DNA from: Nanobdellota archaeon
GTDB taxonomy: Archaea; Nanobdellota; Nanobdellia; Parvarchaeales; Parvarchaeaceae
Length of the DNA stretch: 64,000 nt
Assembly: GCA_021811735.1 (NCBI GenBank)
Contig: JAJZNK010000025.1
Span: forward strand, 4,718-68,717
Direction: 5' to 3'
The position numbers and the translations under genes are program-made. This document shows, one piece after another, positions 1 to 64,000 of the stretch. The notes below the pieces were generated by a model. It was not told the origin of the DNA. It searched no databases and was given only the letters and a program-made list of their open reading frames with translations. Numbering within the stretch: the first letter of the stretch is position 1; each line of letters begins with the position of its first letter.

Positions 1-116
1 GGATTTATATCTAACACCCCCATCATCAAAGCATCATCATATACTTTTTTTGCCGGTATTTTACCCTCTACAATCATGCAAAAGACACAGTTCTCATCTT
101 CCATATAAGATATCAT
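1..116 (-). CDS. HIT (histidine triad) family protein, N-terminal part only; gene runs off the left window edge
   Basis: Hand translation of the minus strand from ATG 116-114 gives MISYMEDENCVFCMIVEGKIPAKKVYDDALMMGVLDINP. This fits the HIT N-terminal pattern C-x-F-C-x-I..g..Pa..vy.D......D..P. Not in the ORF track because it is cut by the window edge. Confidence 0.6.
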   Translation of the reverse strand, partial: MISYMEDENCVFCMIVEGKIPAKKVYDDALMMGVLDIN

Positions 117-197
117 TATCCAAACTATTTATTCTTAAGTGATATTTCGCGATCTGCAAAATAAAGGCTTTTAAACGTGTAAGTCGTAGGCTTACTT

Positions 198-458
198 ATG
201 AAAGCAAAAACTGACATGAAGTTTGCCAACGAGGAGAAAAGGTTGGTCGATGCAGCTATAGGACTTATACTGTTCACTTTCGGTATTGTCCTTATAGTAA
301 TGGGCTTAGTGTCCATAGTCTCGACGGCGGTTCTTAGCGGATATTTCTATAAGACCGTTACTACAGCTCCTTCGCAGTACATATATCCACTATTTGAGGT
401 AATTGTGGGAATAGTAATATTCGCATTCTCAATGTGGGCATTTAAGGCAAGAGTATAA
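198..458 (+). CDS. small membrane protein, two predicted TM helices, unknown function
   Basis: 86-aa ORF with two hydrophobic stretches (GLILFTFGIVLIVMGLVSIV; LFEVIVGIVIFAFSMWAF). A T-rich tract follows the stop. Confidence 0.35.
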   Translation: MKAKTDMKFANEEKRLVDAAIGLILFTFGIVLIVMGLVSIVSTAVLSGYFYKTVTTAPSQYIYPLFEVIVGIVIFAFSMWAFKARV

Positions 459-556
459 GGATTATTTTATAATTTTTTATTTTTTACTTTTATTTTCGGT
501 GAAAAAGAAAGATTTATATACTTGTTGATAATTTAGTAATTTGTAGGTGGTTAAAC

Positions 557-1354
557 ATGGCATTATCTTTCAGTGAAGATTATATCGCTAAGATCAGGAG
601 GATGTTCGGTCTTAACCTGTATGAGGCGAAGGTATGGATTGCACTTCTTTCACAAGGGAAGTCTACATCCGGAAAACTAAGTGAAATAGCAAACATCCCG
701 AAATCAAGGGCATATGATATACTAGTTTCTCTTGAAAACGGAGGGTTCATAGTACGAGATTTGAGCAAGCCAATAAGTTATAGGGCAATTCCTCCAAAAG
801 AACTCATAGAAAAACTCGAAGAAAAGGCAAAGGAATCTATGGAGCAAAGGATAGAAAAATTAAGCAAGCTCAGAAGCAGCGCAGTTCTTACAGATTTGCA
901 GAACCTTTATGACAAAGGGATAAAATATGTGGATGAAGGGAAGGTAGCCAACTCTTATCAAGGTTTGGACAACATATATTTCAGAATAAAGAAAAGTATA
1001 GGCTCTGCTAAAAACGAAATAGTAGTGGTTACTACAGAAGAGTCCTTAGAAAAGAAAATAGATTCTCTTGGAAGGGCGCTTAAAAAGGCAAAGGCAAATA
1101 ACGTAACGGTACATGTCTATGCACCTGTTAAGGACGTAAATGACACTATAGTAAATGAGATAAAACAGTTCGGGAAACTGAATAAGACTGACTTAGATAT
1201 CGGGAGATTTATCATAGTGGACGGTAATGAAATATTCATATTTACTGAAAATGAACAGGAAACTCATCCGAGCAACGAAGTAGTCCTACACATACGTGGT
1301 AAATATCTGCCGGAAAGGATTAAAAAGTTGGTCTCGTCCCATGTAGTCAGTTAG
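557..1354 (+). CDS. TrmB-family winged-helix transcriptional regulator
   Basis: N-terminus LNLYEAKVWIALLSQGKSTSGKLSEIANIPKSRAYDILVSLENGGFI matches the TrmB HTH pattern. Length 265 aa with a C-terminal effector-like domain. Confidence 0.75.
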   Translation: MALSFSEDYIAKIRRMFGLNLYEAKVWIALLSQGKSTSGKLSEIANIPKSRAYDILVSLENGGFIVRDLSKPISYRAIPPKELIEKLEEKAKESMEQRIEKLSKLRSSAVLTDLQNLYDKGIKYVDEGKVANSYQGLDNIYFRIKKSIGSAKNEIVVVTTEESLEKKIDSLGRALKKAKANNVTVHVYAPVKDVNDTIVNEIKQFGKLNKTDLDIGRFIIVDGNEIFIFTENEQETHPSNEVVLHIRGKYLPERIKKLVSSHVVS

Positions 1355-1403
1355 ACCTTAAAACAGTTAGAATTTAATATTAAAATCTTATATTAGTTTT
1401 ATC

Positions 1404-4400
1404 ATGACCTACATAAAGCAGATAGAGTTAGAGAATTTCAAGTCCTTTGCAGGCCACATAAAGTTCGATTTTGTGAATGGTTTCAATGCCATAGCAGGGG
1501 CAAATGGATCTGGGAAAAGCAACATAATAGATGCACTTCTTTTTGTATTTGGTGGATCCTCCAAGAAAGAGATGAGAAGTGATGTTCTCACAGATCTTAT
1601 ATTTAATGGAGGAAAAAACGGCAGACAGGCAGAACATGCGAAGGTGAATGTCATACTGGACAATTCTAAAAAGGAATTCAAGGCAATCGAAGGCGAAGAA
1701 ATCTCAATAAGCAGAAAAGTCGACAAGAACGGGAAAAGCGTTTACAGGATAGATGGAAAAGCTTCTACTAGAGAAGAAGTATTGAACATTCTGGCAATGG
1801 TCAGGTTCAGGCAGGACGGATTTAATATAATCCCACAGGGCAGGATACTAGAAATAATAGGCTCCACAAATGAAGACAGGCTCAATCTCATAAACGACAT
1901 ATCTGGCATAAGCATATTTGAAGATAAAAAAAGTAAGGCAATGAACGAAATGAAAAAGGTCGAAGATAATATCTCAAAGATAGAGACTGTGCTTAATGAA
2001 AAGAAGAAACTGATGGAGCAGTTAGACAAGGAAAAGACTAGGGCCGTAGAATTTCAAGAGATGAAGGCAAAGCAGGCTGCACTGCTTTCTAATCAAACCC
2101 TGCTCAAAAGAGATACTGCGTATAAAGAGCTACAACTCATAATTGACAAACTGAAGGGCGTAGAAAAGGGAAACGAAGAATTATCATCTGCAATAAGCGA
2201 TATAAATGACCGGTCAAAGAGAGTAAACGATGAGCTTGAAAATATAAATACAAAAGCGGAATCGGAGGGGGAAAAAGAGATACTTGATGCCGAGAACAGG
2301 GCAAAAGAGCTAGACGCTGAACTGGCAAGGCTTGGTGCTGTCCTGAAGAATGACAATGAACAGCTGAAAAACATAATCTCCTCAATAGAGGAACTTTCGA
2401 AATCGCAGAAAGACATGGGCGAGCAGGTTAAGCACGAGGAAGAAGAAAAGAAGAAACTAATGGAGAAAATGGAGCACATAAACTCCAAAAAACTCGTTTT
2501 AATCGAAAGCGATTCAAAGGCTCAGAACTATCTTAAAACTAAAGAGATGCTGGAAAAAAAGGCATACGATGCAGAAAAAAAGGCATATGAATTAAGAGTA
2601 GTGCTTTCCGATTATCCAAAAGTATCCGAGATTGAAGAGCATCTTACAAAACTTCAAAAGAGCAAATCAGAAACGGATAAAAAATTAAAGGAGTTGACTC
2701 TTACATTTTCTTCACTTAAACCGGAAACAGACAGGCTTAAAATACAGTCGAAACGGGAAGGAGATTCAGTCTATCTGCTCAGGGAACAGCTGCTAAATCA
2801 GAGAAACTTACTTTCCTCACAGAATAGGGCAATAGACATTGTAAATAAACTTAGAAAGGAGATAACCGGCGTGCATGGGGCAGTGTCGGAGCTGTTTTCG
2901 TTAAAGGACTCGAAATATAATGTTCCTGTAATAAGGTCGATAGGTAGAAGAAGTGACTTTATAATAGTAGATAATGAAGATACAGCGCGAGAATGTATTG
3001 AAAAACTTAAGAATGAAAAACTTGGTTTTTATACTTTCGTACCGATGACTTCTGTAAGAAGCAATTACGCGTTTGAAACTATCAATGAAACGGGTGTTGT
3101 AGACTACATAATAAACCTTGTGAATTTCAGTGGAGAGTATTCGAACGCCATGAAGTTCATATTCGGAGACACAGTTCTAGTCGAAAACTTCGAAACGGCA
3201 AAAAGATTGATAAATAAATATAGGATGGTCATGGCCGATGGAACAGTTTTTGAGAAAACTGGTACGGTTTCTGGAGGGCATTTTGAGATACCAAATGTAC
3301 TAAATATAAACCGAAGGATATCCGAGATAAATAAGGAAATCGAAGAACGATCTAAACTGAAAGAAAAACTCGATGAAGAGATGGTAGAAAAAGAAGCGAC
3401 CCTAAATTCTACAATGGCAGAGATTAAACTCCAGCAAAAGATTTTGGAGGATAATAAATCAGATATAGAGAAGTTGATGCGAGAAAGATCCAAGTTCACA
3501 GGTACCGAATCAGAAATATCTGAAAGTATACAGGCTCTTGAAAATGAAGTTATATCCTTTAAAACCAAACTTGATGAATTGGACAAGAACAAACCAGATA
3601 TCTCAGATCACAAAAAGGAAATAGAATCTTTCGAAAAAGAAGTAAATGATCTCCAGGTAAAGATAGCGACGTCTGGTAACAGGCTTTCAACCGTTTTTAT
3701 GTCTGAGATATCAAATCTTGAAAAGAGATTTTCGCAGCTTAATAAGGAAAAGCAGCGATTTGAAAAGGACATAGAGGATGTTGAGACTGCAATTAAAGAT
3801 TCGCAGGATAGGTACGGAAAGGCTAGAAAGGAACTGTCGACTAAATCGGATAAACTTACAAGCTTGAGGAAAAGAAGGACCGAACTTATGAATAGCCTGT
3901 CATCATTGCAGAAGGAAAGAGAAGACACATATTCAAAGTCACAGAAAATAAGTCTTGAATTAAATTCGTTGAAAGTCAAGGAAGCAGAACTCAAAGTAAA
4001 ATTCGAAACGGCCGATGAGGATTACAACAAGTACAAAGTTGATGGTGTCAGAATTGGGGAAGGAGAGACCATAGAAAAAATATCCAAAGAGCTCAATTCG
4101 ATAACTGCAAAGATAAATTCATTTGGGCCGATAAACGAGCTTGCGTTGAAGACCTTTGTAGAAACTCAAAAGCAATACGATGAGTTTTCAGGTAAGCTTT
4201 TAAAACTTAATGAAGAGAAGGAAAGAATAATGTTAATCATTACAGATATAGAACAGAAGAAATTAGAATCATTCAATAAAACGCTTTCTGAAATCAATAC
4301 AATTTTTACGAAGGTATTCAATTCAATAACGGGTGGAAAGGCAGAGCTGGTCCCAGAAGATCCTCAGAATGTATTTTCTACTGGCTTAGATATTGCGGTT

Positions 4401-4724
4401 GATCTTCCGAATAAGAAAGTAAGGAATGTCCGCGGTCTTAGTGGGGGTGAACTGTCAGTCCTTGCGATATCACTCATAATGGCCCTTTCTAAATACACTG
4501 ATGCAGTCTTCTACGTTCTAGACGAGGTTGATGCTGCATTAGACTCCATAAATGCAGGAAACTTCTCTGCACTTGTAAAAGCATATTCTGCAACGTCTCA
4601 GTTCATAGTGATATCGCACAACGAGACTACGTTGATAAATGCGGATGTTATATATGGAGTAACTATGAACAACGAGGGAGTTAGTAAGGTGGTTAGCGTT
4701 AAAATGCCAGAACAGGCGAAATGA
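1404..4724 (+). CDS. smc: SMC chromosome segregation ATPase
   Basis: Walker A GANGSGKSNIIDA at the N-terminus, long coiled-coil middle, hinge-like region, and C-terminal signature LSGGELSVLAISL plus Walker B VLDEVDAALD. 1106 aa. Confidence 0.9.
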   Translation: MTYIKQIELENFKSFAGHIKFDFVNGFNAIAGANGSGKSNIIDALLFVFGGSSKKEMRSDVLTDLIFNGGKNGRQAEHAKVNVILDNSKKEFKAIEGEEISISRKVDKNGKSVYRIDGKASTREEVLNILAMVRFRQDGFNIIPQGRILEIIGSTNEDRLNLINDISGISIFEDKKSKAMNEMKKVEDNISKIETVLNEKKKLMEQLDKEKTRAVEFQEMKAKQAALLSNQTLLKRDTAYKELQLIIDKLKGVEKGNEELSSAISDINDRSKRVNDELENINTKAESEGEKEILDAENRAKELDAELARLGAVLKNDNEQLKNIISSIEELSKSQKDMGEQVKHEEEEKKKLMEKMEHINSKKLVLIESDSKAQNYLKTKEMLEKKAYDAEKKAYELRVVLSDYPKVSEIEEHLTKLQKSKSETDKKLKELTLTFSSLKPETDRLKIQSKREGDSVYLLREQLLNQRNLLSSQNRAIDIVNKLRKEITGVHGAVSELFSLKDSKYNVPVIRSIGRRSDFIIVDNEDTARECIEKLKNEKLGFYTFVPMTSVRSNYAFETINETGVVDYIINLVNFSGEYSNAMKFIFGDTVLVENFETAKRLINKYRMVMADGTVFEKTGTVSGGHFEIPNVLNINRRISEINKEIEERSKLKEKLDEEMVEKEATLNSTMAEIKLQQKILEDNKSDIEKLMRERSKFTGTESEISESIQALENEVISFKTKLDELDKNKPDISDHKKEIESFEKEVNDLQVKIATSGNRLSTVFMSEISNLEKRFSQLNKEKQRFEKDIEDVETAIKDSQDRYGKARKELSTKSDKLTSLRKRRTELMNSLSSLQKEREDTYSKSQKISLELNSLKVKEAELKVKFETADEDYNKYKVDGVRIGEGETIEKISKELNSITAKINSFGPINELALKTFVETQKQYDEFSGKLLKLNEEKERIMLIITDIEQKKLESFNKTLSEINTIFTKVFNSITGGKAELVPEDPQNVFSTGLDIAVDLPNKKVRNVRGLSGGELSVLAISLIMALSKYTDAVFYVLDEVDAALDSINAGNFSALVKAYSATSQFIVISHNETTLINADVIYGVTMNNEGVSKVVSVKMPEQAK

Positions 4725-5531
4725 TTATTTAAAATAAGCAATTATTTTTTTTACGTCTTCAAGACTCAATGTCTTAACTGGTTTGTTTTCCATAACTTTC
4801 AATTCAACTGGCAAGCTGGAGAAGAACTCTTTGCTCTGTTTTTTTGTGGAGGTTTTAACCTCAGTAAATGAATTTGACACGGCGTTTTTAAATGTCATTT
4901 CTCTTCTTTTGAAAATTCCCTGTAAAATTTCATGCGGTCTTCTTTTTATATTCACCATTGTGCTTGTAACCCTTGGTTCAGGATAAAATGCATACTTTGG
5001 AACGTCTGTAATTTTTGAAAAGTCCATAAATACTTTTTGAAATGCAGAAAAAACAGTTTTGGGATCTTCTGCTATAAGCTCATCCGCAATGGTTTTTGGT
5101 AATATCATTACTCCAGACTCAAAATCATAGTGAGATAACTTTTCTATGATTCTATCAGTTATATTGTACGGTGGATTTGAAATTACTTTTGTGAATCTTG
5201 GGTATATCATATCCAACGCATCTGCATTTATCACCTGTACGTTATTATCTATCTCATATTTGTCCACAAGGTATGAATAACATTTGATTTCTTTTTCAAT
5301 TGCGATAATTTTGCATATACGCCTCACGCGCGTCTCTATACTCCCAAAACCAGCACCTATATCCAGTACTACATCTGTTTCTTTTAGGGTTGCGTTTTCT
5401 ACTTCTTTTTCTAGTAATTCTTCATCTACAAGGAAGTTCTGTCCGCTTTCGTTTGTGCTTTTTATTTCAAAATCATTTACTAATTTTATTATTGTGTCCT
5501 TAAGAATATTCATATTACTTACTTTTTCCAC
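4725..5531 (-). CDS. ksgA: 16S rRNA adenine dimethyltransferase KsgA/Dim1
   Basis: Motifs GQNFLVD, SAM-binding VLDIGAGFGSIE and ISNPPYNI. An alternative start ATG at 5513 (MNILKD) would remove the overlap with the upstream ORF. Confidence 0.85.
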   Translation of the reverse strand: MEKVSNMNILKDTIIKLVNDFEIKSTNESGQNFLVDEELLEKEVENATLKETDVVLDIGAGFGSIETRVRRICKIIAIEKEIKCYSYLVDKYEIDNNVQVINADALDMIYPRFTKVISNPPYNITDRIIEKLSHYDFESGVMILPKTIADELIAEDPKTVFSAFQKVFMDFSKITDVPKYAFYPEPRVTSTMVNIKRRPHEILQGIFKRREMTFKNAVSNSFTEVKTSTKKQSKEFFSSLPVELKVMENKPVKTLSLEDVKKIIAYFK

Positions 5532-5793
5532 GTGGAGGTTTCAATCTGTTGACTGAATATTCTTCATTGCAGGACTGACAGTTAAAAACATAGAATTCTT
5601 TTGACTTTCCGTTGTCCTTTCTTTTCTGTGTTTGAAGGGAGGATTTGAAATCGTTTGGCTTTCCACATTTCGGGCAATTAAATACAAAATTAAAGTCGGT
5701 TTCGCCCTGTTCTCTGTATATCATCAATTTCTCAGATTTATCACCAAAACTTATAAATGATTTCTTTATAAAATTCAGCTTGTCTATGTTCAT
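5515..5793 (-). CDS. small zinc-ribbon protein, unknown function
   Basis: 92 aa with CPKCG...CQSC (two CxxC pairs). Its stop lies 1 nt before the alternative ksgA ATG. Confidence 0.45.
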   Translation of the reverse strand: MNIDKLNFIKKSFISFGDKSEKLMIYREQGETDFNFVFNCPKCGKPNDFKSSLQTQKRKDNGKSKEFYVFNCQSCNEEYSVNRLKPPRGKSK

Positions 5794-5823
5794 ACAAAAA
5801 ACTGGTTTTTCTGTCTTAAATAT

Positions 5824-6474
5824 CTATTCAACCTCTATGCGGTTAAGTTCACGGCTCTCCTTTATCCATATAGCCCAGCATAGTTCTATTCCGCTCATTG
5901 ACATATTTCGCGCGATTTCCAACCCTTTCTCTATACACTCTTGAGGATTATTTACTTCAGAAAAGTTCTTACTAATCCATCTTGCTATTATCTTATCCGG
6001 CATTATAGTGTTTACGCCACTTTGCATTCTAAGATACTGGAATGTACTTATACCGACCCCTTTGATTTTTCCAATTGGGTCGCTTTTAATATTGTAATAA
6101 TCTGCCTTTTTCGACCAGTCCTTTAATTTCTGCATATCACTCTTTTTATCGTCTTCGGACATAAACATACAGATTTTGATCATCGTATCCCATACACGAT
6201 TGTTTCCAAACACCTTTAGAAGTTCTTTCCTAGGTATTTTTTGAAGGTCTCTGCAGGTTTTGATTCTCCCATTTTTTATATATTTCTCTTGGAATTCCTT
6301 TACTTTTGGTACTACGACTGTAAAATAGTTTAATCCAGAACTATCAAGGCATGCGTCAAGTATTATGAGCACTGGATTACCATTCCACCGGTTTTCCGTT
6401 AAACATAAGTCTGCAAATTTCTCGGCTTCGGTCAAAACAGCTCTTCCGAAAAGCTTTAATGCATTATATTTCAT
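5824..6474 (-). CDS. hypothetical protein with a helix-hairpin-helix-like segment
   Basis: 216-aa ORF. IGKIKGVGISTFQYLRMQSG resembles an HhH motif. No other family recognised. Confidence 0.4.
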   Translation of the reverse strand: MKYNALKLFGRAVLTEAEKFADLCLTENRWNGNPVLIILDACLDSSGLNYFTVVVPKVKEFQEKYIKNGRIKTCRDLQKIPRKELLKVFGNNRVWDTMIKICMFMSEDDKKSDMQKLKDWSKKADYYNIKSDPIGKIKGVGISTFQYLRMQSGVNTIMPDKIIARWISKNFSEVNNPQECIEKGLEIARNMSMSGIELCWAIWIKESRELNRIEVE

Positions 6475-6574
6475 TATCTATGAATAGGGTTTGGGATATT
6501 AATCATGTTCTACGGCCCGCTATAAAAATATATTTAAAGGTAAAAAACATAAGTAGTGTATAATTTCGATAAGT

Positions 6575-7276
6575 ATGAAAGTACCAAGGTCTAGGAGAAG
6601 AGGAAAAAGCAGAGTCTTCAGGTTTGACGACTTCAAGGCTGTTGCAGAGGTAAAATTCCCTTCGGTTCAAGATTCAATGAATGCAAGAGTTGTTAAAATA
6701 ACGCATGATCCATACAGAACTGCCCCTTTGATGCAGATTAAATTTGAAGATGGTAAATCTTCTTTTCTGCCAGCTTTTACGGGAGCATATGAGGGGCTGA
6801 TTATAACCTATCTTAAAGCAGATTCTGTTAAGAATGGTTCGATTCTAAGACTCGGCGAAATTCCTACGGGAACCAATGTCTATAATATAGAGCTTAAGCC
6901 AGGAGATGGCGGTAAACTGATACGAGCAGGAGGCAACACTGCTAAGATAATGGAAAACACTGGAAAGGAGGTTGCGCTGTCCCTTTCAAGCGGAAGGATA
7001 CTCAGGTTAAAACCAGAATGCAGGGCAATAGTCGGTAGAATTGCAAATGCAGGCAGAAAGGAAAAACCTTTTTATAAGGCTGGCAATAAATATCATCTTA
7101 CAAGGGCCAGAAGTAGATACTGGCCTATGAATGCCGCAGTCGCTATGAATGCTTATGAGCATAAGTTCGGCGGGAAGAGAAGAAGCACGCAGCACAAGTC
7201 AAAGAGCTCTTCAAGAAATTCGCCTCCGGGTGCAAAAGTCGGAGCAATCGCTCCTAAGAGAACAGGTGTAAGATAG
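6575..7276 (+). CDS. rpl2: 50S ribosomal protein uL2
   Basis: Typical uL2 C-terminal half ([42 protein letters not shown]). First gene of the L2-S19-L22-S3-L29 order. Confidence 0.9.
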
Positions 7277-7662
7277 TGGAAGAATATAAATTTAGAGGAA
7301 AAAGCGTAGAAGAACTTAAGAAGATGTCAAATGAGGAGTTGGCAAAGATAGCAAATGCGGATTTTAGGAGGTCGATAAAACGAGGTTTTTCACCGGAAGA
7401 AAAGATCTTCTTAGCAAATTTAAAAAAGAAAATATCCAAATCAAAGTCTATCAAGACCCACATGAGGGAAATGTTCATATTGCCAGACTTCGTTGGACTG
7501 ACTATACATGTTCATAATGGGAAAGAGTTTGTACCTATAGAAATAAAACCTTCGATGGTGTTTCATAGACTTGGGGAGTTTGCGTTGACGACAAAACAAG
7601 TAAAGCACGGTTCTCCAGGTATGAAAGCAACACGTTCAAGCGGATTCGTTCCTATTAAGTAG
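7276..7662 (+). CDS. rps19: 30S ribosomal protein uS19
   Basis: [42 protein letters not shown] matches the uS19 core. GTG start overlaps the L2 stop by 1 nt. Confidence 0.9.
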
Positions 7663-7665
7663 ATT

Positions 7666-8331
7666 ATGGCAGAAAAAACTAAAACTAAAAGCAAGGATGT
7701 TCCTGTAGCAGAGAATACAAAAGAGAAGGCGGTTAAAACACTTACAAGAGTGCAGTCCAAAAGGGAGAGCATGCAGATATCATTGAAACATACTCATGAA
7801 ATAATGGAAGCAGTCAAGGGAAAGGATGTCACAAAGGCTGTGAATTTCCTCAAAAAAGTGCTTTTGAAAGAGGCATATATACCCTTCAGGAAATTTCCAA
7901 GTAAGGGACATAAACATGGCGTTCCTGCCGGGTTCCCTAAAAAGGCGACAAAGCAGGTAATCTCCATATTAGAGGAAATGAAAAGTAACGCTAAAAACAT
8001 GGGTTTTGATGAATCAAAGATAGTCGTAAGTGGTTACGCTTTAGGTAGAGGGGGTTACCCTAGATTTTCCAGTGGTTCTATTTATAGACATGGTAAAAGG
8101 ACAAATCTTACAGTATACTCCTTTGTAAATCAGGAAAGAAAGATAGTTCAGAAGAAAGTAGAGAAAGTGGAAGCAAAGGGAGAAAAACCAACTGATACAG
8201 CCGTTTCTGTTGAAAATGAAAAGAAAGACACAAAACATGAAAATTCAACAGTCGAGGAGACAGTTCAAGATAACAAAAAACAAGAAAACAATAAAAGCAA
8301 CGAGAACAATGAGTTAAAGGCGGAGAAATGA
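7666..8331 (+). CDS. rpl22: 50S ribosomal protein uL22 with a long K/E/N-rich C-terminal tail
   Basis: uL22 core (SLKHTHEIMEAVKGKDVTKAVNFLKKVLLKEAYIPFRKF) in conserved operon position. About 65 extra low-complexity residues at the C-terminus. Confidence 0.85.
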   Translation: MAEKTKTKSKDVPVAENTKEKAVKTLTRVQSKRESMQISLKHTHEIMEAVKGKDVTKAVNFLKKVLLKEAYIPFRKFPSKGHKHGVPAGFPKKATKQVISILEEMKSNAKNMGFDESKIVVSGYALGRGGYPRFSSGSIYRHGKRTNLTVYSFVNQERKIVQKKVEKVEAKGEKPTDTAVSVENEKKDTKHENSTVEETVQDNKKQENNKSNENNELKAEK

Positions 8332-8332
8332 T

Positions 8333-9004
8333 ATGCTACCAAAAAAAATAATTGCAAATAAGGTGAATGAGGAAACTGCAAGAGAGTATTTGTTCAAGAG
8401 ATTCAGTAAATTCGGGATAAGTGATATCAGAATTGAAAAGACCCCTCTTGGAATGAAGATAGTCATAAGGACACCTAAACCGGGTGCAATAATAACAAGA
8501 GCGAACCAAGTTTTAAAGGAGAGCTCAAAAGAGCTAGGTGAATATTTCAAACAAGAATCTCCAAGAATAGAGGTTGAAAATTCATATAATCCAAATCTGG
8601 ATCCTGCAGTTGTTGCAGATTCTATAGCATTTAAGATAGCAAAATACGGCCCAATGAAGTATAAAGTTGTGGCGCACAAAGCTATGGATAGCATTATGGA
8701 TGCTGGAGCCAAAGGCGTTGAAATAGAAGTAGGTGGCGTAATAAAAGAGAGGGCAGCACACTTTAAATTCAGGCCGATTGGCAGCGTAATGCCAAAAACC
8801 GGGCAGGTTGAATTTTTCGGGGTCAGGACTGCTAAAAAACAACTTGTCCTTAAAAGAGGGTCTATAGGAATAAAGGTAACTATAGTTGTGCCTACGGAGA
8901 CTATTGGAGGAATAAAAATAAATGATGGAAGAGAATCTGAAAGATCTGGAGATGGAGCTCCTGAAGATGAACATAAAGAAGACGCAAGGGCTTCAACCAG
9001 CTGA
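8333..9004 (+). CDS. rps3: 30S ribosomal protein uS3
   Basis: KH-domain pattern (IRIEKTPLGMKIVIRTPKPGAIITR) in conserved position after L22. Confidence 0.9.
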   Translation: MLPKKIIANKVNEETAREYLFKRFSKFGISDIRIEKTPLGMKIVIRTPKPGAIITRANQVLKESSKELGEYFKQESPRIEVENSYNPNLDPAVVADSIAFKIAKYGPMKYKVVAHKAMDSIMDAGAKGVEIEVGGVIKERAAHFKFRPIGSVMPKTGQVEFFGVRTAKKQLVLKRGSIGIKVTIVVPTETIGGIKINDGRESERSGDGAPEDEHKEDARASTS

Positions 9005-9098
9005 CGCAGGAAAGTACAGACATTTAAAGAAGAAGGTTGCGCAGCTCAGGGATGAGCTTAGACAGAAAGAGCTTTCGGCTTCTGTTAAAAAGCAATAG
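8922..9098 (+). CDS. rpl29: 50S ribosomal protein uL29 (58 aa; absent from ORF track)
   Basis: Hand translation: MMEENLKDLEMELLKMNIKKTQGLQPADAGKYRHLKKKVAQLRDELRQKELSASVKKQ. Helical uL29-like pattern in the conserved position after S3. It overlaps the S3 3' end by 83 nt in another frame. Confidence 0.7.
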   Translation: MMEENLKDLEMELLKMNIKKTQGLQPADAGKYRHLKKKVAQLRDELRQKELSASVKKQ

Positions 9099-9222
9099 AA
9101 ACAGTCTTAAGCTTCGTTTTATTGGAGATTTAATCATAATTGAGACATATATATCTTTTTCTGTCTATTCTCATTAATCTAATGCTCAAAGATATGCTCT
9201 ATAAAAAGAAAAATTGATCTGA

Positions 9223-10089
9223 TTACCCATTTATAACATCAAATAATGTTGCAAGCTGCTGTCTCTTTATCTCTATCTGGCTCTTCATTCGCTTGTACTC
9301 ATCTTCACTGATCTTACCGGCGACGAAATTCCTTTCTAAATCAGAAGATTCCTTCTCGACATCTCTTATCTTATTGTTTAATTTTATAGAACCTTGCGGG
9401 CCCATTGACAGGCTGCTAGAAACGCTGTTGGCAAGTTGTCTTTTATCCAGCTTATTTCCATATTTTCTGGAAATCTCACTGTACATCTCTGTCATATCTC
9501 CCTCTAATTTTGAATAAGAATCTTTATCTTTGAACTTACAATCCCCTGCAATAACCATCCTAACGTTTGCAGACTGTTCAGTAGGATCGTAAACGCCGAC
9601 TATTTTTGCCCATAGAAATATTGGGACTATCTTTTTTATCTCGAAGAACACAAATGCAAGTACGAAAGCCAGAACTGTGCCGTAAAGCGCAAGCGCCGAC
9701 GGTACGTAGTTAAAATGCGTAATATTTGTATATATATCCGAACGGTAGGATACCATCAATACAACGGCTAAGATCACACCAACTATCAAGCAAGTCTTCC
9801 ATTCTATCGGATACTTAGATCCTTTTTTGTTGTCTTTTGCACTTTTTATAACAGCGCGTATAGGTTTTACGTTACCGCCTCTGAAGGTTTCTTCCAGCTC
9901 ATTATCCTCAAATTTTGTGAGCTCATTAAGTAGGATTTTGTAATTCATCTCCGTCATGTATTCAGAGACTTGGTTTCTCAATGCTTGCGGGTCGTCACTT
10001 TTTATATATAAATCATAGAAAACGTGCTTCTTTTCAAGTTCAGGAGTCTCAAATTCCTTCTCATAATTCTTTATGCTGAATCCTAACAT
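9223..10089 (-). CDS. membrane protein with SHOCT-like C-terminal motif
   Basis: 288 aa with two central TM helices. The C-terminal AGKISEDEYKRMKSQIEIKRQQL resembles the SHOCT short C-terminal domain. Confidence 0.45.
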   Translation of the reverse strand: MLGFSIKNYEKEFETPELEKKHVFYDLYIKSDDPQALRNQVSEYMTEMNYKILLNELTKFEDNELEETFRGGNVKPIRAVIKSAKDNKKGSKYPIEWKTCLIVGVILAVVLMVSYRSDIYTNITHFNYVPSALALYGTVLAFVLAFVFFEIKKIVPIFLWAKIVGVYDPTEQSANVRMVIAGDCKFKDKDSYSKLEGDMTEMYSEISRKYGNKLDKRQLANSVSSSLSMGPQGSIKLNNKIRDVEKESSDLERNFVAGKISEDEYKRMKSQIEIKRQQLATLFDVING

Positions 10090-10184
10090 GAAAATATATG
10101 ATTTCGTTTAAATAAATAAGTATTATTATCAGTTTTCGGCCTGTCTTTTTAAATTATTTATTTGTGGCTTTTTATTAGTAACTA

Positions 10185-10661
10185 ATGGAAATAGCCAGCA
10201 TCGGGTTCATAATAATTTCCATGATGCTCATTATAACAGCTTTGCTGATGGTAATCACAAAAAACATGATACACTCTCTTCTTTACATGTTCATGTTTGT
10301 AATCTCCGTCACAGCCATGATTCTTTATATGAACGCGGTTTTCCTAGGAATTGCGGAACTAATAATATACAATGGGGGAATAGTGCTTCTTTTGGCTATA
10401 GGCATAAGCTCAATGCCAGAGGGAAGAATAAATAGGCTGAATTCGAAACTTGCCTATACTTTACCAGTCATTTTTTTGGGAATAACCTCATTTTTGCTTC
10501 TTAAAATGCCAAATGCGCCCGGCCAGCTTACTTTGAATTACTCGGATCTTGGAATCTACCTCTTCCAAAATTACGGTGGATTGCTTTTGGTCCTTGCTTT
10601 TACTGCTATAGCAAGCATATTCTCAACTATATATATTGTAAGTAAAGGGGAGAAGTTATGA
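10185..10661 (+). CDS. nuoJ: NADH-quinone oxidoreductase (complex I-like) subunit J
   Basis: 158-aa polytopic protein in J-K-L-M-N order. 4-nt overlap with nuoK. Confidence 0.8.
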   Translation: MEIASIGFIIISMMLIITALLMVITKNMIHSLLYMFMFVISVTAMILYMNAVFLGIAELIIYNGGIVLLLAIGISSMPEGRINRLNSKLAYTLPVIFLGITSFLLLKMPNAPGQLTLNYSDLGIYLFQNYGGLLLVLAFTAIASIFSTIYIVSKGEKL

Positions 10662-10960
10662 TACCCGAATCATATTTTCTTTTGCTTACCACATTACTTT
10701 TTTCGATAGGAATCTATGGAATAATATCAAGGAAAGAAGGAGTATCTATAATAATCTCCTCTGAAATAATAGTAAATGCTGCAATCATAAACTTCATTTC
10801 CGCCGCCAATTTTTATTCTAACCTTAATGGTGTAAGCTATGCTTTGATAACGCTGATAATGGTGGTATTTGAGACAGTGGTCTTCATCGCCCTAATTGTA
10901 GTATTTTCCAGGAAGACCGGCTCGTTGTCAATTTCAGAACTTGGGAGGTATAAGGGTTAG
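10658..10960 (+). CDS. nuoK: complex I-like subunit K
   Basis: 100 aa, 3 TM helices, pattern IYGIISRKEGVSIIISSEIIVNAAIINFI typical of NuoK/ND4L. Confidence 0.8.
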   Translation: MIPESYFLLLTTLLFSIGIYGIISRKEGVSIIISSEIIVNAAIINFISAANFYSNLNGVSYALITLIMVVFETVVFIALIVVFSRKTGSLSISELGRYKG

Positions 10961-10961
10961 T

Positions 10962-12710
10962 ATGTTGTATTTTGTAATCATCCCAATGCTTGTTTCTTCT
11001 ATCTTGATTGCGTTGTTGGGCGAAAAGAAGCGTTTAAGCTGGGCCGTCTCACTTATAGGAGCCGCAGCTTCTTTTATGGTTTCATCCATCTTGTTCTCTA
11101 CCTATTTTAATAAAGATATAATCGAGAAATATACGTGGTTTTCCGTTTCAGGACTGTCGTTTTCACTCTCTTTCTTGGGTAACAACCTTACACTTTTTAT
11201 GGCAATGCTCGTATCCTTCATATCTGTTCTTGTCTTGTTGTTCTCTAGGTTTTACATGAGAAAAGAAAAACAGTCGCGTTTTTACGCAGAAATGTCCTTT
11301 TTTATATTTTCGATGTTAGGACTTGTCATCGCGAACAGTCTTCTACTTCTCTTTATTTTCTGGGAATTTGTCGGAATAGCATCCTATCTTTTGATAGGTT
11401 TTTGGTATGACAGAGAAGAACCTGCTGTCTCAAGCAAGAAAGCTCTTATAATAACAAGGATAGGGGATCTGTCATTTCTTACAGCCGTAATAGTGCTATT
11501 CTCCTCATTTAAAACATTCTCAATTTCGGACATTATAGGTTCGCTGGCCACCGCACCGCATTCAGTCTTGGTGCTTTCAGGCGCTCTGCTCACTATAGCA
11601 GCATTTTCAAAAGCGGCGCAGTTTCCGTTCTATACATGGTTGATAGACGCAATGGAGGGTCCGACTCCAGTGAGCGCTTTGTTGCATTCAGCAACGATGG
11701 TTGCGGCAGGAGTATATCTTCTGATAAGGCTTCTTCCCATCGTGTCCATAGCAGGGATGTCAGAATTCATAGTGCTACTTGCATTTATCACGGCATTCAT
11801 ATCTGCCGTTTTAGCACTTAAAGAAAGGCATTTAAAGAAAATACTAGCATATTCTACAATAGAAAGTCTGGCTTTTATGTTCATGGCCATCGGCACTCTA
11901 AACGCAGGCGGTGCGTTGTTTTATCTTTTTACACATGCGATTTTCAAATCAATGCTTTTTTTTATAACCGGTATTTTTGCAATATTCTTTGGGACATATG
12001 ATATATACTTGCTTAAAGACAAAAGAATAAGAATGAGTTGGGTTACAGTCCCTGCAATAATAGGCTTTGCATCAATCGCCGCGATACCTCCCTTTATGAG
12101 TTTTTTTGCCCATTCTGCACTTACTTACAATTTCAATATATATGAAAATATTGCGTTTGTAATAGTTTCGTTTATTACAGCATTGTTCTCATTCAGAGCC
12201 CTTTTTGTTGTATTTGGAAAACGTGCTAGAAAGCCGCTAAAAAAAGAGTTCAATACAGTCTTTCCAGTTGTAACACTTGTCGTATTATCCACAATCGGCG
12301 GAGTATTTCTCTATTTCTTCGGAAGTATAATAACGATGGTACAGTCTTTCGACTATTTTTCATTCATTTCACTTGCGGCAGTCTTTCTTGGTGTAGTAAT
12401 CTCTTACTTCGTATTCTATAAAGGAAAAGCAGAATCTTATACAACAAAAGCGCGCGATTTCGCGGAAAAATTTGAAAATTACAGGTATGAGAAACTCATA
12501 ATCACTGCTGGAAAGGCAGTTTCTGCACTTGGATACGGTCTCGCGGAATTTGACAGTACACTTGTAAAGTCCGTTTCAACCGCCGCAGAGTCTACTTTTT
12601 TCCTTTCATCCAAGCTCCGCGAAATTGAAAATGGAGACGCGTTCAGATATTTAACGGCAATTATAATAGGAGTAGTAGCTGTGGTAATCTTAGCGGTGGT
12701 TTTTGTATGA
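10962..12710 (+). CDS. nuoL: complex I-like subunit L (antiporter-like)
   Basis: WEFVGIASYLLIGFWY and SALLHSATMVAAGVYLL motifs. ATG 10962 is preferred over the track's TTG 10941 because GGGAGG lies at 10943-10948 and the nuoK stop is at 10958-10960. Confidence 0.85.
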   Translation: MLYFVIIPMLVSSILIALLGEKKRLSWAVSLIGAAASFMVSSILFSTYFNKDIIEKYTWFSVSGLSFSLSFLGNNLTLFMAMLVSFISVLVLLFSRFYMRKEKQSRFYAEMSFFIFSMLGLVIANSLLLLFIFWEFVGIASYLLIGFWYDREEPAVSSKKALIITRIGDLSFLTAVIVLFSSFKTFSISDIIGSLATAPHSVLVLSGALLTIAAFSKAAQFPFYTWLIDAMEGPTPVSALLHSATMVAAGVYLLIRLLPIVSIAGMSEFIVLLAFITAFISAVLALKERHLKKILAYSTIESLAFMFMAIGTLNAGGALFYLFTHAIFKSMLFFITGIFAIFFGTYDIYLLKDKRIRMSWVTVPAIIGFASIAAIPPFMSFFAHSALTYNFNIYENIAFVIVSFITALFSFRALFVVFGKRARKPLKKEFNTVFPVVTLVVLSTIGGVFLYFFGSIITMVQSFDYFSFISLAAVFLGVVISYFVFYKGKAESYTTKARDFAEKFENYRYEKLIITAGKAVSALGYGLAEFDSTLVKSVSTAAESTFFLSSKLREIENGDAFRYLTAIIIGVVAVVILAVVFV

Positions 12711-14119
12711 TTAATCTTATTCTTTTGTTGATAGTTCCGTTAATTGGTATCTCCTATATACTATTCGAACAGCTTAGTGGCAGAGGTCTTTCGCCAGATA
12801 AGATATCATTCATAACCATGGGTATAACCGCAGCTGTCCTTTTATCTGGTCTAATGTATGGTTTTATTCCATTTAATCTTAATATAAATTCTGCAGTAGA
12901 TTTTTCGCTTTCTTTGAACATTAACTTCATAACTATACCGTTTCTTCTGCTCGTAGTTGTCCTGCCAATACCTATATTATATTTTGCTTCAAACGAGATT
13001 AAGGAAAATAAGCCAATGTTTTATCTATTTTATCTTCTTGTTTATAGTTCTGCTGTAGGCGTATTTATATCATCAAATTTGATTTTTTTCTTTTTATTTT
13101 GGGAAGTTGCTGTTCTTTCTCTGTTTTTTATGATGAGCCTCTGGGGAAAGACGATAAAGTCCAGAAAAGCGGGAATGAAGTTTCTAGTTTTTACACAGTT
13201 CGGGAGTCTCACATTACTAGCAGTTTTTATATTGCTGTTTGTATATACTGGCAGTTTTAATTTCTATACCATCGCTTCTAAGATGTCATCCGTACCACTT
13301 TACATCGAATATGTATCCTTTTTCCTGCTTCTTATAACTGTAATGATAAAAATGCCAGTGTTCCCGCTTCACGAATGGCTTCCCGATGCATATTATTACT
13401 CTCCAACCCCTGTAACGATGTTTTTGTCAGGTATACTTTCAAAATTCGGCGGTTTTGCGTTTATCCTCTTCGGTTTCGGGTTATTCAGGAATATCTTAAT
13501 AAATCTTAGGATTCCCCTAGTTTTGCTGGGAGTTTTGGCTGCAATCTATATTGCCTTAGTTGCTTCTGGGCAGAGAGATCTTAAAATGCTTTTTTCGTAC
13601 TCCAGTATGTTTTACATGGCCCTTGTTTTCATTGGCGTTTCTTCAGGCATGACCGTTGCAGTATCCGGCGCAGTCCTGCTCATGATAAGTCATGGTTTCG
13701 TAATTACGCTGCTTTTTGGTATCTCCTATATACTTCTTCAGAGAACAGGGACAAACGAAACAGGAAAGCTGGGAGGTTTAACGTCTAGAATGCCTTTGCT
13801 TTCCATTTTTTTCATGCTGGCGGTTTTTGCAAGTCTGGGTATACCTGGGCTTTCAAATTTTCCTGGAGAGTTGTTAATCTTTATAGGAACCTACTCAGTT
13901 GCTGGCATATCTCTTATAGCTATATTCGGCATAATGATTTCGACCAATTATTATCTTAGAGCACTAAAGGAGGCAATGTTCGGTCATCTGCAAAATAAGT
14001 TGTCTGGGATAAAGGACCTGAATAGGACAGAGGTGCTTGTTTTTTTATTTATTTCATTTTTTATACTTTTGATAGGGGTGTTCCCGTCATTGCTTACAGG
14101 AGTTCTTGGAGGTTTGTGA
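12707..14119 (+). CDS. nuoM: complex I-like subunit M (antiporter-like)
   Basis: FFLFWEVAVLSLFFMM and PLHEWLPDAYY motifs. 4-nt overlap with nuoL. Confidence 0.85.
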   Translation: MINLILLLIVPLIGISYILFEQLSGRGLSPDKISFITMGITAAVLLSGLMYGFIPFNLNINSAVDFSLSLNINFITIPFLLLVVVLPIPILYFASNEIKENKPMFYLFYLLVYSSAVGVFISSNLIFFFLFWEVAVLSLFFMMSLWGKTIKSRKAGMKFLVFTQFGSLTLLAVFILLFVYTGSFNFYTIASKMSSVPLYIEYVSFFLLLITVMIKMPVFPLHEWLPDAYYYSPTPVTMFLSGILSKFGGFAFILFGFGLFRNILINLRIPLVLLGVLAAIYIALVASGQRDLKMLFSYSSMFYMALVFIGVSSGMTVAVSGAVLLMISHGFVITLLFGISYILLQRTGTNETGKLGGLTSRMPLLSIFFMLAVFASLGIPGLSNFPGELLIFIGTYSVAGISLIAIFGIMISTNYYLRALKEAMFGHLQNKLSGIKDLNRTEVLVFLFISFFILLIGVFPSLLTGVLGGL

Positions 14120-14120
14120 T

Positions 14121-15473
14121 GTGGAATACCTAAATCCACAATACATTCTTTTCTCTGGCATTCTACTAGTTATACTACTGGATTTTTTAAGGCACAGCCT
14201 TGGTAAAAGCGGGAAGGGTTTCATACATTATCTAACTGCTATAATCTTAGTCACTTCTTTCGTATTCAATGCGTTCTATGGAACTATGAATATACACATG
14301 TTCTCTGAAACAGAGTATTCACAGTTTATAACTAGTTTCATGTTATTCATCTCTCTTTTCGTTTATCTGTTTATTCTGGCGGATAGAGAGGAGCACAGTT
14401 CCGTTCTAGATATATCATATCTTTCTGCAGTGCTTGGAGCTACGCTTGTCGTTATTTCAAGCAATTTTATATCGCTTTTTCTGTCTATAGAACTGCTTTC
14501 AATCTCCTCTTACGCACTTGTGTATATGCATAAGTCTAGTGGTGCACTCGAGGGTGCGGTAAAGTATCTTTCGACAGGCATAGTTTCAATGGTTATACTT
14601 ATCTTTGGAATCTCAATAATTTATGCGGGTGCTGGTACGCTTTCATTTTCTTCTCTCCATAATGTGTCATATTTGCCGTTTATAGCGGGTATTTCTATAA
14701 TCGTCGCAGGATTGGGATTCAAATCGACCCTAGTTCCGTTTCATATGTGGGCCCCAGACACTTATGAAGCATCTAAAAGCTCTATAACTGCCTTTATATC
14801 CTCTGTTTCAAAGGCAGCAGGACTTATTGCAATGATAAGGATATTCTTTTTCGCGCTTCCAGTTTCATCAAGTTTTGTAACTGCCTTGTTTCTTTCAATA
14901 GCTATTCTTACTATATTCCTAAGTGCATTTCTTGCGTCGGTACAGGATAGAATCAAAAGGCTTCTTGCATATTCAAGTATATCTCAGGCGGGATTTGCAT
15001 TCATAAGTCTTGCAGTCTTGACCTCAAAAGGAGCACAGGCAGCGATTTTCTATGTCTTTGCCTTTGCCATTGCGGACGCCATAGTATTTCTTGCATATGA
15101 TATGTTTGAAAGTAAAAAAATTATATACAGAAAAGACAGCGGAAAGATGTATTCTGTTTCAAAAATAGGTGCAGTGTCCTTCTTTATAGCGATGCTATCC
15201 CTCGCCGGTTTTCCACCCACGATAGGTTTCTTTGGTAAGCTTTTGATATTCTATGCCCTTTTCAGCAGCGGATATGCTTACATAGTTCTGCTACTTTTCT
15301 TCTCACTCCTTGTTTCCACGTTCTATTATTTCAGTGTGCTTGCGGATATGAATCCCCTTGTGGCTTTAAGGGAAATCAAGACAAAACATAAAGTAAAAAT
15401 GGACCAGAGGCTTAAGGAGATAATACTGGTTGTGCTCACACTTTCTTTATTTGTAGGGATAATATTCGCATAG
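14121..15473 (+). CDS. nuoN: complex I-like subunit N (antiporter-like)
   Basis: PFHMWAPDTYEAS motif with about 14 TM helices. GTG 14121 follows GGAGG (14108-14112) and the nuoM stop (14117-14119); the track uses TTG 14106. Confidence 0.8.
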   Translation: MEYLNPQYILFSGILLVILLDFLRHSLGKSGKGFIHYLTAIILVTSFVFNAFYGTMNIHMFSETEYSQFITSFMLFISLFVYLFILADREEHSSVLDISYLSAVLGATLVVISSNFISLFLSIELLSISSYALVYMHKSSGALEGAVKYLSTGIVSMVILIFGISIIYAGAGTLSFSSLHNVSYLPFIAGISIIVAGLGFKSTLVPFHMWAPDTYEASKSSITAFISSVSKAAGLIAMIRIFFFALPVSSSFVTALFLSIAILTIFLSAFLASVQDRIKRLLAYSSISQAGFAFISLAVLTSKGAQAAIFYVFAFAIADAIVFLAYDMFESKKIIYRKDSGKMYSVSKIGAVSFFIAMLSLAGFPPTIGFFGKLLIFYALFSSGYAYIVLLLFFSLLVSTFYYFSVLADMNPLVALREIKTKHKVKMDQRLKEIILVVLTLSLFVGIIFA

Positions 15474-16268
15474 GTGTACTCCATACACAAAAAGTTTGAA
15501 TCTGTGGATAGCTTTATGTGGTTTAGTTTACAGTTTACAAAACAATATAATGAATGCCATATTACTTATCCTATGGACATTGACGATTTTCCATTTAACT
15601 TCAAAAAGGGGTCTAGAGCAGTCTTTACTGGAGATTTTGCTGTTGCAGGCGATGTTCATCTTGGGTTTGAGGAAGAGATAAATCTGAATGGTTATAACAT
15701 CTGGGAAAAAACCGACGAAATAACAAAGAAACTTCTTTCTCTCAGAGCAAAAAAATTAATTCTCTTAGGAGATATACGGAAAAGATACACTTATATAATG
15801 CCGAAAGAAGGTGGAGTTTTGATAAAATTCTTTTCAGTGCTTGCAAATGCATTTGAAGAGGTTATCATAACCAAGGGCAATCATGATGGAGGTCTTGAAA
15901 AGATAACATCACGCTTTAATAATGTGACCCTAGAAAGCGAATTTGTATACAACGGAATAGGGTTCATGCATGGCCACGCATTGCCGTCAAAGAAACTGGC
16001 AGAGTCCGTGGACACAGTATGTATTAGTCATCTTCATCCTTTTGTAGTAATGAGGGATTCCAACGGAATCTCTTATAGGAAAGACTGCTTTTTCTTTCTA
16101 GATATAAAGCTCCCTGTTAAAACTTACCACAATTCTAGGTTAAGAAGTGGTATAGTCATACCAAAATTCAACCAGTATATAGGTGGGTCGGCTGAATTCG
16201 AATCGAGAGCTCTTATGAGATATTCAAAGGTAAGGGCAAAAATGACTACAGATCTCGAAATCCTATGA
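15474..16268 (+). CDS. metallophosphoesterase (archaeal SbcD/Mre11-related ICC-like phosphoesterase)
   Basis: Motif series GDVHLG ... LGDIRK ... GNHDG ... GFMHGH ... ISHLHP. Starts directly after the nuoN stop. Confidence 0.7.
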   Translation: MYSIHKKFESVDSFMWFSLQFTKQYNECHITYPMDIDDFPFNFKKGSRAVFTGDFAVAGDVHLGFEEEINLNGYNIWEKTDEITKKLLSLRAKKLILLGDIRKRYTYIMPKEGGVLIKFFSVLANAFEEVIITKGNHDGGLEKITSRFNNVTLESEFVYNGIGFMHGHALPSKKLAESVDTVCISHLHPFVVMRDSNGISYRKDCFFFLDIKLPVKTYHNSRLRSGIVIPKFNQYIGGSAEFESRALMRYSKVRAKMTTDLEIL

Positions 16269-16307
16269 TAGGAACGGTTATAAATTTGAACCATCATAAT
16301 AACTAAT

Positions 16308-17240
16308 ATGAGTCCAGGCGAATTTTGGGTTTTTATAGTTGGAATCGTCACCCTAGTGCTGCTCTTTGTATTAAGCTTGTTTATGCCTAGTTTCTTTTAC
16401 GTATTTTTGGTGATATTTCTACTGCTTCTGGCGTCTATATTCTTCATAACCTTTGTAAAGCAGTACAGTCAGTTTGAAAGGGGCATAATTTTCAGGCTTG
16501 GGAAATTCAATAGAATAGCAGGGCCTGGATGGGCCATAGTGATACCTTTTTTCGAAGAAGAATACAAGAAAGTAGATGTTCGTGTGAAGATGATGGATGT
16601 GAGCTCACAGGATATATTTACGGCAGATGACCTTAAACTTTCTCTCGACGGCACAATCTACTATCAGATAGTCGATCCAGAAAAGGCGACATTACAAATA
16701 GATAATTATGGGCAGGGTCTTTCAAATCTTGTGCAATCTGCTGTTAGAAACTCCATAGCATCGTTCACAATGCGTCAGGTATTTGGCAGTTTAGACCGCT
16801 TAAATGACATACTGGCGGACGCTATAAGACACATGACTTGGAAATGGGGCATAGACGTTCCATCCGTCCAGATAAGAAGCGTTTCTCCTTCAAATGAGGT
16901 TATACAGGCCATGCAGCAGCCGGAAATAGCTGCAAACCTACTTCAGGCCCAGAGATTCAAAGCAGAAGCCCAAAAGATAGTTATAGAAGCTATAGGAGAA
17001 GGAGGAAAGTCATTGGATGATAAATCAACAATGTACCTCTACCTTCAGGCATTGAAACAGATGGGAGAATCCAGCTCTTCAAAGATAGTACTTCCTATGC
17101 AATTTATGCAGAATGCAGGAGGCATGCTAGGAGGTATGGCAGGGCTTTCCACGGCCGCGATGGCATCGCTTGGCGGGCAGGAAAACGTGCAGAACGTGAT
17201 AGACAAGATAAAGGAAAAGATTTCGCAGTCAAATTCCTAA
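16308..17240 (+). CDS. SPFH/band-7 (stomatin/prohibitin-like) membrane protein
   Basis: N-terminal TM region followed by ERGIIFRLGKFNRIAGPGWAIVIPFFEE..VDVRV, typical of stomatin-family proteins. Confidence 0.85.
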   Translation: MSPGEFWVFIVGIVTLVLLFVLSLFMPSFFYVFLVIFLLLLASIFFITFVKQYSQFERGIIFRLGKFNRIAGPGWAIVIPFFEEEYKKVDVRVKMMDVSSQDIFTADDLKLSLDGTIYYQIVDPEKATLQIDNYGQGLSNLVQSAVRNSIASFTMRQVFGSLDRLNDILADAIRHMTWKWGIDVPSVQIRSVSPSNEVIQAMQQPEIAANLLQAQRFKAEAQKIVIEAIGEGGKSLDDKSTMYLYLQALKQMGESSSSKIVLPMQFMQNAGGMLGGMAGLSTAAMASLGGQENVQNVIDKIKEKISQSNS

Positions 17241-17956
17241 ATAGACACATTCAATATCTCGTATAATTCTTTCATGTCATCTATTATATAGTCAGCTTCG
17301 AATTTCGTCTTTTTACGTTTTTCTTCGTTATACATATCAAACAAAACAGTAAGCATCCCAGATTCTTTTGCGTTATCTATGTCTGTTTCTGGAGTATCTC
17401 CTACAAATATTATCTCATCTGGCTTAAGATCCATAAGCGATGCGGTTTTTATGAATGCATCTGGCGTTTTCTTGCTCTCATCTATGTCCACCTTGGCCAC
17501 TACAGTTACGTCAAAATTTTTGATGAAATCAATCCTTTCCAAAGTCTTTGTTTTGCTTCCAGGATAGTAACCCTCTCCAGTAAGTAAGCCTATCTTCAGT
17601 CCTTCTGCTTTAAGCATGCCTATTACCTCTCTAACACCTTCTGTAAATTCTATTCTGTTGAAGATGTGCTCCTCAAATATATCTGAATATTTCCTGATAT
17701 GGTCCTCAGTAAAGGGCATTTTGGAAACCGTCCGAAACAATTCATAGAAAAGGCCTTTCATCCGCTCTTTAAATTCGACCTCGTTGAATTTTTCATTGGT
17801 TTTTTTGTCGAGCTCCTTGAAAAGTTCTTCATTCATCTCCTTGAAATCTTTTTTCATCTCGTTAAGTACGGCTTTGTTTGCTTTTTCTATAGTCCTAGAG
17901 GCGTTTATCAACGTGTCGTCCAAATCGAATATGACTCCCTTTATCTCTTTTTTCAT
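17237..17956 (-). CDS. HAD-superfamily hydrolase
   Basis: Motif I VIFDLDDTL and motif IV-like VGDTPETDI. ATG 17956 (MKKEIKG) is preferred because the track's TTG 17968 would sit on the tRNA discriminator base. Confidence 0.75.
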   Translation of the reverse strand: MKKEIKGVIFDLDDTLINASRTIEKANKAVLNEMKKDFKEMNEELFKELDKKTNEKFNEVEFKERMKGLFYELFRTVSKMPFTEDHIRKYSDIFEEHIFNRIEFTEGVREVIGMLKAEGLKIGLLTGEGYYPGSKTKTLERIDFIKNFDVTVVAKVDIDESKKTPDAFIKTASLMDLKPDEIIFVGDTPETDIDNAKESGMLTVLFDMYNEEKRKKTKFEADYIIDDMKELYEILNVSI

Positions 17957-17967
17957 AAAAGTATACA

Positions 17968-18039
17968 AGCCTCCGACGGGTGCTGGCCCCGCGACCTTCT
18001 GCTTACAAGGCAGACGCTCTACCGCTGAGCTACGGAGGC
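17968..18039 (-). tRNA. tRNA-Thr (anticodon UGU) with non-canonical T-loop
   Basis: Hand fold: GCCUCCG UA GCUC-AGCGGUA-GAGC G UCUGC-CUUGUAA-GCAGA AGGUC GCGGG-GCCAGCA-CCCGU CGGAGGC U. All stems pair. No encoded CCA. Confidence 0.8.
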
Positions 18040-18221
18040 TTTTAAATTACTCAAACATTCTATTACATTCGAGTAAACTTATATATTTTATGTTTAGTTT
18101 TTATTTATAATGGGACAATATAGAGTGATTTCCGATTTCATATCATATTTTTGTTTAAAAGAAGAAACGATTCCTAACGCGGTAGAAGAAATAATGAGGT
18201 ATAACAAGTATTCTTGAATCA

Positions 18222-18971
18222 ATGGAATCTAAGTTTCTAGATGTGCATGCCCATTTGAGTGATAATATCTTCGATACCAGGTTATTGGATTTAGTCCATC
18301 AGCTCAAAGATAGCTACTTGGTTCTGAATTCGGGGGAAAATTTGGAGCAGAATGCAAAGATCCTTAACTGTGCAAAAACCTACGATTTCATACTTCCATG
18401 TATTGGTTTACATCCAAATGAGATTGCAAGAATGCAGCACGAAGAAGCGGAATCCGAATTTAGGTATATATCTGAGAATATAAGAAAGTCCTTCGCCGTT
18501 TCAGAAATAGGCTTGGATTACAAAGGGAAAGACATCTATCAAATGGAACAGGAAAGAGAATTTTTACATAAAATCATGGATGTCGCCGAAAAAAACAACA
18601 AGGTCTGTATACTTCACAGTAGGAAGGCATTAGAGGACATATTTGATGCGTTGTCTAGTTTTAACATAAAGGCAGTAATACACAATTTTGAAGGTAATCT
18701 AAGGCAGCTTGGTATAGCACAGGACAAGGGGATAGGTATAAGTATCTCAACCGGATTTATGAGATTTAAGCGGGAAAATATAGTAAAAAACGTTGACATC
18801 AATTGTTTATTCACCGAAACGGATTCACCAGTTTTAAGTCCGGACGATGATGTGAATACCCCTTTAAATCTTCCCAAACTATTAAATTACATAGCAGGTA
18901 TTAAGGGAATCGACATGGAAGAACTAAAATCAGCAGTTTATTCGAATTTTAAGAGAGTATTCTATGATTGA
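18222..18971 (+). CDS. TatD-family metal-dependent hydrolase/DNase
   Basis: FLDVHAHLSD at the N-terminus, plus SEIGLDY and TDSP motifs of the TatD family. Confidence 0.8.
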   Translation: MESKFLDVHAHLSDNIFDTRLLDLVHQLKDSYLVLNSGENLEQNAKILNCAKTYDFILPCIGLHPNEIARMQHEEAESEFRYISENIRKSFAVSEIGLDYKGKDIYQMEQEREFLHKIMDVAEKNNKVCILHSRKALEDIFDALSSFNIKAVIHNFEGNLRQLGIAQDKGIGISISTGFMRFKRENIVKNVDINCLFTETDSPVLSPDDDVNTPLNLPKLLNYIAGIKGIDMEELKSAVYSNFKRVFYD

Positions 18972-19878
18972 AGGAGTATTCTTGGGCACTTCCTCGGCAT
19001 TTCCGACCGAGAGAAGAAATCATCCGGCTGTTTATCTTGCAGTTGACGGAGATAGAATACTTTTTGATTGTGGCGAGGGAACTCAGCGTCAGATAAGAAA
19101 AGCACATTTGAGTCCTTCTGTAGACTATATATTCATAACACATTGGCACGGGGATCATTCACTCGGCCTCGGCGGCATGATACAAAGCTTGAACATGATG
19201 AAAAGCAATAAGTCTCTTCAGGTATTTGGTCCTGGAGGCACAAAGGAGAGTGTAGACAGTATAGCAAAATCTTATAAGTTTTACAACAACGTGAATATCA
19301 AAAAAACCCCAGTAAATGCAGTTAGGGAAAAGGTAGTGTTCAATGGGGATAAATACATAATATCAGCAATAAATGTTAAACATTCGGTCAAGTGTCTCGC
19401 TTATAAGTTGAAAGAGAAGGACAGTAGAAATATTCTCATAGACAAGCTTTTAAAACTGGGAATAAAACCAGGAGAGTTCCTCAGTGGACTTAAAGAGGGC
19501 AAGGATGTAAGTTATAAAGGCAAAAAACTGAAATACAAAGAATTGACATATGTGAAAAAAGGGAAATCCGTTGCGTATGTAACCGATTTAAAATATGACA
19601 AATCCCTCCTTCCGTTTGTAAAAGGGGTGGACATATTAATAATAGAAAGCACATTTGGTGGCGATTTTGATAGGTCATCCGAGTTCTTTCATCTAAATAT
19701 AAAGGAAGCCATGCAGGTCGCAAAGAATTCGGGAGCAAAGAATGTTTATTTCGTACACACTAGTCAAAGGTACGAAAATACAGATTCGATGAAAAAAGAT
19801 GCTGAAAAGTTGTTCTCCAATTTAAAATGCAGCTTCAATTATTCATTTCCAGAAGATCTTGATAAATTTTCAGTGTAG
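18964..19878 (+). CDS. rnz: ribonuclease Z (tRNA 3' endonuclease, metallo-beta-lactamase fold)
   Basis: FLGTSSAFPT..RNHPAVYL..ILFDCGEGTQRQ and ITHWHGDHSLGLGGMIQS (HxHxDH). 8-nt overlap with tatD. Confidence 0.85.
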   Translation: MIEGVFLGTSSAFPTERRNHPAVYLAVDGDRILFDCGEGTQRQIRKAHLSPSVDYIFITHWHGDHSLGLGGMIQSLNMMKSNKSLQVFGPGGTKESVDSIAKSYKFYNNVNIKKTPVNAVREKVVFNGDKYIISAINVKHSVKCLAYKLKEKDSRNILIDKLLKLGIKPGEFLSGLKEGKDVSYKGKKLKYKELTYVKKGKSVAYVTDLKYDKSLLPFVKGVDILIIESTFGGDFDRSSEFFHLNIKEAMQVAKNSGAKNVYFVHTSQRYENTDSMKKDAEKLFSNLKCSFNYSFPEDLDKFSV

Positions 19879-19929
19879 TCACCATAACATGGAAACATAT
19901 TTAAATGCTTCATTCGTTAATAAGAAAAT

Positions 19930-20958
19930 ATGAATTCATTAACAGTTAGTGTCATAGGCCCATATAGATCAGGAAAGTCTACACTTGTAAATAAGCTCCA
20001 GCAGAAAAAAGGAGCTGAAGAGGATGTTTCATTCTTTTTTTTTAAGTATGGCGGGAAGAATGTTACGCTTATAGACACTCCTGGGGATATGGATAATCCA
20101 GCAGTCCTGGCCTCTGTTCTTACGATTTCGGATGCTATAATATTCTGTGTCTCGCCTGAAAATGGTGTTAACTTACAGGTTGGTGAACAGATAATAATGG
20201 CTAACGCGGCGGGAATAAAACAAGGTATGATATGTATAACTAAGGCAGATATATCTACAGCTGATGAGTTAGCCAAACTTAAAAATAATCTTTCGGCCAT
20301 AATCAAGAATACAAATTTAGAAAATTTTGATATAATGGTTGTTGATATAAACAATGATCAGAGTATGGCAGATATAAGGGCAAAAGTTTCCACGTTTCCA
20401 TATGATAGTGGGAAGATTAGTAACTCGTTTAAAATTTTGATTGATCATGCATTTGAATCAAAAGGGATGTCAGTAGCAGTAGGAGTAATGCCGACAGGCA
20501 AAATAGGTATACATTCAGAAGGCATGATAGTCCCGGATCCTTTTACGAAAGAGATTTCCATAAATTCGATACAGATTAACCAGGAAGATGTGAGTTCAGC
20601 TGAGGCGGGCGACAGAGTGGGCGTTGCAATAAAGGGAGTATGGCCTTGGGATCTTCCAAGAGGTGTCGAAATAAGGAAAAAGGGCACTTATAAAGATATA
20701 AAGGAAGGAGAACTGTCTGTTGACGTGATCCCACTCTACAAACAGGAATTAAAGGATGATATAAAATTAAATCTCATATGCAACTGGCAGAACGTTGTAC
20801 TTACACTAAGTAGTTTAAAGCGCGATGGTAACAAGGTTACAGCACATTTCAATGCCGATAAGAATTTCTGTTTCGATCAAAATGACAAGATGCTTCTGAT
20901 AAATAAGGATCTACCGATAAGGTTCCTCCGCGTCATAGGTAAACCAGTGATAATCTAA
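19930..20958 (+). CDS. EF-Tu/SelB-like translational-type GTPase paralog with atypical P-loop
   Basis: G1 GPYRSGKST, G3 DTPG, G4 TKAD, then a domain-II-like beta barrel (AEAGDRVGVAIKGV). Only 342 aa. Confidence 0.6.
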   Translation: MNSLTVSVIGPYRSGKSTLVNKLQQKKGAEEDVSFFFFKYGGKNVTLIDTPGDMDNPAVLASVLTISDAIIFCVSPENGVNLQVGEQIIMANAAGIKQGMICITKADISTADELAKLKNNLSAIIKNTNLENFDIMVVDINNDQSMADIRAKVSTFPYDSGKISNSFKILIDHAFESKGMSVAVGVMPTGKIGIHSEGMIVPDPFTKEISINSIQINQEDVSSAEAGDRVGVAIKGVWPWDLPRGVEIRKKGTYKDIKEGELSVDVIPLYKQELKDDIKLNLICNWQNVVLTLSSLKRDGNKVTAHFNADKNFCFDQNDKMLLINKDLPIRFLRVIGKPVII

Positions 20959-21024
20959 TTTCAAGGTTTATTTATAATCAATTGGACATATTATCCCGTT
21001 GTGGCTTAAGGAGGCGCAATCCGA

Positions 21025-21675
21025 TTACCCCAAAAGAATATTTTCTGTTATTGCCGACGGCATACCTTTTATTTTTTCCATTTCAAAATCGGTTTCTTTC
21101 AGAAGCAGCTCAAGGAATAGTTTTTCTGCATCTTCTTTCTTTATTTTTCCCTCTGTTAGATCTTGGCTTATTTCTCTGTAACGTACCGAATCTATCATCT
21201 GGAAATTTTCATATTTCTTTATGTAAGCCCGAGCTTCGTAAGCGTAGTCTTTTTCCGGATCAATCTTTATCATCGATCTCCATAGGTTAACTTCCCTCTC
21301 AGCTGTTTCCTTGCTGTCAGACGCATGTACGAGGTTTATACCCTTTGTAGTTCCATATCTCCCTCTTATGGAAGAAATATCTGCCTTCTCGCACATTGTC
21401 TTTCCTAGCAAATTCCTGACTTTTTCCGTTATATTTTCTCCACTGGCAATTATTATAGCAAGTTCGGTATAGCTCATAAAATTAATTAAATTATCATAAA
21501 AGAATTTTCCTTTATGTTCTCCATAGTGTTTGTCGGCTAGGAAACTTTTATCCGGTTTGTTTATACCGAAAAATTTTATCTCTGCTCCCAACCCCAATAT
21601 GCTTTTTAGTGCTCTTGCGCCGGAATATCTTCTAACCATTCCATCGGGTTTTATCAAAATAAGCATTTCTTCCAT
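21025..21675 (-). CDS. ndk: nucleoside diphosphate kinase with C-terminal extension
   Basis: LILIKPDG, RGRYG and NLVHASD motifs. 216 aa, versus roughly 150 aa for typical Ndk as I recall. Confidence 0.8.
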   Translation of the reverse strand: MEEMLILIKPDGMVRRYSGARALKSILGLGAEIKFFGINKPDKSFLADKHYGEHKGKFFYDNLINFMSYTELAIIIASGENITEKVRNLLGKTMCEKADISSIRGRYGTTKGINLVHASDSKETAEREVNLWRSMIKIDPEKDYAYEARAYIKKYENFQMIDSVRYREISQDLTEGKIKKEDAEKLFLELLLKETDFEMEKIKGMPSAITENILLG

Positions 21676-21856
21676 ATGATACTATTTCTAAGCAGAAACT
21701 GAAATATAAGTCTATCTTTTTTGTTTTCTAATAAGCAATTTCCACGCCCCGTTTTTATAATTTATGATGAGTCACCTTGTTGAACGTGAAATAATTTCAA
21801 ATAGGTAAATTTATTAGTCTAAAACAATTATTAAAATACAAATAGAGGGCAAATAT

Positions 21857-23569
21857 ATGAAATCACCAATATGCGCATTTTTAGGACATGTCGACGCAGG
21901 TAAAACCAGTATAATGGATGCTATAAGGTACACGATGTCTGCGTATAAGGAAAGTGGCGGGCTCACTCAGAATATAGGAATCACTGAAATTCCGACTAAC
22001 CGGATAAACGAGATAGCAGAGGACTTACTTAAGAAATTTAGCATAGATATAAAGGTTCCAAGTATAATTTTTATCGACTCACCAGGTCACGAAGCTTTCG
22101 TCACACTGAGGGAGAGAGGAGCTTCGATAGCAGATATAGTCATTCTTACCGTTGACGTAACCGAAGGAATACAAAACCAAACGATAGAATCGATAGAGAT
22201 ACTCAAGTCATACAAGACTCCCTTCATCGTCGCATTGACGAAGATAGACAATATAAGGGGTTTTTATAAGGTTTCAAAATCCTCGTTTTTGGACTTTATT
22301 TCAAAGCAAGGGAGTGATTATTCGCAAATGCTTGATGAAAAAACATACAAGCTCATAACCGATTTGTCATTGTATAATTTCCAGGCAGAAAGATACGATA
22401 GGATAAAAGATTTCACAAAAGAAGTTGCAATAGTTCCACTGTCTGCTGTAAATGGAATAGGGATAAAAGACCTTATAGTCATGCTTATTGGGCTGAGTCA
22501 AAAATACTTGGAACTTAGCAAGCAAGAGGGAAGCAGTGCCGCTATCCTAGAGGAGAAGAACGTCAAAGGGCTGGGAAAGGTGTATGATGCAATAGTTTAT
22601 TCTGGTAAGTTGAAAACAGGAGATGCCGTTATAGTAAACACTGCCGAAGGGCCTTTGGAAAACAAAATTAAAGGGATAATGCGTCTCGCACCACTTGAGG
22701 AAAGCAGGGAGAACTTCGGAAAGTACGAGAGCCTGCAGGAGGTAGAGGCGACAACTCCAATAAGACTGACATTACAGGAGCCTAATGCAATGATAGGTAC
22801 ATCAATAAACGTTTTTTCATCTGAGGAAGAAAAACAGAATTTATTGAACAGAATGAAAGAAGACACGAGTTACAATAACGATAAGAGTAAGGGATTAGTA
22901 ATCTGTGCAGATTCTTTAGGTAGTATCGACGCGATAAGAAACATAGCGCAGTCTTCGAATATTCTTATCGGTAAAACCAAGGTGGGAGAACCGTCTAAAA
23001 ACGATATCACAACTGCAAGTGTCAACGGTGGTGTGATCCTATGTTTCAATGTTCCTGTTTCAAAACAGACAGAAACCATAGCAGACGATTATTCTGTCAA
23101 GATTATAAGCTCCAAGTCGATTTATACTCTTTTTGATCTTTACGGCCAGTTCCAGCGCGAGTTTAAGAGCATGGATCTGGAAAAGAGAAAGGAAAGACTG
23201 AGACTCCCTTCAAAATTCATATTCTTAAAAGGAAACATATTCAGGAGGTCCGGGCCCTGCGTTTTTGGCATCGAAGTAATAGCCGGAGAGATACGACCGA
23301 ATTATCCTGTTATAAATTCCAAAGGAGAAAGGGTGGGCAGGATAATAGACATACAATCTGACAAGTCAAAACTTTCAAGCGCTGTAAAAGGGGATAAAAT
23401 TGCAATAAGCATCGACAACGCCGTTTACGGAAGAAATCTGTTTGAGGGGGACGTTCTTTACACCGATATCGAACTACCGGACATAATAAAGTTCGATGAT
23501 CTTTCAGCAGACTTGTCAGAAGATTATACTGAGGCTATTTCAGAGACTAGAAAAATAAAAAGACTTTAG
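21857..23569 (+). CDS. infB: translation initiation factor aIF5B (IF-2 family GTPase)
   Basis: PICAFLGHVDAGKTSIMDAIR, DSPGHEAF and TKID motifs. 570 aa. Confidence 0.9.
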   Translation: MKSPICAFLGHVDAGKTSIMDAIRYTMSAYKESGGLTQNIGITEIPTNRINEIAEDLLKKFSIDIKVPSIIFIDSPGHEAFVTLRERGASIADIVILTVDVTEGIQNQTIESIEILKSYKTPFIVALTKIDNIRGFYKVSKSSFLDFISKQGSDYSQMLDEKTYKLITDLSLYNFQAERYDRIKDFTKEVAIVPLSAVNGIGIKDLIVMLIGLSQKYLELSKQEGSSAAILEEKNVKGLGKVYDAIVYSGKLKTGDAVIVNTAEGPLENKIKGIMRLAPLEESRENFGKYESLQEVEATTPIRLTLQEPNAMIGTSINVFSSEEEKQNLLNRMKEDTSYNNDKSKGLVICADSLGSIDAIRNIAQSSNILIGKTKVGEPSKNDITTASVNGGVILCFNVPVSKQTETIADDYSVKIISSKSIYTLFDLYGQFQREFKSMDLEKRKERLRLPSKFIFLKGNIFRRSGPCVFGIEVIAGEIRPNYPVINSKGERVGRIIDIQSDKSKLSSAVKGDKIAISIDNAVYGRNLFEGDVLYTDIELPDIIKFDDLSADLSEDYTEAISETRKIKRL

Positions 23570-24387
23570 GGCCAGTTTTTTATGGCCGTTTCGTAAAGAT
23601 CCATACTGTCGCATGGCAGCCATTTTCCAGAGTATATAAATCCGTTTATTACTTTTTTCTCTGCAACTTGCTCAAAAATTCTAGAAATATTTGATTCTCC
23701 TTGTGGAAGTAAACTAAGAAAAGAAGGGTTTATAACGTATATACCTGCATTTACAAGATGAGATACCTGCTCTGTTTTCGGTTTTTCTATGAATTTTACA
23801 ATCTTGTTTCCCTCCATTTCGACAACCCCAAACTGGGAGATATCGTCTCGTGGCACGAGAGCTAAGGTTACAAGTGGCTTTTCTTTCTTATGAAACTCAT
23901 ATATTTTATTAAGATCAAAGTCAAACAGGTTGTCACCATTTAACACTAAAAAATCGTCATGAAACAAATTTTGGTTCTTTTTTATTGCTCCTCCAGTTCC
24001 CAGAGGACTTGTTTCTTCAGAGTATCTTATCCTTACTCCGAATTTACTGCCATCTCCAAAGTATTCATGTATTTTGCTTCCAAGGTATCCAACAGATATG
24101 ATTATATCCAGAAAATCTGCTTTTTTCAGCTGTTCAATTATATGTTCAAGAATCGGCCTACCGTTCACAGGCATCATGGGTTTGGGCATCTCATAAGTAA
24201 GCGGTCTTAGTCTGGTTCCAGATCCTCCTGCGAGTATAAATGCAATCTTACTTTTGACAGGTTCAAAGTGTTCCTTTATTATTCTTTCTATTGCTATCGA
24301 TCTATTTGGAATATTTATCCCATCTACAGTTTTGTCTATTTTCTCAAGGGTTTTTCTGTTTATGGTTATTGTTACCCTATCTTTCAT
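23566..24387 (-). CDS. sugar-1-phosphate nucleotidyltransferase with N-terminal ribbon-helix-helix-like domain (paralog 1)
   Basis: N-terminal MKDRVTITINRKTLEKIDKTVDGINIPNRSIAIERIIKEHF (beta strand plus two helices), then AFILAGGSGTRLRPLTYEMPKPMMPV (NTP-transferase G-loop). Its stop codon overlaps the infB stop. Confidence 0.75.
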   Translation of the reverse strand: MKDRVTITINRKTLEKIDKTVDGINIPNRSIAIERIIKEHFEPVKSKIAFILAGGSGTRLRPLTYEMPKPMMPVNGRPILEHIIEQLKKADFLDIIISVGYLGSKIHEYFGDGSKFGVRIRYSEETSPLGTGGAIKKNQNLFHDDFLVLNGDNLFDFDLNKIYEFHKKEKPLVTLALVPRDDISQFGVVEMEGNKIVKFIEKPKTEQVSHLVNAGIYVINPSFLSLLPQGESNISRIFEQVAEKKVINGFIYSGKWLPCDSMDLYETAIKNWP

Positions 24388-24585
24388 ACAAATTCATACA
24401 TAGTATTACTTATAAATCTTATCTCCTCTATTAATCAAGATTTTCATTACTACTTTGTCGACATTGTGCGCGGGGTCACAATAAGTATCGATGATACCCA
24501 TATCGATAAAAAAGTTTAATAGGCTACCATCAACTTCCTTTTGATTATTCTAAGATGTTACTGGAAGCAATGGGATAACAATGTT

Positions 24586-25404
24586 TTAAGGCCAGTTTTT
24601 TATGGCTTTCTCATATAAGTTCATGTTGTCGCATGGCAGCCATTTCCCAGAGTATATGAATCCATCTATGACTTTCTCGTCCACGACCTGCTCAAATATT
24701 TTTGATATATTTGATTCTCCCTGTGGCAAGAAACTCAGAAACGCTGGATTTAAGACGTACACTCCAGCATTTACCAAATGTGAGACTTGTTTAGTCTTTG
24801 GCTTTTCTATGAATCTTACTATTTTGTTTCCTTCCATCTCTACGACGCCGAACTGCGATACATCATCTTGTGAGACCAGAGCAATGGTGGCAAGTGGTTT
24901 GTTCTTTCTGTGGAATTCATATATCTTATTCAAGTTAAAGTCGAAAAGGTTGTCTCCGTTCACGACTATGAAATCGTCATGAAACAAATTTTGGCTCTTT
25001 TTTATCGCACCACCAGTATCCAACAGGCTAGTATCAGAGTATCTTATCCTTACTCCGAATTTACTGCCATCTCCAAAGTATTCATGTATTTTGCTTCCAA
25101 GGTATCCAACAGATATGATTATATCCAGAAAATCTGCTTTTTTCAGCTGTTCAATTATATGTTCAAGAATCGGCCTACCGTTCACAGGCATCATGGGTTT
25201 GGGTATCTCATAGGTAAATGGCCTTAGTCTGGTTCCAGATCCTCCTGCGAGTATAAATGCAATCTTACTTTTGACAGGTTCAAAGTGTTCCTTTACTATC
25301 TCCTCTATTGCTATGGATCGGTTAGGTACATTTACTCCATCAATAATCTTGTCTATTTTTTCTAGGGTTTTTTTGTTGATAGTTATGGTAATTTTATCTT
25401 TCAT
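24586..25404 (-). CDS. sugar-1-phosphate nucleotidyltransferase with N-terminal ribbon-helix-helix-like domain (paralog 2)
   Basis: Same architecture as 23566-24387. 272 aa. LAGGSGTRLRPFTYEIPKPMMPV. Confidence 0.75.
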   Translation of the reverse strand: MKDKITITINKKTLEKIDKIIDGVNVPNRSIAIEEIVKEHFEPVKSKIAFILAGGSGTRLRPFTYEIPKPMMPVNGRPILEHIIEQLKKADFLDIIISVGYLGSKIHEYFGDGSKFGVRIRYSDTSLLDTGGAIKKSQNLFHDDFIVVNGDNLFDFNLNKIYEFHRKNKPLATIALVSQDDVSQFGVVEMEGNKIVRFIEKPKTKQVSHLVNAGVYVLNPAFLSFLPQGESNISKIFEQVVDEKVIDGFIYSGKWLPCDNMNLYEKAIKNWP

Positions 25405-25444
25405 ATGAATTCATGTGAAGTATTACTTTATAAAATTATATTGC

Positions 25445-26584
25445 TCATTTTTCCAGTGCCTTTGACACGGCCGCATCGAAATTTTTAATAAATCTGTTTT
25501 CATCATATCTTTCTGAATTGATAGCTCCTTTTGCAAGTCTAAGATATAGTTTCTTGTCAGATACTCTTTTCAAGGCATCTGCAATGTGAGTTTCATCGGC
25601 GTTTACTAACAAGCCATTTTTCTCGTTTATTATAAATTCTTTGGGCCCACCTTCATTTACTGCTATTACTGGTTTTCCATAGGCAAGGGATTCTAAAGGA
25701 GTTAACCCTGTATCTTCGTTTATAGCGAGAAATAACGTTACATAACAGCTATTGTAAAGTCTATTCAATTCGTTCTCTGTAAGGTTGTCCTTCACTATAA
25801 TATTTTTGTTTTCCATGCTTTTTATCTGCTGGAAATATTTTTGGTCCTCTACAAATCCTGCTATCACTAGTTTGAAACCATCTTTAGCTAGTTCAGAGCG
25901 TTCAAATGCCTTGATAGCAAGATCCTGTCGTTTGTATTTTATGAATCTACTTGGATAGAATATTATTTTTTCAGGAGTTCGTTTTACGTTCTTAATCTTA
26001 TAATTTGCATACGGACCCAAATTGAATATTCTCTTTTTTTGTATCAACTGGTAGTTTACAAGTCGTTTTTTTACTTCCTCACTGAGAACAAATGCGTAAT
26101 CTATTCTCTTCCATGCCAGTTTTTCAAGCCTCTTGTATAGTGGTATCGTCATTGGCAACAAAATACGGTTTCTCTTATTTTCGTCTCTATAATAACCATA
26201 CATTGTATGCGCAACTCTCAAAGGAGTATGACATAACGCTATCGTTTTTTTATGTTGATTTCTGAATGTTATAAACTCCGATACACCTGCAGTGGATATC
26301 ATAAATATATCATATTTGTTAATAGATTTTATCTTTGTTAATATCAGTCTTGTAAAAAGTCCAATTCCTCGCCCTATAAATCCCTTCGGCTCGGATTTGT
26401 TTAGTTGTATTACTCTGTAATTTTTAAATTCTGCAAAGGTTTTATCTCTGTCATAGAATAATGTGTAAATATCAAACTGATATTTTTTATTCTCCAGTAA
26501 CTTTAGGATAATCCTTTCGATACCCCCTTTACTTTTTATCCATGGTACAAAAAGTGCTATTCTTATTTCTCTACTGTCTTCCAT
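25445..26584 (-). CDS. GT-B glycosyltransferase (GT4-like)
   Basis: C-terminal EDTGLTPLESLAYGKPVIAVNEGGPKEFI matches the GT4/GT1 E-x7-E region. 379 aa. Confidence 0.8.
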   Translation of the reverse strand: MEDSREIRIALFVPWIKSKGGIERIILKLLENKKYQFDIYTLFYDRDKTFAEFKNYRVIQLNKSEPKGFIGRGIGLFTRLILTKIKSINKYDIFMISTAGVSEFITFRNQHKKTIALCHTPLRVAHTMYGYYRDENKRNRILLPMTIPLYKRLEKLAWKRIDYAFVLSEEVKKRLVNYQLIQKKRIFNLGPYANYKIKNVKRTPEKIIFYPSRFIKYKRQDLAIKAFERSELAKDGFKLVIAGFVEDQKYFQQIKSMENKNIIVKDNLTENELNRLYNSCYVTLFLAINEDTGLTPLESLAYGKPVIAVNEGGPKEFIINEKNGLLVNADETHIADALKRVSDKKLYLRLAKGAINSERYDENRFIKNFDAAVSKALEK

Positions 26585-26621
26585 TTAATATTTAATACTT
26601 TGAGGACCAATATTAACATTT

Positions 26622-27317
26622 ATGTCAATAAAAAAGGCACAATATTCAACCGAATATGTGATAGTCGTTGGCATCGGCATTGCAATAATAGCGTCCTTCT
26701 TAGTATATGCAATGCTTTTCTACGGTTCGTTTGCCTCAAGCTCCTCTGCCAATCAAATGATAACTATTGCAAATTCCCTTGCAAAAGAAGCCAACTATGT
26801 CGCTTTTCAAGGAGAGGGCTCAGTTCAGACTTTTCCTATAACTATACCTTTATTAGACCCACGACATTCGTTTTTCTGCGGTAATATAATAAAGCTACAG
26901 ACCTCCGCACAACTTGGAATTGCACAATCTGCAGAAAATATATCGGGTATGTTGCCTTTATCAAGTGGTTCATACACAGCATTTGTAAAGGCAACAAGCA
27001 ATCAGGTAATAGTAGGTTTAAGATTCGCAATTTCCTTGATAGAACAGTCATATAGTATTTCTTCTAATACTCTTTACTATTCACTTTCATTTTTTAATTA
27101 TTCCGATAAACCTGTGATAACTACCCAGTCCTTCAATATTAGCCTTTTTTCGACTAGTGGTGAGTATATAACTAGCGCAACTAGTTCTACGCCAGCCTCG
27201 TCTCCGAGCCAGATATCAGGAAGCCTGACATTGCCATCTTCTCCCACGGCAGAATATGTTGTAGAGATTTATCCATCAAATTCTGGTGATTATTCCTCAA
27301 CATGCATAAATACATGA
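26622..27317 (+). CDS. type IV pilin-like protein (class III signal peptide)
   Basis: MSIKKAQ-YSTEYVIVVGIGIAIIASFLVYAML: basic leader, A-Q, then a hydrophobic helix. The mature part is S/T-rich with 2 Cys. Confidence 0.6.
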   Translation: MSIKKAQYSTEYVIVVGIGIAIIASFLVYAMLFYGSFASSSSANQMITIANSLAKEANYVAFQGEGSVQTFPITIPLLDPRHSFFCGNIIKLQTSAQLGIAQSAENISGMLPLSSGSYTAFVKATSNQVIVGLRFAISLIEQSYSISSNTLYYSLSFFNYSDKPVITTQSFNISLFSTSGEYITSATSSTPASSPSQISGSLTLPSSPTAEYVVEIYPSNSGDYSSTCINT

Positions 27318-27399
27318 AGATTTCAAAGAATACGCAGAATTAATATCGTAGCATAAAGTTACTATAATATTTATAAACATCGTCTCCTTTATTTTATTC

Positions 27400-28623
27400 A
27401 TGCGAGCCAATCAGCATGATAAAGATAATTCCACAGCATTCTTGATGACTAAAACAGGCCAGTCAGCCTTAGAGTATATGATGACGTATGGTTGGGCAAT
27501 ACTGATTATAGTCATCGTAGCAGTAATCCTCTACAGTATGGGCATATTCAGTCCATCATCAAGCGTATCTTTCACAAGCTCAGGCTTCTCCCCTTTCACA
27601 GTCTCATCAGCAGTATGCAGCCAGGCAGGATTGAATCTGGAGATAACAGCAGGAGGTTTACCAAATAATGCCGTTTCGGCTACAATCACAAAAATATATT
27701 TTCAGTCAAACACTGGAACTACCGCCAAATTAAAAGAATATACTCCTTTATCTGCAGTGACAGTATCCGCCGGCAATTCCGCAGAAATAATTATTCCAAC
27801 CGTTGCATGTAATTCTGCAGGAACTACTTTTTCTTTATCGTCAAAACTCCAATACAGCTATTCAACGGCAGCGGGTAATGTTGTAATTAATGCAACAGGA
27901 GTAATATCTGGAAAATCTTCCACACCATTGGTGGGGAATTTTACAAATTCCAGCTATGTAACTTTACAAAACTCTACTTCATTGTATAATATATGGCACG
28001 GTGGTAATCATTATACTCTTTCCCTCTGGGTAAACCTAAAAAAAGTATACTCTTCATGCACTACCTTCTCTACGCCAAATTCAAATACTTGCAATTCATT
28101 TATACAAGAACAACAGGGTTGCACGTCAGGGTTAATACACTCTCCTCTGAATACAACGGGATACAATGTGCAAGTTGCAGAGTGGAATGGCACAAGTGGT
28201 TGTTCAGCAGGAGCATCGCAGTTTAGTTCTCCTGCTTTGTATGTGCCTTATAATAGATGGAAATTGATAACTGGTGTTCTAAACGAGGTAAGCGCCAATG
28301 ATTATACATTAACAGTTTGCGTAGATGCTCAGTGCGTCAGTAGCGCCACTTTCTCTGCTAATTCCTTTCCTAATATATACACAGATGCGTTTACTTTTAT
28401 TGTGGGAACCTATCAATTAAGTGGTAAAGCCGCTGACGTTCAGATATATAACGCATCGCTGTCACAATCCCAGATACAGATGTTATATAATCAGGGAATC
28501 GATAGTCAGCCGATTTTGACAAATAATCTAGTGGCTTGGCTTCCCCTAAATGGAAATGGTTACGATTATAGTGGAAATGGAAATACTGGTGGCTTAAATT
28601 CTATAGTGTTTACTCAATCTTAG
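27400..28623 (+). CDS. type IV pilin-like protein with C-terminal LamG/concanavalin-like lectin domain
   Basis: ..MTKTGQ-SALEYMMTYGWAILIIVIVAVILYSMGIF. The C-terminal pattern LSLWVNLKK ... GKAADVQIYNASLSQSQIQMLYNQGI is typical of LamG-type jelly rolls. Start is either ATG 27400 (about 25-30 nt after tatttata, so leaderless-like) or ATG 27445. Confidence 0.65.
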   Translation: MRANQHDKDNSTAFLMTKTGQSALEYMMTYGWAILIIVIVAVILYSMGIFSPSSSVSFTSSGFSPFTVSSAVCSQAGLNLEITAGGLPNNAVSATITKIYFQSNTGTTAKLKEYTPLSAVTVSAGNSAEIIIPTVACNSAGTTFSLSSKLQYSYSTAAGNVVINATGVISGKSSTPLVGNFTNSSYVTLQNSTSLYNIWHGGNHYTLSLWVNLKKVYSSCTTFSTPNSNTCNSFIQEQQGCTSGLIHSPLNTTGYNVQVAEWNGTSGCSAGASQFSSPALYVPYNRWKLITGVLNEVSANDYTLTVCVDAQCVSSATFSANSFPNIYTDAFTFIVGTYQLSGKAADVQIYNASLSQSQIQMLYNQGIDSQPILTNNLVAWLPLNGNGYDYSGNGNTGGLNSIVFTQS

Positions 28624-28783
28624 GCTGAAAGATCACATCACTTTTTTGTGTGTAATTTGTATCTTTGATTACATAATTTTAGAGCATAACTGAATAGACT
28701 TGGACATCTCTACCCATAAATGCTAGAATGATACCAATTAATTAAGGGCATGTATTTAGAATGCTTTAATTGTCTAAGCTTGT

Positions 28784-29422
28784 ATGCATTATATGCAGTA
28801 TTATCTGATTGGTGGCGGAGATATAAAAGCTGGAAAATTAAAAGCCATAGACAAAGATGCCATTTCTAAATCTAAGAACAAAAAAGTTCTTATTATTGAT
28901 CTTACTTCAAATGATTTAGATAAAATAAAAAAATACCATGAATTTTTGGACCAATATTTTATGAGTGTCTGTGCAGAAGAGGTACAGTTTATTTCTAAGC
29001 TAAAATCCACTGAGGATGTTAGACAGGCGCTTAACCTTGCTGGTGTTGTGTATTTGCCTGGCGGGAATACGAAGCTACTTCTGGAAAATATTAAAGAAAG
29101 AAACGTTGCACCAATCCTGAAAAAACTTGATACTACAATCGTTGGCAATTCCGCCGGGGCTTTAGTTTTGTGTAAAGAGGTAATTTTAACTAAAGACAAA
29201 GAAATAGAAGAAACACAGGTCTTTCCAGGTTTGGGCATGATTGACTTTTCAGTGGATGTGCATTATGATAACTCCCATGATAAAGAATTATTTGAGTTAT
29301 CAAAGAGCAGGGAGATATACGCAATTCCAGAGAATTGTGCGATTGTTTTTGATGATAAACTTAGTCATATTGGCCCAGTATATAAATTTTCTGAAGGTAA
29401 AAAAGAAAAAATAATTAATTAG
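28784..29422 (+). CDS. peptidase S51 (dipeptidase E / cyanophycinase-like)
   Basis: YLIGGG ... VYLPGGNTKLLL ... IVGNSAGALVL (nucleophile Ser context). Confidence 0.7.
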   Translation: MHYMQYYLIGGGDIKAGKLKAIDKDAISKSKNKKVLIIDLTSNDLDKIKKYHEFLDQYFMSVCAEEVQFISKLKSTEDVRQALNLAGVVYLPGGNTKLLLENIKERNVAPILKKLDTTIVGNSAGALVLCKEVILTKDKEIEETQVFPGLGMIDFSVDVHYDNSHDKELFELSKSREIYAIPENCAIVFDDKLSHIGPVYKFSEGKKEKIIN

Positions 29423-29656
29423 TTATTGAAAAAGTGTACGTTTTTAGACGGTCTCTAGTAAGAGTGTACGTAATTATCCCTTCTAACTTACATAGACGAT
29501 GGTTAGAATTTTACAGGATAACTGTGTATAAGAGCAAGAGAAAGTAGATCTTTGCTTTGCAACTAAGATTTCTGAAATCTAAAACGGTTTTGTGCAACAA
29601 GTCCGAATCTATGCAAAAAGTCCTACTTATTGCACAACGCCTTCAAAACAGAAAGC

Positions 29657-29664
29657 TTTATATA
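29657..29664 (+). promoter_or_regulatory. putative TATA box (with upstream purine-rich BRE-like aaag) for tfb
   Basis: gaaagcTTTATATAgg begins 36 nt upstream of ATG 29693. This spacing implies a very short leader. Confidence 0.4.
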
Positions 29665-29692
29665 GGAGTTATCACCATACTATATAAATCTT

Positions 29693-30616
29693 ATGAAAGT
29701 AGTAACAAGTAAGTATAATACAAAATGCCCTTCATGCGGCAGTGATTCTGTTATATATGATAAATCTACTGGTGAATTAGTTTGCCAGAGCTGTGGATAT
29801 GTTATAGAAGGAGACACCATAGACTACGGAAGGGAATGGCGTTCATTTGAGGATGAAAGAGACGAAGGCAAAGGGAGAATGGGGTCGCCATTAAGTTATG
29901 CTAAGTATGATAAGGGAACGAGCACTGTTATTGGAAAAGCAAGTGAGTCAATAAAACTGTCTAATTCGAATAGAAGGACATTTTACAAATTAAGAAAGTG
30001 GCAGCCAAGAATTTCGACAGCATACGAAAGAAATCTTAAGTTTGCACTTACAGAACTAAGGCGCGCAAGCAACCGTTTGCACGTTTCAAACATCATACAA
30101 GAAGAAGCTGCAAAAATGTATAGGGAAGCAATCACAAGAAGACTCGTGAGGGGCAGGTCAATGGAAAGTGTCATTGCAGGAGCACTTTATGCGGCAGCAA
30201 GAAAACATAATCGACCCATAACTCTCGATGAGATATCGGATACTTTTGAAGTCGAAAGAAAGGAAGTTGGAAAGGCATATAGATTGCTATGCAGAGAATT
30301 AGGGATCAAGATATTACCTACTTCACCAAGCGATTACATCTACAAGTTCGCTTCCGAACTCGGCGTTTCGAACAAGACCGTTTCGGATGCAGTTAAGCTG
30401 CTTAAAGAAGCGGAAGAGAAGGGTCTAACAAGTGGTAAGGGTCCTATGGGGATAGCAGCAGCCGTGCTTTACGTTGCAACTTTGATAAACAAAGAAAAGA
30501 AAACACAGAGAGACGCAGCAAAAGCAGCTGGAATAACAGAAGTCACGATAAGAAACAGGTATAAAGAACTTTATAAAGTTCTTAATCTTAAGGAAAGATT
30601 CAAGATAGAAGACTAA
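29693..30616 (+). CDS. tfb: transcription initiation factor TFB (TFIIB homolog)
   Basis: N-terminal Zn ribbon CPSCGSDSVIYDKSTGELVCQSCGYVIE, B-linker, and two cyclin-like repeats. 307 aa. Confidence 0.9.
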   Translation: MKVVTSKYNTKCPSCGSDSVIYDKSTGELVCQSCGYVIEGDTIDYGREWRSFEDERDEGKGRMGSPLSYAKYDKGTSTVIGKASESIKLSNSNRRTFYKLRKWQPRISTAYERNLKFALTELRRASNRLHVSNIIQEEAAKMYREAITRRLVRGRSMESVIAGALYAAARKHNRPITLDEISDTFEVERKEVGKAYRLLCRELGIKILPTSPSDYIYKFASELGVSNKTVSDAVKLLKEAEEKGLTSGKGPMGIAAAVLYVATLINKEKKTQRDAAKAAGITEVTIRNRYKELYKVLNLKERFKIED

Positions 30617-30659
30617 TCAACTAATAAAGATTATTATTTCCGGACTGCGGGTTTTCTTT

Positions 30660-31721
30660 ATGGATTTTTTTAAGGAGGGAACTATCAAGTTCTACGCGGA
30701 AAATAAACAGCTTAAAAGCTCAGGTGTGTTTTATAACCCTATTAGAAAATTTGATAGGAGCCTGAACGTTCTGTTTCTGTCATCATTGAACAGGTCCAAT
30801 CTTAATGGGTTAGAACTTTTTTCTGGCAGTGGAGTGAGGGGAATACGGATTTGTGCTGAGACAAAAAAATTTTCCTCTTTCGATTTCAACGATATAAAGT
30901 CGGTGGCTATAATCAGTAAGAACTTAAGGATTAACAAAGATCATTTGAATGGCATGGAACTGTGCGTGCACAATGAAAATTCAAAATTCTATGTATCTAA
31001 AAAGAAGTACGATTACGTCGATGTAGATCCTTTCGGCTCACCAGTGCCATACACGGAGCCAGCTTTGGGGTTTTTGAGTAGAAAAAGTATTTTGGCTGTA
31101 AGCGCGACCGATACAGCAGCCCTATTAGGAAGTGCACAAAGGGCCTGCCTTAGAAAATACGGTTCACTCTCGCTTAAAACATCTTACAGCAACGAACTTG
31201 GCATAAGGATTTTGATAAAGAGAATAGCAGAATTGTCTGAGGATAAGGGTCTTCATGCTAAACCCCTTCTATTTGATTTTGACGGTAACTTTATAAGAGT
31301 CTATTTTTCTTTCTCGGCTTCGTCTCAGGGAAGGATTGGTTATGCATACCAATGCAGCAAGTGCCCTTCACGCACACTTAAAAGAATTGAAAAATGCGTC
31401 TATTGTGGATCTAAAATGACACAAATTGGCCCGCTTTGGTTAGATGGGATTTTCAGCAAAACTACTGTAAAAAATATGTTGTCTTTTCTCGAGAATAATG
31501 CAACTAATTTAGCGGAAGATAGAACTAGTCTTCATGATTATCTTTTCACACTCTTAGCAGAAAAAAACATATTCTCATATTATACTACTAGTGAACTTTC
31601 CTCATTTTTCAAGAAGCCAGAGGAGAAAATATCAAAATTCAGCGACAGGACTATACTCTCTTCAAAGGGATTCAGAACAAAACTTAGTTTTGGAGAACTT
31701 GCAGAAAGTCTCTGGTCCTAA
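30660..31721 (+). CDS. trm1: tRNA (guanine26-N2)-dimethyltransferase Trm1
   Basis: FYNPIRKFDRSLNV, LELFSGSGVRGIR, VDVDPFGSPVPY and a C-terminal CxxC..CxxC cluster. Confidence 0.85.
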   Translation: MDFFKEGTIKFYAENKQLKSSGVFYNPIRKFDRSLNVLFLSSLNRSNLNGLELFSGSGVRGIRICAETKKFSSFDFNDIKSVAIISKNLRINKDHLNGMELCVHNENSKFYVSKKKYDYVDVDPFGSPVPYTEPALGFLSRKSILAVSATDTAALLGSAQRACLRKYGSLSLKTSYSNELGIRILIKRIAELSEDKGLHAKPLLFDFDGNFIRVYFSFSASSQGRIGYAYQCSKCPSRTLKRIEKCVYCGSKMTQIGPLWLDGIFSKTTVKNMLSFLENNATNLAEDRTSLHDYLFTLLAEKNIFSYYTTSELSSFFKKPEEKISKFSDRTILSSKGFRTKLSFGELAESLWS

Positions 31722-31969
31722 ACGAGTTTTACTTCTCTGTTCATTGCCTGACCTGGTAAGCCTCTTCTGAACCTTATTACGACCTTTCCTTTGTTGCCGT
31801 GTGGCTTGACTATCACGCCTTTTATTGACGATTTTGAAAACGCAATTTCAACCTTTTTACCGATGTATTTTCCTGCAGATTCTCTACTGTCGATTTTTTC
31901 TATTGATGCTATTGCCTGGTTAACCGTCTGCGTTTTTCTTCCTCTTCTGTATGATAATATTTTTGTCAT
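31718..31969 (-). CDS. rpl35ae: 50S ribosomal protein eL33 (L35Ae)
   Basis: 83 aa. GKKVEIAFSKSSIKGVIVKPHGNKGKVVIRFRRGLPGQAMN fits the L35Ae pattern. Confidence 0.8.
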   Translation of the reverse strand: MTKILSYRRGRKTQTVNQAIASIEKIDSRESAGKYIGKKVEIAFSKSSIKGVIVKPHGNKGKVVIRFRRGLPGQAMNREVKLV

Positions 31970-31970
31970 A

Positions 31971-33056
31971 TTACTCCTCCTTTTTCATATATTTATCCTT
32001 TACTTCTTTATCTGCCTGTTTTAATAAATCTTTATCAATTACTGGCCTGGCTTCTCCTTTCTTTTCTCTTAACTTGTCAATTATGTCCATTATCTTTTTA
32101 ACCAGCTCCTTTGAATCCTTCAGTTTTTTATCGAAGTCAGCGCCTGTTATCTGCTTGGTTTCTCCATGGTCTATCTTTTTGAACCATTTCACTATTTCAT
32201 CAACTTTTTCAACGTCATCATGCGATAGTACCTTCTCCTTTTGCACTGCAATCTCTTCCAAGTCCTTAGCGACTTGTTTTGGCACCGGAGGCAGATATCC
32301 ATATTCCATGAGAAGGGCCTGTCCAGCGGCTACAACTGCATTATAAAGATCCAGGCTTAGTTTAGTGCTCAATACATTTTCTGCAAGCATCAAAAGCCCT
32401 TCGGCATTCTCTATGTTGTTGTTTATAGATTCCATGGTTGGTATTATGTTCCCTGTCTTGTAAAGCATTTGAATAGGGACAAAGAAACCAGTATCATATA
32501 CAGCAACGCCATCTCTTAGAAGCGTTAATATTACTGGGTTAGGTTTTATTATAGATCCCCAAAATTCAGATAGTGGGTAAGCTTGTGCATGTATCTTGTC
32601 TGAGAAGTCTCTTGCTATCTCAGCCATCTTAGCAAAAAGCCTGTCACGCAGTTGATCAAGTGTGAATTTTTGTATATCAGTGTCATCTACTATGAACGCA
32701 ATGTCAATATCAGATGTACTAGTCATCCCTGTTTTTGTCTTCGAGCTTCCAAATATTACTATGGATTTTATGTATCTTCTAAAGAGGCTTAACACTCTTA
32801 AGAAATAGGCCCTTATCGAATTAGCATCTTTTGAAGGAAGCACCTTATTGAGTATATCAAAGGAAAGGCCTGCAAGCTGTCCAGGGGGTTCGACAGATTC
32901 CGCAGTTTCGCCCTCTCCGACTTCCAGTCCTATGAAAGAACCCATATAGTCAACTCGTTCATTGAGTTCGTCTATTTTTGAGGACAGAGCGTCAATTGTC
33001 GAAAACAGTTTGTTCAGCGTCGCTTCTATTGGATTTACATTTTCAGTCTGATGCAT
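31971..33056 (-). CDS. nucleotidyltransferase (Pol-beta/MNT-type) fused to a HEPN-like helical domain
   Basis: IVIFGSSKTKTGMTSTSDIDIAFIV matches GS-x(n)-D-x-D, followed by an all-helical region. ATG 33056 is preceded by GGAGGT (33061-33066); the track's TTG 33077 is rejected. Its stop is 1 nt from the rpl35ae start. Confidence 0.6.
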   Translation of the reverse strand: MHQTENVNPIEATLNKLFSTIDALSSKIDELNERVDYMGSFIGLEVGEGETAESVEPPGQLAGLSFDILNKVLPSKDANSIRAYFLRVLSLFRRYIKSIVIFGSSKTKTGMTSTSDIDIAFIVDDTDIQKFTLDQLRDRLFAKMAEIARDFSDKIHAQAYPLSEFWGSIIKPNPVILTLLRDGVAVYDTGFFVPIQMLYKTGNIIPTMESINNNIENAEGLLMLAENVLSTKLSLDLYNAVVAAGQALLMEYGYLPPVPKQVAKDLEEIAVQKEKVLSHDDVEKVDEIVKWFKKIDHGETKQITGADFDKKLKDSKELVKKIMDIIDKLREKKGEARPVIDKDLLKQADKEVKDKYMKKEE

Positions 33057-33154
33057 AATAACCTCCGTTATGTTCAATTTATGAAGGTTATTATTTATAA
33101 GCCTTTGCAGACTGTAACGGCATATTTCACACTATTGCAGGTATGTCACCAACA

Positions 33155-33164
33155 ATATTTAAAT
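33155..33164 (+). promoter_or_regulatory. putative TATA box for the orphan 577-aa gene / micro-ORF operon
   Basis: atatttaaat begins 31 nt upstream of ATG 33186. Confidence 0.35.
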
Positions 33165-33185
33165 CAGAAGAATCTAATAAGAATT

Positions 33186-34919
33186 ATGAACATATCTAGG
33201 ATTAAGGAACTGGCAAACAGTTTCGATTCGCCGAAGATGTCTGCAGACGAGATAAATGATTATATATACGAACTCGAGGCTAGGGGGTCAAGTGCCGAGT
33301 CGCATTATTCTGGAGACCTTGATTTTAGGTATAAAAACTCTGAAGAATTAATAGATCCAGGTTTTATAGGAAATCCCTCAGGGTATCACCTCACGAAGGA
33401 CATCACGAAAAGATACCATTTCCAGACCGAGTACTTCTCCGTTACGCAGATACTCAGCATGCTAGGGTACAAAAACCTAAGGATTGCCGAGTCAGTCGAT
33501 CCGTCTTCGCTTTCCGGCCTGATGAATATGGTCTTCGAGAAGAAGAAAAATCTGGAAGACAGGATCATGCAGCTTCTTGGGAGCATAAATACAGTACTCA
33601 AATCCATAATAGCAATAACATACGAGCTTAAGGAGCTAGATAGAAATCTATATTTTTACGATGAGCTAAAGGACCGTGACAAGGAAAAGGCCGAAGCCGC
33701 GGAGCTGGCGTTAAAAAGAGTATTCCTTGATAACGTAGACGCAAGGAAGGGAGGAGCAAGTCTTTCTGCCCTTTCAAGATCTCCAACACAGGGTCAGGGT
33801 GGGCCAGGGTTTATAGACATAATGTCAGTATTCTACCAAGTAAAGAGTCTAAAGGAAGTGTCTCAGCTGGACAGAAACGAGCAGTATAAAAGCATACTTA
33901 AGAATAGGTATGTGGAGTATGAAAAATGGAAAGAAATAAACGGCAAAGATCTTAGAAGCAGGAAGGGCATGCTTTTGCAGTATCTGAAAAGTCAGATGGG
34001 TTCCTTTGATCTTTACGTTGACTGGTGCTCCACCTATCTTTCACTGCTTTCCAAAATGGGTTTAAATACGGCTAAAAGTGCGTCGGAATACATGAAAGGA
34101 AGCTCCAAGCCAGACATATTCGAGAATGAGTTGTTTTCAGTTTCAGTAGTCAGTTCCAAGCCAGTGTACGCAAAGGAATACGACGTTGAGTACACGCGAC
34201 TTTTCAAAAATAAAGGGCCTGAAATTCCAATATCAGTGGAACCTAAAAGCATAGTAGGTGATTTGCTTACAAGAGGTTATAAAGAGCATAGAAGGTCCTA
34301 CATATACAATAGGCTTAAAAAATATGGCCCGCTGGCATTTTCAGTAATCAAATTCACGATGGATTTCAAGGAAAAGCCAAGCAAGGAAGCGGCACAGCCG
34401 CCATACGAGGGAACTTTTTCTTTGCATATCTACCCATACAGCTTTACACCTGAAGAATTTTACCTCTATAAACGGGCTAACACAGCCAAGATACAGAAAA
34501 CTGTTTTTGCTGCCGTTAATCAATCGGTTTTCAATTCGCTTAGCATAATAAAAGAGGATCTTGACAAATACATTCTAGAGGCTGAAAAGGAAGAAGCCGC
34601 AAAGAAAAAGCCAAATAAACCTCAAAAAGAGTTTGCAATCTTTGACATCTATCGTGCGTTTAAGGATGACTTTACGGGCGTTTCTAAATCATTTTCCACT
34701 TTTTCCCAAGGCACTTCACAAAACAAGAGCGTATTCAGCGAAAAAGATGCGGAGTTGTACGAGATGCTTCTGAATTCCAAATTGTTTATGCGTCCAAGGA
34801 TTAAGACTATATTAGAGACAGGACTGTTTATATCAAATGAGGATGTCATGCATATATACGATGAGCTTAAGAACAGGACTGGACAGCTAAACTGGAAACC
34901 GCCATTTTCCGTTAACTAA
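33186..34919 (+). CDS. orphan 577-aa soluble protein, no recognisable family
   Basis: Long uninterrupted ORF with no TM segment. Coiled-coil-like stretch KNLEDRIMQLLGSINTVLKSIIAITYELKELDRNLYFYDELKDRDKEKAEAAELALKR. The first 45 codons of the track's ORF (from 33051) lie in the divergent promoter region. Confidence 0.6.
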   Translation: MNISRIKELANSFDSPKMSADEINDYIYELEARGSSAESHYSGDLDFRYKNSEELIDPGFIGNPSGYHLTKDITKRYHFQTEYFSVTQILSMLGYKNLRIAESVDPSSLSGLMNMVFEKKKNLEDRIMQLLGSINTVLKSIIAITYELKELDRNLYFYDELKDRDKEKAEAAELALKRVFLDNVDARKGGASLSALSRSPTQGQGGPGFIDIMSVFYQVKSLKEVSQLDRNEQYKSILKNRYVEYEKWKEINGKDLRSRKGMLLQYLKSQMGSFDLYVDWCSTYLSLLSKMGLNTAKSASEYMKGSSKPDIFENELFSVSVVSSKPVYAKEYDVEYTRLFKNKGPEIPISVEPKSIVGDLLTRGYKEHRRSYIYNRLKKYGPLAFSVIKFTMDFKEKPSKEAAQPPYEGTFSLHIYPYSFTPEEFYLYKRANTAKIQKTVFAAVNQSVFNSLSIIKEDLDKYILEAEKEEAAKKKPNKPQKEFAIFDIYRAFKDDFTGVSKSFSTFSQGTSQNKSVFSEKDAELYEMLLNSKLFMRPRIKTILETGLFISNEDVMHIYDELKNRTGQLNWKPPFSVN

Positions 34920-34921
34920 AT

Positions 34922-35095
34922 ATGAACAACAAAGGACAGATGCCAATCACCGAGATAATAGCTATAATATTGGCAATACTTGTGCTTTTCGCAGGGATAG
35001 TAATTGCCATAATATTCACAGGAGCAAGCGCAACAATCGGAAAGGACATAACCAACGTTTTTTCGTTCAACTGGCTTTATGGAAAGGGGATATGA
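34922..35095 (+). CDS. micro-ORF A, 57 aa, pilin-like N-terminus plus single TM
   Basis: Hand translation: MNNKGQMPITEIIAIILAILVLFAGIVIAIIFTGASATIGKDITNVFSFNWLYGKGI. Starts 2 nt after the 577-aa ORF stop. Absent from the track (<60 aa). Confidence 0.5.
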   Translation: MNNKGQMPITEIIAIILAILVLFAGIVIAIIFTGASATIGKDITNVFSFNWLYGKGI

Positions 35096-35265
35096 CGAAA
35101 AAGGGGGTCGTAAGTGGCATGTTTTTGTACATAATCTTGATAATAGTAGGAGTGCTGCTCGTAATTATTTTCCTTCAGCTATTTACCCCCTATAAATTTA
35201 CCGGTCTTTTCAAAGATTTCGTGTCAAGATCGACCAGCATTAATGTCAGTGGTGGGTATACTTAA
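35092..35265 (+). CDS. micro-ORF B, 57 aa, basic N-terminus plus single TM
   Basis: MTKKGVVSGMFLYIILIIVGVLLVIIFLQLFTPYKFTGLFKDFVSRSTSINVSGGYT. ATGA overlap with micro-ORF A. Confidence 0.5.
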   Translation: MTKKGVVSGMFLYIILIIVGVLLVIIFLQLFTPYKFTGLFKDFVSRSTSINVSGGYT

Positions 35266-35266
35266 T

Positions 35267-35407
35267 ATGAATAATAAGGGAGTAGAGAGCTATATCCTTC
35301 TTATAATAATAACCCTTATAGTGTTGATACTTCTAATAATCTTTTATCTTTATTTATTTTCGCCTACAATGTTACATAGGCTAATACCCACAGTCCCAAA
35401 CATATAA
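35267..35407 (+). CDS. micro-ORF C, 46 aa, basic N-terminus plus single TM
   Basis: MNNKGVESYILLIIITLIVLILLIIFYLYLFSPTMLHRLIPTVPNI. Starts 1 nt after the stop of B. Confidence 0.5.
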   Translation: MNNKGVESYILLIIITLIVLILLIIFYLYLFSPTMLHRLIPTVPNI

Positions 35408-35408
35408 C

Positions 35409-35570
35409 ATGGAAGCGATATGGTTTTACGTAATAGCTGTAATCCTTGGTATAACCCTTATAATAGTATATATGCTCTTTGCGGGACCTTCTGTAATCTC
35501 TAAAGATATTTCAGGCTTTTTTGCGGGGATAGGGTCGTCGATAATGTCCGGATTTAAAAACGCCTATTAA
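35409..35570 (+). CDS. micro-ORF D, 53 aa, single TM
   Basis: MEAIWFYVIAVILGITLIIVYMLFAGPSVISKDISGFFAGIGSSIMSGFKNAY. Starts 1 nt after the stop of C. Its stop overlaps the next ATG (TAATG). Confidence 0.45.
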   Translation: MEAIWFYVIAVILGITLIIVYMLFAGPSVISKDISGFFAGIGSSIMSGFKNAY

Positions 35571-36175
35571 TGTTTTTATACTTCAATAGGCTAATAGGAA
35601 TTATGATCACTTATAGCGAGTTTCTAAGAATAAGAAGACAGGAGCAAGAGGACAGCAGGACACTCGCCAAGTTAACTGACGATATCCTGGAAGAAATGAA
35701 GGAGTATATCGCCATAAACAAGAATTCGCTCGATGAGGCCAGAAAAATCGTCGATGAAAAAAGAATCGATGAAATATCCACACAAATAAAGAACGCAGTT
35801 TCCACGCTTGAACAGATAATGAATCTAAGGATGCTTAAGATAGCTTCGATGGCCATACTCGATGTTGACACGGAGCAGGCTAAGATGAATATGCTCTCAA
35901 AGGAGATAATCCTTTTTGATAATCTATTAAAACTTTCCAAAGAACATAAATCTGCAATAATAAACGAGTTAAAGTCGGTAGAGCCTAAAAAGCTGCAGAA
36001 AGTGGAAGAAGACAGTAATGGCGAGAAAATAGTGATTAAAGTCATTTCGGACATACCTAAATTTGTATGGAGAAATGACAAATCTTATGGGCCTTTCACG
36101 TTTCCAAACGTGATAGAGATAGACAAGGACGTTGCGGAGATACTCATCAAGAGCGGAAAGGCAGAGAGCGCATAA
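35570..36175 (+). CDS. GINS subunit (Gins51/Gins15-like) replication factor
   Basis: Helical A-domain beginning ITYSEFLRIRRQEQEDSRTLAKL. The C-terminal B-domain pattern IVIKVISDIPKFVWRNDKSYGPFTFPNVIEIDKDVAEILIKSGKAE resembles archaeal Gins51. Alternative start ATG 35603. Confidence 0.55.
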   Translation: MFLYFNRLIGIMITYSEFLRIRRQEQEDSRTLAKLTDDILEEMKEYIAINKNSLDEARKIVDEKRIDEISTQIKNAVSTLEQIMNLRMLKIASMAILDVDTEQAKMNMLSKEIILFDNLLKLSKEHKSAIINELKSVEPKKLQKVEEDSNGEKIVIKVISDIPKFVWRNDKSYGPFTFPNVIEIDKDVAEILIKSGKAESA

Positions 36176-37702
36176 ATGACATTCTTCAGGGAAAAGATAG
36201 AGGAAAGAGAGTATCAAGAAAAAATATTCGATGCTTGCAAGGCTGGTAACACCTTAGTGGTTCTTCCAACAGGATTGGGTAAAACAATAATAAGTGCGAT
36301 GCTTGTAGATCACAGGCTTCAAAAATACCCTAACTCCAGGGCGCTTTTTCTGGCGCCGACTAAACCCCTACTAAATCAGCACATGAGGACATTCTCCGAA
36401 CTTATGAACTTAAAACTCGGCATAGCGAGCGGATCCGTTTCTGGCAAGGAAAGGGAGAAATTATATTCTGAATCTCAGCTAGTATTTGCAACACCTCAGA
36501 CAATCGGAAATGACATGGAAAAAGGCAGGATAGACTTTTCTAATTTTAGCTTGCTAATAGTAGACGAAGCGCATCATACCGTAGGCAACTATTCTTATGT
36601 GAAGATCGCAAAGGAATACCTGCAGGCAAGTGTTCATCCACTTATACTCGGGTTGACGGCCTCCCCTGCCTCCGAGCGTGAAAAGATTAGGACAATATGC
36701 AGCAATCTTCAGATAACAAATGTGGAGATAAGATCGGAGGAAGACAGTGACGTCATACCATATATAAAGAGGAAGGAAGTAGAAGAAGTAAAAGTCGATC
36801 TTTCAAGCGATCTGATAGATCTGGCGAACCGAGTCAAAATAATGATAAAGGATTCTATAATCGAACTGCAGAGTGCCGGGTTACTTAAGAACACAATGCA
36901 GAGCAAGATTAACCGTGTTACCATACTACTCCTTCAGAAAAGTTTACAGAGACAGATGTTCAGTGGCAAGAGGTCATTCTATCTTATACGCGGTATAATA
37001 CTGACATCGAAACTGCTAAAACTTTATCATGCATATAATCTGGTAGCTACTCAGAGTCTATCAGCTTTCTTTAATTTTCTGCTAAAGATAGAATCCGGAA
37101 AGGCAAAAACAGATAAGGAACTCGCATCCGATCCCAAGTTCATCTATTTAAGAGAGCGTGCCGAAGAGCTGCTAAATAACGGCGTAGAGCATCCTAAGCT
37201 TGAGAAACTTGTCTATCTTCTTGGTAGTTATTTTTCAGAGGATAAGAAGGCAATAATATTCGCGCAGTACCGGGATACGGTCGATGCAATTTACAGCCGC
37301 ATACGTGTTTTAAATGGAGTCAGACCCGTAAAATTCATAGGCCAAGGTAAGGGGGGGTTGTCGCAGAAGGAACAAATAAGTATAATAAAAGATTTTGAGG
37401 AGGGGGTGTACAACGTTCTTGTCTCTACAAGCGTAAGTGAGGAGGGGATGTCGATAAAAGGAGTAGACATCGCGGTCTTCTATGAGACTATTCCAAGCGC
37501 AATAAGAAACATACAGAGAAGAGGAAGAGTGGGCAGGTTTGCAGCAGGAAGGATATTCATACTCATAACCAGCGGCACGAACGACGAGGGGTATTATTGG
37601 CTTTCGAAGAGGAGAGAAAAGAGCATGAAAAGAATAATAAAGAACATAAAGGAAAATCCGGAAACGATAAGGCAGGATGGAACTTTAAAACCTTTTGCTT
37701 AA
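36176..37702 (+). CDS. hef: Hef/FANCM-family superfamily-2 helicase (helicase domains only, no ERCC4 nuclease domain)
   Basis: REYQEKIF, LPTGLGKT, IVDEAHH, LGLTASP and QRRGRVGR motifs. ATG directly follows the GINS stop. Confidence 0.8.
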   Translation: MTFFREKIEEREYQEKIFDACKAGNTLVVLPTGLGKTIISAMLVDHRLQKYPNSRALFLAPTKPLLNQHMRTFSELMNLKLGIASGSVSGKEREKLYSESQLVFATPQTIGNDMEKGRIDFSNFSLLIVDEAHHTVGNYSYVKIAKEYLQASVHPLILGLTASPASEREKIRTICSNLQITNVEIRSEEDSDVIPYIKRKEVEEVKVDLSSDLIDLANRVKIMIKDSIIELQSAGLLKNTMQSKINRVTILLLQKSLQRQMFSGKRSFYLIRGIILTSKLLKLYHAYNLVATQSLSAFFNFLLKIESGKAKTDKELASDPKFIYLRERAEELLNNGVEHPKLEKLVYLLGSYFSEDKKAIIFAQYRDTVDAIYSRIRVLNGVRPVKFIGQGKGGLSQKEQISIIKDFEEGVYNVLVSTSVSEEGMSIKGVDIAVFYETIPSAIRNIQRRGRVGRFAAGRIFILITSGTNDEGYYWLSKRREKSMKRIIKNIKENPETIRQDGTLKPFA

Positions 37703-38172
37703 GTAGAAAATATCTCAGATTCGCACGTTCCTCCAGCAGTATAGACTATTCCATCTATTGAAACTTTGCTTCCGGAAGTGTTGCCCAAGACTATCGTGTT
37801 TATAGTCGTGTCTAAAATTTTAACAGTTTTCGAGAATGAGTTCACGCCCACAGAATAGTTCCCCACTGGCTCCACCTCAGATGGGTCAGCGCCGTTTACA
37901 TTATTCATATATACTTTGTACAGAAGTCCGGGTGTTCCCTCATATACAGATACCTTAAACGTATTAGGATTCGCGGTTGTGCTGATGTTGGTCACATTTA
38001 CGGTGCATGGAGAGGGTGTGCCGTTTCCCGACGATATAACTCCAGATGGTAGTAATGAAAAGTGAAAAACGGAACTTGCTATTGCTAATCCTAGTATGAG
38101 AAACGATATAAAAAGTATTATCTTTATAAAATACTCTACCTCACTCGCACCCTTTATTTTGTTACTGCGCAT
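37699..38172 (-). CDS. type IV pilin-like protein (last gene of five-gene operon)
   Basis: MRSNKIKGA-SEVEYFIKIILFISFLILGLAIA class III-like signal. Beta-rich S/T/N/G mature part, 2 Cys. Confidence 0.6.
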   Translation of the reverse strand: MRSNKIKGASEVEYFIKIILFISFLILGLAIASSVFHFSLLPSGVISSGNGTPSPCTVNVTNISTTANPNTFKVSVYEGTPGLLYKVYMNNVNGADPSEVEPVGNYSVGVNSFSKTVKILDTTINTIVLGNTSGSKVSIDGIVYTAGGTCESEIFST

Positions 38173-39626
38173 ATGTACACCAGGTTTCTCCCTAGAAAGT
38201 TCGGTTTCGTCAATCCAATCTCCTGTGGCAACGAACTAAAGAAATAGTAAAGAGATTGACCGCACTGTTCCAAGCCAGTGGTATAAAGGGATGTATAAAG
38301 TAGCTTTCCAGTGTAAGTATATGCATTTGGTGCTATTTTATTTTTACAAAACGTATTGTTCACACAGTTGGCGTATGCAAATCCGGTAAGAGCCGCTCCC
38401 ACTATAAGTCCGGGGTTGGAGGGTGAAAGCATTTTTGCAGTTACCCCAGATATTACTGCTCTGCTGCATTCATATTGTATCCCTGACGTCGGGTAATTGT
38501 TAAGGAATGTCGCTGGCTGGCATTCGCTTGGAAGAGAGATAGTGTTAGGGGCAAATCGCGTCCCAACAAGAGAATTCAGGTAGACTATGTACAGCTGCGC
38601 ATTGTTTATCAATTTGCTACTGTTAGGATTTACAAAACTGCTCTGGCTCGAGTTACTAAGATTCTTGTAGCTGAAAATGAGGTTGTCACCAGGCTTAAGG
38701 TAAGATGCGTACGATTGATTTATTACAGACGTGCTTTTCACAGGTTCGGTCAGTGTGCACGATGGTGGAGCTTCGTAAGATTTCGTAATACTGTCATATC
38801 CAACCGTGCAGTTATTTCCGCTACAGAAATTCGTGTAAAGATCTGTACATACTGCAGTGTTCCCAGTGGAATTCGAGCACGTATTCAATACTGGGTTGAA
38901 TGAGCAGCCTTGCGAGGATTCGCACAAGTAGTTTGTAAGATTTGCCTCAGCGGTAGGCTGTCCGTTTCCGTAAAGCGGGATATATCTTTTACTATAGTCT
39001 GTGCTGAAAGAATAGCCCTGTGAACTGCTGCATTTGAAATAATTAGATGATTGGGCTTCACATAAGTTTGGACTGCTTAAATCGCAGGTAAACCCATTCG
39101 GGTTACTGTTGGAAAGCGGATTTGAACATGATTGGGCAGCAGTGTGATTGAGACAGCTTATCTGTAAAGTGTAAGCATTCGTTTCCAGATATTGGGTCAG
39201 ATTGTTTATGGTAAGTTTTTGGTTGGTGTTTATGTCAACGACACCGCATGTTGCAGGTCCATTTTGCAACACGGTAAGCCCTTGATTAGCCCCATATTGG
39301 TTCCAGCATGAAGTAAGCTGTGTCGCAGTGCCAGAAAATACCTGAGAAGCGGTGGATCCCGGCCCATACGCGCTGGTGGAAGTAGTGCATCCGAATAAAG
39401 GAGGTGCTATACCGATACTGTTCAATGTACTGCTTAGGCAGAAAAACTGCGAAACACATAATCCATTATAATAAAAATTTGTAAACTCTGAGCTAACATA
39501 GCATAATCCACTGTTCGAGAGATTTACACCAACTAGAAGGAGGTAACCAGCGACAGCTACTATTACTATTATGAATATGACTCCTAAGATTATAAATATG
39601 AAGCCTTCTCCGGGCGTTTCTGCCAT
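38154..39626 (-). CDS. large Cys-rich secreted/pilin-like protein, unknown family
   Basis: MAETPGEG-FIFIILGVIFIIVIVAVAGYLLL N-terminal helix. 490 aa, about 24 Cys and at least 10 N-x-S/T sequons by hand count. Confidence 0.55.
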   Translation of the reverse strand: MAETPGEGFIFIILGVIFIIVIVAVAGYLLLVGVNLSNSGLCYVSSEFTNFYYNGLCVSQFFCLSSTLNSIGIAPPLFGCTTSTSAYGPGSTASQVFSGTATQLTSCWNQYGANQGLTVLQNGPATCGVVDINTNQKLTINNLTQYLETNAYTLQISCLNHTAAQSCSNPLSNSNPNGFTCDLSSPNLCEAQSSNYFKCSSSQGYSFSTDYSKRYIPLYGNGQPTAEANLTNYLCESSQGCSFNPVLNTCSNSTGNTAVCTDLYTNFCSGNNCTVGYDSITKSYEAPPSCTLTEPVKSTSVINQSYASYLKPGDNLIFSYKNLSNSSQSSFVNPNSSKLINNAQLYIVYLNSLVGTRFAPNTISLPSECQPATFLNNYPTSGIQYECSRAVISGVTAKMLSPSNPGLIVGAALTGFAYANCVNNTFCKNKIAPNAYTYTGKLLYTSLYTTGLEQCGQSLYYFFSSLPQEIGLTKPNFLGRNLVYICAVTK

Positions 39627-39668
39627 AGTTAATTACTGCGTTTATAAAATAAATACAGTGCTTAATGC

Positions 39669-40559
39669 CTACGCTTGAGGTATACAGATAAAAACCCTGC
39701 TTTGGCTGTAAACCATGTAATTACTTAGTGTCCCACAGAGTGGCACGAAATAATTACAACCTGAGCTTTCAGTTAGTATGTTTTGGGAAGGGTTTCCGTT
39801 GCTTAAGGAGCTTACGGTCTCCGTCGTCTGGTTTGCTGTCTGGTTTGAATAGTCGCAGACAGCAGGATTATTTATCAGTGGCTGATCGTAAGTAGAAGTA
39901 TATCTGCACTGGTTTTGGAAACTTATCTGACAGTTTGCTATCCCTCCACTTGGATATCCGAAATAGGTTACAACGTAGCTGCCGTTCAATAACTTGTCAG
40001 AGGGAGATATATATTGTGCGTTACCGTTGCTCCCGTTCGTTATAAACACTATTTGCAATGGATAACTCCCTGCGTAATTATTGTCAGTGTAGTTTATAAT
40101 CGAAAGATAGTTAATGTTTTTGTTCGGATTTATTATCGAGCCCTTATAACAGTTGAACATCTGGTTTAAGTTTTTAGCAGATATCACCTGCGAGCCTGTC
40201 ACGGCGTTTCCTCCAGAGAACAGGCTAAAGCACGACGAAGCCTGAGTGTAAAACTGGCTGGCGAAGCTGTAGGCGGATTTTTCATTGATATTCGCAGACT
40301 GCAGACAGTTCCTCTGTACTTGTGCAGACTGGGTTGGGCTGATTAAAACGTTCGAAAAACCTAAAAAGTACGTAGCCGATGTGAACGGCGAAAGAAAAGT
40401 GTTTACTATTTTATACTGCGTGAATGACGTAAAGCAACTTAGTCCGAAACTCAGCGTCCCAAATGATGTTATAACCGAAAATGAAACCACAGATAGCACT
40501 ATTCCGGCTATTACGACAAGGATGACAAAGACAATGGTTAAAAGTATTCCCTCTTCCAT
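39669..40559 (-). CDS. Cys-rich secreted/pilin-like protein, unknown family
   Basis: MEEG-ILLTIVFVILVVIAGIVLSVV N-terminal helix. 296 aa, 10 Cys, N/S/T-rich. Confidence 0.5.
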   Translation of the reverse strand: MEEGILLTIVFVILVVIAGIVLSVVSFSVITSFGTLSFGLSCFTSFTQYKIVNTFLSPFTSATYFLGFSNVLISPTQSAQVQRNCLQSANINEKSAYSFASQFYTQASSCFSLFSGGNAVTGSQVISAKNLNQMFNCYKGSIINPNKNINYLSIINYTDNNYAGSYPLQIVFITNGSNGNAQYISPSDKLLNGSYVVTYFGYPSGGIANCQISFQNQCRYTSTYDQPLINNPAVCDYSNQTANQTTETVSSLSNGNPSQNILTESSGCNYFVPLCGTLSNYMVYSQSRVFICIPQA

Positions 40560-40717
40560 TATGACCCTCCTAAAAGATTACCGAAATAGGAAAAGGGAGA
40601 ACTGCTGTGCGCAGAGGTATAGAAAAGCATGACTACTATGGATATCGCAACGAGTGCGGTTATTATCACGAGTACTATCCATATCAGTCTCCATTCAACG
40701 CTTGCTTTTCTGTTCAT
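40559..40717 (-). CDS. 52-aa pilin-like micro-ORF (absent from track)
   Basis: Hand translation: MNRKASVEWRLIWIVLVIITALVAISIVVMLFYTSAHSSSPFSYFGNLLGGS. Starts 1 nt after the upstream stop; its TAA overlaps the next ATG. Confidence 0.45.
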   Translation of the reverse strand: MNRKASVEWRLIWIVLVIITALVAISIVVMLFYTSAHSSSPFSYFGNLLGGS

Positions 40718-40718
40718 A

Positions 40719-41228
40719 TCACTGACCAACGCACGGAGGACAGTAAGGTCCGTCTCCTGCTACGCATGAAGGTATATTTATTGCGCAGTTTTGTATGTCA
40801 GTAGCATTGTTTGCGATAATTGTGCTGTCAGCACAGCTTTCCAATGCGGCTGTATTTGTAGGGGATATCGTGCTACACGCATTTGTGATGTTAGAACTAG
40901 GACTTGCTATACAGTTTTGAACAGCTATCTGGCTTCCTTTCCCATTTATGTAGTTATAATAATAACACCAGTGTCTTATACAAGTCTGCTGGGCAGTAGC
41001 TGCATTGAAACAGGCGTTCGTACCATAGCATCTGAAGAGAGGAGTGCCCTCCAGTCTGTTCGCATAGCCGTATTCCGCGCTCGTAAATTGGTTCTGGAGA
41101 AGGTTTGTAGCCGAATCGCAGCCTACTGGAAAGATGGATGAGTAATTACCATAAAACAAGAAAAACATTGTTAGTGACACAACTATCCCAAGTAGTATCT
41201 CGAAGAAAAGGAACTGCTCTGCATCCAT
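40719..41228 (-). CDS. Cys-rich secreted/pilin-like protein (first gene of operon)
   Basis: MDAEQ-FLFFEILLGIVVSLTMFFLF (F1/E5-like spacing if cleaved after Q). 169 aa, 12 Cys including C-terminal CVAGDGPYCPPC. Confidence 0.5.
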   Translation of the reverse strand: MDAEQFLFFEILLGIVVSLTMFFLFYGNYSSIFPVGCDSATNLLQNQFTSAEYGYANRLEGTPLFRCYGTNACFNAATAQQTCIRHWCYYYNYINGKGSQIAVQNCIASPSSNITNACSTISPTNTAALESCADSTIIANNATDIQNCAINIPSCVAGDGPYCPPCVGQ

Positions 41229-41274
41229 CTAATCCTTAGTATACATTAGTTTAAATTGTTTTTTTAGTTGCTGT

Positions 41275-41682
41275 TTATATCTTGATTTTGTCCACTAGAA
41301 TCACTTCAAACCACTTGTTCTTTCCGTCCTCAATAAGAAAGTAGGATCCTACAACTTCCATGTTCTTGAAGACTTTTAGAGCACGGTTACGGGCTATACC
41401 TTCTTTGCTCACCGCTAGCTTGTAGTATATTCCGCTTTTACTCGGCCGTCTTGCATGGTTTGCCCTCGGCCTTCTGAAATCTCCCTTCCCAACTCTTACC
41501 CTGACGGTTATGTAACCTTGCTTTGCCTTGTACCCGACAGACTTTGCCCTCGTTATTTTGGTAGGCTTTTCTATCCTTTGCACTATCGGTTGATTTCTCA
41601 CATCTTGCAGTATTTCTCTCTTTCTTTCTTCATTCTTATACAAGGCGATCTCATTTGCATGTATATACTTAAATGATCCCAT
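41275..41682 (-). CDS. rpl15e: 50S ribosomal protein eL15, C-terminally short
   Basis: SVGYKAKQGYITVRVRVGKGDFRRPR and SYFLIEDGKNKWFEVILVD match the eL15 core. 135 aa; ends right after the EVILVD block. Confidence 0.8.
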   Translation of the reverse strand: MGSFKYIHANEIALYKNEERKREILQDVRNQPIVQRIEKPTKITRAKSVGYKAKQGYITVRVRVGKGDFRRPRANHARRPSKSGIYYKLAVSKEGIARNRALKVFKNMEVVGSYFLIEDGKNKWFEVILVDKIKI

Positions 41683-41724
41683 AAATGATATCTTAAAATC
41701 TATGAGTATAAATATCTAACTCTA

Positions 41725-42159
41725 TCAGTTTATGATATTTCCTCTCGATGCTATAACTGGGGAAAAGGAAAGGTTCGTAGGAGTATAATAAATGTATCCG
41801 CTTCCAGAGAAGGAATTTCCGAAAGAAACTGATGTTAGATTGCATTGGGTCGTTTCCAGCGCCGGAAGATAGGTTTTCGAGCACACAAAATTCGTGTAGT
41901 TCACACCATTCACTATGAGAGATATTGCTTTGATTTTGATGTTCTCATTTAGTAAATTCTGAAATGATATGTAATATAGAGATTTCGACTGAAAGTATCC
42001 TTGTTTGATTCCAAATCCGGAAAATCCAGAGTAGCTTGGAGTAGAAGTGATTCCAGTAATGCCTGGGAAAAGAGTGAATATTATATAGAAGATAGAGCCC
42101 ACTACTGCGAGGGCTATGCTGTACTCTAATACCATCTCGAGAGATTCCTGTCCTTTCAT
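41725..42159 (-). CDS. type IV pilin-like protein
   Basis: From ATG 42159: MKGQ-ESLEMVLEYSIALAVVGSIFYIIFTLF. The track's longer ORF (to 42231) would run into the tRNA gene. Confidence 0.6.
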   Translation of the reverse strand: MKGQESLEMVLEYSIALAVVGSIFYIIFTLFPGITGITSTPSYSGFSGFGIKQGYFQSKSLYYISFQNLLNENIKIKAISLIVNGVNYTNFVCSKTYLPALETTQCNLTSVSFGNSFSGSGYIYYTPTNLSFSPVIASRGNIIN

Positions 42160-42206
42160 AATCTTTAATAAATCCCGAGAAATATAAGTATAACTTTGGG
42201 TAATCA

Positions 42207-42278
42207 AGCCTTGGGTGGGTTTCGAACCCACAACCTCCTGCTTACGAAGCAGATGCTCTGCCGTTGAGCTACCAAGGC
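42207..42278 (-). tRNA. tRNA-Thr (anticodon CGU)
   Basis: Hand fold: GCCUUGG UA GCUC-AACGGCA-GAGC A UCUGC-UUCGUAA-GCAGG AGGUU GUGGG-UUCGAAA-CCCAC CCAAGGC U. Canonical cloverleaf. Confidence 0.9.
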
Positions 42279-42279
42279 C

Positions 42280-42450
42280 TCATTTGAATCCTACTTGCCG
42301 GTTTATTTCCGTTTTGTACCTGTTTTCGCTCACTATATACTTTCTTACTTCTAATGTAAAGCCACAGGAAAAACATTTTACTGTTTTTAATGAGGATGTC
42401 TTGCGGTATTTTCCGCATTTTGGGCATCTTATAATGCGATATACTGTCAT
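42280..42450 (-). CDS. 56-aa zinc-ribbon protein (absent from track)
   Basis: Hand translation: MTVYRIIRCPKCGKYRKTSSLKTVKCFSCGFTLEVRKYIVSENRYKTEINRQVGFK. ATGA overlap with the minD stop. Its stop is 1 nt from the tRNA 5' end. Confidence 0.55.
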   Translation of the reverse strand: MTVYRIIRCPKCGKYRKTSSLKTVKCFSCGFTLEVRKYIVSENRYKTEINRQVGFK

Positions 42451-43166
42451 AACTTAATAATATTTTTTGCAATGCTTGTTATATCTCTGGAAGCCTCGCT
42501 CTTCGGTAACGAGATCACTGCAGGTATCCCCTGCCGTAATGCGTTGTAGACACCATTGTCTTCCCTTATCTTCCAGATATTGCCTATTTTTGTAAGTTGT
42601 TCCGCTTCCTTTACCGTTATCTGTTCTTTTATTCTACTGTTGGTTTTGTTTATTATCATCCCAATTATTTTTATGCCAGAATCATCAAGCTCCTCTTTTA
42701 TTTTCTTGGCTTCTATAATTGAGGTTATATCTGGGTTACAGACAATTAGGCTGTTTGCATTCTTTATCGCTTTTATGAAGGCTATATCATATGAAGGCTT
42801 AGAATCGATTACTATGAAATCATACATATCTTTGATCTGCTCAAGATAAACGTTCATGTTTATCAGTTTGTTTGCAGCCCTGTCAGCAGCCACGTTAGTT
42901 ACTCTAGAAGGGATAAGGTGAAAATTTTCATCGTCGCCCTTGTATATAACATCCTCTAGTTTTACTCGTTCATTTAAGAGATCCTCTAAAGAGTACTTGA
43001 AGCCTACAAATCCATAGTATATTGCGACATGTGGAGTTTCCAAGTTGGCATCTATTAGGAGAGTTTTCTTTCCAAGTATGGAAATCGCAGTGGCTAGATT
43101 AACCGCAGTAGTTGTCTTGCCTACGCCCCCCTTTGGGCTCATAACAACGATAACCTTTGTGGACAT
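42447..43166 (-). CDS. minD: MinD/ParA-family P-loop ATPase
   Basis: Deviant Walker A SPKGGVGKTTTAVNLA. 239 aa. Confidence 0.85.
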   Translation of the reverse strand: MSTKVIVVMSPKGGVGKTTTAVNLATAISILGKKTLLIDANLETPHVAIYYGFVGFKYSLEDLLNERVKLEDVIYKGDDENFHLIPSRVTNVAADRAANKLINMNVYLEQIKDMYDFIVIDSKPSYDIAFIKAIKNANSLIVCNPDITSIIEAKKIKEELDDSGIKIIGMIINKTNSRIKEQITVKEAEQLTKIGNIWKIREDNGVYNALRQGIPAVISLPKSEASRDITSIAKNIIKL

Positions 43167-43198
43167 ACTATATAATAAAAAGCCGTTTATTAATATTT

Positions 43199-43723
43199 AT
43201 GGATAATTTTAAAACGTGCGCGGTTTGCGGCAAAAAAGCAGCTTTTCATTCAGCGTATTTAAAACAGGAGTTCTGTAAGAAGCACTTTGAGAGAATGCTG
43301 ATGAGACGAATCAGGAGCAACATGGTTTCTAACGGTATGCGAGGCCATGTATTCCATCTTTTAAATGAAAATCCGTGTGGTTTCGATCTTCTTGACTTTT
43401 TATTCGTAGAGAAGAGTGGCAGTAAAAAGATTGATTTAAGTTCACACACTCTTGAGGACTTTGCCATTGCTGTAATGAAGTACTTTCTCTTCCACGAAGA
43501 GTCTAAGATAAGGATAAGAGGAAAAGACAGATTCAGTCCGCTGTTTAATGTTTCGGAGGATGAGATATTCTCATTTTTTTCGCTTAAGAACAAGTCAGTT
43601 GCCAAAAACCGAAGGAGGGGCAAGGATCAGTCCGTGATTGATTTTCTGTCAGAAATCGAGAAAAGGCGGCCAGGAGGTATGATCTCCCTTGTAAAAGCCG
43701 GCATAGAACTAGAAATCATTTAA
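43199..43723 (+). CDS. zinc-finger protein resembling the N-terminus of TtuA/Ncs6 tRNA thiolases but lacking a PP-loop
   Basis: From ATG 43199: MDNFKTCAVCGKKAAFHSAYLKQEFCKKHF.., a CxxC...CxxH finger. No SGGxDS motif or Fe-S cysteines downstream. Confidence 0.4.
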   Translation: MDNFKTCAVCGKKAAFHSAYLKQEFCKKHFERMLMRRIRSNMVSNGMRGHVFHLLNENPCGFDLLDFLFVEKSGSKKIDLSSHTLEDFAIAVMKYFLFHEESKIRIRGKDRFSPLFNVSEDEIFSFFSLKNKSVAKNRRRGKDQSVIDFLSEIEKRRPGGMISLVKAGIELEII

Positions 43724-43973
43724 GTCTATAATAATTTTTTCTAGCAGTGTGTCCCCAACTAAAATTTCCTAGCTCATTTTTGCTTTCCACACCTACTTTT
43801 CCATGTTTAAGTGCAGTATAAAGATAGTGGTAAACCAATCTGCTAGAGACATTTTTCCCATTTTTCTTCAGCTCCTTGTAGACTTCGTAACCGGTTTTTT
43901 CACCGTCTGACAATGCGTTTATTACCGCTTCCATTAACTCATTGTCAATCTTTCTTGCCATATTCATGTGCAC
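43716..43973 (-). CDS. small winged-helix (PadR-like) DNA-binding protein
   Basis: 85 aa. LSDGEKTGYEVYKELKKNG..VSSRLVYHYLYTALKHGKV fits a wHTH pattern. Confidence 0.5.
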   Translation of the reverse strand: MHMNMARKIDNELMEAVINALSDGEKTGYEVYKELKKNGKNVSSRLVYHYLYTALKHGKVGVESKNELGNFSWGHTARKNYYRLK

Positions 43974-44470
43974 TGTGGTTCAGAATTATTTGTAGAAACA
44001 CAGATATAATTCAATATTTCACTGTAAGCCGTCTGGTTGTTTTGGAATCCCCCTATTTTATAGTATTCTCCGTTAAATATTATCATTGGAACCATATTTT
44101 TCCCTATAGAATTATACAGTGATATTGCAGAATAAGGTATGTCTGAGGACACATTGTTATTATATCCGGATATATTGAAATCCCATGCACAGAAGTATCC
44201 GCTGTAAAACGTGTTGTTACCCCATAATCCGAAAAGAGACGTAACCTCTTTAAATGAACTAAGTGTTGATGTGCATGTCTTGCAGTTGTTCGCGTAGTAT
44301 ATCACGAAAGCAGGTTTGCTTGGGGAACATAATCCCGACATGTTCAGGTCTATGCTGTGGAATGCATATGTCTGCTCTAGCATGTAATTCTGGTAATAAA
44401 AGAACATTCCTGCTGCTATCACAGCTACCGCGATAACAAAGTACGCGTAATGCTTACGTTTAGTTAGCAT
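43964..44470 (-). CDS. membrane-anchored thioredoxin-fold protein with CxxC (putative extracytoplasmic thiol-disulfide oxidoreductase)
   Basis: N-terminal TM (YAYFVIAVAVIAAGMFFYY), then FVIYYANNCKTCTS (beta1-CxxC-alpha1) and NMVPMIIFNGEYYKIGG (cis-Pro loop pattern). 6 Cys. Confidence 0.55.
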   Translation of the reverse strand: MLTKRKHYAYFVIAVAVIAAGMFFYYQNYMLEQTYAFHSIDLNMSGLCSPSKPAFVIYYANNCKTCTSTLSSFKEVTSLFGLWGNNTFYSGYFCAWDFNISGYNNNVSSDIPYSAISLYNSIGKNMVPMIIFNGEYYKIGGFQNNQTAYSEILNYICVSTNNSEPQCT

Positions 44471-45371
44471 AAAACGACATGTTGAGCTTTTTCATTTCAG
44501 TCGAATTACAGCTATTCGAACTCGTCAATATGCAGATATTCGTGTAATTCCCAAGGCTCTTGTAAATACTTGTATAAGTTTGGGACTCAAAGAAGGAAGG
44601 GTCGGTAACTACGTTAAATATCTTAGAGTAGCTGCATGGTGTGGCGTTTATCAACCCGTATACTGGGAATTGGAATGGTCCGTAAACTGCAGTTTCATTT
44701 CCATAGTTCAGAATCTTACCGCTGCCAGTAAACACGATGTTAGCGGTCATCTGTTTCATCCTCAGAATTGCGCTTATCATGCTACTTTCGTTTTTGCTGG
44801 AATTAAAGAGTTGTATATCGTATTTAAGAGGATTCACAATGGTGTTGTTTTCGAGTCCCGACGACACAATCTCCCCATAATAATTTTTTATTCCAGAGTA
44901 AGTTGAATTAAAAATCGCTTCTAGTTCAGTAAAGTTCATGGTTCTACTGATGAGATTTGACAGCTGTGAATATGCCACGGTACAATTCGTTTTATTCTCG
45001 ACGCTGCACATTGACGTAGTCGCAATATCAGTTACTATCTGGCTATACTGGTTTTCAAGTGTGCCGGAAAGCAAAGCCGATGACGGGAATACTGGAGAAA
45101 ATTCGTAGTTGCAGCCGAAGACTATAGTATTATTAGGCAATCCACCGTAAAAATAGTACAAGTCCTTATCTGATAGACTACTGAGATTTATTTTATAATT
45201 GGACAGAAAACCACTGAGTTTTGCAGAATTTGTGCCGTTTGTCTGCACAGAGAAAGTGACTGGGTTAAATGGATAAACATAGAGTATAGCCGCGAAAGTG
45301 GCAAGCATTATAACTATCAATATTAGGGTTCTCAGTAATTTCTGATTATTTTCCATCATCAAGTTCTTCAC
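44460..45371 (-). CDS. N-terminally anchored extracellular protein, sequon-rich, unknown family
   Basis: LLRTLILIVIMLATFAAILYVY anchor. More than 12 N-x-S/T sequons and 6 Cys. Overlaps both neighbours. Confidence 0.45.
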   Translation of the reverse strand: MKNLMMENNQKLLRTLILIVIMLATFAAILYVYPFNPVTFSVQTNGTNSAKLSGFLSNYKINLSSLSDKDLYYFYGGLPNNTIVFGCNYEFSPVFPSSALLSGTLENQYSQIVTDIATTSMCSVENKTNCTVAYSQLSNLISRTMNFTELEAIFNSTYSGIKNYYGEIVSSGLENNTIVNPLKYDIQLFNSSKNESSMISAILRMKQMTANIVFTGSGKILNYGNETAVYGPFQFPVYGLINATPCSYSKIFNVVTDPSFFESQTYTSIYKSLGNYTNICILTSSNSCNSTEMKKLNMSFYAN

Positions 45372-46143
45372 TTAGTTTCTTCGCAGTTTCCTCTGGTGAG
45401 TAGTTGATTCTGTTTATACCTAGTGCATCCACTGGATCGATTTCGCCAACCATGAGGTTTATCTCGAAATGCTCTGCACCGGACTGCATGATGTTTATTG
45501 TTATCCCTTGTCTCAGTTTTTTCATTGTCTTCATTAGGAAGTTGGCTATTTCGAACGCTATTACCTCATCGAGCTGATCAATTGCAGTGTGCTTTACAGG
45601 GGTTATCTTAAGCATTTCATTCCTTTTCGGAGCGAATGGAACGTAACCTATTACCCCGCTTGTCTTGAATACCACTCTGTTTCCAGCGTTTTTCATATTT
45701 TCGCACACAAAGCATTTTTCAGGAATATGCCGCGGTACTGGTAGAACCAAAACATCCCAATAATCATGTGCGTCAACGTATCTGCTTATTGATATATTGT
45801 TCCCTATATCATATTTTTTGATGTCTTTGATTCTGTCGCTTATTACAAGCAGGAGTTTTTCGATATCGTCAGCATTATAACTTCTAAAATTGGGAGAATG
45901 TTTTTCGTTTTCTACGATTATCTCTTCATACCCATGTGCATTCGATTTTTTGAGGAATTGCCCAGCTAATTCATATTTTGATGGTTGCACTCTATCCTTT
46001 AATTCATAAATCTTTAAGTAGCCATTTTTAAATTCTATTGATTTTAGTTCGTTTTTGTTGTAAATGCATTCTTTACAGCCACTTTTCTCTGTACTCACTA
46101 ACGAAAATCCCAAGTCGACGGGATCCAGCCGATATTCTTCCAT
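45346..46143 (-). CDS. GalT-like (galactose-1-phosphate uridylyltransferase / HIT-superfamily) protein, active-site motif apparently degenerate
   Basis: CFVCENMKNAGNRVVFKTSGVIGYVPFAPKRNEMLKITPVKH resembles a GalT half-domain. The expected H-x-H-x-Q position reads EHFEINL. Confidence 0.45.
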   Translation of the reverse strand: MEEYRLDPVDLGFSLVSTEKSGCKECIYNKNELKSIEFKNGYLKIYELKDRVQPSKYELAGQFLKKSNAHGYEEIIVENEKHSPNFRSYNADDIEKLLLVISDRIKDIKKYDIGNNISISRYVDAHDYWDVLVLPVPRHIPEKCFVCENMKNAGNRVVFKTSGVIGYVPFAPKRNEMLKITPVKHTAIDQLDEVIAFEIANFLMKTMKKLRQGITINIMQSGAEHFEINLMVGEIDPVDALGINRINYSPEETAKKLSEELDDGK

Positions 46144-47721
46144 TTAGCCTTCTAGCCTCGATATTATTCTTGCGAATGCAGGTCTTGTGACTAGCAGTCC
46201 TATCAGTGACGCAAGTATGGTCGTCAGGGCGAACCCAGCAAACAAGCTAGCAGTCGAGAACAGCAGCGGGAACATTATCGCCGCGAATGAGAAGAAAGAA
46301 ACGAATATTATGAAGAATGCTCTGCTTATTCTTTTCTTTGTTACAGCATACTCTTCCTGAGAAGAACCTCTACGCATCTCGTCTGTTATTATTATCTGGT
46401 CGTCAACGGAGATACCTATGCTCGCTATGATTCCTGCCATACTCGGGATGTCAAGCGTCCAGTGTATCGCGGCGGCCACGCCTATTACTATGAATATTTC
46501 GGTTATACTTGTAAGTAGTATCAAGGATGACACTTTGTAGTCTTTGTACCTCAAAAATATAACGATGCTTACCAGTACGAATGCTACAAGCAGAAGCAAG
46601 TAAATCTGGTTTATGAACTGGCTTCCTGCCGTTGGTGAAACGGAATTTATTGACACCACTTTCAATGGCACTGGCAGACTACCAGACTGCATTATAGCCT
46701 GGAGTGTCTTCATATTCGATGTGGCCTGCTGCTGGTCAACACCAGATCCTTCGATGGTTATGGCTCCGTTAAAATTGGTAAGTATATTAGTAGAGATAAG
46801 TAGCGGCTGACCTTGTTGCACTCCATTAAGATACAAGTGTATTCTCTTGTTAAAGTATCCCGGGTTGGAAGTCGACGGTACGAGAGCCTTTACTCCTGTT
46901 TCAAAGTTCTTCGCAGCTCCGCTTGCCATCTGTATACCGAACTGGAAAGAGTAACCGTTTGCCACAGTAGGTGTTTGGTATGCTCCGAAAGGACAGCCTG
47001 CCGAAAGGCATACATCAAGTATACTTTCGCTCGAGTTGCTGCTATTGAATACTGTAAAGTTCCCTATAGTAGCATAGAATTTACCCTGATTCTGTATCAA
47101 AGATAAAGCCTGGCTTTCTCCAACGTTTGGCATGCTTATCATTATAAATGATTTGCCTGATAGTGTCTGGATGGTACTGACAGTAGTTCCGCTTATCCCA
47201 TAGACATCCAGTCTTTTTGAAAGAGTGATTTCCAGCGTGTTGACGAGCGTGGAATTATAATTGGTTGCATTCGGAACGATTTCTATCTGTGTCCCCCCTA
47301 TTATGTCTAACCCATAGTTTAGGCGCGTAGAAGGCACGTTTTGAGTCTGGATTGTGGATGAGTTGAACACAGCACCTGGTTCCACGAAGATGTTTGTAGT
47401 GCTCGTCCCATATATGTAGGGAAATATCTCGTTTCTATATGTTAGATGCAGACTGCTGTTAACCACCGCGCTTTTGTTAAGCTGTGAGTAAAATTGCTGT
47501 ATGTTATGCACAGGTACGCCGTTTACCGCCGTTATTATTGATCCTGTTTGCAGGCTTATCAACCCTCTAGAACTTAAATTTCCAATATAGGAGTTTATTG
47601 GCATGTAAACTACTTGCGCTCCGTTAACATTCGTTATGTTCGGCTGTATAGCTAGGAAGGCCACGGCCACAAGCACAATCATTAGGATCACTCTCCAATC
47701 ATACAGTATTGACTTTGTCAT
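46144..47721 (-). CDS. secD: protein-export membrane protein SecD
   Basis: N-terminal TM, large periplasmic-type domain, and a C-terminal 6-TM block with ASIGISVDDQIIITDE. Follows secF with a 1-nt gap. Confidence 0.8.
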   Translation of the reverse strand: MTKSILYDWRVILMIVLVAVAFLAIQPNITNVNGAQVVYMPINSYIGNLSSRGLISLQTGSIITAVNGVPVHNIQQFYSQLNKSAVVNSSLHLTYRNEIFPYIYGTSTTNIFVEPGAVFNSSTIQTQNVPSTRLNYGLDIIGGTQIEIVPNATNYNSTLVNTLEITLSKRLDVYGISGTTVSTIQTLSGKSFIMISMPNVGESQALSLIQNQGKFYATIGNFTVFNSSNSSESILDVCLSAGCPFGAYQTPTVANGYSFQFGIQMASGAAKNFETGVKALVPSTSNPGYFNKRIHLYLNGVQQGQPLLISTNILTNFNGAITIEGSGVDQQQATSNMKTLQAIMQSGSLPVPLKVVSINSVSPTAGSQFINQIYLLLLVAFVLVSIVIFLRYKDYKVSSLILLTSITEIFIVIGVAAAIHWTLDIPSMAGIIASIGISVDDQIIITDEMRRGSSQEEYAVTKKRISRAFFIIFVSFFSFAAIMFPLLFSTASLFAGFALTTILASLIGLLVTRPAFARIISRLEG

Positions 47722-47722
47722 A

Positions 47723-48655
47723 TCACACTTTCTCCGTTTCCTTATACCCTAATCCATACAACTGCGTCGAGCCGTTCAGTATCCATACGGTGAAATCGTC
47801 GAATATTACCCCTATTATAAGGATTATAGCTATCTCATGAAGCGTCGAATTCGTAGTACCAATAAACAATATTATAAATGTTACCAACGCAGCGGCGTCC
47901 ATAGTTAGAGAAGTTTTTATAGTCCTGACAAGACGGTAGCGCATGCTAGCTTCCTCCCTTTTAAGTATGTTCGTTGCGAGTATTATGTTTCGGTCAGCAG
48001 AATAACCCATTATCATAAGTATGCCTGCTATTGAGGCAGTGGAGAACGTGAACCCCATTATATCAAGCACCCCAACTATGTTTATTATGTCGCTGATAAT
48101 GCTGACAACGTTTGAAAACGCCTGCCAGGCGCTTCGGAAGTAGAAAAGTGACACGGCGGCGACAAGCACGAACGCTATTCCTAGTAGGATAAGGGAGCTG
48201 TATATCGAGTTCTGGGCAAGTGTTGCGCTCACGAAGTTTATGCTTGAATCCTTTGCGTTTATTGGTATCTTTAATATATTTGAAAGGTCGGTCTTCAATA
48301 CAGTAGTATTTACATTCTTTCCAACGGTTATCGAGTAGCCCGTTACAGCGTTACTGAATGGCGCCCTAACCACGTTAACACTGACAGCCTGGCTCAACTG
48401 GGTCCCTAGGGAACTTGCTATCAGTGTTGGCGATACGCTCTGATTTGTGCTTATGATTATATTTGTTCCACCTGCAAGTGATATTCCCTCATTCACCACT
48501 TCTCCATGAACGTGGTAGTAATAACCTATAAACGAGGCGAAAAATATTACGAATATTATGGGTATAAAGACCATTTTCCTGTAATTTTTAAGGTAGTAAT
48601 CAACCAGTCTGTCTACCTCTTTACTTATTTTGCTTCTTACACCCATAAAGAACAT
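47723..48655 (-). CDS. secF: protein-export membrane protein SecF
   Basis: 310 aa. GILMIMGYSADRNIILATNILKRE resembles the SecF GYS-x-D motif region. Confidence 0.8.
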   Translation of the reverse strand: MFFMGVRSKISKEVDRLVDYYLKNYRKMVFIPIIFVIFFASFIGYYYHVHGEVVNEGISLAGGTNIIISTNQSVSPTLIASSLGTQLSQAVSVNVVRAPFSNAVTGYSITVGKNVNTTVLKTDLSNILKIPINAKDSSINFVSATLAQNSIYSSLILLGIAFVLVAAVSLFYFRSAWQAFSNVVSIISDIINIVGVLDIMGFTFSTASIAGILMIMGYSADRNIILATNILKREEASMRYRLVRTIKTSLTMDAAALVTFIILFIGTTNSTLHEIAIILIIGVIFDDFTVWILNGSTQLYGLGYKETEKV

Positions 48656-48708
48656 TTAATACGTGTTTTTATTAATTCTTAATGTATCCGTTCTTTTAAA
48701 GGTTTTAT

Positions 48709-49446
48709 TTACTTTTTAAAGTAATATCTCTCGTACAGTTGTTTTACTTTTTGCTGGTCTTTCAGATTATAGTATAAATCCAGCATAGTTTTTCTAATCG
48801 GTTTTTTCCACAAGTTCTTTTGCATAGTGTAGTTGTATTTCATCAAGAACTGTTTTTCCTCGTTTTCTGAGCAATAATCCCATACGCTGTCTTTTAGCAT
48901 GTATATCTTATACAGCGAAACTTTGTTATCTTTGTAACTGTGGTTCATGTCCCATATCACGCTTTTGCTTATTTGTTTTGCAACTTCATATCGTTCTTTT
49001 TCCGTAAGATGCACAGCGTTAAGCGAGAGCGAAAAGCGTATTTCATCTGCGTTTTGGAATATTCTATTAAGCTTCATAGTGTCATACGCCCTCTCTACAG
49101 TAGCTATCTTTTTTACTATGTTTTTCTTTCTATGGTGCAATAATTCATCAGCGGCCACAGTCTCTATTTCAACGATTTCGCACACTCTCTTCCCATCATC
49201 ATTGTAGAGGAGTAACAGGTCCGCGTTCCATCTCTCTGCTTGGAAGTTTCCACTATCATCCTTCTTTATTGTGCCATTTTTATTTTTCCTGTAGGCGTAC
49301 AGTGGAAATTCACCGTCAGCATAATCCAAAGGTCTTCTCTTCTCTATATACGAAAATGTTGACACCTGCATCAGCTTGTGTAGGATAGAAGGATTGTTGT
49401 CTACCACGTCATCTATAAGCATCTCTTCAAGTGTTTTTCCGCTCAC
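48709..49446 (-). CDS. hypothetical protein (possible nuclease-like fold, unassigned)
   Basis: 245-aa ORF with GTG start. DLLLLYNDDGKRVCEIVEIET is vaguely PD-(D/E)xK-like, but the motif is incomplete. Confidence 0.35.
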   Translation of the reverse strand: MSGKTLEEMLIDDVVDNNPSILHKLMQVSTFSYIEKRRPLDYADGEFPLYAYRKNKNGTIKKDDSGNFQAERWNADLLLLYNDDGKRVCEIVEIETVAADELLHHRKKNIVKKIATVERAYDTMKLNRIFQNADEIRFSLSLNAVHLTEKERYEVAKQISKSVIWDMNHSYKDNKVSLYKIYMLKDSVWDYCSENEEKQFLMKYNYTMQKNLWKKPIRKTMLDLYYNLKDQQKVKQLYERYYFKK

Positions 49447-49497
49447 ACTTTAGTAAGAGAATAGATAGTATAAATATTATTTGCTTTTAATTTAGAT

Positions 49498-50148
49498 ATG
49501 AAAGGGCAGTTCTCTTTTGAGTTCGTAGTCGACTTGGCCTTTGTTCTTGTCTTGATAGCGTTCATAGCCGTCTTTTTCACGCATATCTCAACGGGAAACC
49601 CCACGGTTTCGAGAATGAATGGGATATGCTATGAAATAGCAAGTTCAATCAATTCACTCGCCTCTTCCAACAGTTTTACAGTGGAATACCTACCGCTGCT
49701 GAACTTTACAAGCTTTGAAAATTATACTATAAACATATCAAACGGGATAATAATAGTATATGACGGGTCATTGAACAGTGGAAGCCTAGTTGCAGGGCAG
49801 AATATTGTTTCCTGCGGATCAAATACAATGCTTACTGAGAATGAGTCTTTCGGCCTGTCAAACCTTGCATTATATGTAAACTCATCGAATATCGCTCTGG
49901 CCTACGAATACGCAAACTACTCACAGAATCTTCCAATGTACCTAGATGTGGGAGGATTCGCTGGCAAAGTCAATCTTTCGCTAGAATACGCAAATGGGAC
50001 TTACTCCACTTTGGCCATGCAAAATTCACCATTTACTTACTTTGCAAATACACAGTCTATTCCTTTGCCAGCTGGAACGTATAATTACGTTGTAACAAGT
50101 GTTTTTAATCCAGATATACATGTAGAACTGCCATTTTCAGTAGGTTAG
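49498..50148 (+). CDS. type IV pilin-like protein
   Basis: MKGQ-FSFEFVVDLAFVLVLIAFIAVFF class III-like signal. N/S-rich, 2 Cys. Confidence 0.6.
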   Translation: MKGQFSFEFVVDLAFVLVLIAFIAVFFTHISTGNPTVSRMNGICYEIASSINSLASSNSFTVEYLPLLNFTSFENYTINISNGIIIVYDGSLNSGSLVAGQNIVSCGSNTMLTENESFGLSNLALYVNSSNIALAYEYANYSQNLPMYLDVGGFAGKVNLSLEYANGTYSTLAMQNSPFTYFANTQSIPLPAGTYNYVVTSVFNPDIHVELPFSVG

Positions 50149-50192
50149 ATACTATTTTTATAGGGTGGAACAATGCAAATTTTTATATTAGC

Positions 50193-50200
50193 TTTAAATA
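50193..50200 (+). promoter_or_regulatory. putative TATA box for pilin gene 50222
   Basis: tttaaata begins 29 nt upstream of ATG 50222, a leaderless-type spacing. Confidence 0.35.
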
Positions 50201-50221
50201 TAAGTAAATTTTACTATTACT

Positions 50222-50686
50222 ATGATGAAAGGACAGTCAGCATTAGAGTACATGATGACCTATGGTTGGGCAATCCTGATTATAGTCATCGTAGCTGTAA
50301 TCCTGTACTCCATGGGCATTTTTAACCCAGGAGCAAGCATAACCACAGCAAGTAGCGGGTTCAGTCCGTTCGCAGTAAGCGCGGCGGTTTGTAACACGAG
50401 CGGGTTATATGTGGCTTTTACAACGGGAGGTTTGCCGAATGGAGCTAGCAGTGCCAGTGCACTTAGCCTTACAGTCTCTGCTGGGACGGGTATAGGTAGC
50501 GGTAGCGGTGGTCCATATGCGGGCCCAGTTTCTCCTGGAACCACTTTTACTATAAAAGCTACCTCAACTTGCGCAACGTCTGGTGTTAGGTTCTCTACAT
50601 CCGGTACTTTAAGTTACAGTGTAACTACTGCCGTGGGAACTACAACAAATAATGCTACAGGTACAATAGCAGGAACAAGCAGCTAA
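50222..50686 (+). CDS. type IV pilin-like protein (candidate major pilin)
   Basis: MMKGQ-SALEYMMTYGWAILIIVIVAVILYSMGIF. The N-terminal module is nearly identical to that of 27400-28623. Small G/S/T/A-rich mature domain, 2 Cys. Confidence 0.7.
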   Translation: MMKGQSALEYMMTYGWAILIIVIVAVILYSMGIFNPGASITTASSGFSPFAVSAAVCNTSGLYVAFTTGGLPNGASSASALSLTVSAGTGIGSGSGGPYAGPVSPGTTFTIKATSTCATSGVRFSTSGTLSYSVTTAVGTTTNNATGTIAGTSS

Positions 50687-50693
50687 AAATACA

Positions 50694-50719
50694 TTTTTCA
50701 TTTTTAATTTTTTATTTTG
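50694..50719. terminator. oligo-T rich tract between convergent genes (possible archaeal terminator)
   Basis: acatttttcatttttaattttttattttg follows the pilin stop (50684-50686). Confidence 0.3.
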
Positions 50720-50747
50720 TTAGAAATGTGATAAATGCTACTTCATG

Positions 50748-51437
50748 TCATTTCTTTTCTATGTGTCCCAAAAAGGTAACCTTTAAGCTAGAATCAAGCA
50801 CATTCATGTAGTGTTCTCCCAATTCCTTTATCTTGTTTTTAACCTCATCTCCAAGCCTGAAACAACTTATTTCACGTAGTTTTTCGTACTCTTTGTGTGG
50901 ATGCCTGCCATTTATTATAGTCTCAAGTGACACGTGGCGTTCCATTGTTTGTATACTTTCTTCCAAACTGCATTTGTTCACAAAGGCATCAATCGCCGTG
51001 CACCCTGCCAAACTTTCAACAGGGTTTTCCGATTTCTCAAGTGCATACCTCGTGGCCTCCGATTCAGGAAAATGGTGCATAGGATTCAGATTCTCCGGAA
51101 CCATAGCCAGGACCCTCTCCATATAACTGTTTACTCTCTCGTTTTTATAGTCAATATCATGAAAATGTCCGAGTTCATGCATTATTAAGTACTTGCTGCC
51201 TTCCTTAAGTTCTGATAACCTAGGGTCGTTGGCTATAAAATAAAATGCTTCTTTATATTTTTCTGCCAGATAAATGTTTCCTTTCGAAAGAGTATAGGCG
51301 GATACACACGCCGTAAAATAGTAAGGAAACACGTTCTCTATGAAGTTAAACGGCTCGGTTATCCCGAGTCTCTCAGATAGGAACTCAGCATATCTCCCGT
51401 TATTCCTTATCATCTTCTTCATTTTATTGACAACCAT
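50748..51437 (-). CDS. putative zinc metallopeptidase (HExxH)
   Basis: YLIMHELGHFHD motif. 229 aa, no signal sequence seen. Confidence 0.5.
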   Translation of the reverse strand: MVVNKMKKMIRNNGRYAEFLSERLGITEPFNFIENVFPYYFTACVSAYTLSKGNIYLAEKYKEAFYFIANDPRLSELKEGSKYLIMHELGHFHDIDYKNERVNSYMERVLAMVPENLNPMHHFPESEATRYALEKSENPVESLAGCTAIDAFVNKCSLEESIQTMERHVSLETIINGRHPHKEYEKLREISCFRLGDEVKNKIKELGEHYMNVLDSSLKVTFLGHIEKK

Positions 51438-51604
51438 AGCCTCACTATGAGGTAATGGAGTATAAAAACTTTTAATGTTTTGAGGTAAATTTTATAGCAG
51501 CAGTTTAATGGGTATACTAAGGCTTTTCATGGTCAACCATACAACAATCATATCGCGACAAACAATGAAAAGATTTAATAACATTGACACATCATTAGTC
51601 ATTA

Positions 51605-52333
51605 ATGCTAAATAAGAGCAGAGTCGATTTCGAGGGAGTGATATTCGATTTTGATAATACCTTAGTGGACACAGCTTCGGCGATACGCGAGGCTTATAAA
51701 CATGTTTTTTCTGCTATATCTGAGGACTTTAACGCTGACATAAACAAGTTGATCCAAGAGTCAGAAAACTTCCAGAAGGAAAAGATGGAAGAACTTGCGC
51801 TTTCAAAGGTTTCATACAGTCATGCCGACTGGATTGCACCCATCACTGCGAGGCTTTCCATAGAATTGGGGGACAAAGAGGAAAAATACAAGCAACTTTT
51901 TTATTCTTACGTCACTGATAATCCAATATTCTCGCAGGATACCTTAACATTGGTAAAAGAACTTAAAATAAGTGGCAAGAAACTCGCACTCCTGACTGAA
52001 AGAGATAATATATCAGGCATGAAGATGAAAAGAATAAGGAAGACACCCTTCGGTGACTATTTTGATATTATTGTTATAGCTGGTGAGACTACTTCTTTAA
52101 GGAAAACTGACGGTAATCCAGCCCTGTTTTTTGAAACTGCAAGAAACCTAGGTATAAGCGTCGAGAGTATACTGATGGTAGGCGATAGACCTGATCTAGA
52201 CATACAGGGTTCAAAAGAAGCGGGGATGAAGGCAATACTATTCACAGGTTACATAAATCAAGGAGAGTTCAGCAGCCACAAAGCGGATTTCGTTGCTAAC
52301 AGTGTCAGCGATCTCAAGGATATAATGCTTTGA
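51605..52333 (+). CDS. HAD-superfamily hydrolase (second paralog)
   Basis: GVIFDFDNTLVDT (motif I) and MVGDRPDLDIQG (motif IV). Confidence 0.75.
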   Translation: MLNKSRVDFEGVIFDFDNTLVDTASAIREAYKHVFSAISEDFNADINKLIQESENFQKEKMEELALSKVSYSHADWIAPITARLSIELGDKEEKYKQLFYSYVTDNPIFSQDTLTLVKELKISGKKLALLTERDNISGMKMKRIRKTPFGDYFDIIVIAGETTSLRKTDGNPALFFETARNLGISVESILMVGDRPDLDIQGSKEAGMKAILFTGYINQGEFSSHKADFVANSVSDLKDIML

Positions 52334-52390
52334 TAACCTTGGTTAAGTCTTCCATGAACCTGGCGATATTTCGGTTGCACAACCAAAAAT

Positions 52391-54271
52391 CTATATCCTT
52401 TCCAAAGGAATCAAACCAAGAAGGTCCATCCCATTTTTTAAAACTTCTTTCACGGCCTTAACAAGACTTATCCTAAAGTCTCTTTTTCTTTCATCTGCGT
52501 TGAGTACTGACAAGCTTTCATAAAAAGAATTGAACTCGAAGCATAATGAGGAGATATAAGTTGACAGTGTGGTGAGGTAAAGGTTGTTTACAGAGTCAAA
52601 CACGGCGGTCGGGAACTTGGTAAGCATCCTTATGATCCTTTTTTCTTTTGCCTCAAGATCCGTCGCATTTATGTTGTTTTCGCGCAACTGTGCCTTGTTA
52701 AGTATGCTGGATGCTCTAGCATAAGTGTATATTATGTAGATGGCATTTCTCGCCTCAAGTTTCAATGCGTCGTCCACATCAAACACAGTTATTCTACTTG
52801 GGTCAGTTTTTACTAGCTCGTATCTAAACGTGGATACTGCTATGCTTTCAGCCACTTTTTTGCATTCTTCATCGTTCATATCTGGGTTTTTATTTTTTGT
52901 CTCTTCATAGACTTTTGTGTATAGCATATCAAGGAACGTGTCCACGTTTACAACGATGCCTTTTCTGCCACTCATATTGAACGTTCTTTCGTCTTCTTCC
53001 ATCTGCACGTTCATTCTTTTTGCAGTGTTCTGCGATAAAGAGACTATTTCATAGGCGTAGTGGATGTAGTTTACCTGCTTATCTCCCGCCATCTTATCAA
53101 CGGCTTGCTTTACGACTTCCTGTTCATCAGACTGCCTTTTATCCACAAGTGTTATCGACGTTTTTATATCATTGAATTTAGGGTGAGCAATATCTATGTT
53201 TTCATCAGTACTTTCCCACAATGTCTGCCCGTTTGCCTGCGTTTGTAGTTTTTTGTACCTGAAATCTGCATTTAGAAGTCCATGTTTCCACATTGCATAT
53301 GCTATATCCTTTCCAGCGTATACTACGGTACCATCCGATCTCACCAATATCTTCTCATATATCCTTTTTCTCGCATCCTCCATTGGAAAGACCCAGCATC
53401 CGGCTTTATCTCCTTCCTCGGAATATCTTATGAGATTTCTGTCCTTTAGCTGTTTGAATGCAGTTTCCCAGAACTTATACGACAGTATGTGAGATTCATG
53501 ATTGAATAGATCATAATATATCTTTAACCTATCAAATGTCTCCATTTGAGAACTGAGGACCTTCGAAACCAATTGCATTGCGAATTTCGCAATCTCGTTG
53601 TTACCCTCCTCTATACTTTTTAGTACTAATCTTCTCTTTTCCAGAAGGGAAGGGTCGTTTTCATACGCTTTTGTAGTGTTTACATATACTTCGTTTCCCA
53701 GATAGATGTCCAGTTTCACGCCATCTTTCTGTTCAGGCATATTTAGGAATTTTATGCCGACGATATCGTCTGCGACTTGTGCACCGGTGTCATCAACGTA
53801 ATTTGCGACTATCGTCTTATAGTTTACGAATCTTAGAAGTCTTCCAAGGGAATCGCCTATGCAGGCGTTCTTTGCATGACCTATATGTAAGGCCTTGTTA
53901 GGGTTTACGGAAGTATGCTCAAGGAATATCTTTTCTTCGTTTCCAACGTTTATCTTGCCGTATGAGTCGTTGATTGACGAAAGTACTGTTGCTGAAATTT
54001 TGTCATAATCATATGAGATATTAAGATATGGTCCGTAAACATCCATCTTTTTTATGAACCACGTTCCGCCAAGCTTCTCTTTTATGTATTCTGATGTCTC
54101 CTTCGGGTCTTTCCACAATTTTTTCGACAGGATAAACGATTCTATTGCTATATCTCCAAGGTCTTCTCTCGGAGTGTCCTTTACGGATTTTTTTACATCA
54201 TCAGAAGACAATCCAAGCCTTTTTCCGAATTCGTCCAGCATCGACAGCTCGCCGAAATCAAGTTTATCCAT
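52391..54271 (-). CDS. argS: arginyl-tRNA synthetase
   Basis: EHTSVNPNKALHIGHAKNACIGDSL (HIGH region) and a class I ArgRS-like layout with a C-terminal anticodon-binding helical domain. 626 aa. Confidence 0.9.
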   Translation of the reverse strand: MDKLDFGELSMLDEFGKRLGLSSDDVKKSVKDTPREDLGDIAIESFILSKKLWKDPKETSEYIKEKLGGTWFIKKMDVYGPYLNISYDYDKISATVLSSINDSYGKINVGNEEKIFLEHTSVNPNKALHIGHAKNACIGDSLGRLLRFVNYKTIVANYVDDTGAQVADDIVGIKFLNMPEQKDGVKLDIYLGNEVYVNTTKAYENDPSLLEKRRLVLKSIEEGNNEIAKFAMQLVSKVLSSQMETFDRLKIYYDLFNHESHILSYKFWETAFKQLKDRNLIRYSEEGDKAGCWVFPMEDARKRIYEKILVRSDGTVVYAGKDIAYAMWKHGLLNADFRYKKLQTQANGQTLWESTDENIDIAHPKFNDIKTSITLVDKRQSDEQEVVKQAVDKMAGDKQVNYIHYAYEIVSLSQNTAKRMNVQMEEDERTFNMSGRKGIVVNVDTFLDMLYTKVYEETKNKNPDMNDEECKKVAESIAVSTFRYELVKTDPSRITVFDVDDALKLEARNAIYIIYTYARASSILNKAQLRENNINATDLEAKEKRIIRMLTKFPTAVFDSVNNLYLTTLSTYISSLCFEFNSFYESLSVLNADERKRDFRISLVKAVKEVLKNGMDLLGLIPLERI

Positions 54272-54326
54272 ATCCTTCTTATGAACGTAGTAAATTTATA
54301 CTATAGCTATATGTTTCGCAGACTTT

Positions 54327-55178
54327 TCAACCTACTGCTATAATCACACCGCTTATTATTACTGTCAACAAGCCAATAACCTGGGTGGAAGAAAATCTCT
54401 CTTTTAGCAGGACAAAAGCGAGCAGTATTATTATCACTAGAGAAAATGCATTGAAAATGCTTCCAACTGCTAGAAAACCAAAAATCACTAGCATGGCAAA
54501 TGTAATGTTTCCCGCACCAGCTATTATCCCACCAACCAGTAACTCCCAGTTAAGACTACGGTCTTTTTGTGCAGGTACTAGACGTCTAGATTTCCGATCC
54601 AACAGGAAGAACGGCAAGACTATTATACTGCCCACTCCTCGGCCAACAAATAGTATGGGGATAAGGCCACCGTAGTTGCTTATTGCATAGCCAACAACTA
54701 ACCAGTATACGGCCCAGGAGATGTTGCCGGCTACGGCTGGGAGATACGCTTTATCAAAGCCAGAGTGTCGTGTGGTGGTTACAAGAAACACTCCAATAGT
54801 ACCGGTTACAAATCCAGCGGTCTCTATCAAGTTTATATTTTCCTTAAGAAGCAAAACCCCACCCACGGCGATGACCAATGCCTGTAATATGTTTATGCTG
54901 TAAGTATTAGAAGCCTGTCTTTTCTGGAGCGAGACATAAAACAATATATATCCTAATGCGATAGGAATTCCAGAAATGGCACCCAATATCACCGTGTAAA
55001 AATTAAATTGGTTCAGGAAAAAGAACGCTGCTAAGAGCGCAGGTAATTCACCGCCTATTAAAACAATAAAAGCAGATTTTATATTTCCAAATCTCGATGT
55101 TGGATTCTTGATCATAAATCCAGATATCCCGAAAAGCAACATAGTAGCTAATCCGAACAATATTCCGTACTCTATCAT
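54327..55178 (-). CDS. EamA/DMT-family transporter
   Basis: 283 aa, about 10 TM helices in two similar halves. Confidence 0.75.
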   Translation of the reverse strand: MIEYGILFGLATMLLFGISGFMIKNPTSRFGNIKSAFIVLIGGELPALLAAFFFLNQFNFYTVILGAISGIPIALGYILFYVSLQKRQASNTYSINILQALVIAVGGVLLLKENINLIETAGFVTGTIGVFLVTTTRHSGFDKAYLPAVAGNISWAVYWLVVGYAISNYGGLIPILFVGRGVGSIIVLPFFLLDRKSRRLVPAQKDRSLNWELLVGGIIAGAGNITFAMLVIFGFLAVGSIFNAFSLVIIILLAFVLLKERFSSTQVIGLLTVIISGVIIAVG

Positions 55179-55516
55179 AAAAGCTTCCAGTCAGCATGCC
55201 GCTGGCTTCTTATAAATTTTATAACTTTATAATGTAAATATACTTTGCATTTTGTAAGTCTCTCTTTTATTAACTCGGGCAATGGTGAAGGGAATACTTT
55301 TCATAGTTTAAATTCACAAGATAGACACTTTTGACTTCGTTCTTCAGTCTACAGCATCAACAAAATTTACATTTAAATGTCTTTATTATAAAAAGTAAAT
55401 GTCTCCATAGGGAAAACAGGTACAAGAAATCAACGTAGGTAAAGACAAATATGCAAGTCTTTCTATGGGAGCTTTCATAATTTAGCTATCCCATAAATTG
55501 GTCTGTATGGGCATCC

Positions 55517-56236
55517 TTACTCTAAAGGCAGTATGCTGAGTACCCTCTCAGCATTTTTATACAGAATATTTTCCATAGCCTCACTAGTTATTCTTGCCCG
55601 TTTGATTTTCATGAGTTCTATCTCTTGGTCCGAATACGGAAAATCCGATCCAAAAAGTATTTTTTCAGAGCCTATCTGCCTTACACGCACCTCTATTATC
55701 ATAGGGGACGATACTATTGACGTTTCTACGAACGCGTTTTCATATTTACCTATCTTACTGAAAAAAATCTCGGAATCATTGGCGAAGTGTCCAAATACGA
55801 ACTTTATGTTTGGATACGAACCAGCCAGCTCAAGTAGTTTATCCGGATCTGTATTTGGATTGTTCTCCTTTCTGGTGTGTATTATCACTGGTTTTCCTAT
55901 CTTGTTTATAGCACATAGAAAAGGTTCGGCAACAGCACCAAGTGGATTGAAGTTCTCTGCGCGCGGGTGCATTTTAAATCCAGAGAATTTCGTAGATATC
56001 TTTGCGAATTCTTCCTGCGACATATTATTTGGGTCCAGCCTCAAGAAGGGAAAGAACTTTCCGTCTTTGCGTCCTAAATTTTCGTTGTTCATTGCGGCCA
56101 AGTCTCTATATGATTGCTGCTTCATGGGAAAGATGACTGCCTTTTCAACGTCGTTTAATCTCATCATTCTGCTTATGTCTTCAATTGAGAATTTTTCTAC
56201 ATTGTTCCTAGTATGAAGATGAAAGTCGATTATCAT
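55517..56236 (-). CDS. metal-dependent amidohydrolase (TIM-barrel, amidohydrolase_2-like)
   Basis: MIIDFHLHT at the N-terminus. IIHTR, FGHF and LFGSDFPY motifs. Confidence 0.7.
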   Translation of the reverse strand: MIIDFHLHTRNNVEKFSIEDISRMMRLNDVEKAVIFPMKQQSYRDLAAMNNENLGRKDGKFFPFLRLDPNNMSQEEFAKISTKFSGFKMHPRAENFNPLGAVAEPFLCAINKIGKPVIIHTRKENNPNTDPDKLLELAGSYPNIKFVFGHFANDSEIFFSKIGKYENAFVETSIVSSPMIIEVRVRQIGSEKILFGSDFPYSDQEIELMKIKRARITSEAMENILYKNAERVLSILPLE

Positions 56237-56271
56237 ATTTTATCACCTCGGGACCAAAATGGTCCTATATG

Positions 56272-56922
56272 TCACCAAAGACACCCTCCATTATATTTTG
56301 TATGAACAGGTAATGACAGGCTGAATTTCACAAGAAAGGCATCTCCTTTATTGTAGTCCAAGGCAGAATAGACTTTGTCTAGACGTTTGTCTCCAGATTT
56401 TGGCACAGCGTTTGTCAATAACCTCCCATATACAGCCGGTTTATATTCGCGGTTGATGTTGTATCCTTGGATTTTCTCTTCCGTCATCATATTCTCCAGC
56501 ACGTTTCTTATAGTCTTCTCAACTACAGGATTTTGAGTTCTGGTTTCGAAATTTTTTCCTGATGAAATCACAGTCTCAATCCTAAGCCTCGTAAATTTTG
56601 TATATAGCCCATTCCTTCTCTCAGTCGGGTCCACCACCGCTGCCGAAAGATAGAATGAACCGTCGTTTTCTTCAACAAGACCTGCGAAACCGACTGGTTT
56701 ATTGCCATTGTATGCAACAAATAACGTACTGGCATCCAGAGCACGTTCCTTGACTTCATCACGGGTCATTCCACTACCAAAGGATCTTACACCAAGATTG
56801 CACAGGTTGTAAAGAAGTTTGTCACCCATTTCTTCGTATCCATTATACGATAAGATTTTATAAAGGGTTTTACTGTTTGTTTTTCTGCCACCGACATGAT
56901 ACTGTATTGCCTTTATTGGCAC
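56272..56922 (-). CDS. GNAT-like acyltransferase-fold protein
   Basis: PVGFAGLVEENDGSFYLSAAVVDPTERRNGLYTKFTRLRIE resembles the GNAT beta4-alpha3 region. GTG start; see the finding on an out-of-frame SD plus ATG at 56962. Confidence 0.45.
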   Translation of the reverse strand: MPIKAIQYHVGGRKTNSKTLYKILSYNGYEEMGDKLLYNLCNLGVRSFGSGMTRDEVKERALDASTLFVAYNGNKPVGFAGLVEENDGSFYLSAAVVDPTERRNGLYTKFTRLRIETVISSGKNFETRTQNPVVEKTIRNVLENMMTEEKIQGYNINREYKPAVYGRLLTNAVPKSGDKRLDKVYSALDYNKGDAFLVKFSLSLPVHTKYNGGCLW

Positions 56923-57090
56923 TGCGTGAGTTGCCGTATATTTTACTTCCTTCGTTTTTCATATTTTTACCTCCCTATTCTTTGTTAAAAAACCATATAC
57001 CGAAGTATACAGATAAAACGTGCGTTCTGAGGTGCAGGTAGGTGACCCTAGGTTATGGAGTAAAATTATAGAAGAATCGTGATAGCTGTC

Positions 57091-57639
57091 CCTAAATCCT
57101 AGCCTTGCAAAATCCTTGCCAGAGACATATTACTCTATCCATTTTAGATATATGGAGATAACTAGTATTAAAACTTTTTTCCTGTTCATAGGCGTGTGCA
57201 TAATTCCTTATTCTAGGGATACCTAGAATACTAAAGGAGATATGAAAATAGCGTCCATTTGCGCTGAAGTCAAGGTAGAAAGAAGTAGAGGCTGCCCTGA
57301 CAACACCGAGGTACGGCATGGTAAAGGACAACCGCCTACAAAAACATGAGGCAGTGATATATAATATAGTTAACTGGAAGAGAAATGAAAGCTCTGCTCT
57401 CGTTAAAACGAATAAATTCAAGTTCGGAAGACCCTTTGATTACTCAGATGAGCTTATCCTTAGGATAAGCTTCTTGCGATTCGCCTTCTGTGACAAGCTG
57501 ATACAAACGGAAGCCTTGATGAGGAGTCTGTATGGAAGCTCTCCAGACCATACGACGATAAGCATCCTGTTCATTCAGATTTAGCTTCCTCCGAAAACAG
57601 AAGCCCCGGTGCCCCGGCAAGGATTAACTGATTTTAGGA
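57091..57639 (+). mobile_element. decayed IS remnant carrying an IS4/IS5-type transposase N-terminal fragment
   Basis: ORF 57318-57584 contains ..FGRPFDYSDELILRISFLRFAFCDKLIQTEALMRSL....PDHTTIS, like the GRP..YSD...R.TE....PD.TT transposase N-termini. Imperfect terminal inverted repeats: CCTAAATCC...AATCCTTGCC (57091-57120) versus GGCAAGGATT...GATTTTAGG (57617-57639). Confidence 0.5.
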
Positions 57640-57689
57640 TCCTTGCCAGTCTAATCCGGATTCCTAAAATCCATACGGCGTTCGGGTCT

Positions 57690-58742
57690 TCATAGCATAT
57701 CTCTGACCCTGGCGTCCGTCAGTATCTTCAGGTATTTCTCCTTCGCAGTTAGAATCTCTCTCTTCGAGACCTTTTCCTTGTTCGTGTGCGCCACTGAGTA
57801 GTTTCCAGGACCGAGCACGACCGCTTTCGCCTTCTTCCCCCAGAAATACATCTCAGTGAAGTAAGGCATCACAGCAGTCCTGACCCCAAGTATCTCCGGC
57901 AGGCATCCGGCATCGGATACGGACGGCTGGAAATCAAGATCCTTTACTATGCCGCCGCCCAACACTGCCGACACGGTTTTAAAGATTGCAGAGTTGTCCG
58001 ATACCGTTCTTATGTCTATTACCGCTTTGGCTTCGTCCGCAACAACGTTTGGCGCTGTCCCGCCGCTTATGGTTCCTATGTTCATGGTCTGCCCCCAGTC
58101 TTCATCCTTGCCGGTCGGTTTCAGGGACAGGAGCTTGTTGAGGGAGCGTGTTAGCAGCTCGATGGCTGATACGCCCCTGCTTGGCATCGACGCTGGCGCA
58201 GATTTTCCCTTCTTCGTTATCGACAGTTGCAGAAGACCTTTCTGTCTCGTAACAAGGTTTAGCGACGACGGCTCGCCGAGTACCACTAGTTTCGGATTCA
58301 ACGTGCTGACAGCATTCATGACGCCGTCGAACGAATCCTCTTCACCAACGTCAAACACCAGTCCGAAATTGCTGGCTCCGTACGTTACAGCGTCTTCGGC
58401 GGCCAGGATCATCGCTGCGATAGCCCCCTTGGCGTCGCACGAGCCTCTCCCGTAGATGAATTCTTTGTTCTCACATATCTTCAGCGTTCCCGGGACAGTA
58501 TCCATGTGTGCGGTCAGAATTATTTCCGGTTCTCCCCTGAGCGCGATTACGTTGTAACGGTCACCTACCTTCTGCAGTCTAACATCGAAATTCTTCCGTA
58601 GCCTCGGTGCTATCAACTCCGCTACGCCGTTCTCCCTGCCGGATGGAGAAGATACTTCCACGAGCTTCTTTGTCAGCGCTGTAATCTCCCTTGTCTTGAG
58701 GGGGGCGGTTTTACCCACCCCCATATCTGTTTCCATGGTCAT
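57690..58742 (-). CDS. M20-family metallopeptidase / deacylase (ArgE/DapE/LysK-like)
   Basis: ILTAHMDTVPG, GRGSCDAKGAIAAMILA and VFDVGEEDS motifs. 350 aa. Visibly GC-richer than its surroundings. Confidence 0.8.
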   Translation of the reverse strand: MTMETDMGVGKTAPLKTREITALTKKLVEVSSPSGRENGVAELIAPRLRKNFDVRLQKVGDRYNVIALRGEPEIILTAHMDTVPGTLKICENKEFIYGRGSCDAKGAIAAMILAAEDAVTYGASNFGLVFDVGEEDSFDGVMNAVSTLNPKLVVLGEPSSLNLVTRQKGLLQLSITKKGKSAPASMPSRGVSAIELLTRSLNKLLSLKPTGKDEDWGQTMNIGTISGGTAPNVVADEAKAVIDIRTVSDNSAIFKTVSAVLGGGIVKDLDFQPSVSDAGCLPEILGVRTAVMPYFTEMYFWGKKAKAVVLGPGNYSVAHTNKEKVSKREILTAKEKYLKILTDARVRDML

Positions 58743-59395
58743 CGGCTGTACCTGACAAGCTGTTTTGCCATGTAGATCCTGGACGGAAATTCAGGATCCG
58801 TCAATTCTTTCCCGTTTTCTTCCATCCTGCGGAACCCTAGCTTTTCGTATACGGCTATCGCAGGCTTGTTCTTCTCATCGGTTCGCAACACCGCGTATCC
58901 CATTCCAGCGGTCCTGGCTTCCGACAGGAGCACTGACTCCAGAATTGTCGCTATACCGCTGTTCCTAGAAGAGGGGGCCGTTGCGACTTCATCAACGTAC
59001 ATCACGCGATCTCCCTCTGAGAATATATCGCTCTCTTCAAGAAAGTCGAACTTATCCCGGTCCATCCTGTAGCCCCACGTGAATCCTGCGAGCTTGCCGT
59101 TTGCCTCCGCCACGAGTACCCTTTTCCAGTCCCTAGAAAAGGCGTACGCTATGTCCTCTGAAACGTCTTTGCGGCTCCAGTAATCCTCCGTTTCGAGCCG
59201 GCTGTTGCATTTTTTGCAGTTCACTCCCGCAGATTCCGACTCTGCTGTACCGTAGTTAACGCCGCAGAGCTTGCATTTTTTGTACTCATTCCACGGCCAT
59301 TCCGCGAATGCTCCTTTATACGTCAGGTAGACATCCTCAAAATCCCTGTTTTCGTAGCTTCTTACCCTTATATCAATTTTATTTTCTGATATGAA
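58739..59395 (-). CDS. GNAT N-acetyltransferase with inserted zinc ribbon; no canonical start codon for the full-length frame
   Basis: The frame is open from 59395: FISENKIDIRVRSYENRDFEDVYLTYKGAFAEWPWNEYKKCKLCGVNYGTAESESAGVNCKKCNSRLE... The GNAT core follows (VDEVATAPSSRNSGIATIL; AVYEKLGFR). The first ATG/GTG/TTG in frame is GTG 59224, the track's start. Confidence 0.6.
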   Translation of the reverse strand, partial: FISENKIDIRVRSYENRDFEDVYLTYKGAFAEWPWNEYKKCKLCGVNYGTAESESAGVNCKKCNSRLETEDYWSRKDVSEDIAYAFSRDWKRVLVAEANGKLAGFTWGYRMDRDKFDFLEESDIFSEGDRVMYVDEVATAPSSRNSGIATILESVLLSEARTAGMGYAVLRTDEKNKPAIAVYEKLGFRRMEENGKELTDPEFPSRIYMAKQLVRYSR

Positions 59396-59774
59396 CTAAA
59401 TCGCTCTTGTTTCCCAGCATCCGCTCCAGGCCTCTTTGCCCGTTATACTTTTTCCCTGCTTTAATTTCCTTTTCCATTTTGTACCTCCTGTCTTTTGTAT
59501 TCCGGGAACCCGGAAAGAACGGGACTGGAAGGAATATACTCTTCAGAATAGCTGCGAGTACAGCGTGAAAATACTTTGAGAAAACCGAATAACGACTTGC
59601 TATCTCTACTTACGCTTATGAACCAAAGCGGCTGTCATCGGGCCGCTTACCTCGGATATCATCGTTTTCATGTATAGCTAAGATTTCTTTGACTATTTAA
59701 GCTTTCTAAAAACGTACAATCAGTTGATGTGAGAATCAATAGATAGGCAGACCTGCCAAAGATTCTATAATATT

Positions 59775-60230
59775 ATGGATGAGATCGAGCTTACAAAGAG
59801 ACTGATTGGCATAAACTTCGAAAATCCCCCCTGCGATGAAGAAAAAGCAGCAAAATTCATTGCAAGTGTACTTTCTAGGATTGGCATAAAAAGCGAAATC
59901 GTAGAAATCGATAAAAAAAGATTCAACGTAATAGCTGAGATAGGGAAAGGCGATGGATTAATCCTCAGCAGTCATATGGATACCGTGCCGATCGGAAACG
60001 CCGATTCTTGGAAACACGGCCCTTTATCCGGAGAGGTTAGCAACGGTAAAATATACGGCAGAGGTGCAGTCGACACAAAGGGAGGTCTGGCAGTCCAATT
60101 AACGTTATTATCGACTTTTATGATTAGGTCTTCTACGTCTTTTCTCTCAGCTTTATCAAAGCATACTCCGCTTAGTTTGTGTAATGTCTTAAGCCACGTT
60201 ATGTACTTTAGGATCCTTCCTATAGAATAA
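59775..60230 (+). pseudogene. truncated M20-family peptidase (N-terminal about 112-117 codons only) fused to unrelated sequence
   Basis: LILSSHMDTVPIGNADSWKHGPLSGEVSNGKIYGRGAVDTKGGLAVQL matches the M20 N-terminal third. Homology ends near 60110-60125 and the frame stops at 60230. Confidence 0.6.
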
Positions 60231-60285
60231 TTGTTAAGCTGTAGTTTTATTCCTCCGTTTGTAGTTTTATTCAGGAAAATAGGCT

Positions 60286-60546
60286 CTATACCAGCTCTAA
60301 CATCGACTGTATCAAGACCACGATATTATGGCAAAGCACCTTTAGAAGCACCTCGTTTACCTGCGCCGTCTTGTCCTTGCTTCTCACGAGGTCGGTAAAT
60401 TTGGCCTTTATCATAAAGTTCGTTGTCTCGATATTCGACCTTAGGTGGTAATGCTCCAAAAACTCCTCTCTCTGATAGACAAAGTAATTGAACATCTTGC
60501 GCCAAACCCACGATAGGCTCAGGAAACACTTTAATCTTGGAAGCTC
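60286..60546 (-). mobile_element. C-terminal fragment of a DDE (IS4/IS5-type) transposase
   Basis: ..FNYFVYQREEFLEHYHLRSNIETTNFMIKAKFTDLVRSKDKTAQVNEVLLKVLCHNIVVL matches the Y..R..iE..f..iK...g.......NE...K...hN C-terminal pattern. An in-frame stop lies immediately upstream, and a frameshifted fragment lies at 60326-60586. Confidence 0.6.
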
Positions 60547-60632
60547 TTAAATCTATCGTGGAGGAACTGAAGGACTTAAAAAGCACTAGGAAGAACGCGA
60601 TGGACGTGTCGCTTGGGAATTGGATGTGAAAT

Positions 60633-60980
60633 GTGGAAAAACAGTATAAGAAAATTAAAGCACAAGTGATAGGAAAAGAAAAGCAGATTTGTATCTTTTG
60701 TAAAAGGGAAACCTCAATGCAAATTTTATATGTGAAGAATGTTCAGAAACTTGCTGCGATAGGTGCACCGTTAGGTATTCCTGGAATCATCGCTTCCTCT
60801 CTTATTATAAATTCTCTTTCCACCTTAAAGGGTCATGTATTCCTTCAGTGCGATGAATGTAAGCGTCCATTATTTGTGGATCGGTCTACAGAAAATCAAT
60901 TGAAAACTACTTATAATTGGAGTAATTGGTGGGGATTCAAAGGCATAAAAGAAGAAGAACTGACTTTGCAGCTGGGTTAA
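60633..60980 (+). CDS. hypothetical CxxC...CxxC protein with a central hydrophobic segment
   Basis: 115 aa, GTG start. CIFCKRE ... LAAIGAPLGIPGIIASSLII ... CDECKRP. Confidence 0.35.
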   Translation: MEKQYKKIKAQVIGKEKQICIFCKRETSMQILYVKNVQKLAAIGAPLGIPGIIASSLIINSLSTLKGHVFLQCDECKRPLFVDRSTENQLKTTYNWSNWWGFKGIKEEELTLQLG

Positions 60981-60985
60981 TTTTT

Positions 60986-61396
60986 ATGATGGATTACAGT
61001 TTGAAACCGACATTTAAAGAGAAAGTCAAAAAACGCTTGGGAATGAAGGTCCGCACTCATTATAAGAAGATTCCGCTACTTTCTGAAGCCGAAATTCGGG
61101 AGAAATACAAGGAGAATGACTGGGGTTTTCTAGTGGCTTATGTGAAACAACATAGAAAGGAATTAGATATATCGAATAAGAAAAATCTAGTGGAGAAGAA
61201 ATTAGGAAAGAATGGTTGTTATATAACTTATAAAAACTTACCCCCCAAATCTGAAAATGATTATAAAAATTGTCCATATCATAAGGTAAAATTAATTAAT
61301 ATTAGTAGAGGTGCAGGATGGACGGGTTCTCAATTTTTTCCGCAACATTCTCGGATTTGTCCTATCTGTGGTTTTAGATTTCTTCAGTGGGGTTAA
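60986..61396 (+). CDS. hypothetical basic protein with C-terminal zinc-finger-like motif
   Basis: From ATG 60986: MMDYSLKPTFKEK... The C-terminus reads CPYHKV...HSRICPICGFRF. Confidence 0.35.
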   Translation: MMDYSLKPTFKEKVKKRLGMKVRTHYKKIPLLSEAEIREKYKENDWGFLVAYVKQHRKELDISNKKNLVEKKLGKNGCYITYKNLPPKSENDYKNCPYHKVKLINISRGAGWTGSQFFPQHSRICPICGFRFLQWG

Positions 61397-61856
61397 TTGC
61401 TAGCACTAGTAGTGTGGGTTGCTTTTGATCTTGTCGGATTGGGAGGATATTTTTTGAAATAGACAACCCAGATACTGAAGAGGGGATGGAGATTGCGTAT
61501 ATCATAATTGATGCATTTGCTATAATATTTTGGGTATTAGTCATAGCATTACCTTTCACCTCACTTATCATTGGATAGAAAGTTTAGTAAAATTCTCCGC
61601 ATTCGTTGAGCACATTTCTTCTCTTTTTTAGTATAGACTATCCTTTTCTTCTTTTTTCTCCTCGGAGTAATAGATGATAACCAGAATGCTCCTAAGTTAG
61701 CGATAATTCCTGTGATTAATATTGTAAGCGTCATGATTTGCGTTTTTGATAGCAGAATAAATGAAAACCAAATATAACTAAAACCTAAAAATAAAAAGGC
61801 AAGAAATAAAGAAAAGTGTTTTTTGTAAGACCTCTTTTTTCTCCCTTTTCTCGAAT

Positions 61857-61944
61857 TGCCCCGACCGGGATTTGAACCCGGGTTTCTGCCTGTCTTCCAA
61901 AAAGGTCGAAAGGGCAATGTCCTTGGCCGCTAGACTATCGGGGC
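61857..61944 (-). tRNA. tRNA-Glu (anticodon UUC) with 15-nt intron at canonical 37/38 position
   Basis: Hand fold: GCCCCGA UA GUCU-AGCGGCCAA-GGAC A UUGCC-CUUUCG[ACCUUUUUGGAAGAC]A-GGCAG AAAC CCGGG-UUCAAAU-CCCGG UCGGGGC A. Intron is at 61892-61906. Confidence 0.85.
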
Positions 61945-62000
61945 ATATTTTACCTAAAAGCCATTCAAACATTTAAACATGAGGAAATTTAAATATATGT

Positions 62001-63221
62001 ATGCCTAACGTAACGTTTTATTTCGAGGTCCATCAGCCTTACAGGCTAAAGAGAGTGTATTCTTTCATAGAGGACAAGGAATTCATAGATGTGGATAAAA
62101 ATCGCGAAATATTCAACAAGGTCGCTGATAAATGCTACATACCCATGACAAAGCTCCTTATAAGCCTAGCCAAAAAACATCCAGAATTCAAGGTAAATTT
62201 CTCTTTAACAGGAGTCTTCATGGAACAGGCTGAGATGTTTAGGCCAGAAGTGATAACACTATTTCAGGAACTGTTTGACACTGGTAGTATGGAGTTGCTG
62301 TCCGAGACTTATTACCATTCTTTATCATACTTGCTGGATAAGGGAGAATTCGTGGAACAGGTAAAAATGCACAAGTCTTTGATGTATCATTATTTCAAGT
62401 TCCATCCAAAGATTTTCAGAAATACGGAAGCATTATATTCAAATGATATAGCCAATACTGTTGCAAAAATGGGGTATAATGGGATAATTGCAGAAGGGTG
62501 GGATAGAATCCTTGGATGGAGATCACCGAATTACGTTTACATGAATCCAGAAAATAGCATTAAGGTTTTGCTTAGAAATTATAAATTAAGCGACGATGTG
62601 GCATTCAGGTTCTCTACGCCCACATGGAATGAATTCCCGCTTACCGCAGACAAGTATTCTAACTGGATATCGAACAATGAAGGGACGACAGTGAACCTTT
62701 TCATGGATTATGAGACCTTCGGAGAGCATCAGTGGAAAGAGACGGGCATATTTGATTTCATGACAGATCTTCCCGGCAAATTAATATCAAAAGGAGTAGG
62801 CTTCAACAAGGTTTCCGAGGCGATAAAGCCGAAAGCTGTAGGGGCAGTGGATGTTCCATATTATCTTTCATGGGCAGACATGGATAGAGACCTATCAGCG
62901 TGGCTCGGGAATAAAATGCAGGATGCAGCGTTCAAGAAACTGAAAGAGATACAGAGAGAAGTGATGCTGTCGAAAAACAAAGAACTTATAAAGAGGTGGA
63001 GGATATTGCAGACTTCAGATAATTTTTATTACATGTGCACGAAATGGTTTGCGGACGGAGATATACATAAATATTTCAACGCGTATTCATCACCGTACGT
63101 AGCGTACTTGAACTATATGAACATAATATCGCAACTCGATTCGACTATCAAATCTTTTTTAATGCTGCGTCGTAGGCCTGCATATAAACCGGAAGAAATT
63201 TTTCCCAGCCAAACTGACTAG
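62001..63221 (+). CDS. glycoside hydrolase family 57 (alpha-amylase / alpha-glucan-processing enzyme)
   Basis: N-terminal VTFYFEVHQPYRLK, plus WADMDRDLSAWLGN and EHQWKE-type motifs typical of GH57. 406 aa. Confidence 0.8.
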   Translation: MPNVTFYFEVHQPYRLKRVYSFIEDKEFIDVDKNREIFNKVADKCYIPMTKLLISLAKKHPEFKVNFSLTGVFMEQAEMFRPEVITLFQELFDTGSMELLSETYYHSLSYLLDKGEFVEQVKMHKSLMYHYFKFHPKIFRNTEALYSNDIANTVAKMGYNGIIAEGWDRILGWRSPNYVYMNPENSIKVLLRNYKLSDDVAFRFSTPTWNEFPLTADKYSNWISNNEGTTVNLFMDYETFGEHQWKETGIFDFMTDLPGKLISKGVGFNKVSEAIKPKAVGAVDVPYYLSWADMDRDLSAWLGNKMQDAAFKKLKEIQREVMLSKNKELIKRWRILQTSDNFYYMCTKWFADGDIHKYFNAYSSPYVAYLNYMNIISQLDSTIKSFLMLRRRPAYKPEEIFPSQTD

Positions 63222-64000
63222 CCAATTCATTAGCAGATAACTTGAGTTTTAGGAGGTCATCTTCGTTCATAAGAGCTATCTTCATCATGTCTTTAGCCGT
63301 CTGCGCAACACTTTCTTCCCTCCTTTTTCCCAGCATTCTCTCGACGAAAACACCTTTGTATGCGTTTTTGTAGTCATTCAGTAGGTACTGTCCAAAACCG
63401 CTGAAATCCGATGTAAAGGAGATGGACATGTAAGCCGCGGCTTCCAGAGGAGTGTAACCGAACGGTTCGTATTTTGAAAGAAAGAAACCAGCTGTCGAGA
63501 GCGCAAGCATCTCATAATACGTTAAGTTGAGAAGCTCATCTCCCACTGCAAGATATTTAGGATAGAATATTACTTTAACGTGGTTCGTTGAGGCGTTTTC
63601 TAACCCATTCTCGTGCAGTTTGTTGAGTATAGCGTCGTTGCCTTCAGGGTATGAAAGCATGAACGGTGTAAGAGGGGGATTTGTCGGCTTTGGTCTTCTA
63701 AGCTGTTTGAGCAGTTTTTTGGAATCGTTTATCATCTTATTGTATGCCTTATCAGTCGAGCCCTCTCTTACATCTATGGAAGAGGAAACAACAGTTTCGA
63801 AATTCTTAAGGTCCTCATCCATGGCTGATTTTATACTCATATAAGTAAGATAGTTTGCAACGACTTCGTTTCGCACACCGATGGTACCTGATGGAACTGC
63901 TATTAAGGCCACCACATAGTTGTCATCAGTGAGCATCTTGTCAAGTTTCCCTAATGCGTCTATGAATACGTCGTAACCTTTGTCATAGAATTCGTATCTA
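63148..64000 (-). CDS. glycogen(starch) synthase, eukaryote-like GT3 type, C-terminal part; gene continues past the right window edge
   Basis: LSKYEPFGYTPLEAAAYMSISFTSDFSGFG resembles the GT3 motif (P)SYYEPWGYTP.E. The frame stays open upstream of the track's Met (..RYEFYDKGYDVFIDALGKLDK-MLTDD). Confidence 0.7.
   Translation of the reverse strand, partial: RYEFYDKGYDVFIDALGKLDKMLTDDNYVVALIAVPSGTIGVRNEVVANYLTYMSIKSAMDEDLKNFETVVSSSIDVREGSTDKAYNKMINDSKKLLKQLRRPKPTNPPLTPFMLSYPEGNDAILNKLHENGLENASTNHVKVIFYPKYLAVGDELLNLTYYEMLALSTAGFFLSKYEPFGYTPLEAAAYMSISFTSDFSGFGQYLLNDYKNAYKGVFVERMLGKRREESVAQTAKDMMKIALMNEDDLLKLKLSANELASQFGWEKFLPVYMQAYDAALKKI

Follow-up and report, generated by a model that had tools for sequence, protein, structure and literature searches.

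Cysteine-rich, pilin-like proteins of a conserved Parvarchaeales gene cassette: candidate accessory subunits of a DPANN type IV pilus-like system

What are the products of five closely packed genes, A to E, that recur across the Parvarchaeales and resemble no described family? The genes lie within the 64,000 nucleotides analyzed here (the window), which come from a Parvarchaeales genome—that of an ARMAN-4/5-like, DPANN organism, an acid-mine ‘ARMAN’ archaeon—and each of the products, from A through to E, matched no entry in Pfam, NCBIfam or the PDB. An initial annotation proposed them as the prepilin-like components of a candidate undescribed surface filament or adhesion module. We consider it probable that A–E, together with a further pilin, F, and four tiny proteins, s1–s4, are extracellular pilin-like subunits of a type IV pilus-like system conserved across DPANN archaea. 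Our verdict is that the machine is of a known kind, whereas the accessory or minor-pilin families that the cassette supplies are unannotated.

Organization and conservation of the cassette

Coordinates confirm the five minus-strand reading frames, their sizes and their junctions as first described (Table 1), and exact counting reproduces the cysteine numbers originally counted by hand (12, 0, 10, about 24 and 2). At the N terminus of each lies one hydrophobic segment, 20–30 residues long (20–25 in the initial annotation). The smallest gene, B, was included in that annotation despite its absence from the ORF track, and it proves real: it is found in 30/30 loci, although public gene calls omit it on several contigs, including identical ones. 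Conservation of the five-gene order in relatives, which the annotation had suggested checking, holds in approximately 30 Parvarchaeales genomes, with amino acid identities of 27–84%; E evolves the fastest of the members (27–68%). One Parvarchaeales locus (L034) has A-B-C split from D-E. The largest of the antisense ORFs are intact in just one or two related loci. The TATA-box-like sequence upstream of A is a putative promoter for the operon, the mRNA of which would probably be leaderless, or have a short leader.

Table 1. Features of the cassette and its surroundings (coordinates within the window)
Feature	Coordinates	Strand	Cys	Sequons	Description
s1–s4	34922..35570	+			four tiny pilin-like genes, 46–57 aa
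E	37699..38172	-	2	5	157 aa; last gene of operon; 19-nt overlap with D
D	38154..39626	-	24	11	490 aa; 42-nt gap from C
C	39669..40559	-	10	5	296 aa; TAATG overlap (40559) with B
B	40559..40717	-	0	0	52 aa from ATG, 56 aa if upstream TTG used; 1-nt gap (40718) from A
A	40719..41228	-	12	3	169 aa; first gene of operon
TTTAAA	41250..41255	-			TATA-box-like, 21 nt upstream of A's ATG, preceded by an A-rich stretch; read from sequence
rpl15e	41275..41682				sole gene between F and A
F	41725..42159	-			pilin of 144 aa, starting M[KR]G|QxxLE with Gln at +1 and Glu at +5; class III rule 25/27
MinD/FleN-type ATPase gene	42447..43166	-			upstream of F; Pfam AAA_31, CbiA, ParA

The operon was first described as a tight unit of five genes. 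The module is larger, for F and s1–s4 belong to it too. The order F-L15e-A-B-C-D-E is kept wherever flanking DNA is present in the Parvarchaeales loci; a longer ORF listed for F, from 42231, overlaps a tRNA-Thr gene. The s1–s4 genes are orthologous to tiny genes found behind D/E in other lineages (phmmer: L047 8018–8176, E 4e-6; L043 5109–5297, E 2e-5), and in locus L051 the genes B-C-D-E-s1-s2-s3-s4-GINS-helicase all lie on one strand, with matches to B (E 1.6e-21), E (4.7e-30), s1 (2e-15), s2 (9e-8), s3 (2e-9) and s4 (6e-4).

The cysteines of the three large proteins are conserved at 24/24 positions in D, 12/12 in A (family alignment of 28 sequences) and 10/10 in C, each in at least 30/31 and up to 33/33 sequences. 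C has three conserved sequons, and D has seven. Lysine, arginine, aspartate and glutamate together make up 6–8% of cassette proteins versus 27–33% of their cytoplasmic neighbors; in D homologues from non-acidophiles, they make up 19–24%. These signatures—even numbers of conserved cysteines, conserved sequons and few charged residues—indicate that A, C and D are extracellular. Proteins rich in Ser, Thr, Asn and Gly, with sequons and many cysteines, have the typical composition of archaeal surface glycoproteins, and A–E match no pilin family, so they might be ordinary glycoproteins of the secreted or S-layer type, each with a Sec signal peptide, mere neighbors and unrelated to type IV filaments. 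We regard this as very improbable, because their hydrophobic segments begin 4–9 residues in and exceed the length that a cleavable Sec h-region can have, because the conserved Gly/Ala precedes that segment rather than following it, and because the genes are syntenic with pilus ATPase and platform genes in all five distant loci examined.

Motor genes in distant loci and in Parvarchaeales

In the distant DPANN loci whose sequence extends as far as the ATPase (4/4: L046, L047, L049 and L050), a T2SSE ATPase gene is followed by one for a polytopic protein of 670–690 aa, and this in turn by the cassette: a Cys-rich A-like protein, a tiny B-like protein, C-like and D-like proteins, three or four tiny TM proteins, and PilA-like pilins. 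A fifth locus, L043, displays the identical order after the platform gene. The ATPases are approximately 760 aa long and match PF00437; the platform proteins, approximately 680 aa, are FlaJ/TadC-like, and 3/5 match Pfam T2SSF, the best with an E-value of 5.7e-4, below the gathering score. The gene that comes straight after that of the platform protein matches the family HMM for A both in L047 (E 1.6e-21) and in L043 (3e-11). The HMM for C matches L046 9033–10004 (5e-10; the protein starts MKKG|VSLIV), L043 2396–3379 (2e-8) and a protein of L047 that starts MRKG|ITLG (4.5e-7). Exhaustive profile searching with D found distant homologues in other DPANN lineages (P0070–P0080, E 1e-18 to 1e-35), and the cysteine pattern is retained across all relatives. 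Since homologues lie directly behind type IV pilus motor genes in related ultrasmall archaea—those of A, C and D immediately after the ATPase and platform genes—A–E are most likely filament parts, much as the initial annotation had supposed.

At E ≤ 1e-20, the pilus ATPase has 6198 relatives. Of the 120 best, those given with an organism name are labeled Nanoarchaeota, Nanoarchaeia, Woesearchaeota, Pacearchaeota or Tiddalikarchaeum, and none of the 120 is a Parvarchaeota protein. The 64-kb window contains no pilus motor gene, as had been reported, nor do the 6.7 kb further left, and in approximately 30 Parvarchaeales loci none lies 10 kb or less from the cassette. A functional link between cassette and motor in this organism is thus an indirect one. 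The peptidase and ATPase on which the annotation had made its proposal depend are both tabulated for the order (PMC10134863 Table S6): each of 44 genomes has one arCOG01818 ATPase, almost all have FlaK (three do not), all but a few have a TadC (arCOG01812, 01814 or 01811), and most have FleN. The MinD/FleN-type ATPase encoded upstream of F (TIGR01969 minD_arch, 1.5e-42, below the model's cut-off) is a possible regulatory partner. FleN/MinD (arCOG00589) recurs in archaeal type IV pilus loci (PMC4858521), and in contigs from Jingweiarchaeales it is a neighbor of the arCOG01818 ATPase (supplement to PMC10134863).

N-terminal signals and what they imply

The initial annotation likened the N-termini of all five proteins to class III signals. 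Scored by the rule [KR][GAS]|hydrophobic, this stands for B and E, but not for A. B is a mini-pilin in which M[ND]xK[GA]|SVEWR precedes a hydrophobic helix with a short tail; it obeys the rule in 30/30 cases. E has the canonical archaeal signal, [KR]G|[AST]SxVE with Glu at +5, in 32 of 33 members. The s proteins start MNNKG|QMPITE, MTKKG|VV, MNNKG|VESY and, in s4, leaderless MEAIWFYV. Many further class III proteins are encoded within the window. A begins, leaderless, with MD[AV]EQF and then the hydrophobic helix; no Gly, Ala or Ser is conserved ahead of the helix, and the prepilin cleavage motif is absent in every lineage examined except L049.

C and D are different again. The leader of C is ME[EQ]G|ILL, with a Gly at -1 that is nearly invariant in the Parvarchaeales family, preceded by a residue that is acidic in only 19/31 members and basic in none. 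That of D is MAETxG|E, in which M1, E3, G6 and E7 are invariant and the residue at -2 is uncharged; a cut at G8, the site first suggested, is wrong, and G8 is not conserved. In other lineages, C and D homologues start MKKG|, MRKG|, MKKKG| or MKLNKKG|E, basic leaders that align with MEEG|I of C and MAETxG|E of D, G6-E7 of the latter falling opposite KKG|E of P0075; KKA| and KAQG| are also found. Archaeal PibD accepts a charged residue at -2, Asp included (PMC4371748).

Two other readings of these N-termini deserve attention. A, C and D could be bitopic components of the pilus machine, anchored by their N-termini and retained at the envelope—an extracellular collar, a stator or an envelope-crossing scaffold, comparable to FlaF/FlaG of the archaellum or GspC/L/M of type II secretion—with only the small proteins polymerizing. 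In almost every lineage A is without a prepilin cut site; A–D are fixed right after the platform gene, with a cysteine pattern kept across DPANN, and are more conserved than exposed pilins or adhesins usually are; and hydrophobic segments of 22–30 residues would suffice to hold a protein stably in the membrane. We nevertheless think this unlikely, though worth keeping in mind, because the textbook class III leaders of C and D homologues elsewhere (KKG|, KKA|, KAQG|) point to proteins that a peptidase cuts and that are then pulled out of the membrane, and because neither FlaF/FlaG nor any other known scaffold family is similar. The AF2 model of D (pLDDT 70, pTM 0.51) predicts helices at 5–31 and 38–55, then a mixed alpha/beta body; its N-terminal helix of some 50 residues, broken at 31–36 as in pilins, also speaks against an envelope-anchored role. 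The model matches no fold in the PDB or BFVD, the sequence of D matches nothing in the PDB, and the model of C is unusable (pLDDT 42). The cassette proteins display no similarity to known pilins in sequence or in fold searches.

Alternatively, the Parvarchaeales cassette might have become uncoupled from the motor altogether, to form a static, membrane-anchored adhesin or envelope complex that escapes prepilin peptidase, with the loss of basic leaders a trace of that change. In every Parvarchaeales locus examined, the cassette is physically apart from ATPase and platform genes, and in L034 it is itself divided; basic leaders, present in homologues elsewhere, are gone from C, D, A and s4. This we judge improbable, more so than the envelope-anchored machine. 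The Gly at -1, invariant in D and nearly so in C, would be difficult to account for if no peptidase acted there; canonical signals persist in B, E, F and s1–s3, which still cluster with A, C and D; and the order retains one ATPase, a TadC and FlaK (PMC10134863).

If A–E, F and s1–s4 are filament subunits, as we favor, the ATPase and FlaJ/TadC-like platform would draw them out of the membrane, each by the hydrophobic helix at its N terminus, and polymerize them into a filament. B, s1–s4, E and F, as canonical class III-signal pilins, would be cut by a FlaK/PibD-type peptidase, and at least one of these small proteins would probably build the shaft. A, C and D, disulfide-rich and presumably N-glycosylated, would be conserved accessory or ‘minor’ pilin-like subunits, most likely, by analogy with bacterial minor-pilin complexes, an assembly-priming complex that ends up at the filament tip, presenting a large, acid-stable surface to the host cell. 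In Parvarchaeales, the cassette has come apart from the motor genes, and C and D have exchanged basic leaders (KKG|) for acidic or neutral ones (MEEG|, MAETxG|E). ARMAN and Thermoplasmatales cells have been seen by cryo-ET to be linked by pili-like fibers (PMC4110969), and A–E are a candidate host-contact device. The conservation of A–D over a wide phylogenetic span is, however, more in keeping with part of a machine than with an adhesin that is host-specific and evolves fast.

Comparison with known systems

Like the Flp pilins of bacterial Tad pili, B and s1–s4 would consist, when mature, of hardly more than a hydrophobic helix with a short tail, approximately 45–50 residues in all; E's G|xSxVEY resembles the Flp motif G|xxxxEY. 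Set against Flp pilins, the cassette's tiny proteins have no family match. The bacterial minor-pilin priming and tip complexes—GspH-I-J-K of type II secretion, and FimU-PilV-W-X with PilY1 of type IVa pili—are similarly encoded as fixed-order cassettes of four or five pilin-like genes beside the core genes, with products of very unequal size, the N-terminal motif of the largest deviating, and their role would be the one proposed here, assembly priming and filament capping. Those complexes belong to another domain of life, however, and the parallel is one of analogy: neither sequence searches nor a fold search with the D model revealed homology to them.

Closer to home are those archaeal type IV pili that have several minor pilins, namely Methanococcus Epd (EpdA-E plus accessory genes) and the ‘system 1’/clade-4 loci of Makarova, Koonin and Albers 2016. 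Shared features include class III signals with Gln +1 and Glu +5 (here F and s1), an operon with at least five pilin-like genes, of which some are large, a FleN/MinD gene in the vicinity, and, in the ancestral arrangement, an ATPase and a TadC/FlaJ platform. Cys-rich components occur in Thermoproteales pilus loci, too (PMC4858521). In contrast to Epd-type loci, A, C and D are far bigger and have far more cysteines (up to 24 invariant), the Parvarchaeales leaders are acidic or absent, the motor genes of the order are unlinked to the cassette, and no sequence similarity was detected to Epd, PilA or the arCOG pilin models searched.

In DPANN pilus loci, ATPase and TadC genes are followed by genes for unrecognizable signal-peptide proteins that have been called ‘diverse pilins’ (PMC6393860). 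The word ‘undescribed’ in the initial annotation is thus apt for the protein families, and too strong for loci of this kind, which had been noted, generically, before. These are the ‘dark matter’ pilin loci of Makarova, Wolf and Koonin 2019 (Fig. 2A), which present the same general situation; that paper's statement is generic, and does not describe the conserved four-gene order, the cysteine pattern, the change of leader or the split arrangement in Parvarchaeales.

The five-gene operon and the wider set

Genes A to E (169, 52, 296, 490 and 157 aa), described in the initial annotation as five contiguous minus-strand ORFs, are present with exactly those coordinates and lengths. They follow one another closely: A and B are 1 nt apart, B and C overlap in TAATG, C and D are separated by 42 nt, and D and E overlap by 19 nt. 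The TATA-like TTTAAA ahead of A suggests that they form one transcription unit. ORFs antisense to A–E were considered as genes, too, and rejected as shadow ORFs, without conservation. Each of the five proteins has a single hydrophobic segment of 20–30 residues, starting 4–9 residues from the N-terminus, and no second one. K, R, D and E together account for only 6–8% of their mature parts, versus 27–33% for cytoplasmic neighbours; charge this low is a signature of acid-exposed extracellular proteins.

Features in and around the operon
Feature	Position	Strand	Basis or remark
A, 169 aa, 12 Cys	40719-41228	-	ORF check
B, 52 aa, 0 Cys	40559-40717	-	ORF check
C, 296 aa, 10 Cys	39669-40559	-	ORF check
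D, 490 aa, 24 Cys	38154-39626	-	ORF check
E, 157 aa, 2 Cys	37699-38172	-	ORF check
TTTAAA, TATA-like	21 nt before ATG of A	-	sequence reading
F, sixth pilin-like gene	41725-42159	-	order F-rpl15e-A conserved
s1-s4, four tiny genes, 46-57 aa, pilin-like N-termini	34922-35570	+	sequence
MinD/FleN-type ATPase	42447-43166	-	just upstream of F
MinD/FleN-type ATPase, then zinc-ribbon protein	42280-43166	-	
622-aa protein	33051-34919	+	
407-aa lectin protein	27400-28623	+	
154-aa pilin	50222-50686	+	
231-aa class III-signal protein	26622-27317	+	
216-aa class III-signal protein	49498-50148	+	
Three conserved genes	43964-46143	-	
CxxC protein	43964-44470		
Tandem paralogues, 273 and 272 aa	23566-24387, 24586-25404	-	
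288-aa protein	9223-10089	-	

Identical copies of D occur on contigs of some 27 metagenome data blocks, among them a JGI contig of 107.9 kb in which the window takes up approximately positions 6721–70720. The full-length relatives of D (41–78% identity), those of ARMAN-4 and ARMAN-5 included, are named Candidatus Parvarchaeota or Parvarchaeum, and the window accordingly comes from an acid-mine-drainage archaeon of the Parvarchaeales (DPANN). Conservation of the five-gene order, proposed as a check, is borne out: F–rpl15e–A–B–C–D–E is kept in approximately 30 species-level Parvarchaeales genomes. The 52-aa gene B, noted initially as missing from the ORF track, is usually left out of public gene calls as well, yet it is found in 30 of 30 loci. 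In the family alignments, A, C and D keep practically all of their cysteines, and several N-x-S/T sequons are conserved, too. The arrangement varies here and there. In one related locus (L034, KMA_Bin10), F–rpl15e–A–B–C and D–E lie on opposite strands, some 5 kb apart. No A was found upstream of B in L037 and L038 (Acidifodinimicrobium), nor in L051, from a sister lineage, and A is thus the least tightly linked member.

A to E stand as an operon, then, but as a set they are incomplete. Tiny genes come after D/E in other lineages, too, and s1–s4 are their homologues, or orthologues. In L051 a single strand reads B–C–D–E–s1–s2–s3–s4–GINS–helicase; relative to this, the block s1–s4–GINS–helicase is inverted in the window, converging on E. 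Given this homology, and the position of F, the full set in the window comprises F, A–E and s1–s4. The F ORF, called mechanically, starts at GTG 42231 and overlaps tRNA-Thr (42206–42279); the conserved start is ATG 42159 (MKGQESLE). Ahead of s1–s4 lies a 622-aa soluble protein (577 aa in public gene calls) without Pfam or NCBIfam match, conserved there in Parvarchaeales and missing from the corresponding place in L051. A 56-aa zinc-ribbon protein (CPKC...CFSC) comes after the MinD/FleN-type ATPase, and the two immediately precede tRNA-Thr and F. The MinD/FleN gene family is a frequent companion of archaeal pilus loci (PMC4858521), and in Jingweiarchaeales the FleN gene adjoins the arCOG01818 pilus ATPase (PMC10134863, supplement).

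At least ten prepilin-like genes are present in the 64 kb. A 407-aa protein combines a concanavalin-A-like lectin domain (Laminin_G_3) with a class III signal, TG/QSALEYMMTYGWAILIIVIVAVILYSMGIF (here and below the slash marks the cut position), and can be counted from its sequence as a lectin-bearing pilin and another adhesin candidate. A 154-aa pilin has exactly the same hydrophobic domain. Two further class III-signal proteins, KKA/QYSTEY (231 aa) and MKG/QFSFEF (216 aa), match no family. Nor do three conserved genes between SecD/SecF and a PadR-like gene, for a 168-aa membrane-anchored CKTC protein, a 303-aa S/T/N-rich anchored protein and a 265-aa cytoplasmic protein. The CxxC protein was entertained as a dedicated disulfide oxidoreductase and dropped: the motif is less than 90% conserved in orthologues, and no thioredoxin family matches. 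Elsewhere, tandem paralogues share near-identical N-termini, MKD[RK][VI]TITIN[RK]KTLEKIDK...

N-terminal signals

Class III substrates combine G, A or S at −1 with charge at −2, and a hydrophobic domain of ~20 residues follows directly, close to the N-terminus; proven Haloferax substrates of the archaeal prepilin peptidase include some with Asp at −2 (PMC4371748). Judged by family alignments and this simple rule, the small proteins are canonical, with a basic −2 residue in 30 of 30 family members for B (K[GA]/SVEWR), in 32 of 33 for E ([KR]G/[AST]SxVE, with Glu at +5) and in 25 of 27 for F (M[KR]G/QxxLE); s1–s3 fit the rule, too. The larger proteins are another matter. C starts ME[EQ]G/ILL, with G4 nearly invariant and E, Q or S at −2—acidic in 19 of 31 members, basic in none. 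D starts MAETxG/E, with M1, E3, G6 and E7 invariant and an uncharged residue before G6; G8, read initially as its −1 residue, is variable in the family alignment, and the invariant Gly is G6, instead. A starts MD[AV]EQF, with no G, A or S before the helix, and falls outside the rule. In weak profile alignments the start of A coincides with position +2 of mature pilin, and A therefore looks leaderless. Because G/A/S is demanded at −1 and charge at −2 (PMC4371748), C is predicted to be compatible with cleavage, D only partly so, and A incompatible. Of the class III signals attributed to all five proteins, then, those of B and E hold; A has no motif, and C and D are atypical.

In other DPANN lineages, C and D have homologues with basic leaders that fit the class III rule: MKKG/VSLIV or MRKG/ITLG for C, and MKKKG/MLET or MKLNKKG/EIAVV for D. 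The Gly-Glu of the last is the counterpart of the invariant G6–E7 in the D of the window. These outside leaders mark C and D, as far as alignments can tell, as derived prepilin-like proteins that lost their positive leader charge in the Parvarchaeales line.

Pilus motor genes, near and far

A word-index search finds relatives of D in Parvarchaeota only. An exhaustive profile search with D finds further proteins of 460–580 aa (E 1e-18 to 1e-35), of normal charge (19–24% KRDE) and with the same Cys pattern. A recurring order surrounds them on distant contigs: a T2SSE ATPase of 750–770 aa (PF00437), a polytopic protein of 670–690 aa, a Cys-rich A-like protein, a tiny TM protein, a C-like and a D-like protein, then three or four tiny (48–66 aa) class III proteins and, last, PilA-like pilins. 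HMMs built from Parvarchaeales match the genes at the A position (E 1.6e-21 and 3e-11), at the C position (E 5e-10, 2e-8 and 4.5e-7) and, in four of the five distant loci, at the D position. The polytopic protein, which by position and topology is the FlaJ/TadC-type platform, has sub-threshold matches to Pfam T2SSF in three of the five (best E 5.7e-4). ATPase and platform lie directly upstream of the homologues in L046, L047, L049 and L050, and the platform in L043. That A–E might be unrelated S-layer or secreted proteins is contradicted by this synteny with pilus motor genes, on account of which such an origin is effectively excluded.

The distant ATPase belongs to a large family, with 6198 matches at E<=1e-20. 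Of its 120 best matches, those that bear the name of a source organism are labelled Nanoarchaeota, Nanoarchaeia, Woesearchaeota, Pacearchaeota or Tiddalikarchaeum, and no Parvarchaeota protein is among the 120. Some DPANN pilus ATPase homologues (P0113, P0147, P0180) reach 1262–1281 aa and contain intein/LAGLIDADG domains; an intein is present, too, in subunit A of the A-type ATP synthase that adjoins the source region of the window (L053, 1–2620). Upstream of the ATPase, L046 (537–3402), L049 (5087–8905) and L050 (5833–8906) share a divergent gene pair, for a 130–140-aa coiled-coil protein and a 240–260-aa protein, and three or four membrane proteins of 180–220 aa. Such proteins are possible additional parts of the pilus system.

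The type IV filament linkage, T2SSE ATPase plus platform, thus exists for the protein families but not in Parvarchaeales loci. T2SSE ATPase, platform and A24 peptidase are all missing from the window, as the initial annotation stated for the 64 kb, and from the 6.7 kb to its left on the source contig. A walk of 10 kb past the left edge, made since FlaK adjoins a HIT gene in Jingweiarchaeales, gave none either, and other Parvarchaeales loci have no motor genes within 10 kb of the cassette. The search comprised Pfam on all large ORFs, and ATPase and platform HMMs against six-frame ORFs of the window and ~40 related loci. One 288-aa protein with two TM segments weakly matches the C-terminal part of the DPANN platform (phmmer E 4e-4, HMM E 0.008, both from tiny databases and non-significant), and might be a short TadC-like protein.

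The concern that peptidase and assembly ATPase could be lacking from the genome altogether is allayed by published tabulations for the order, which list ATPase, TadC and FlaK. The arCOG01818 ATPase occurs once in each of 44 of 44 genomes, and FlaK (K07991) in almost all, missing from 3 of 44, with ARMAN-4 and ARMAN-5 included in both cases; TadC (arCOG01812, 01814 or 01811) occurs in all but a few, and FleN in most (PMC10134863, Table S6). Pilus machinery therefore exists in Parvarchaeales, unlinked to the cassette. That the Parvarchaeales A, C and D have become motor-independent, anchored surface proteins is, we think, very unlikely.

A proposed filament of DPANN archaea and its known counterparts

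A–F have no meaningful match in Pfam or NCBIfam, and the initial remark that no family is recognised for the 169-, 296- and 490-aa proteins is upheld by these scans. Eleven members of the F family yield only two matches to Pfam Class_IIIsignal, at E 2.9. Against PDB sequences, the profiles of D, E, F and the platform find nothing significant; gene E matches an archaeal 'Flagellin' chain at a non-significant E of 0.33. In the type IV pilin fold, a long N-terminal alpha-helix packs against a globular beta-sheet domain. An AF2 model of D from 33 sequences is of moderate quality (pLDDT 70, pTM 0.51); it has an N-terminal helix (5–31), a break (31–36), a second helix (38–55) and then a mixed alpha/beta body, and Foldseek matches it to nothing at E<1 among PDB entries, and to nothing under 0.5 among those of BFVD. 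The model of C, from 20 sequences, is too poor for fold search (pLDDT 42). The globular parts may be new folds. Among the six families, hhalign detects weak alignments of the N-terminal helix only, at a probability of 50% or less, and lends no support to A, C and D as paralogues. A literature search for ARMAN locus tags found none.

The ways in which DPANN archaea locate a host and stay attached are, to our knowledge, largely unexplained, and pili-like fibres in cryo-ET are the sole record we know of for ARMAN host contact. A–E, F and s1–s4 are probably extracellular, pilin-like subunits of a DPANN type IV filament, of which the small proteins would be ordinary pilins, and A, C and D conserved accessory subunits. 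By analogy with bacterial minor pilins, and in view of the pili-like fibres seen between ARMAN and Thermoplasmatales cells (PMC4110969), we infer that A, C and D could form a priming or tip complex that shows a disulfide-locked, glycosylated surface to the host. It is rather unlikely that A, C and D remain at the envelope, instead, as parts of the machine; even so, several conserved 'dark matter' families would have been annotated.

A bolder version of the filament proposal is rather doubtful, and we put it forward tentatively: A, C and D would each have a new, disulfide-locked fold, and together would make up the conserved tip or host-contact complex of a type IV filament found throughout DPANN. 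In the acidophilic Parvarchaeales, their leaders would have been recoded to acidic from basic ones, with A and s4 made leaderless. If so, this filament would be the organelle, long sought, by which the ultrasmall symbionts attach, and the leaders would imply either that the specificity of the prepilin peptidase has changed or that subunits enter the filament independently of it. The leader shift is unusual signal-peptide evolution, and biochemically testable. Hitherto anonymous genes are now linked with the only type IV pilus motor family that seems widespread in DPANN, and the fixed cassette (A, tiny protein, C, D, further tiny pilins) can be sought in any DPANN genome, cultivated ones included. 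It provides targets for antibodies or mass-spectrometry peptides in filament preparations, for FlaK cleavage assays and for multimer modelling.

The organisation resembles that of the bacterial minor-pilin tip complex (GspHIJK/PilVWX-FimU), and the likeness ends there: A–E match GspH/I/J/K or PilV/W/X in neither Pfam, NCBIfam, PDB sequence nor fold. Archaeal S-layer proteins typically have a Sec signal peptide and a C-terminal anchor, or a lattice-forming architecture, whereas A–E match no such family, have their sole hydrophobic segment at the N-terminus, and are, in relatives, linked to pilus motor genes. FlaF and FlaG belong to an archaellum operon with FlaH/I/J; A–E have no Pfam match to archaellin or FlaG/FlaF, and the arCOGs for FlaB, F, G, H and J are missing from Parvarchaeales genomes except a single Rehaiarchaeum MAG (PMC10134863, Table S6). 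DPANN pilus loci are known to hold unrecognisable proteins that are probably pilins (Makarova et al., PMC6393860), and the passages searched in a preprint of 2026 about type IV filament systems of archaea contain no description of this cassette. The kind of system, then, is known. What is new is the definition of the conserved A–tiny–C–D–tiny cassette and its families, their invariant Cys framework, the change from basic to acidic leaders, and the split, inverted arrangement in Parvarchaeales.
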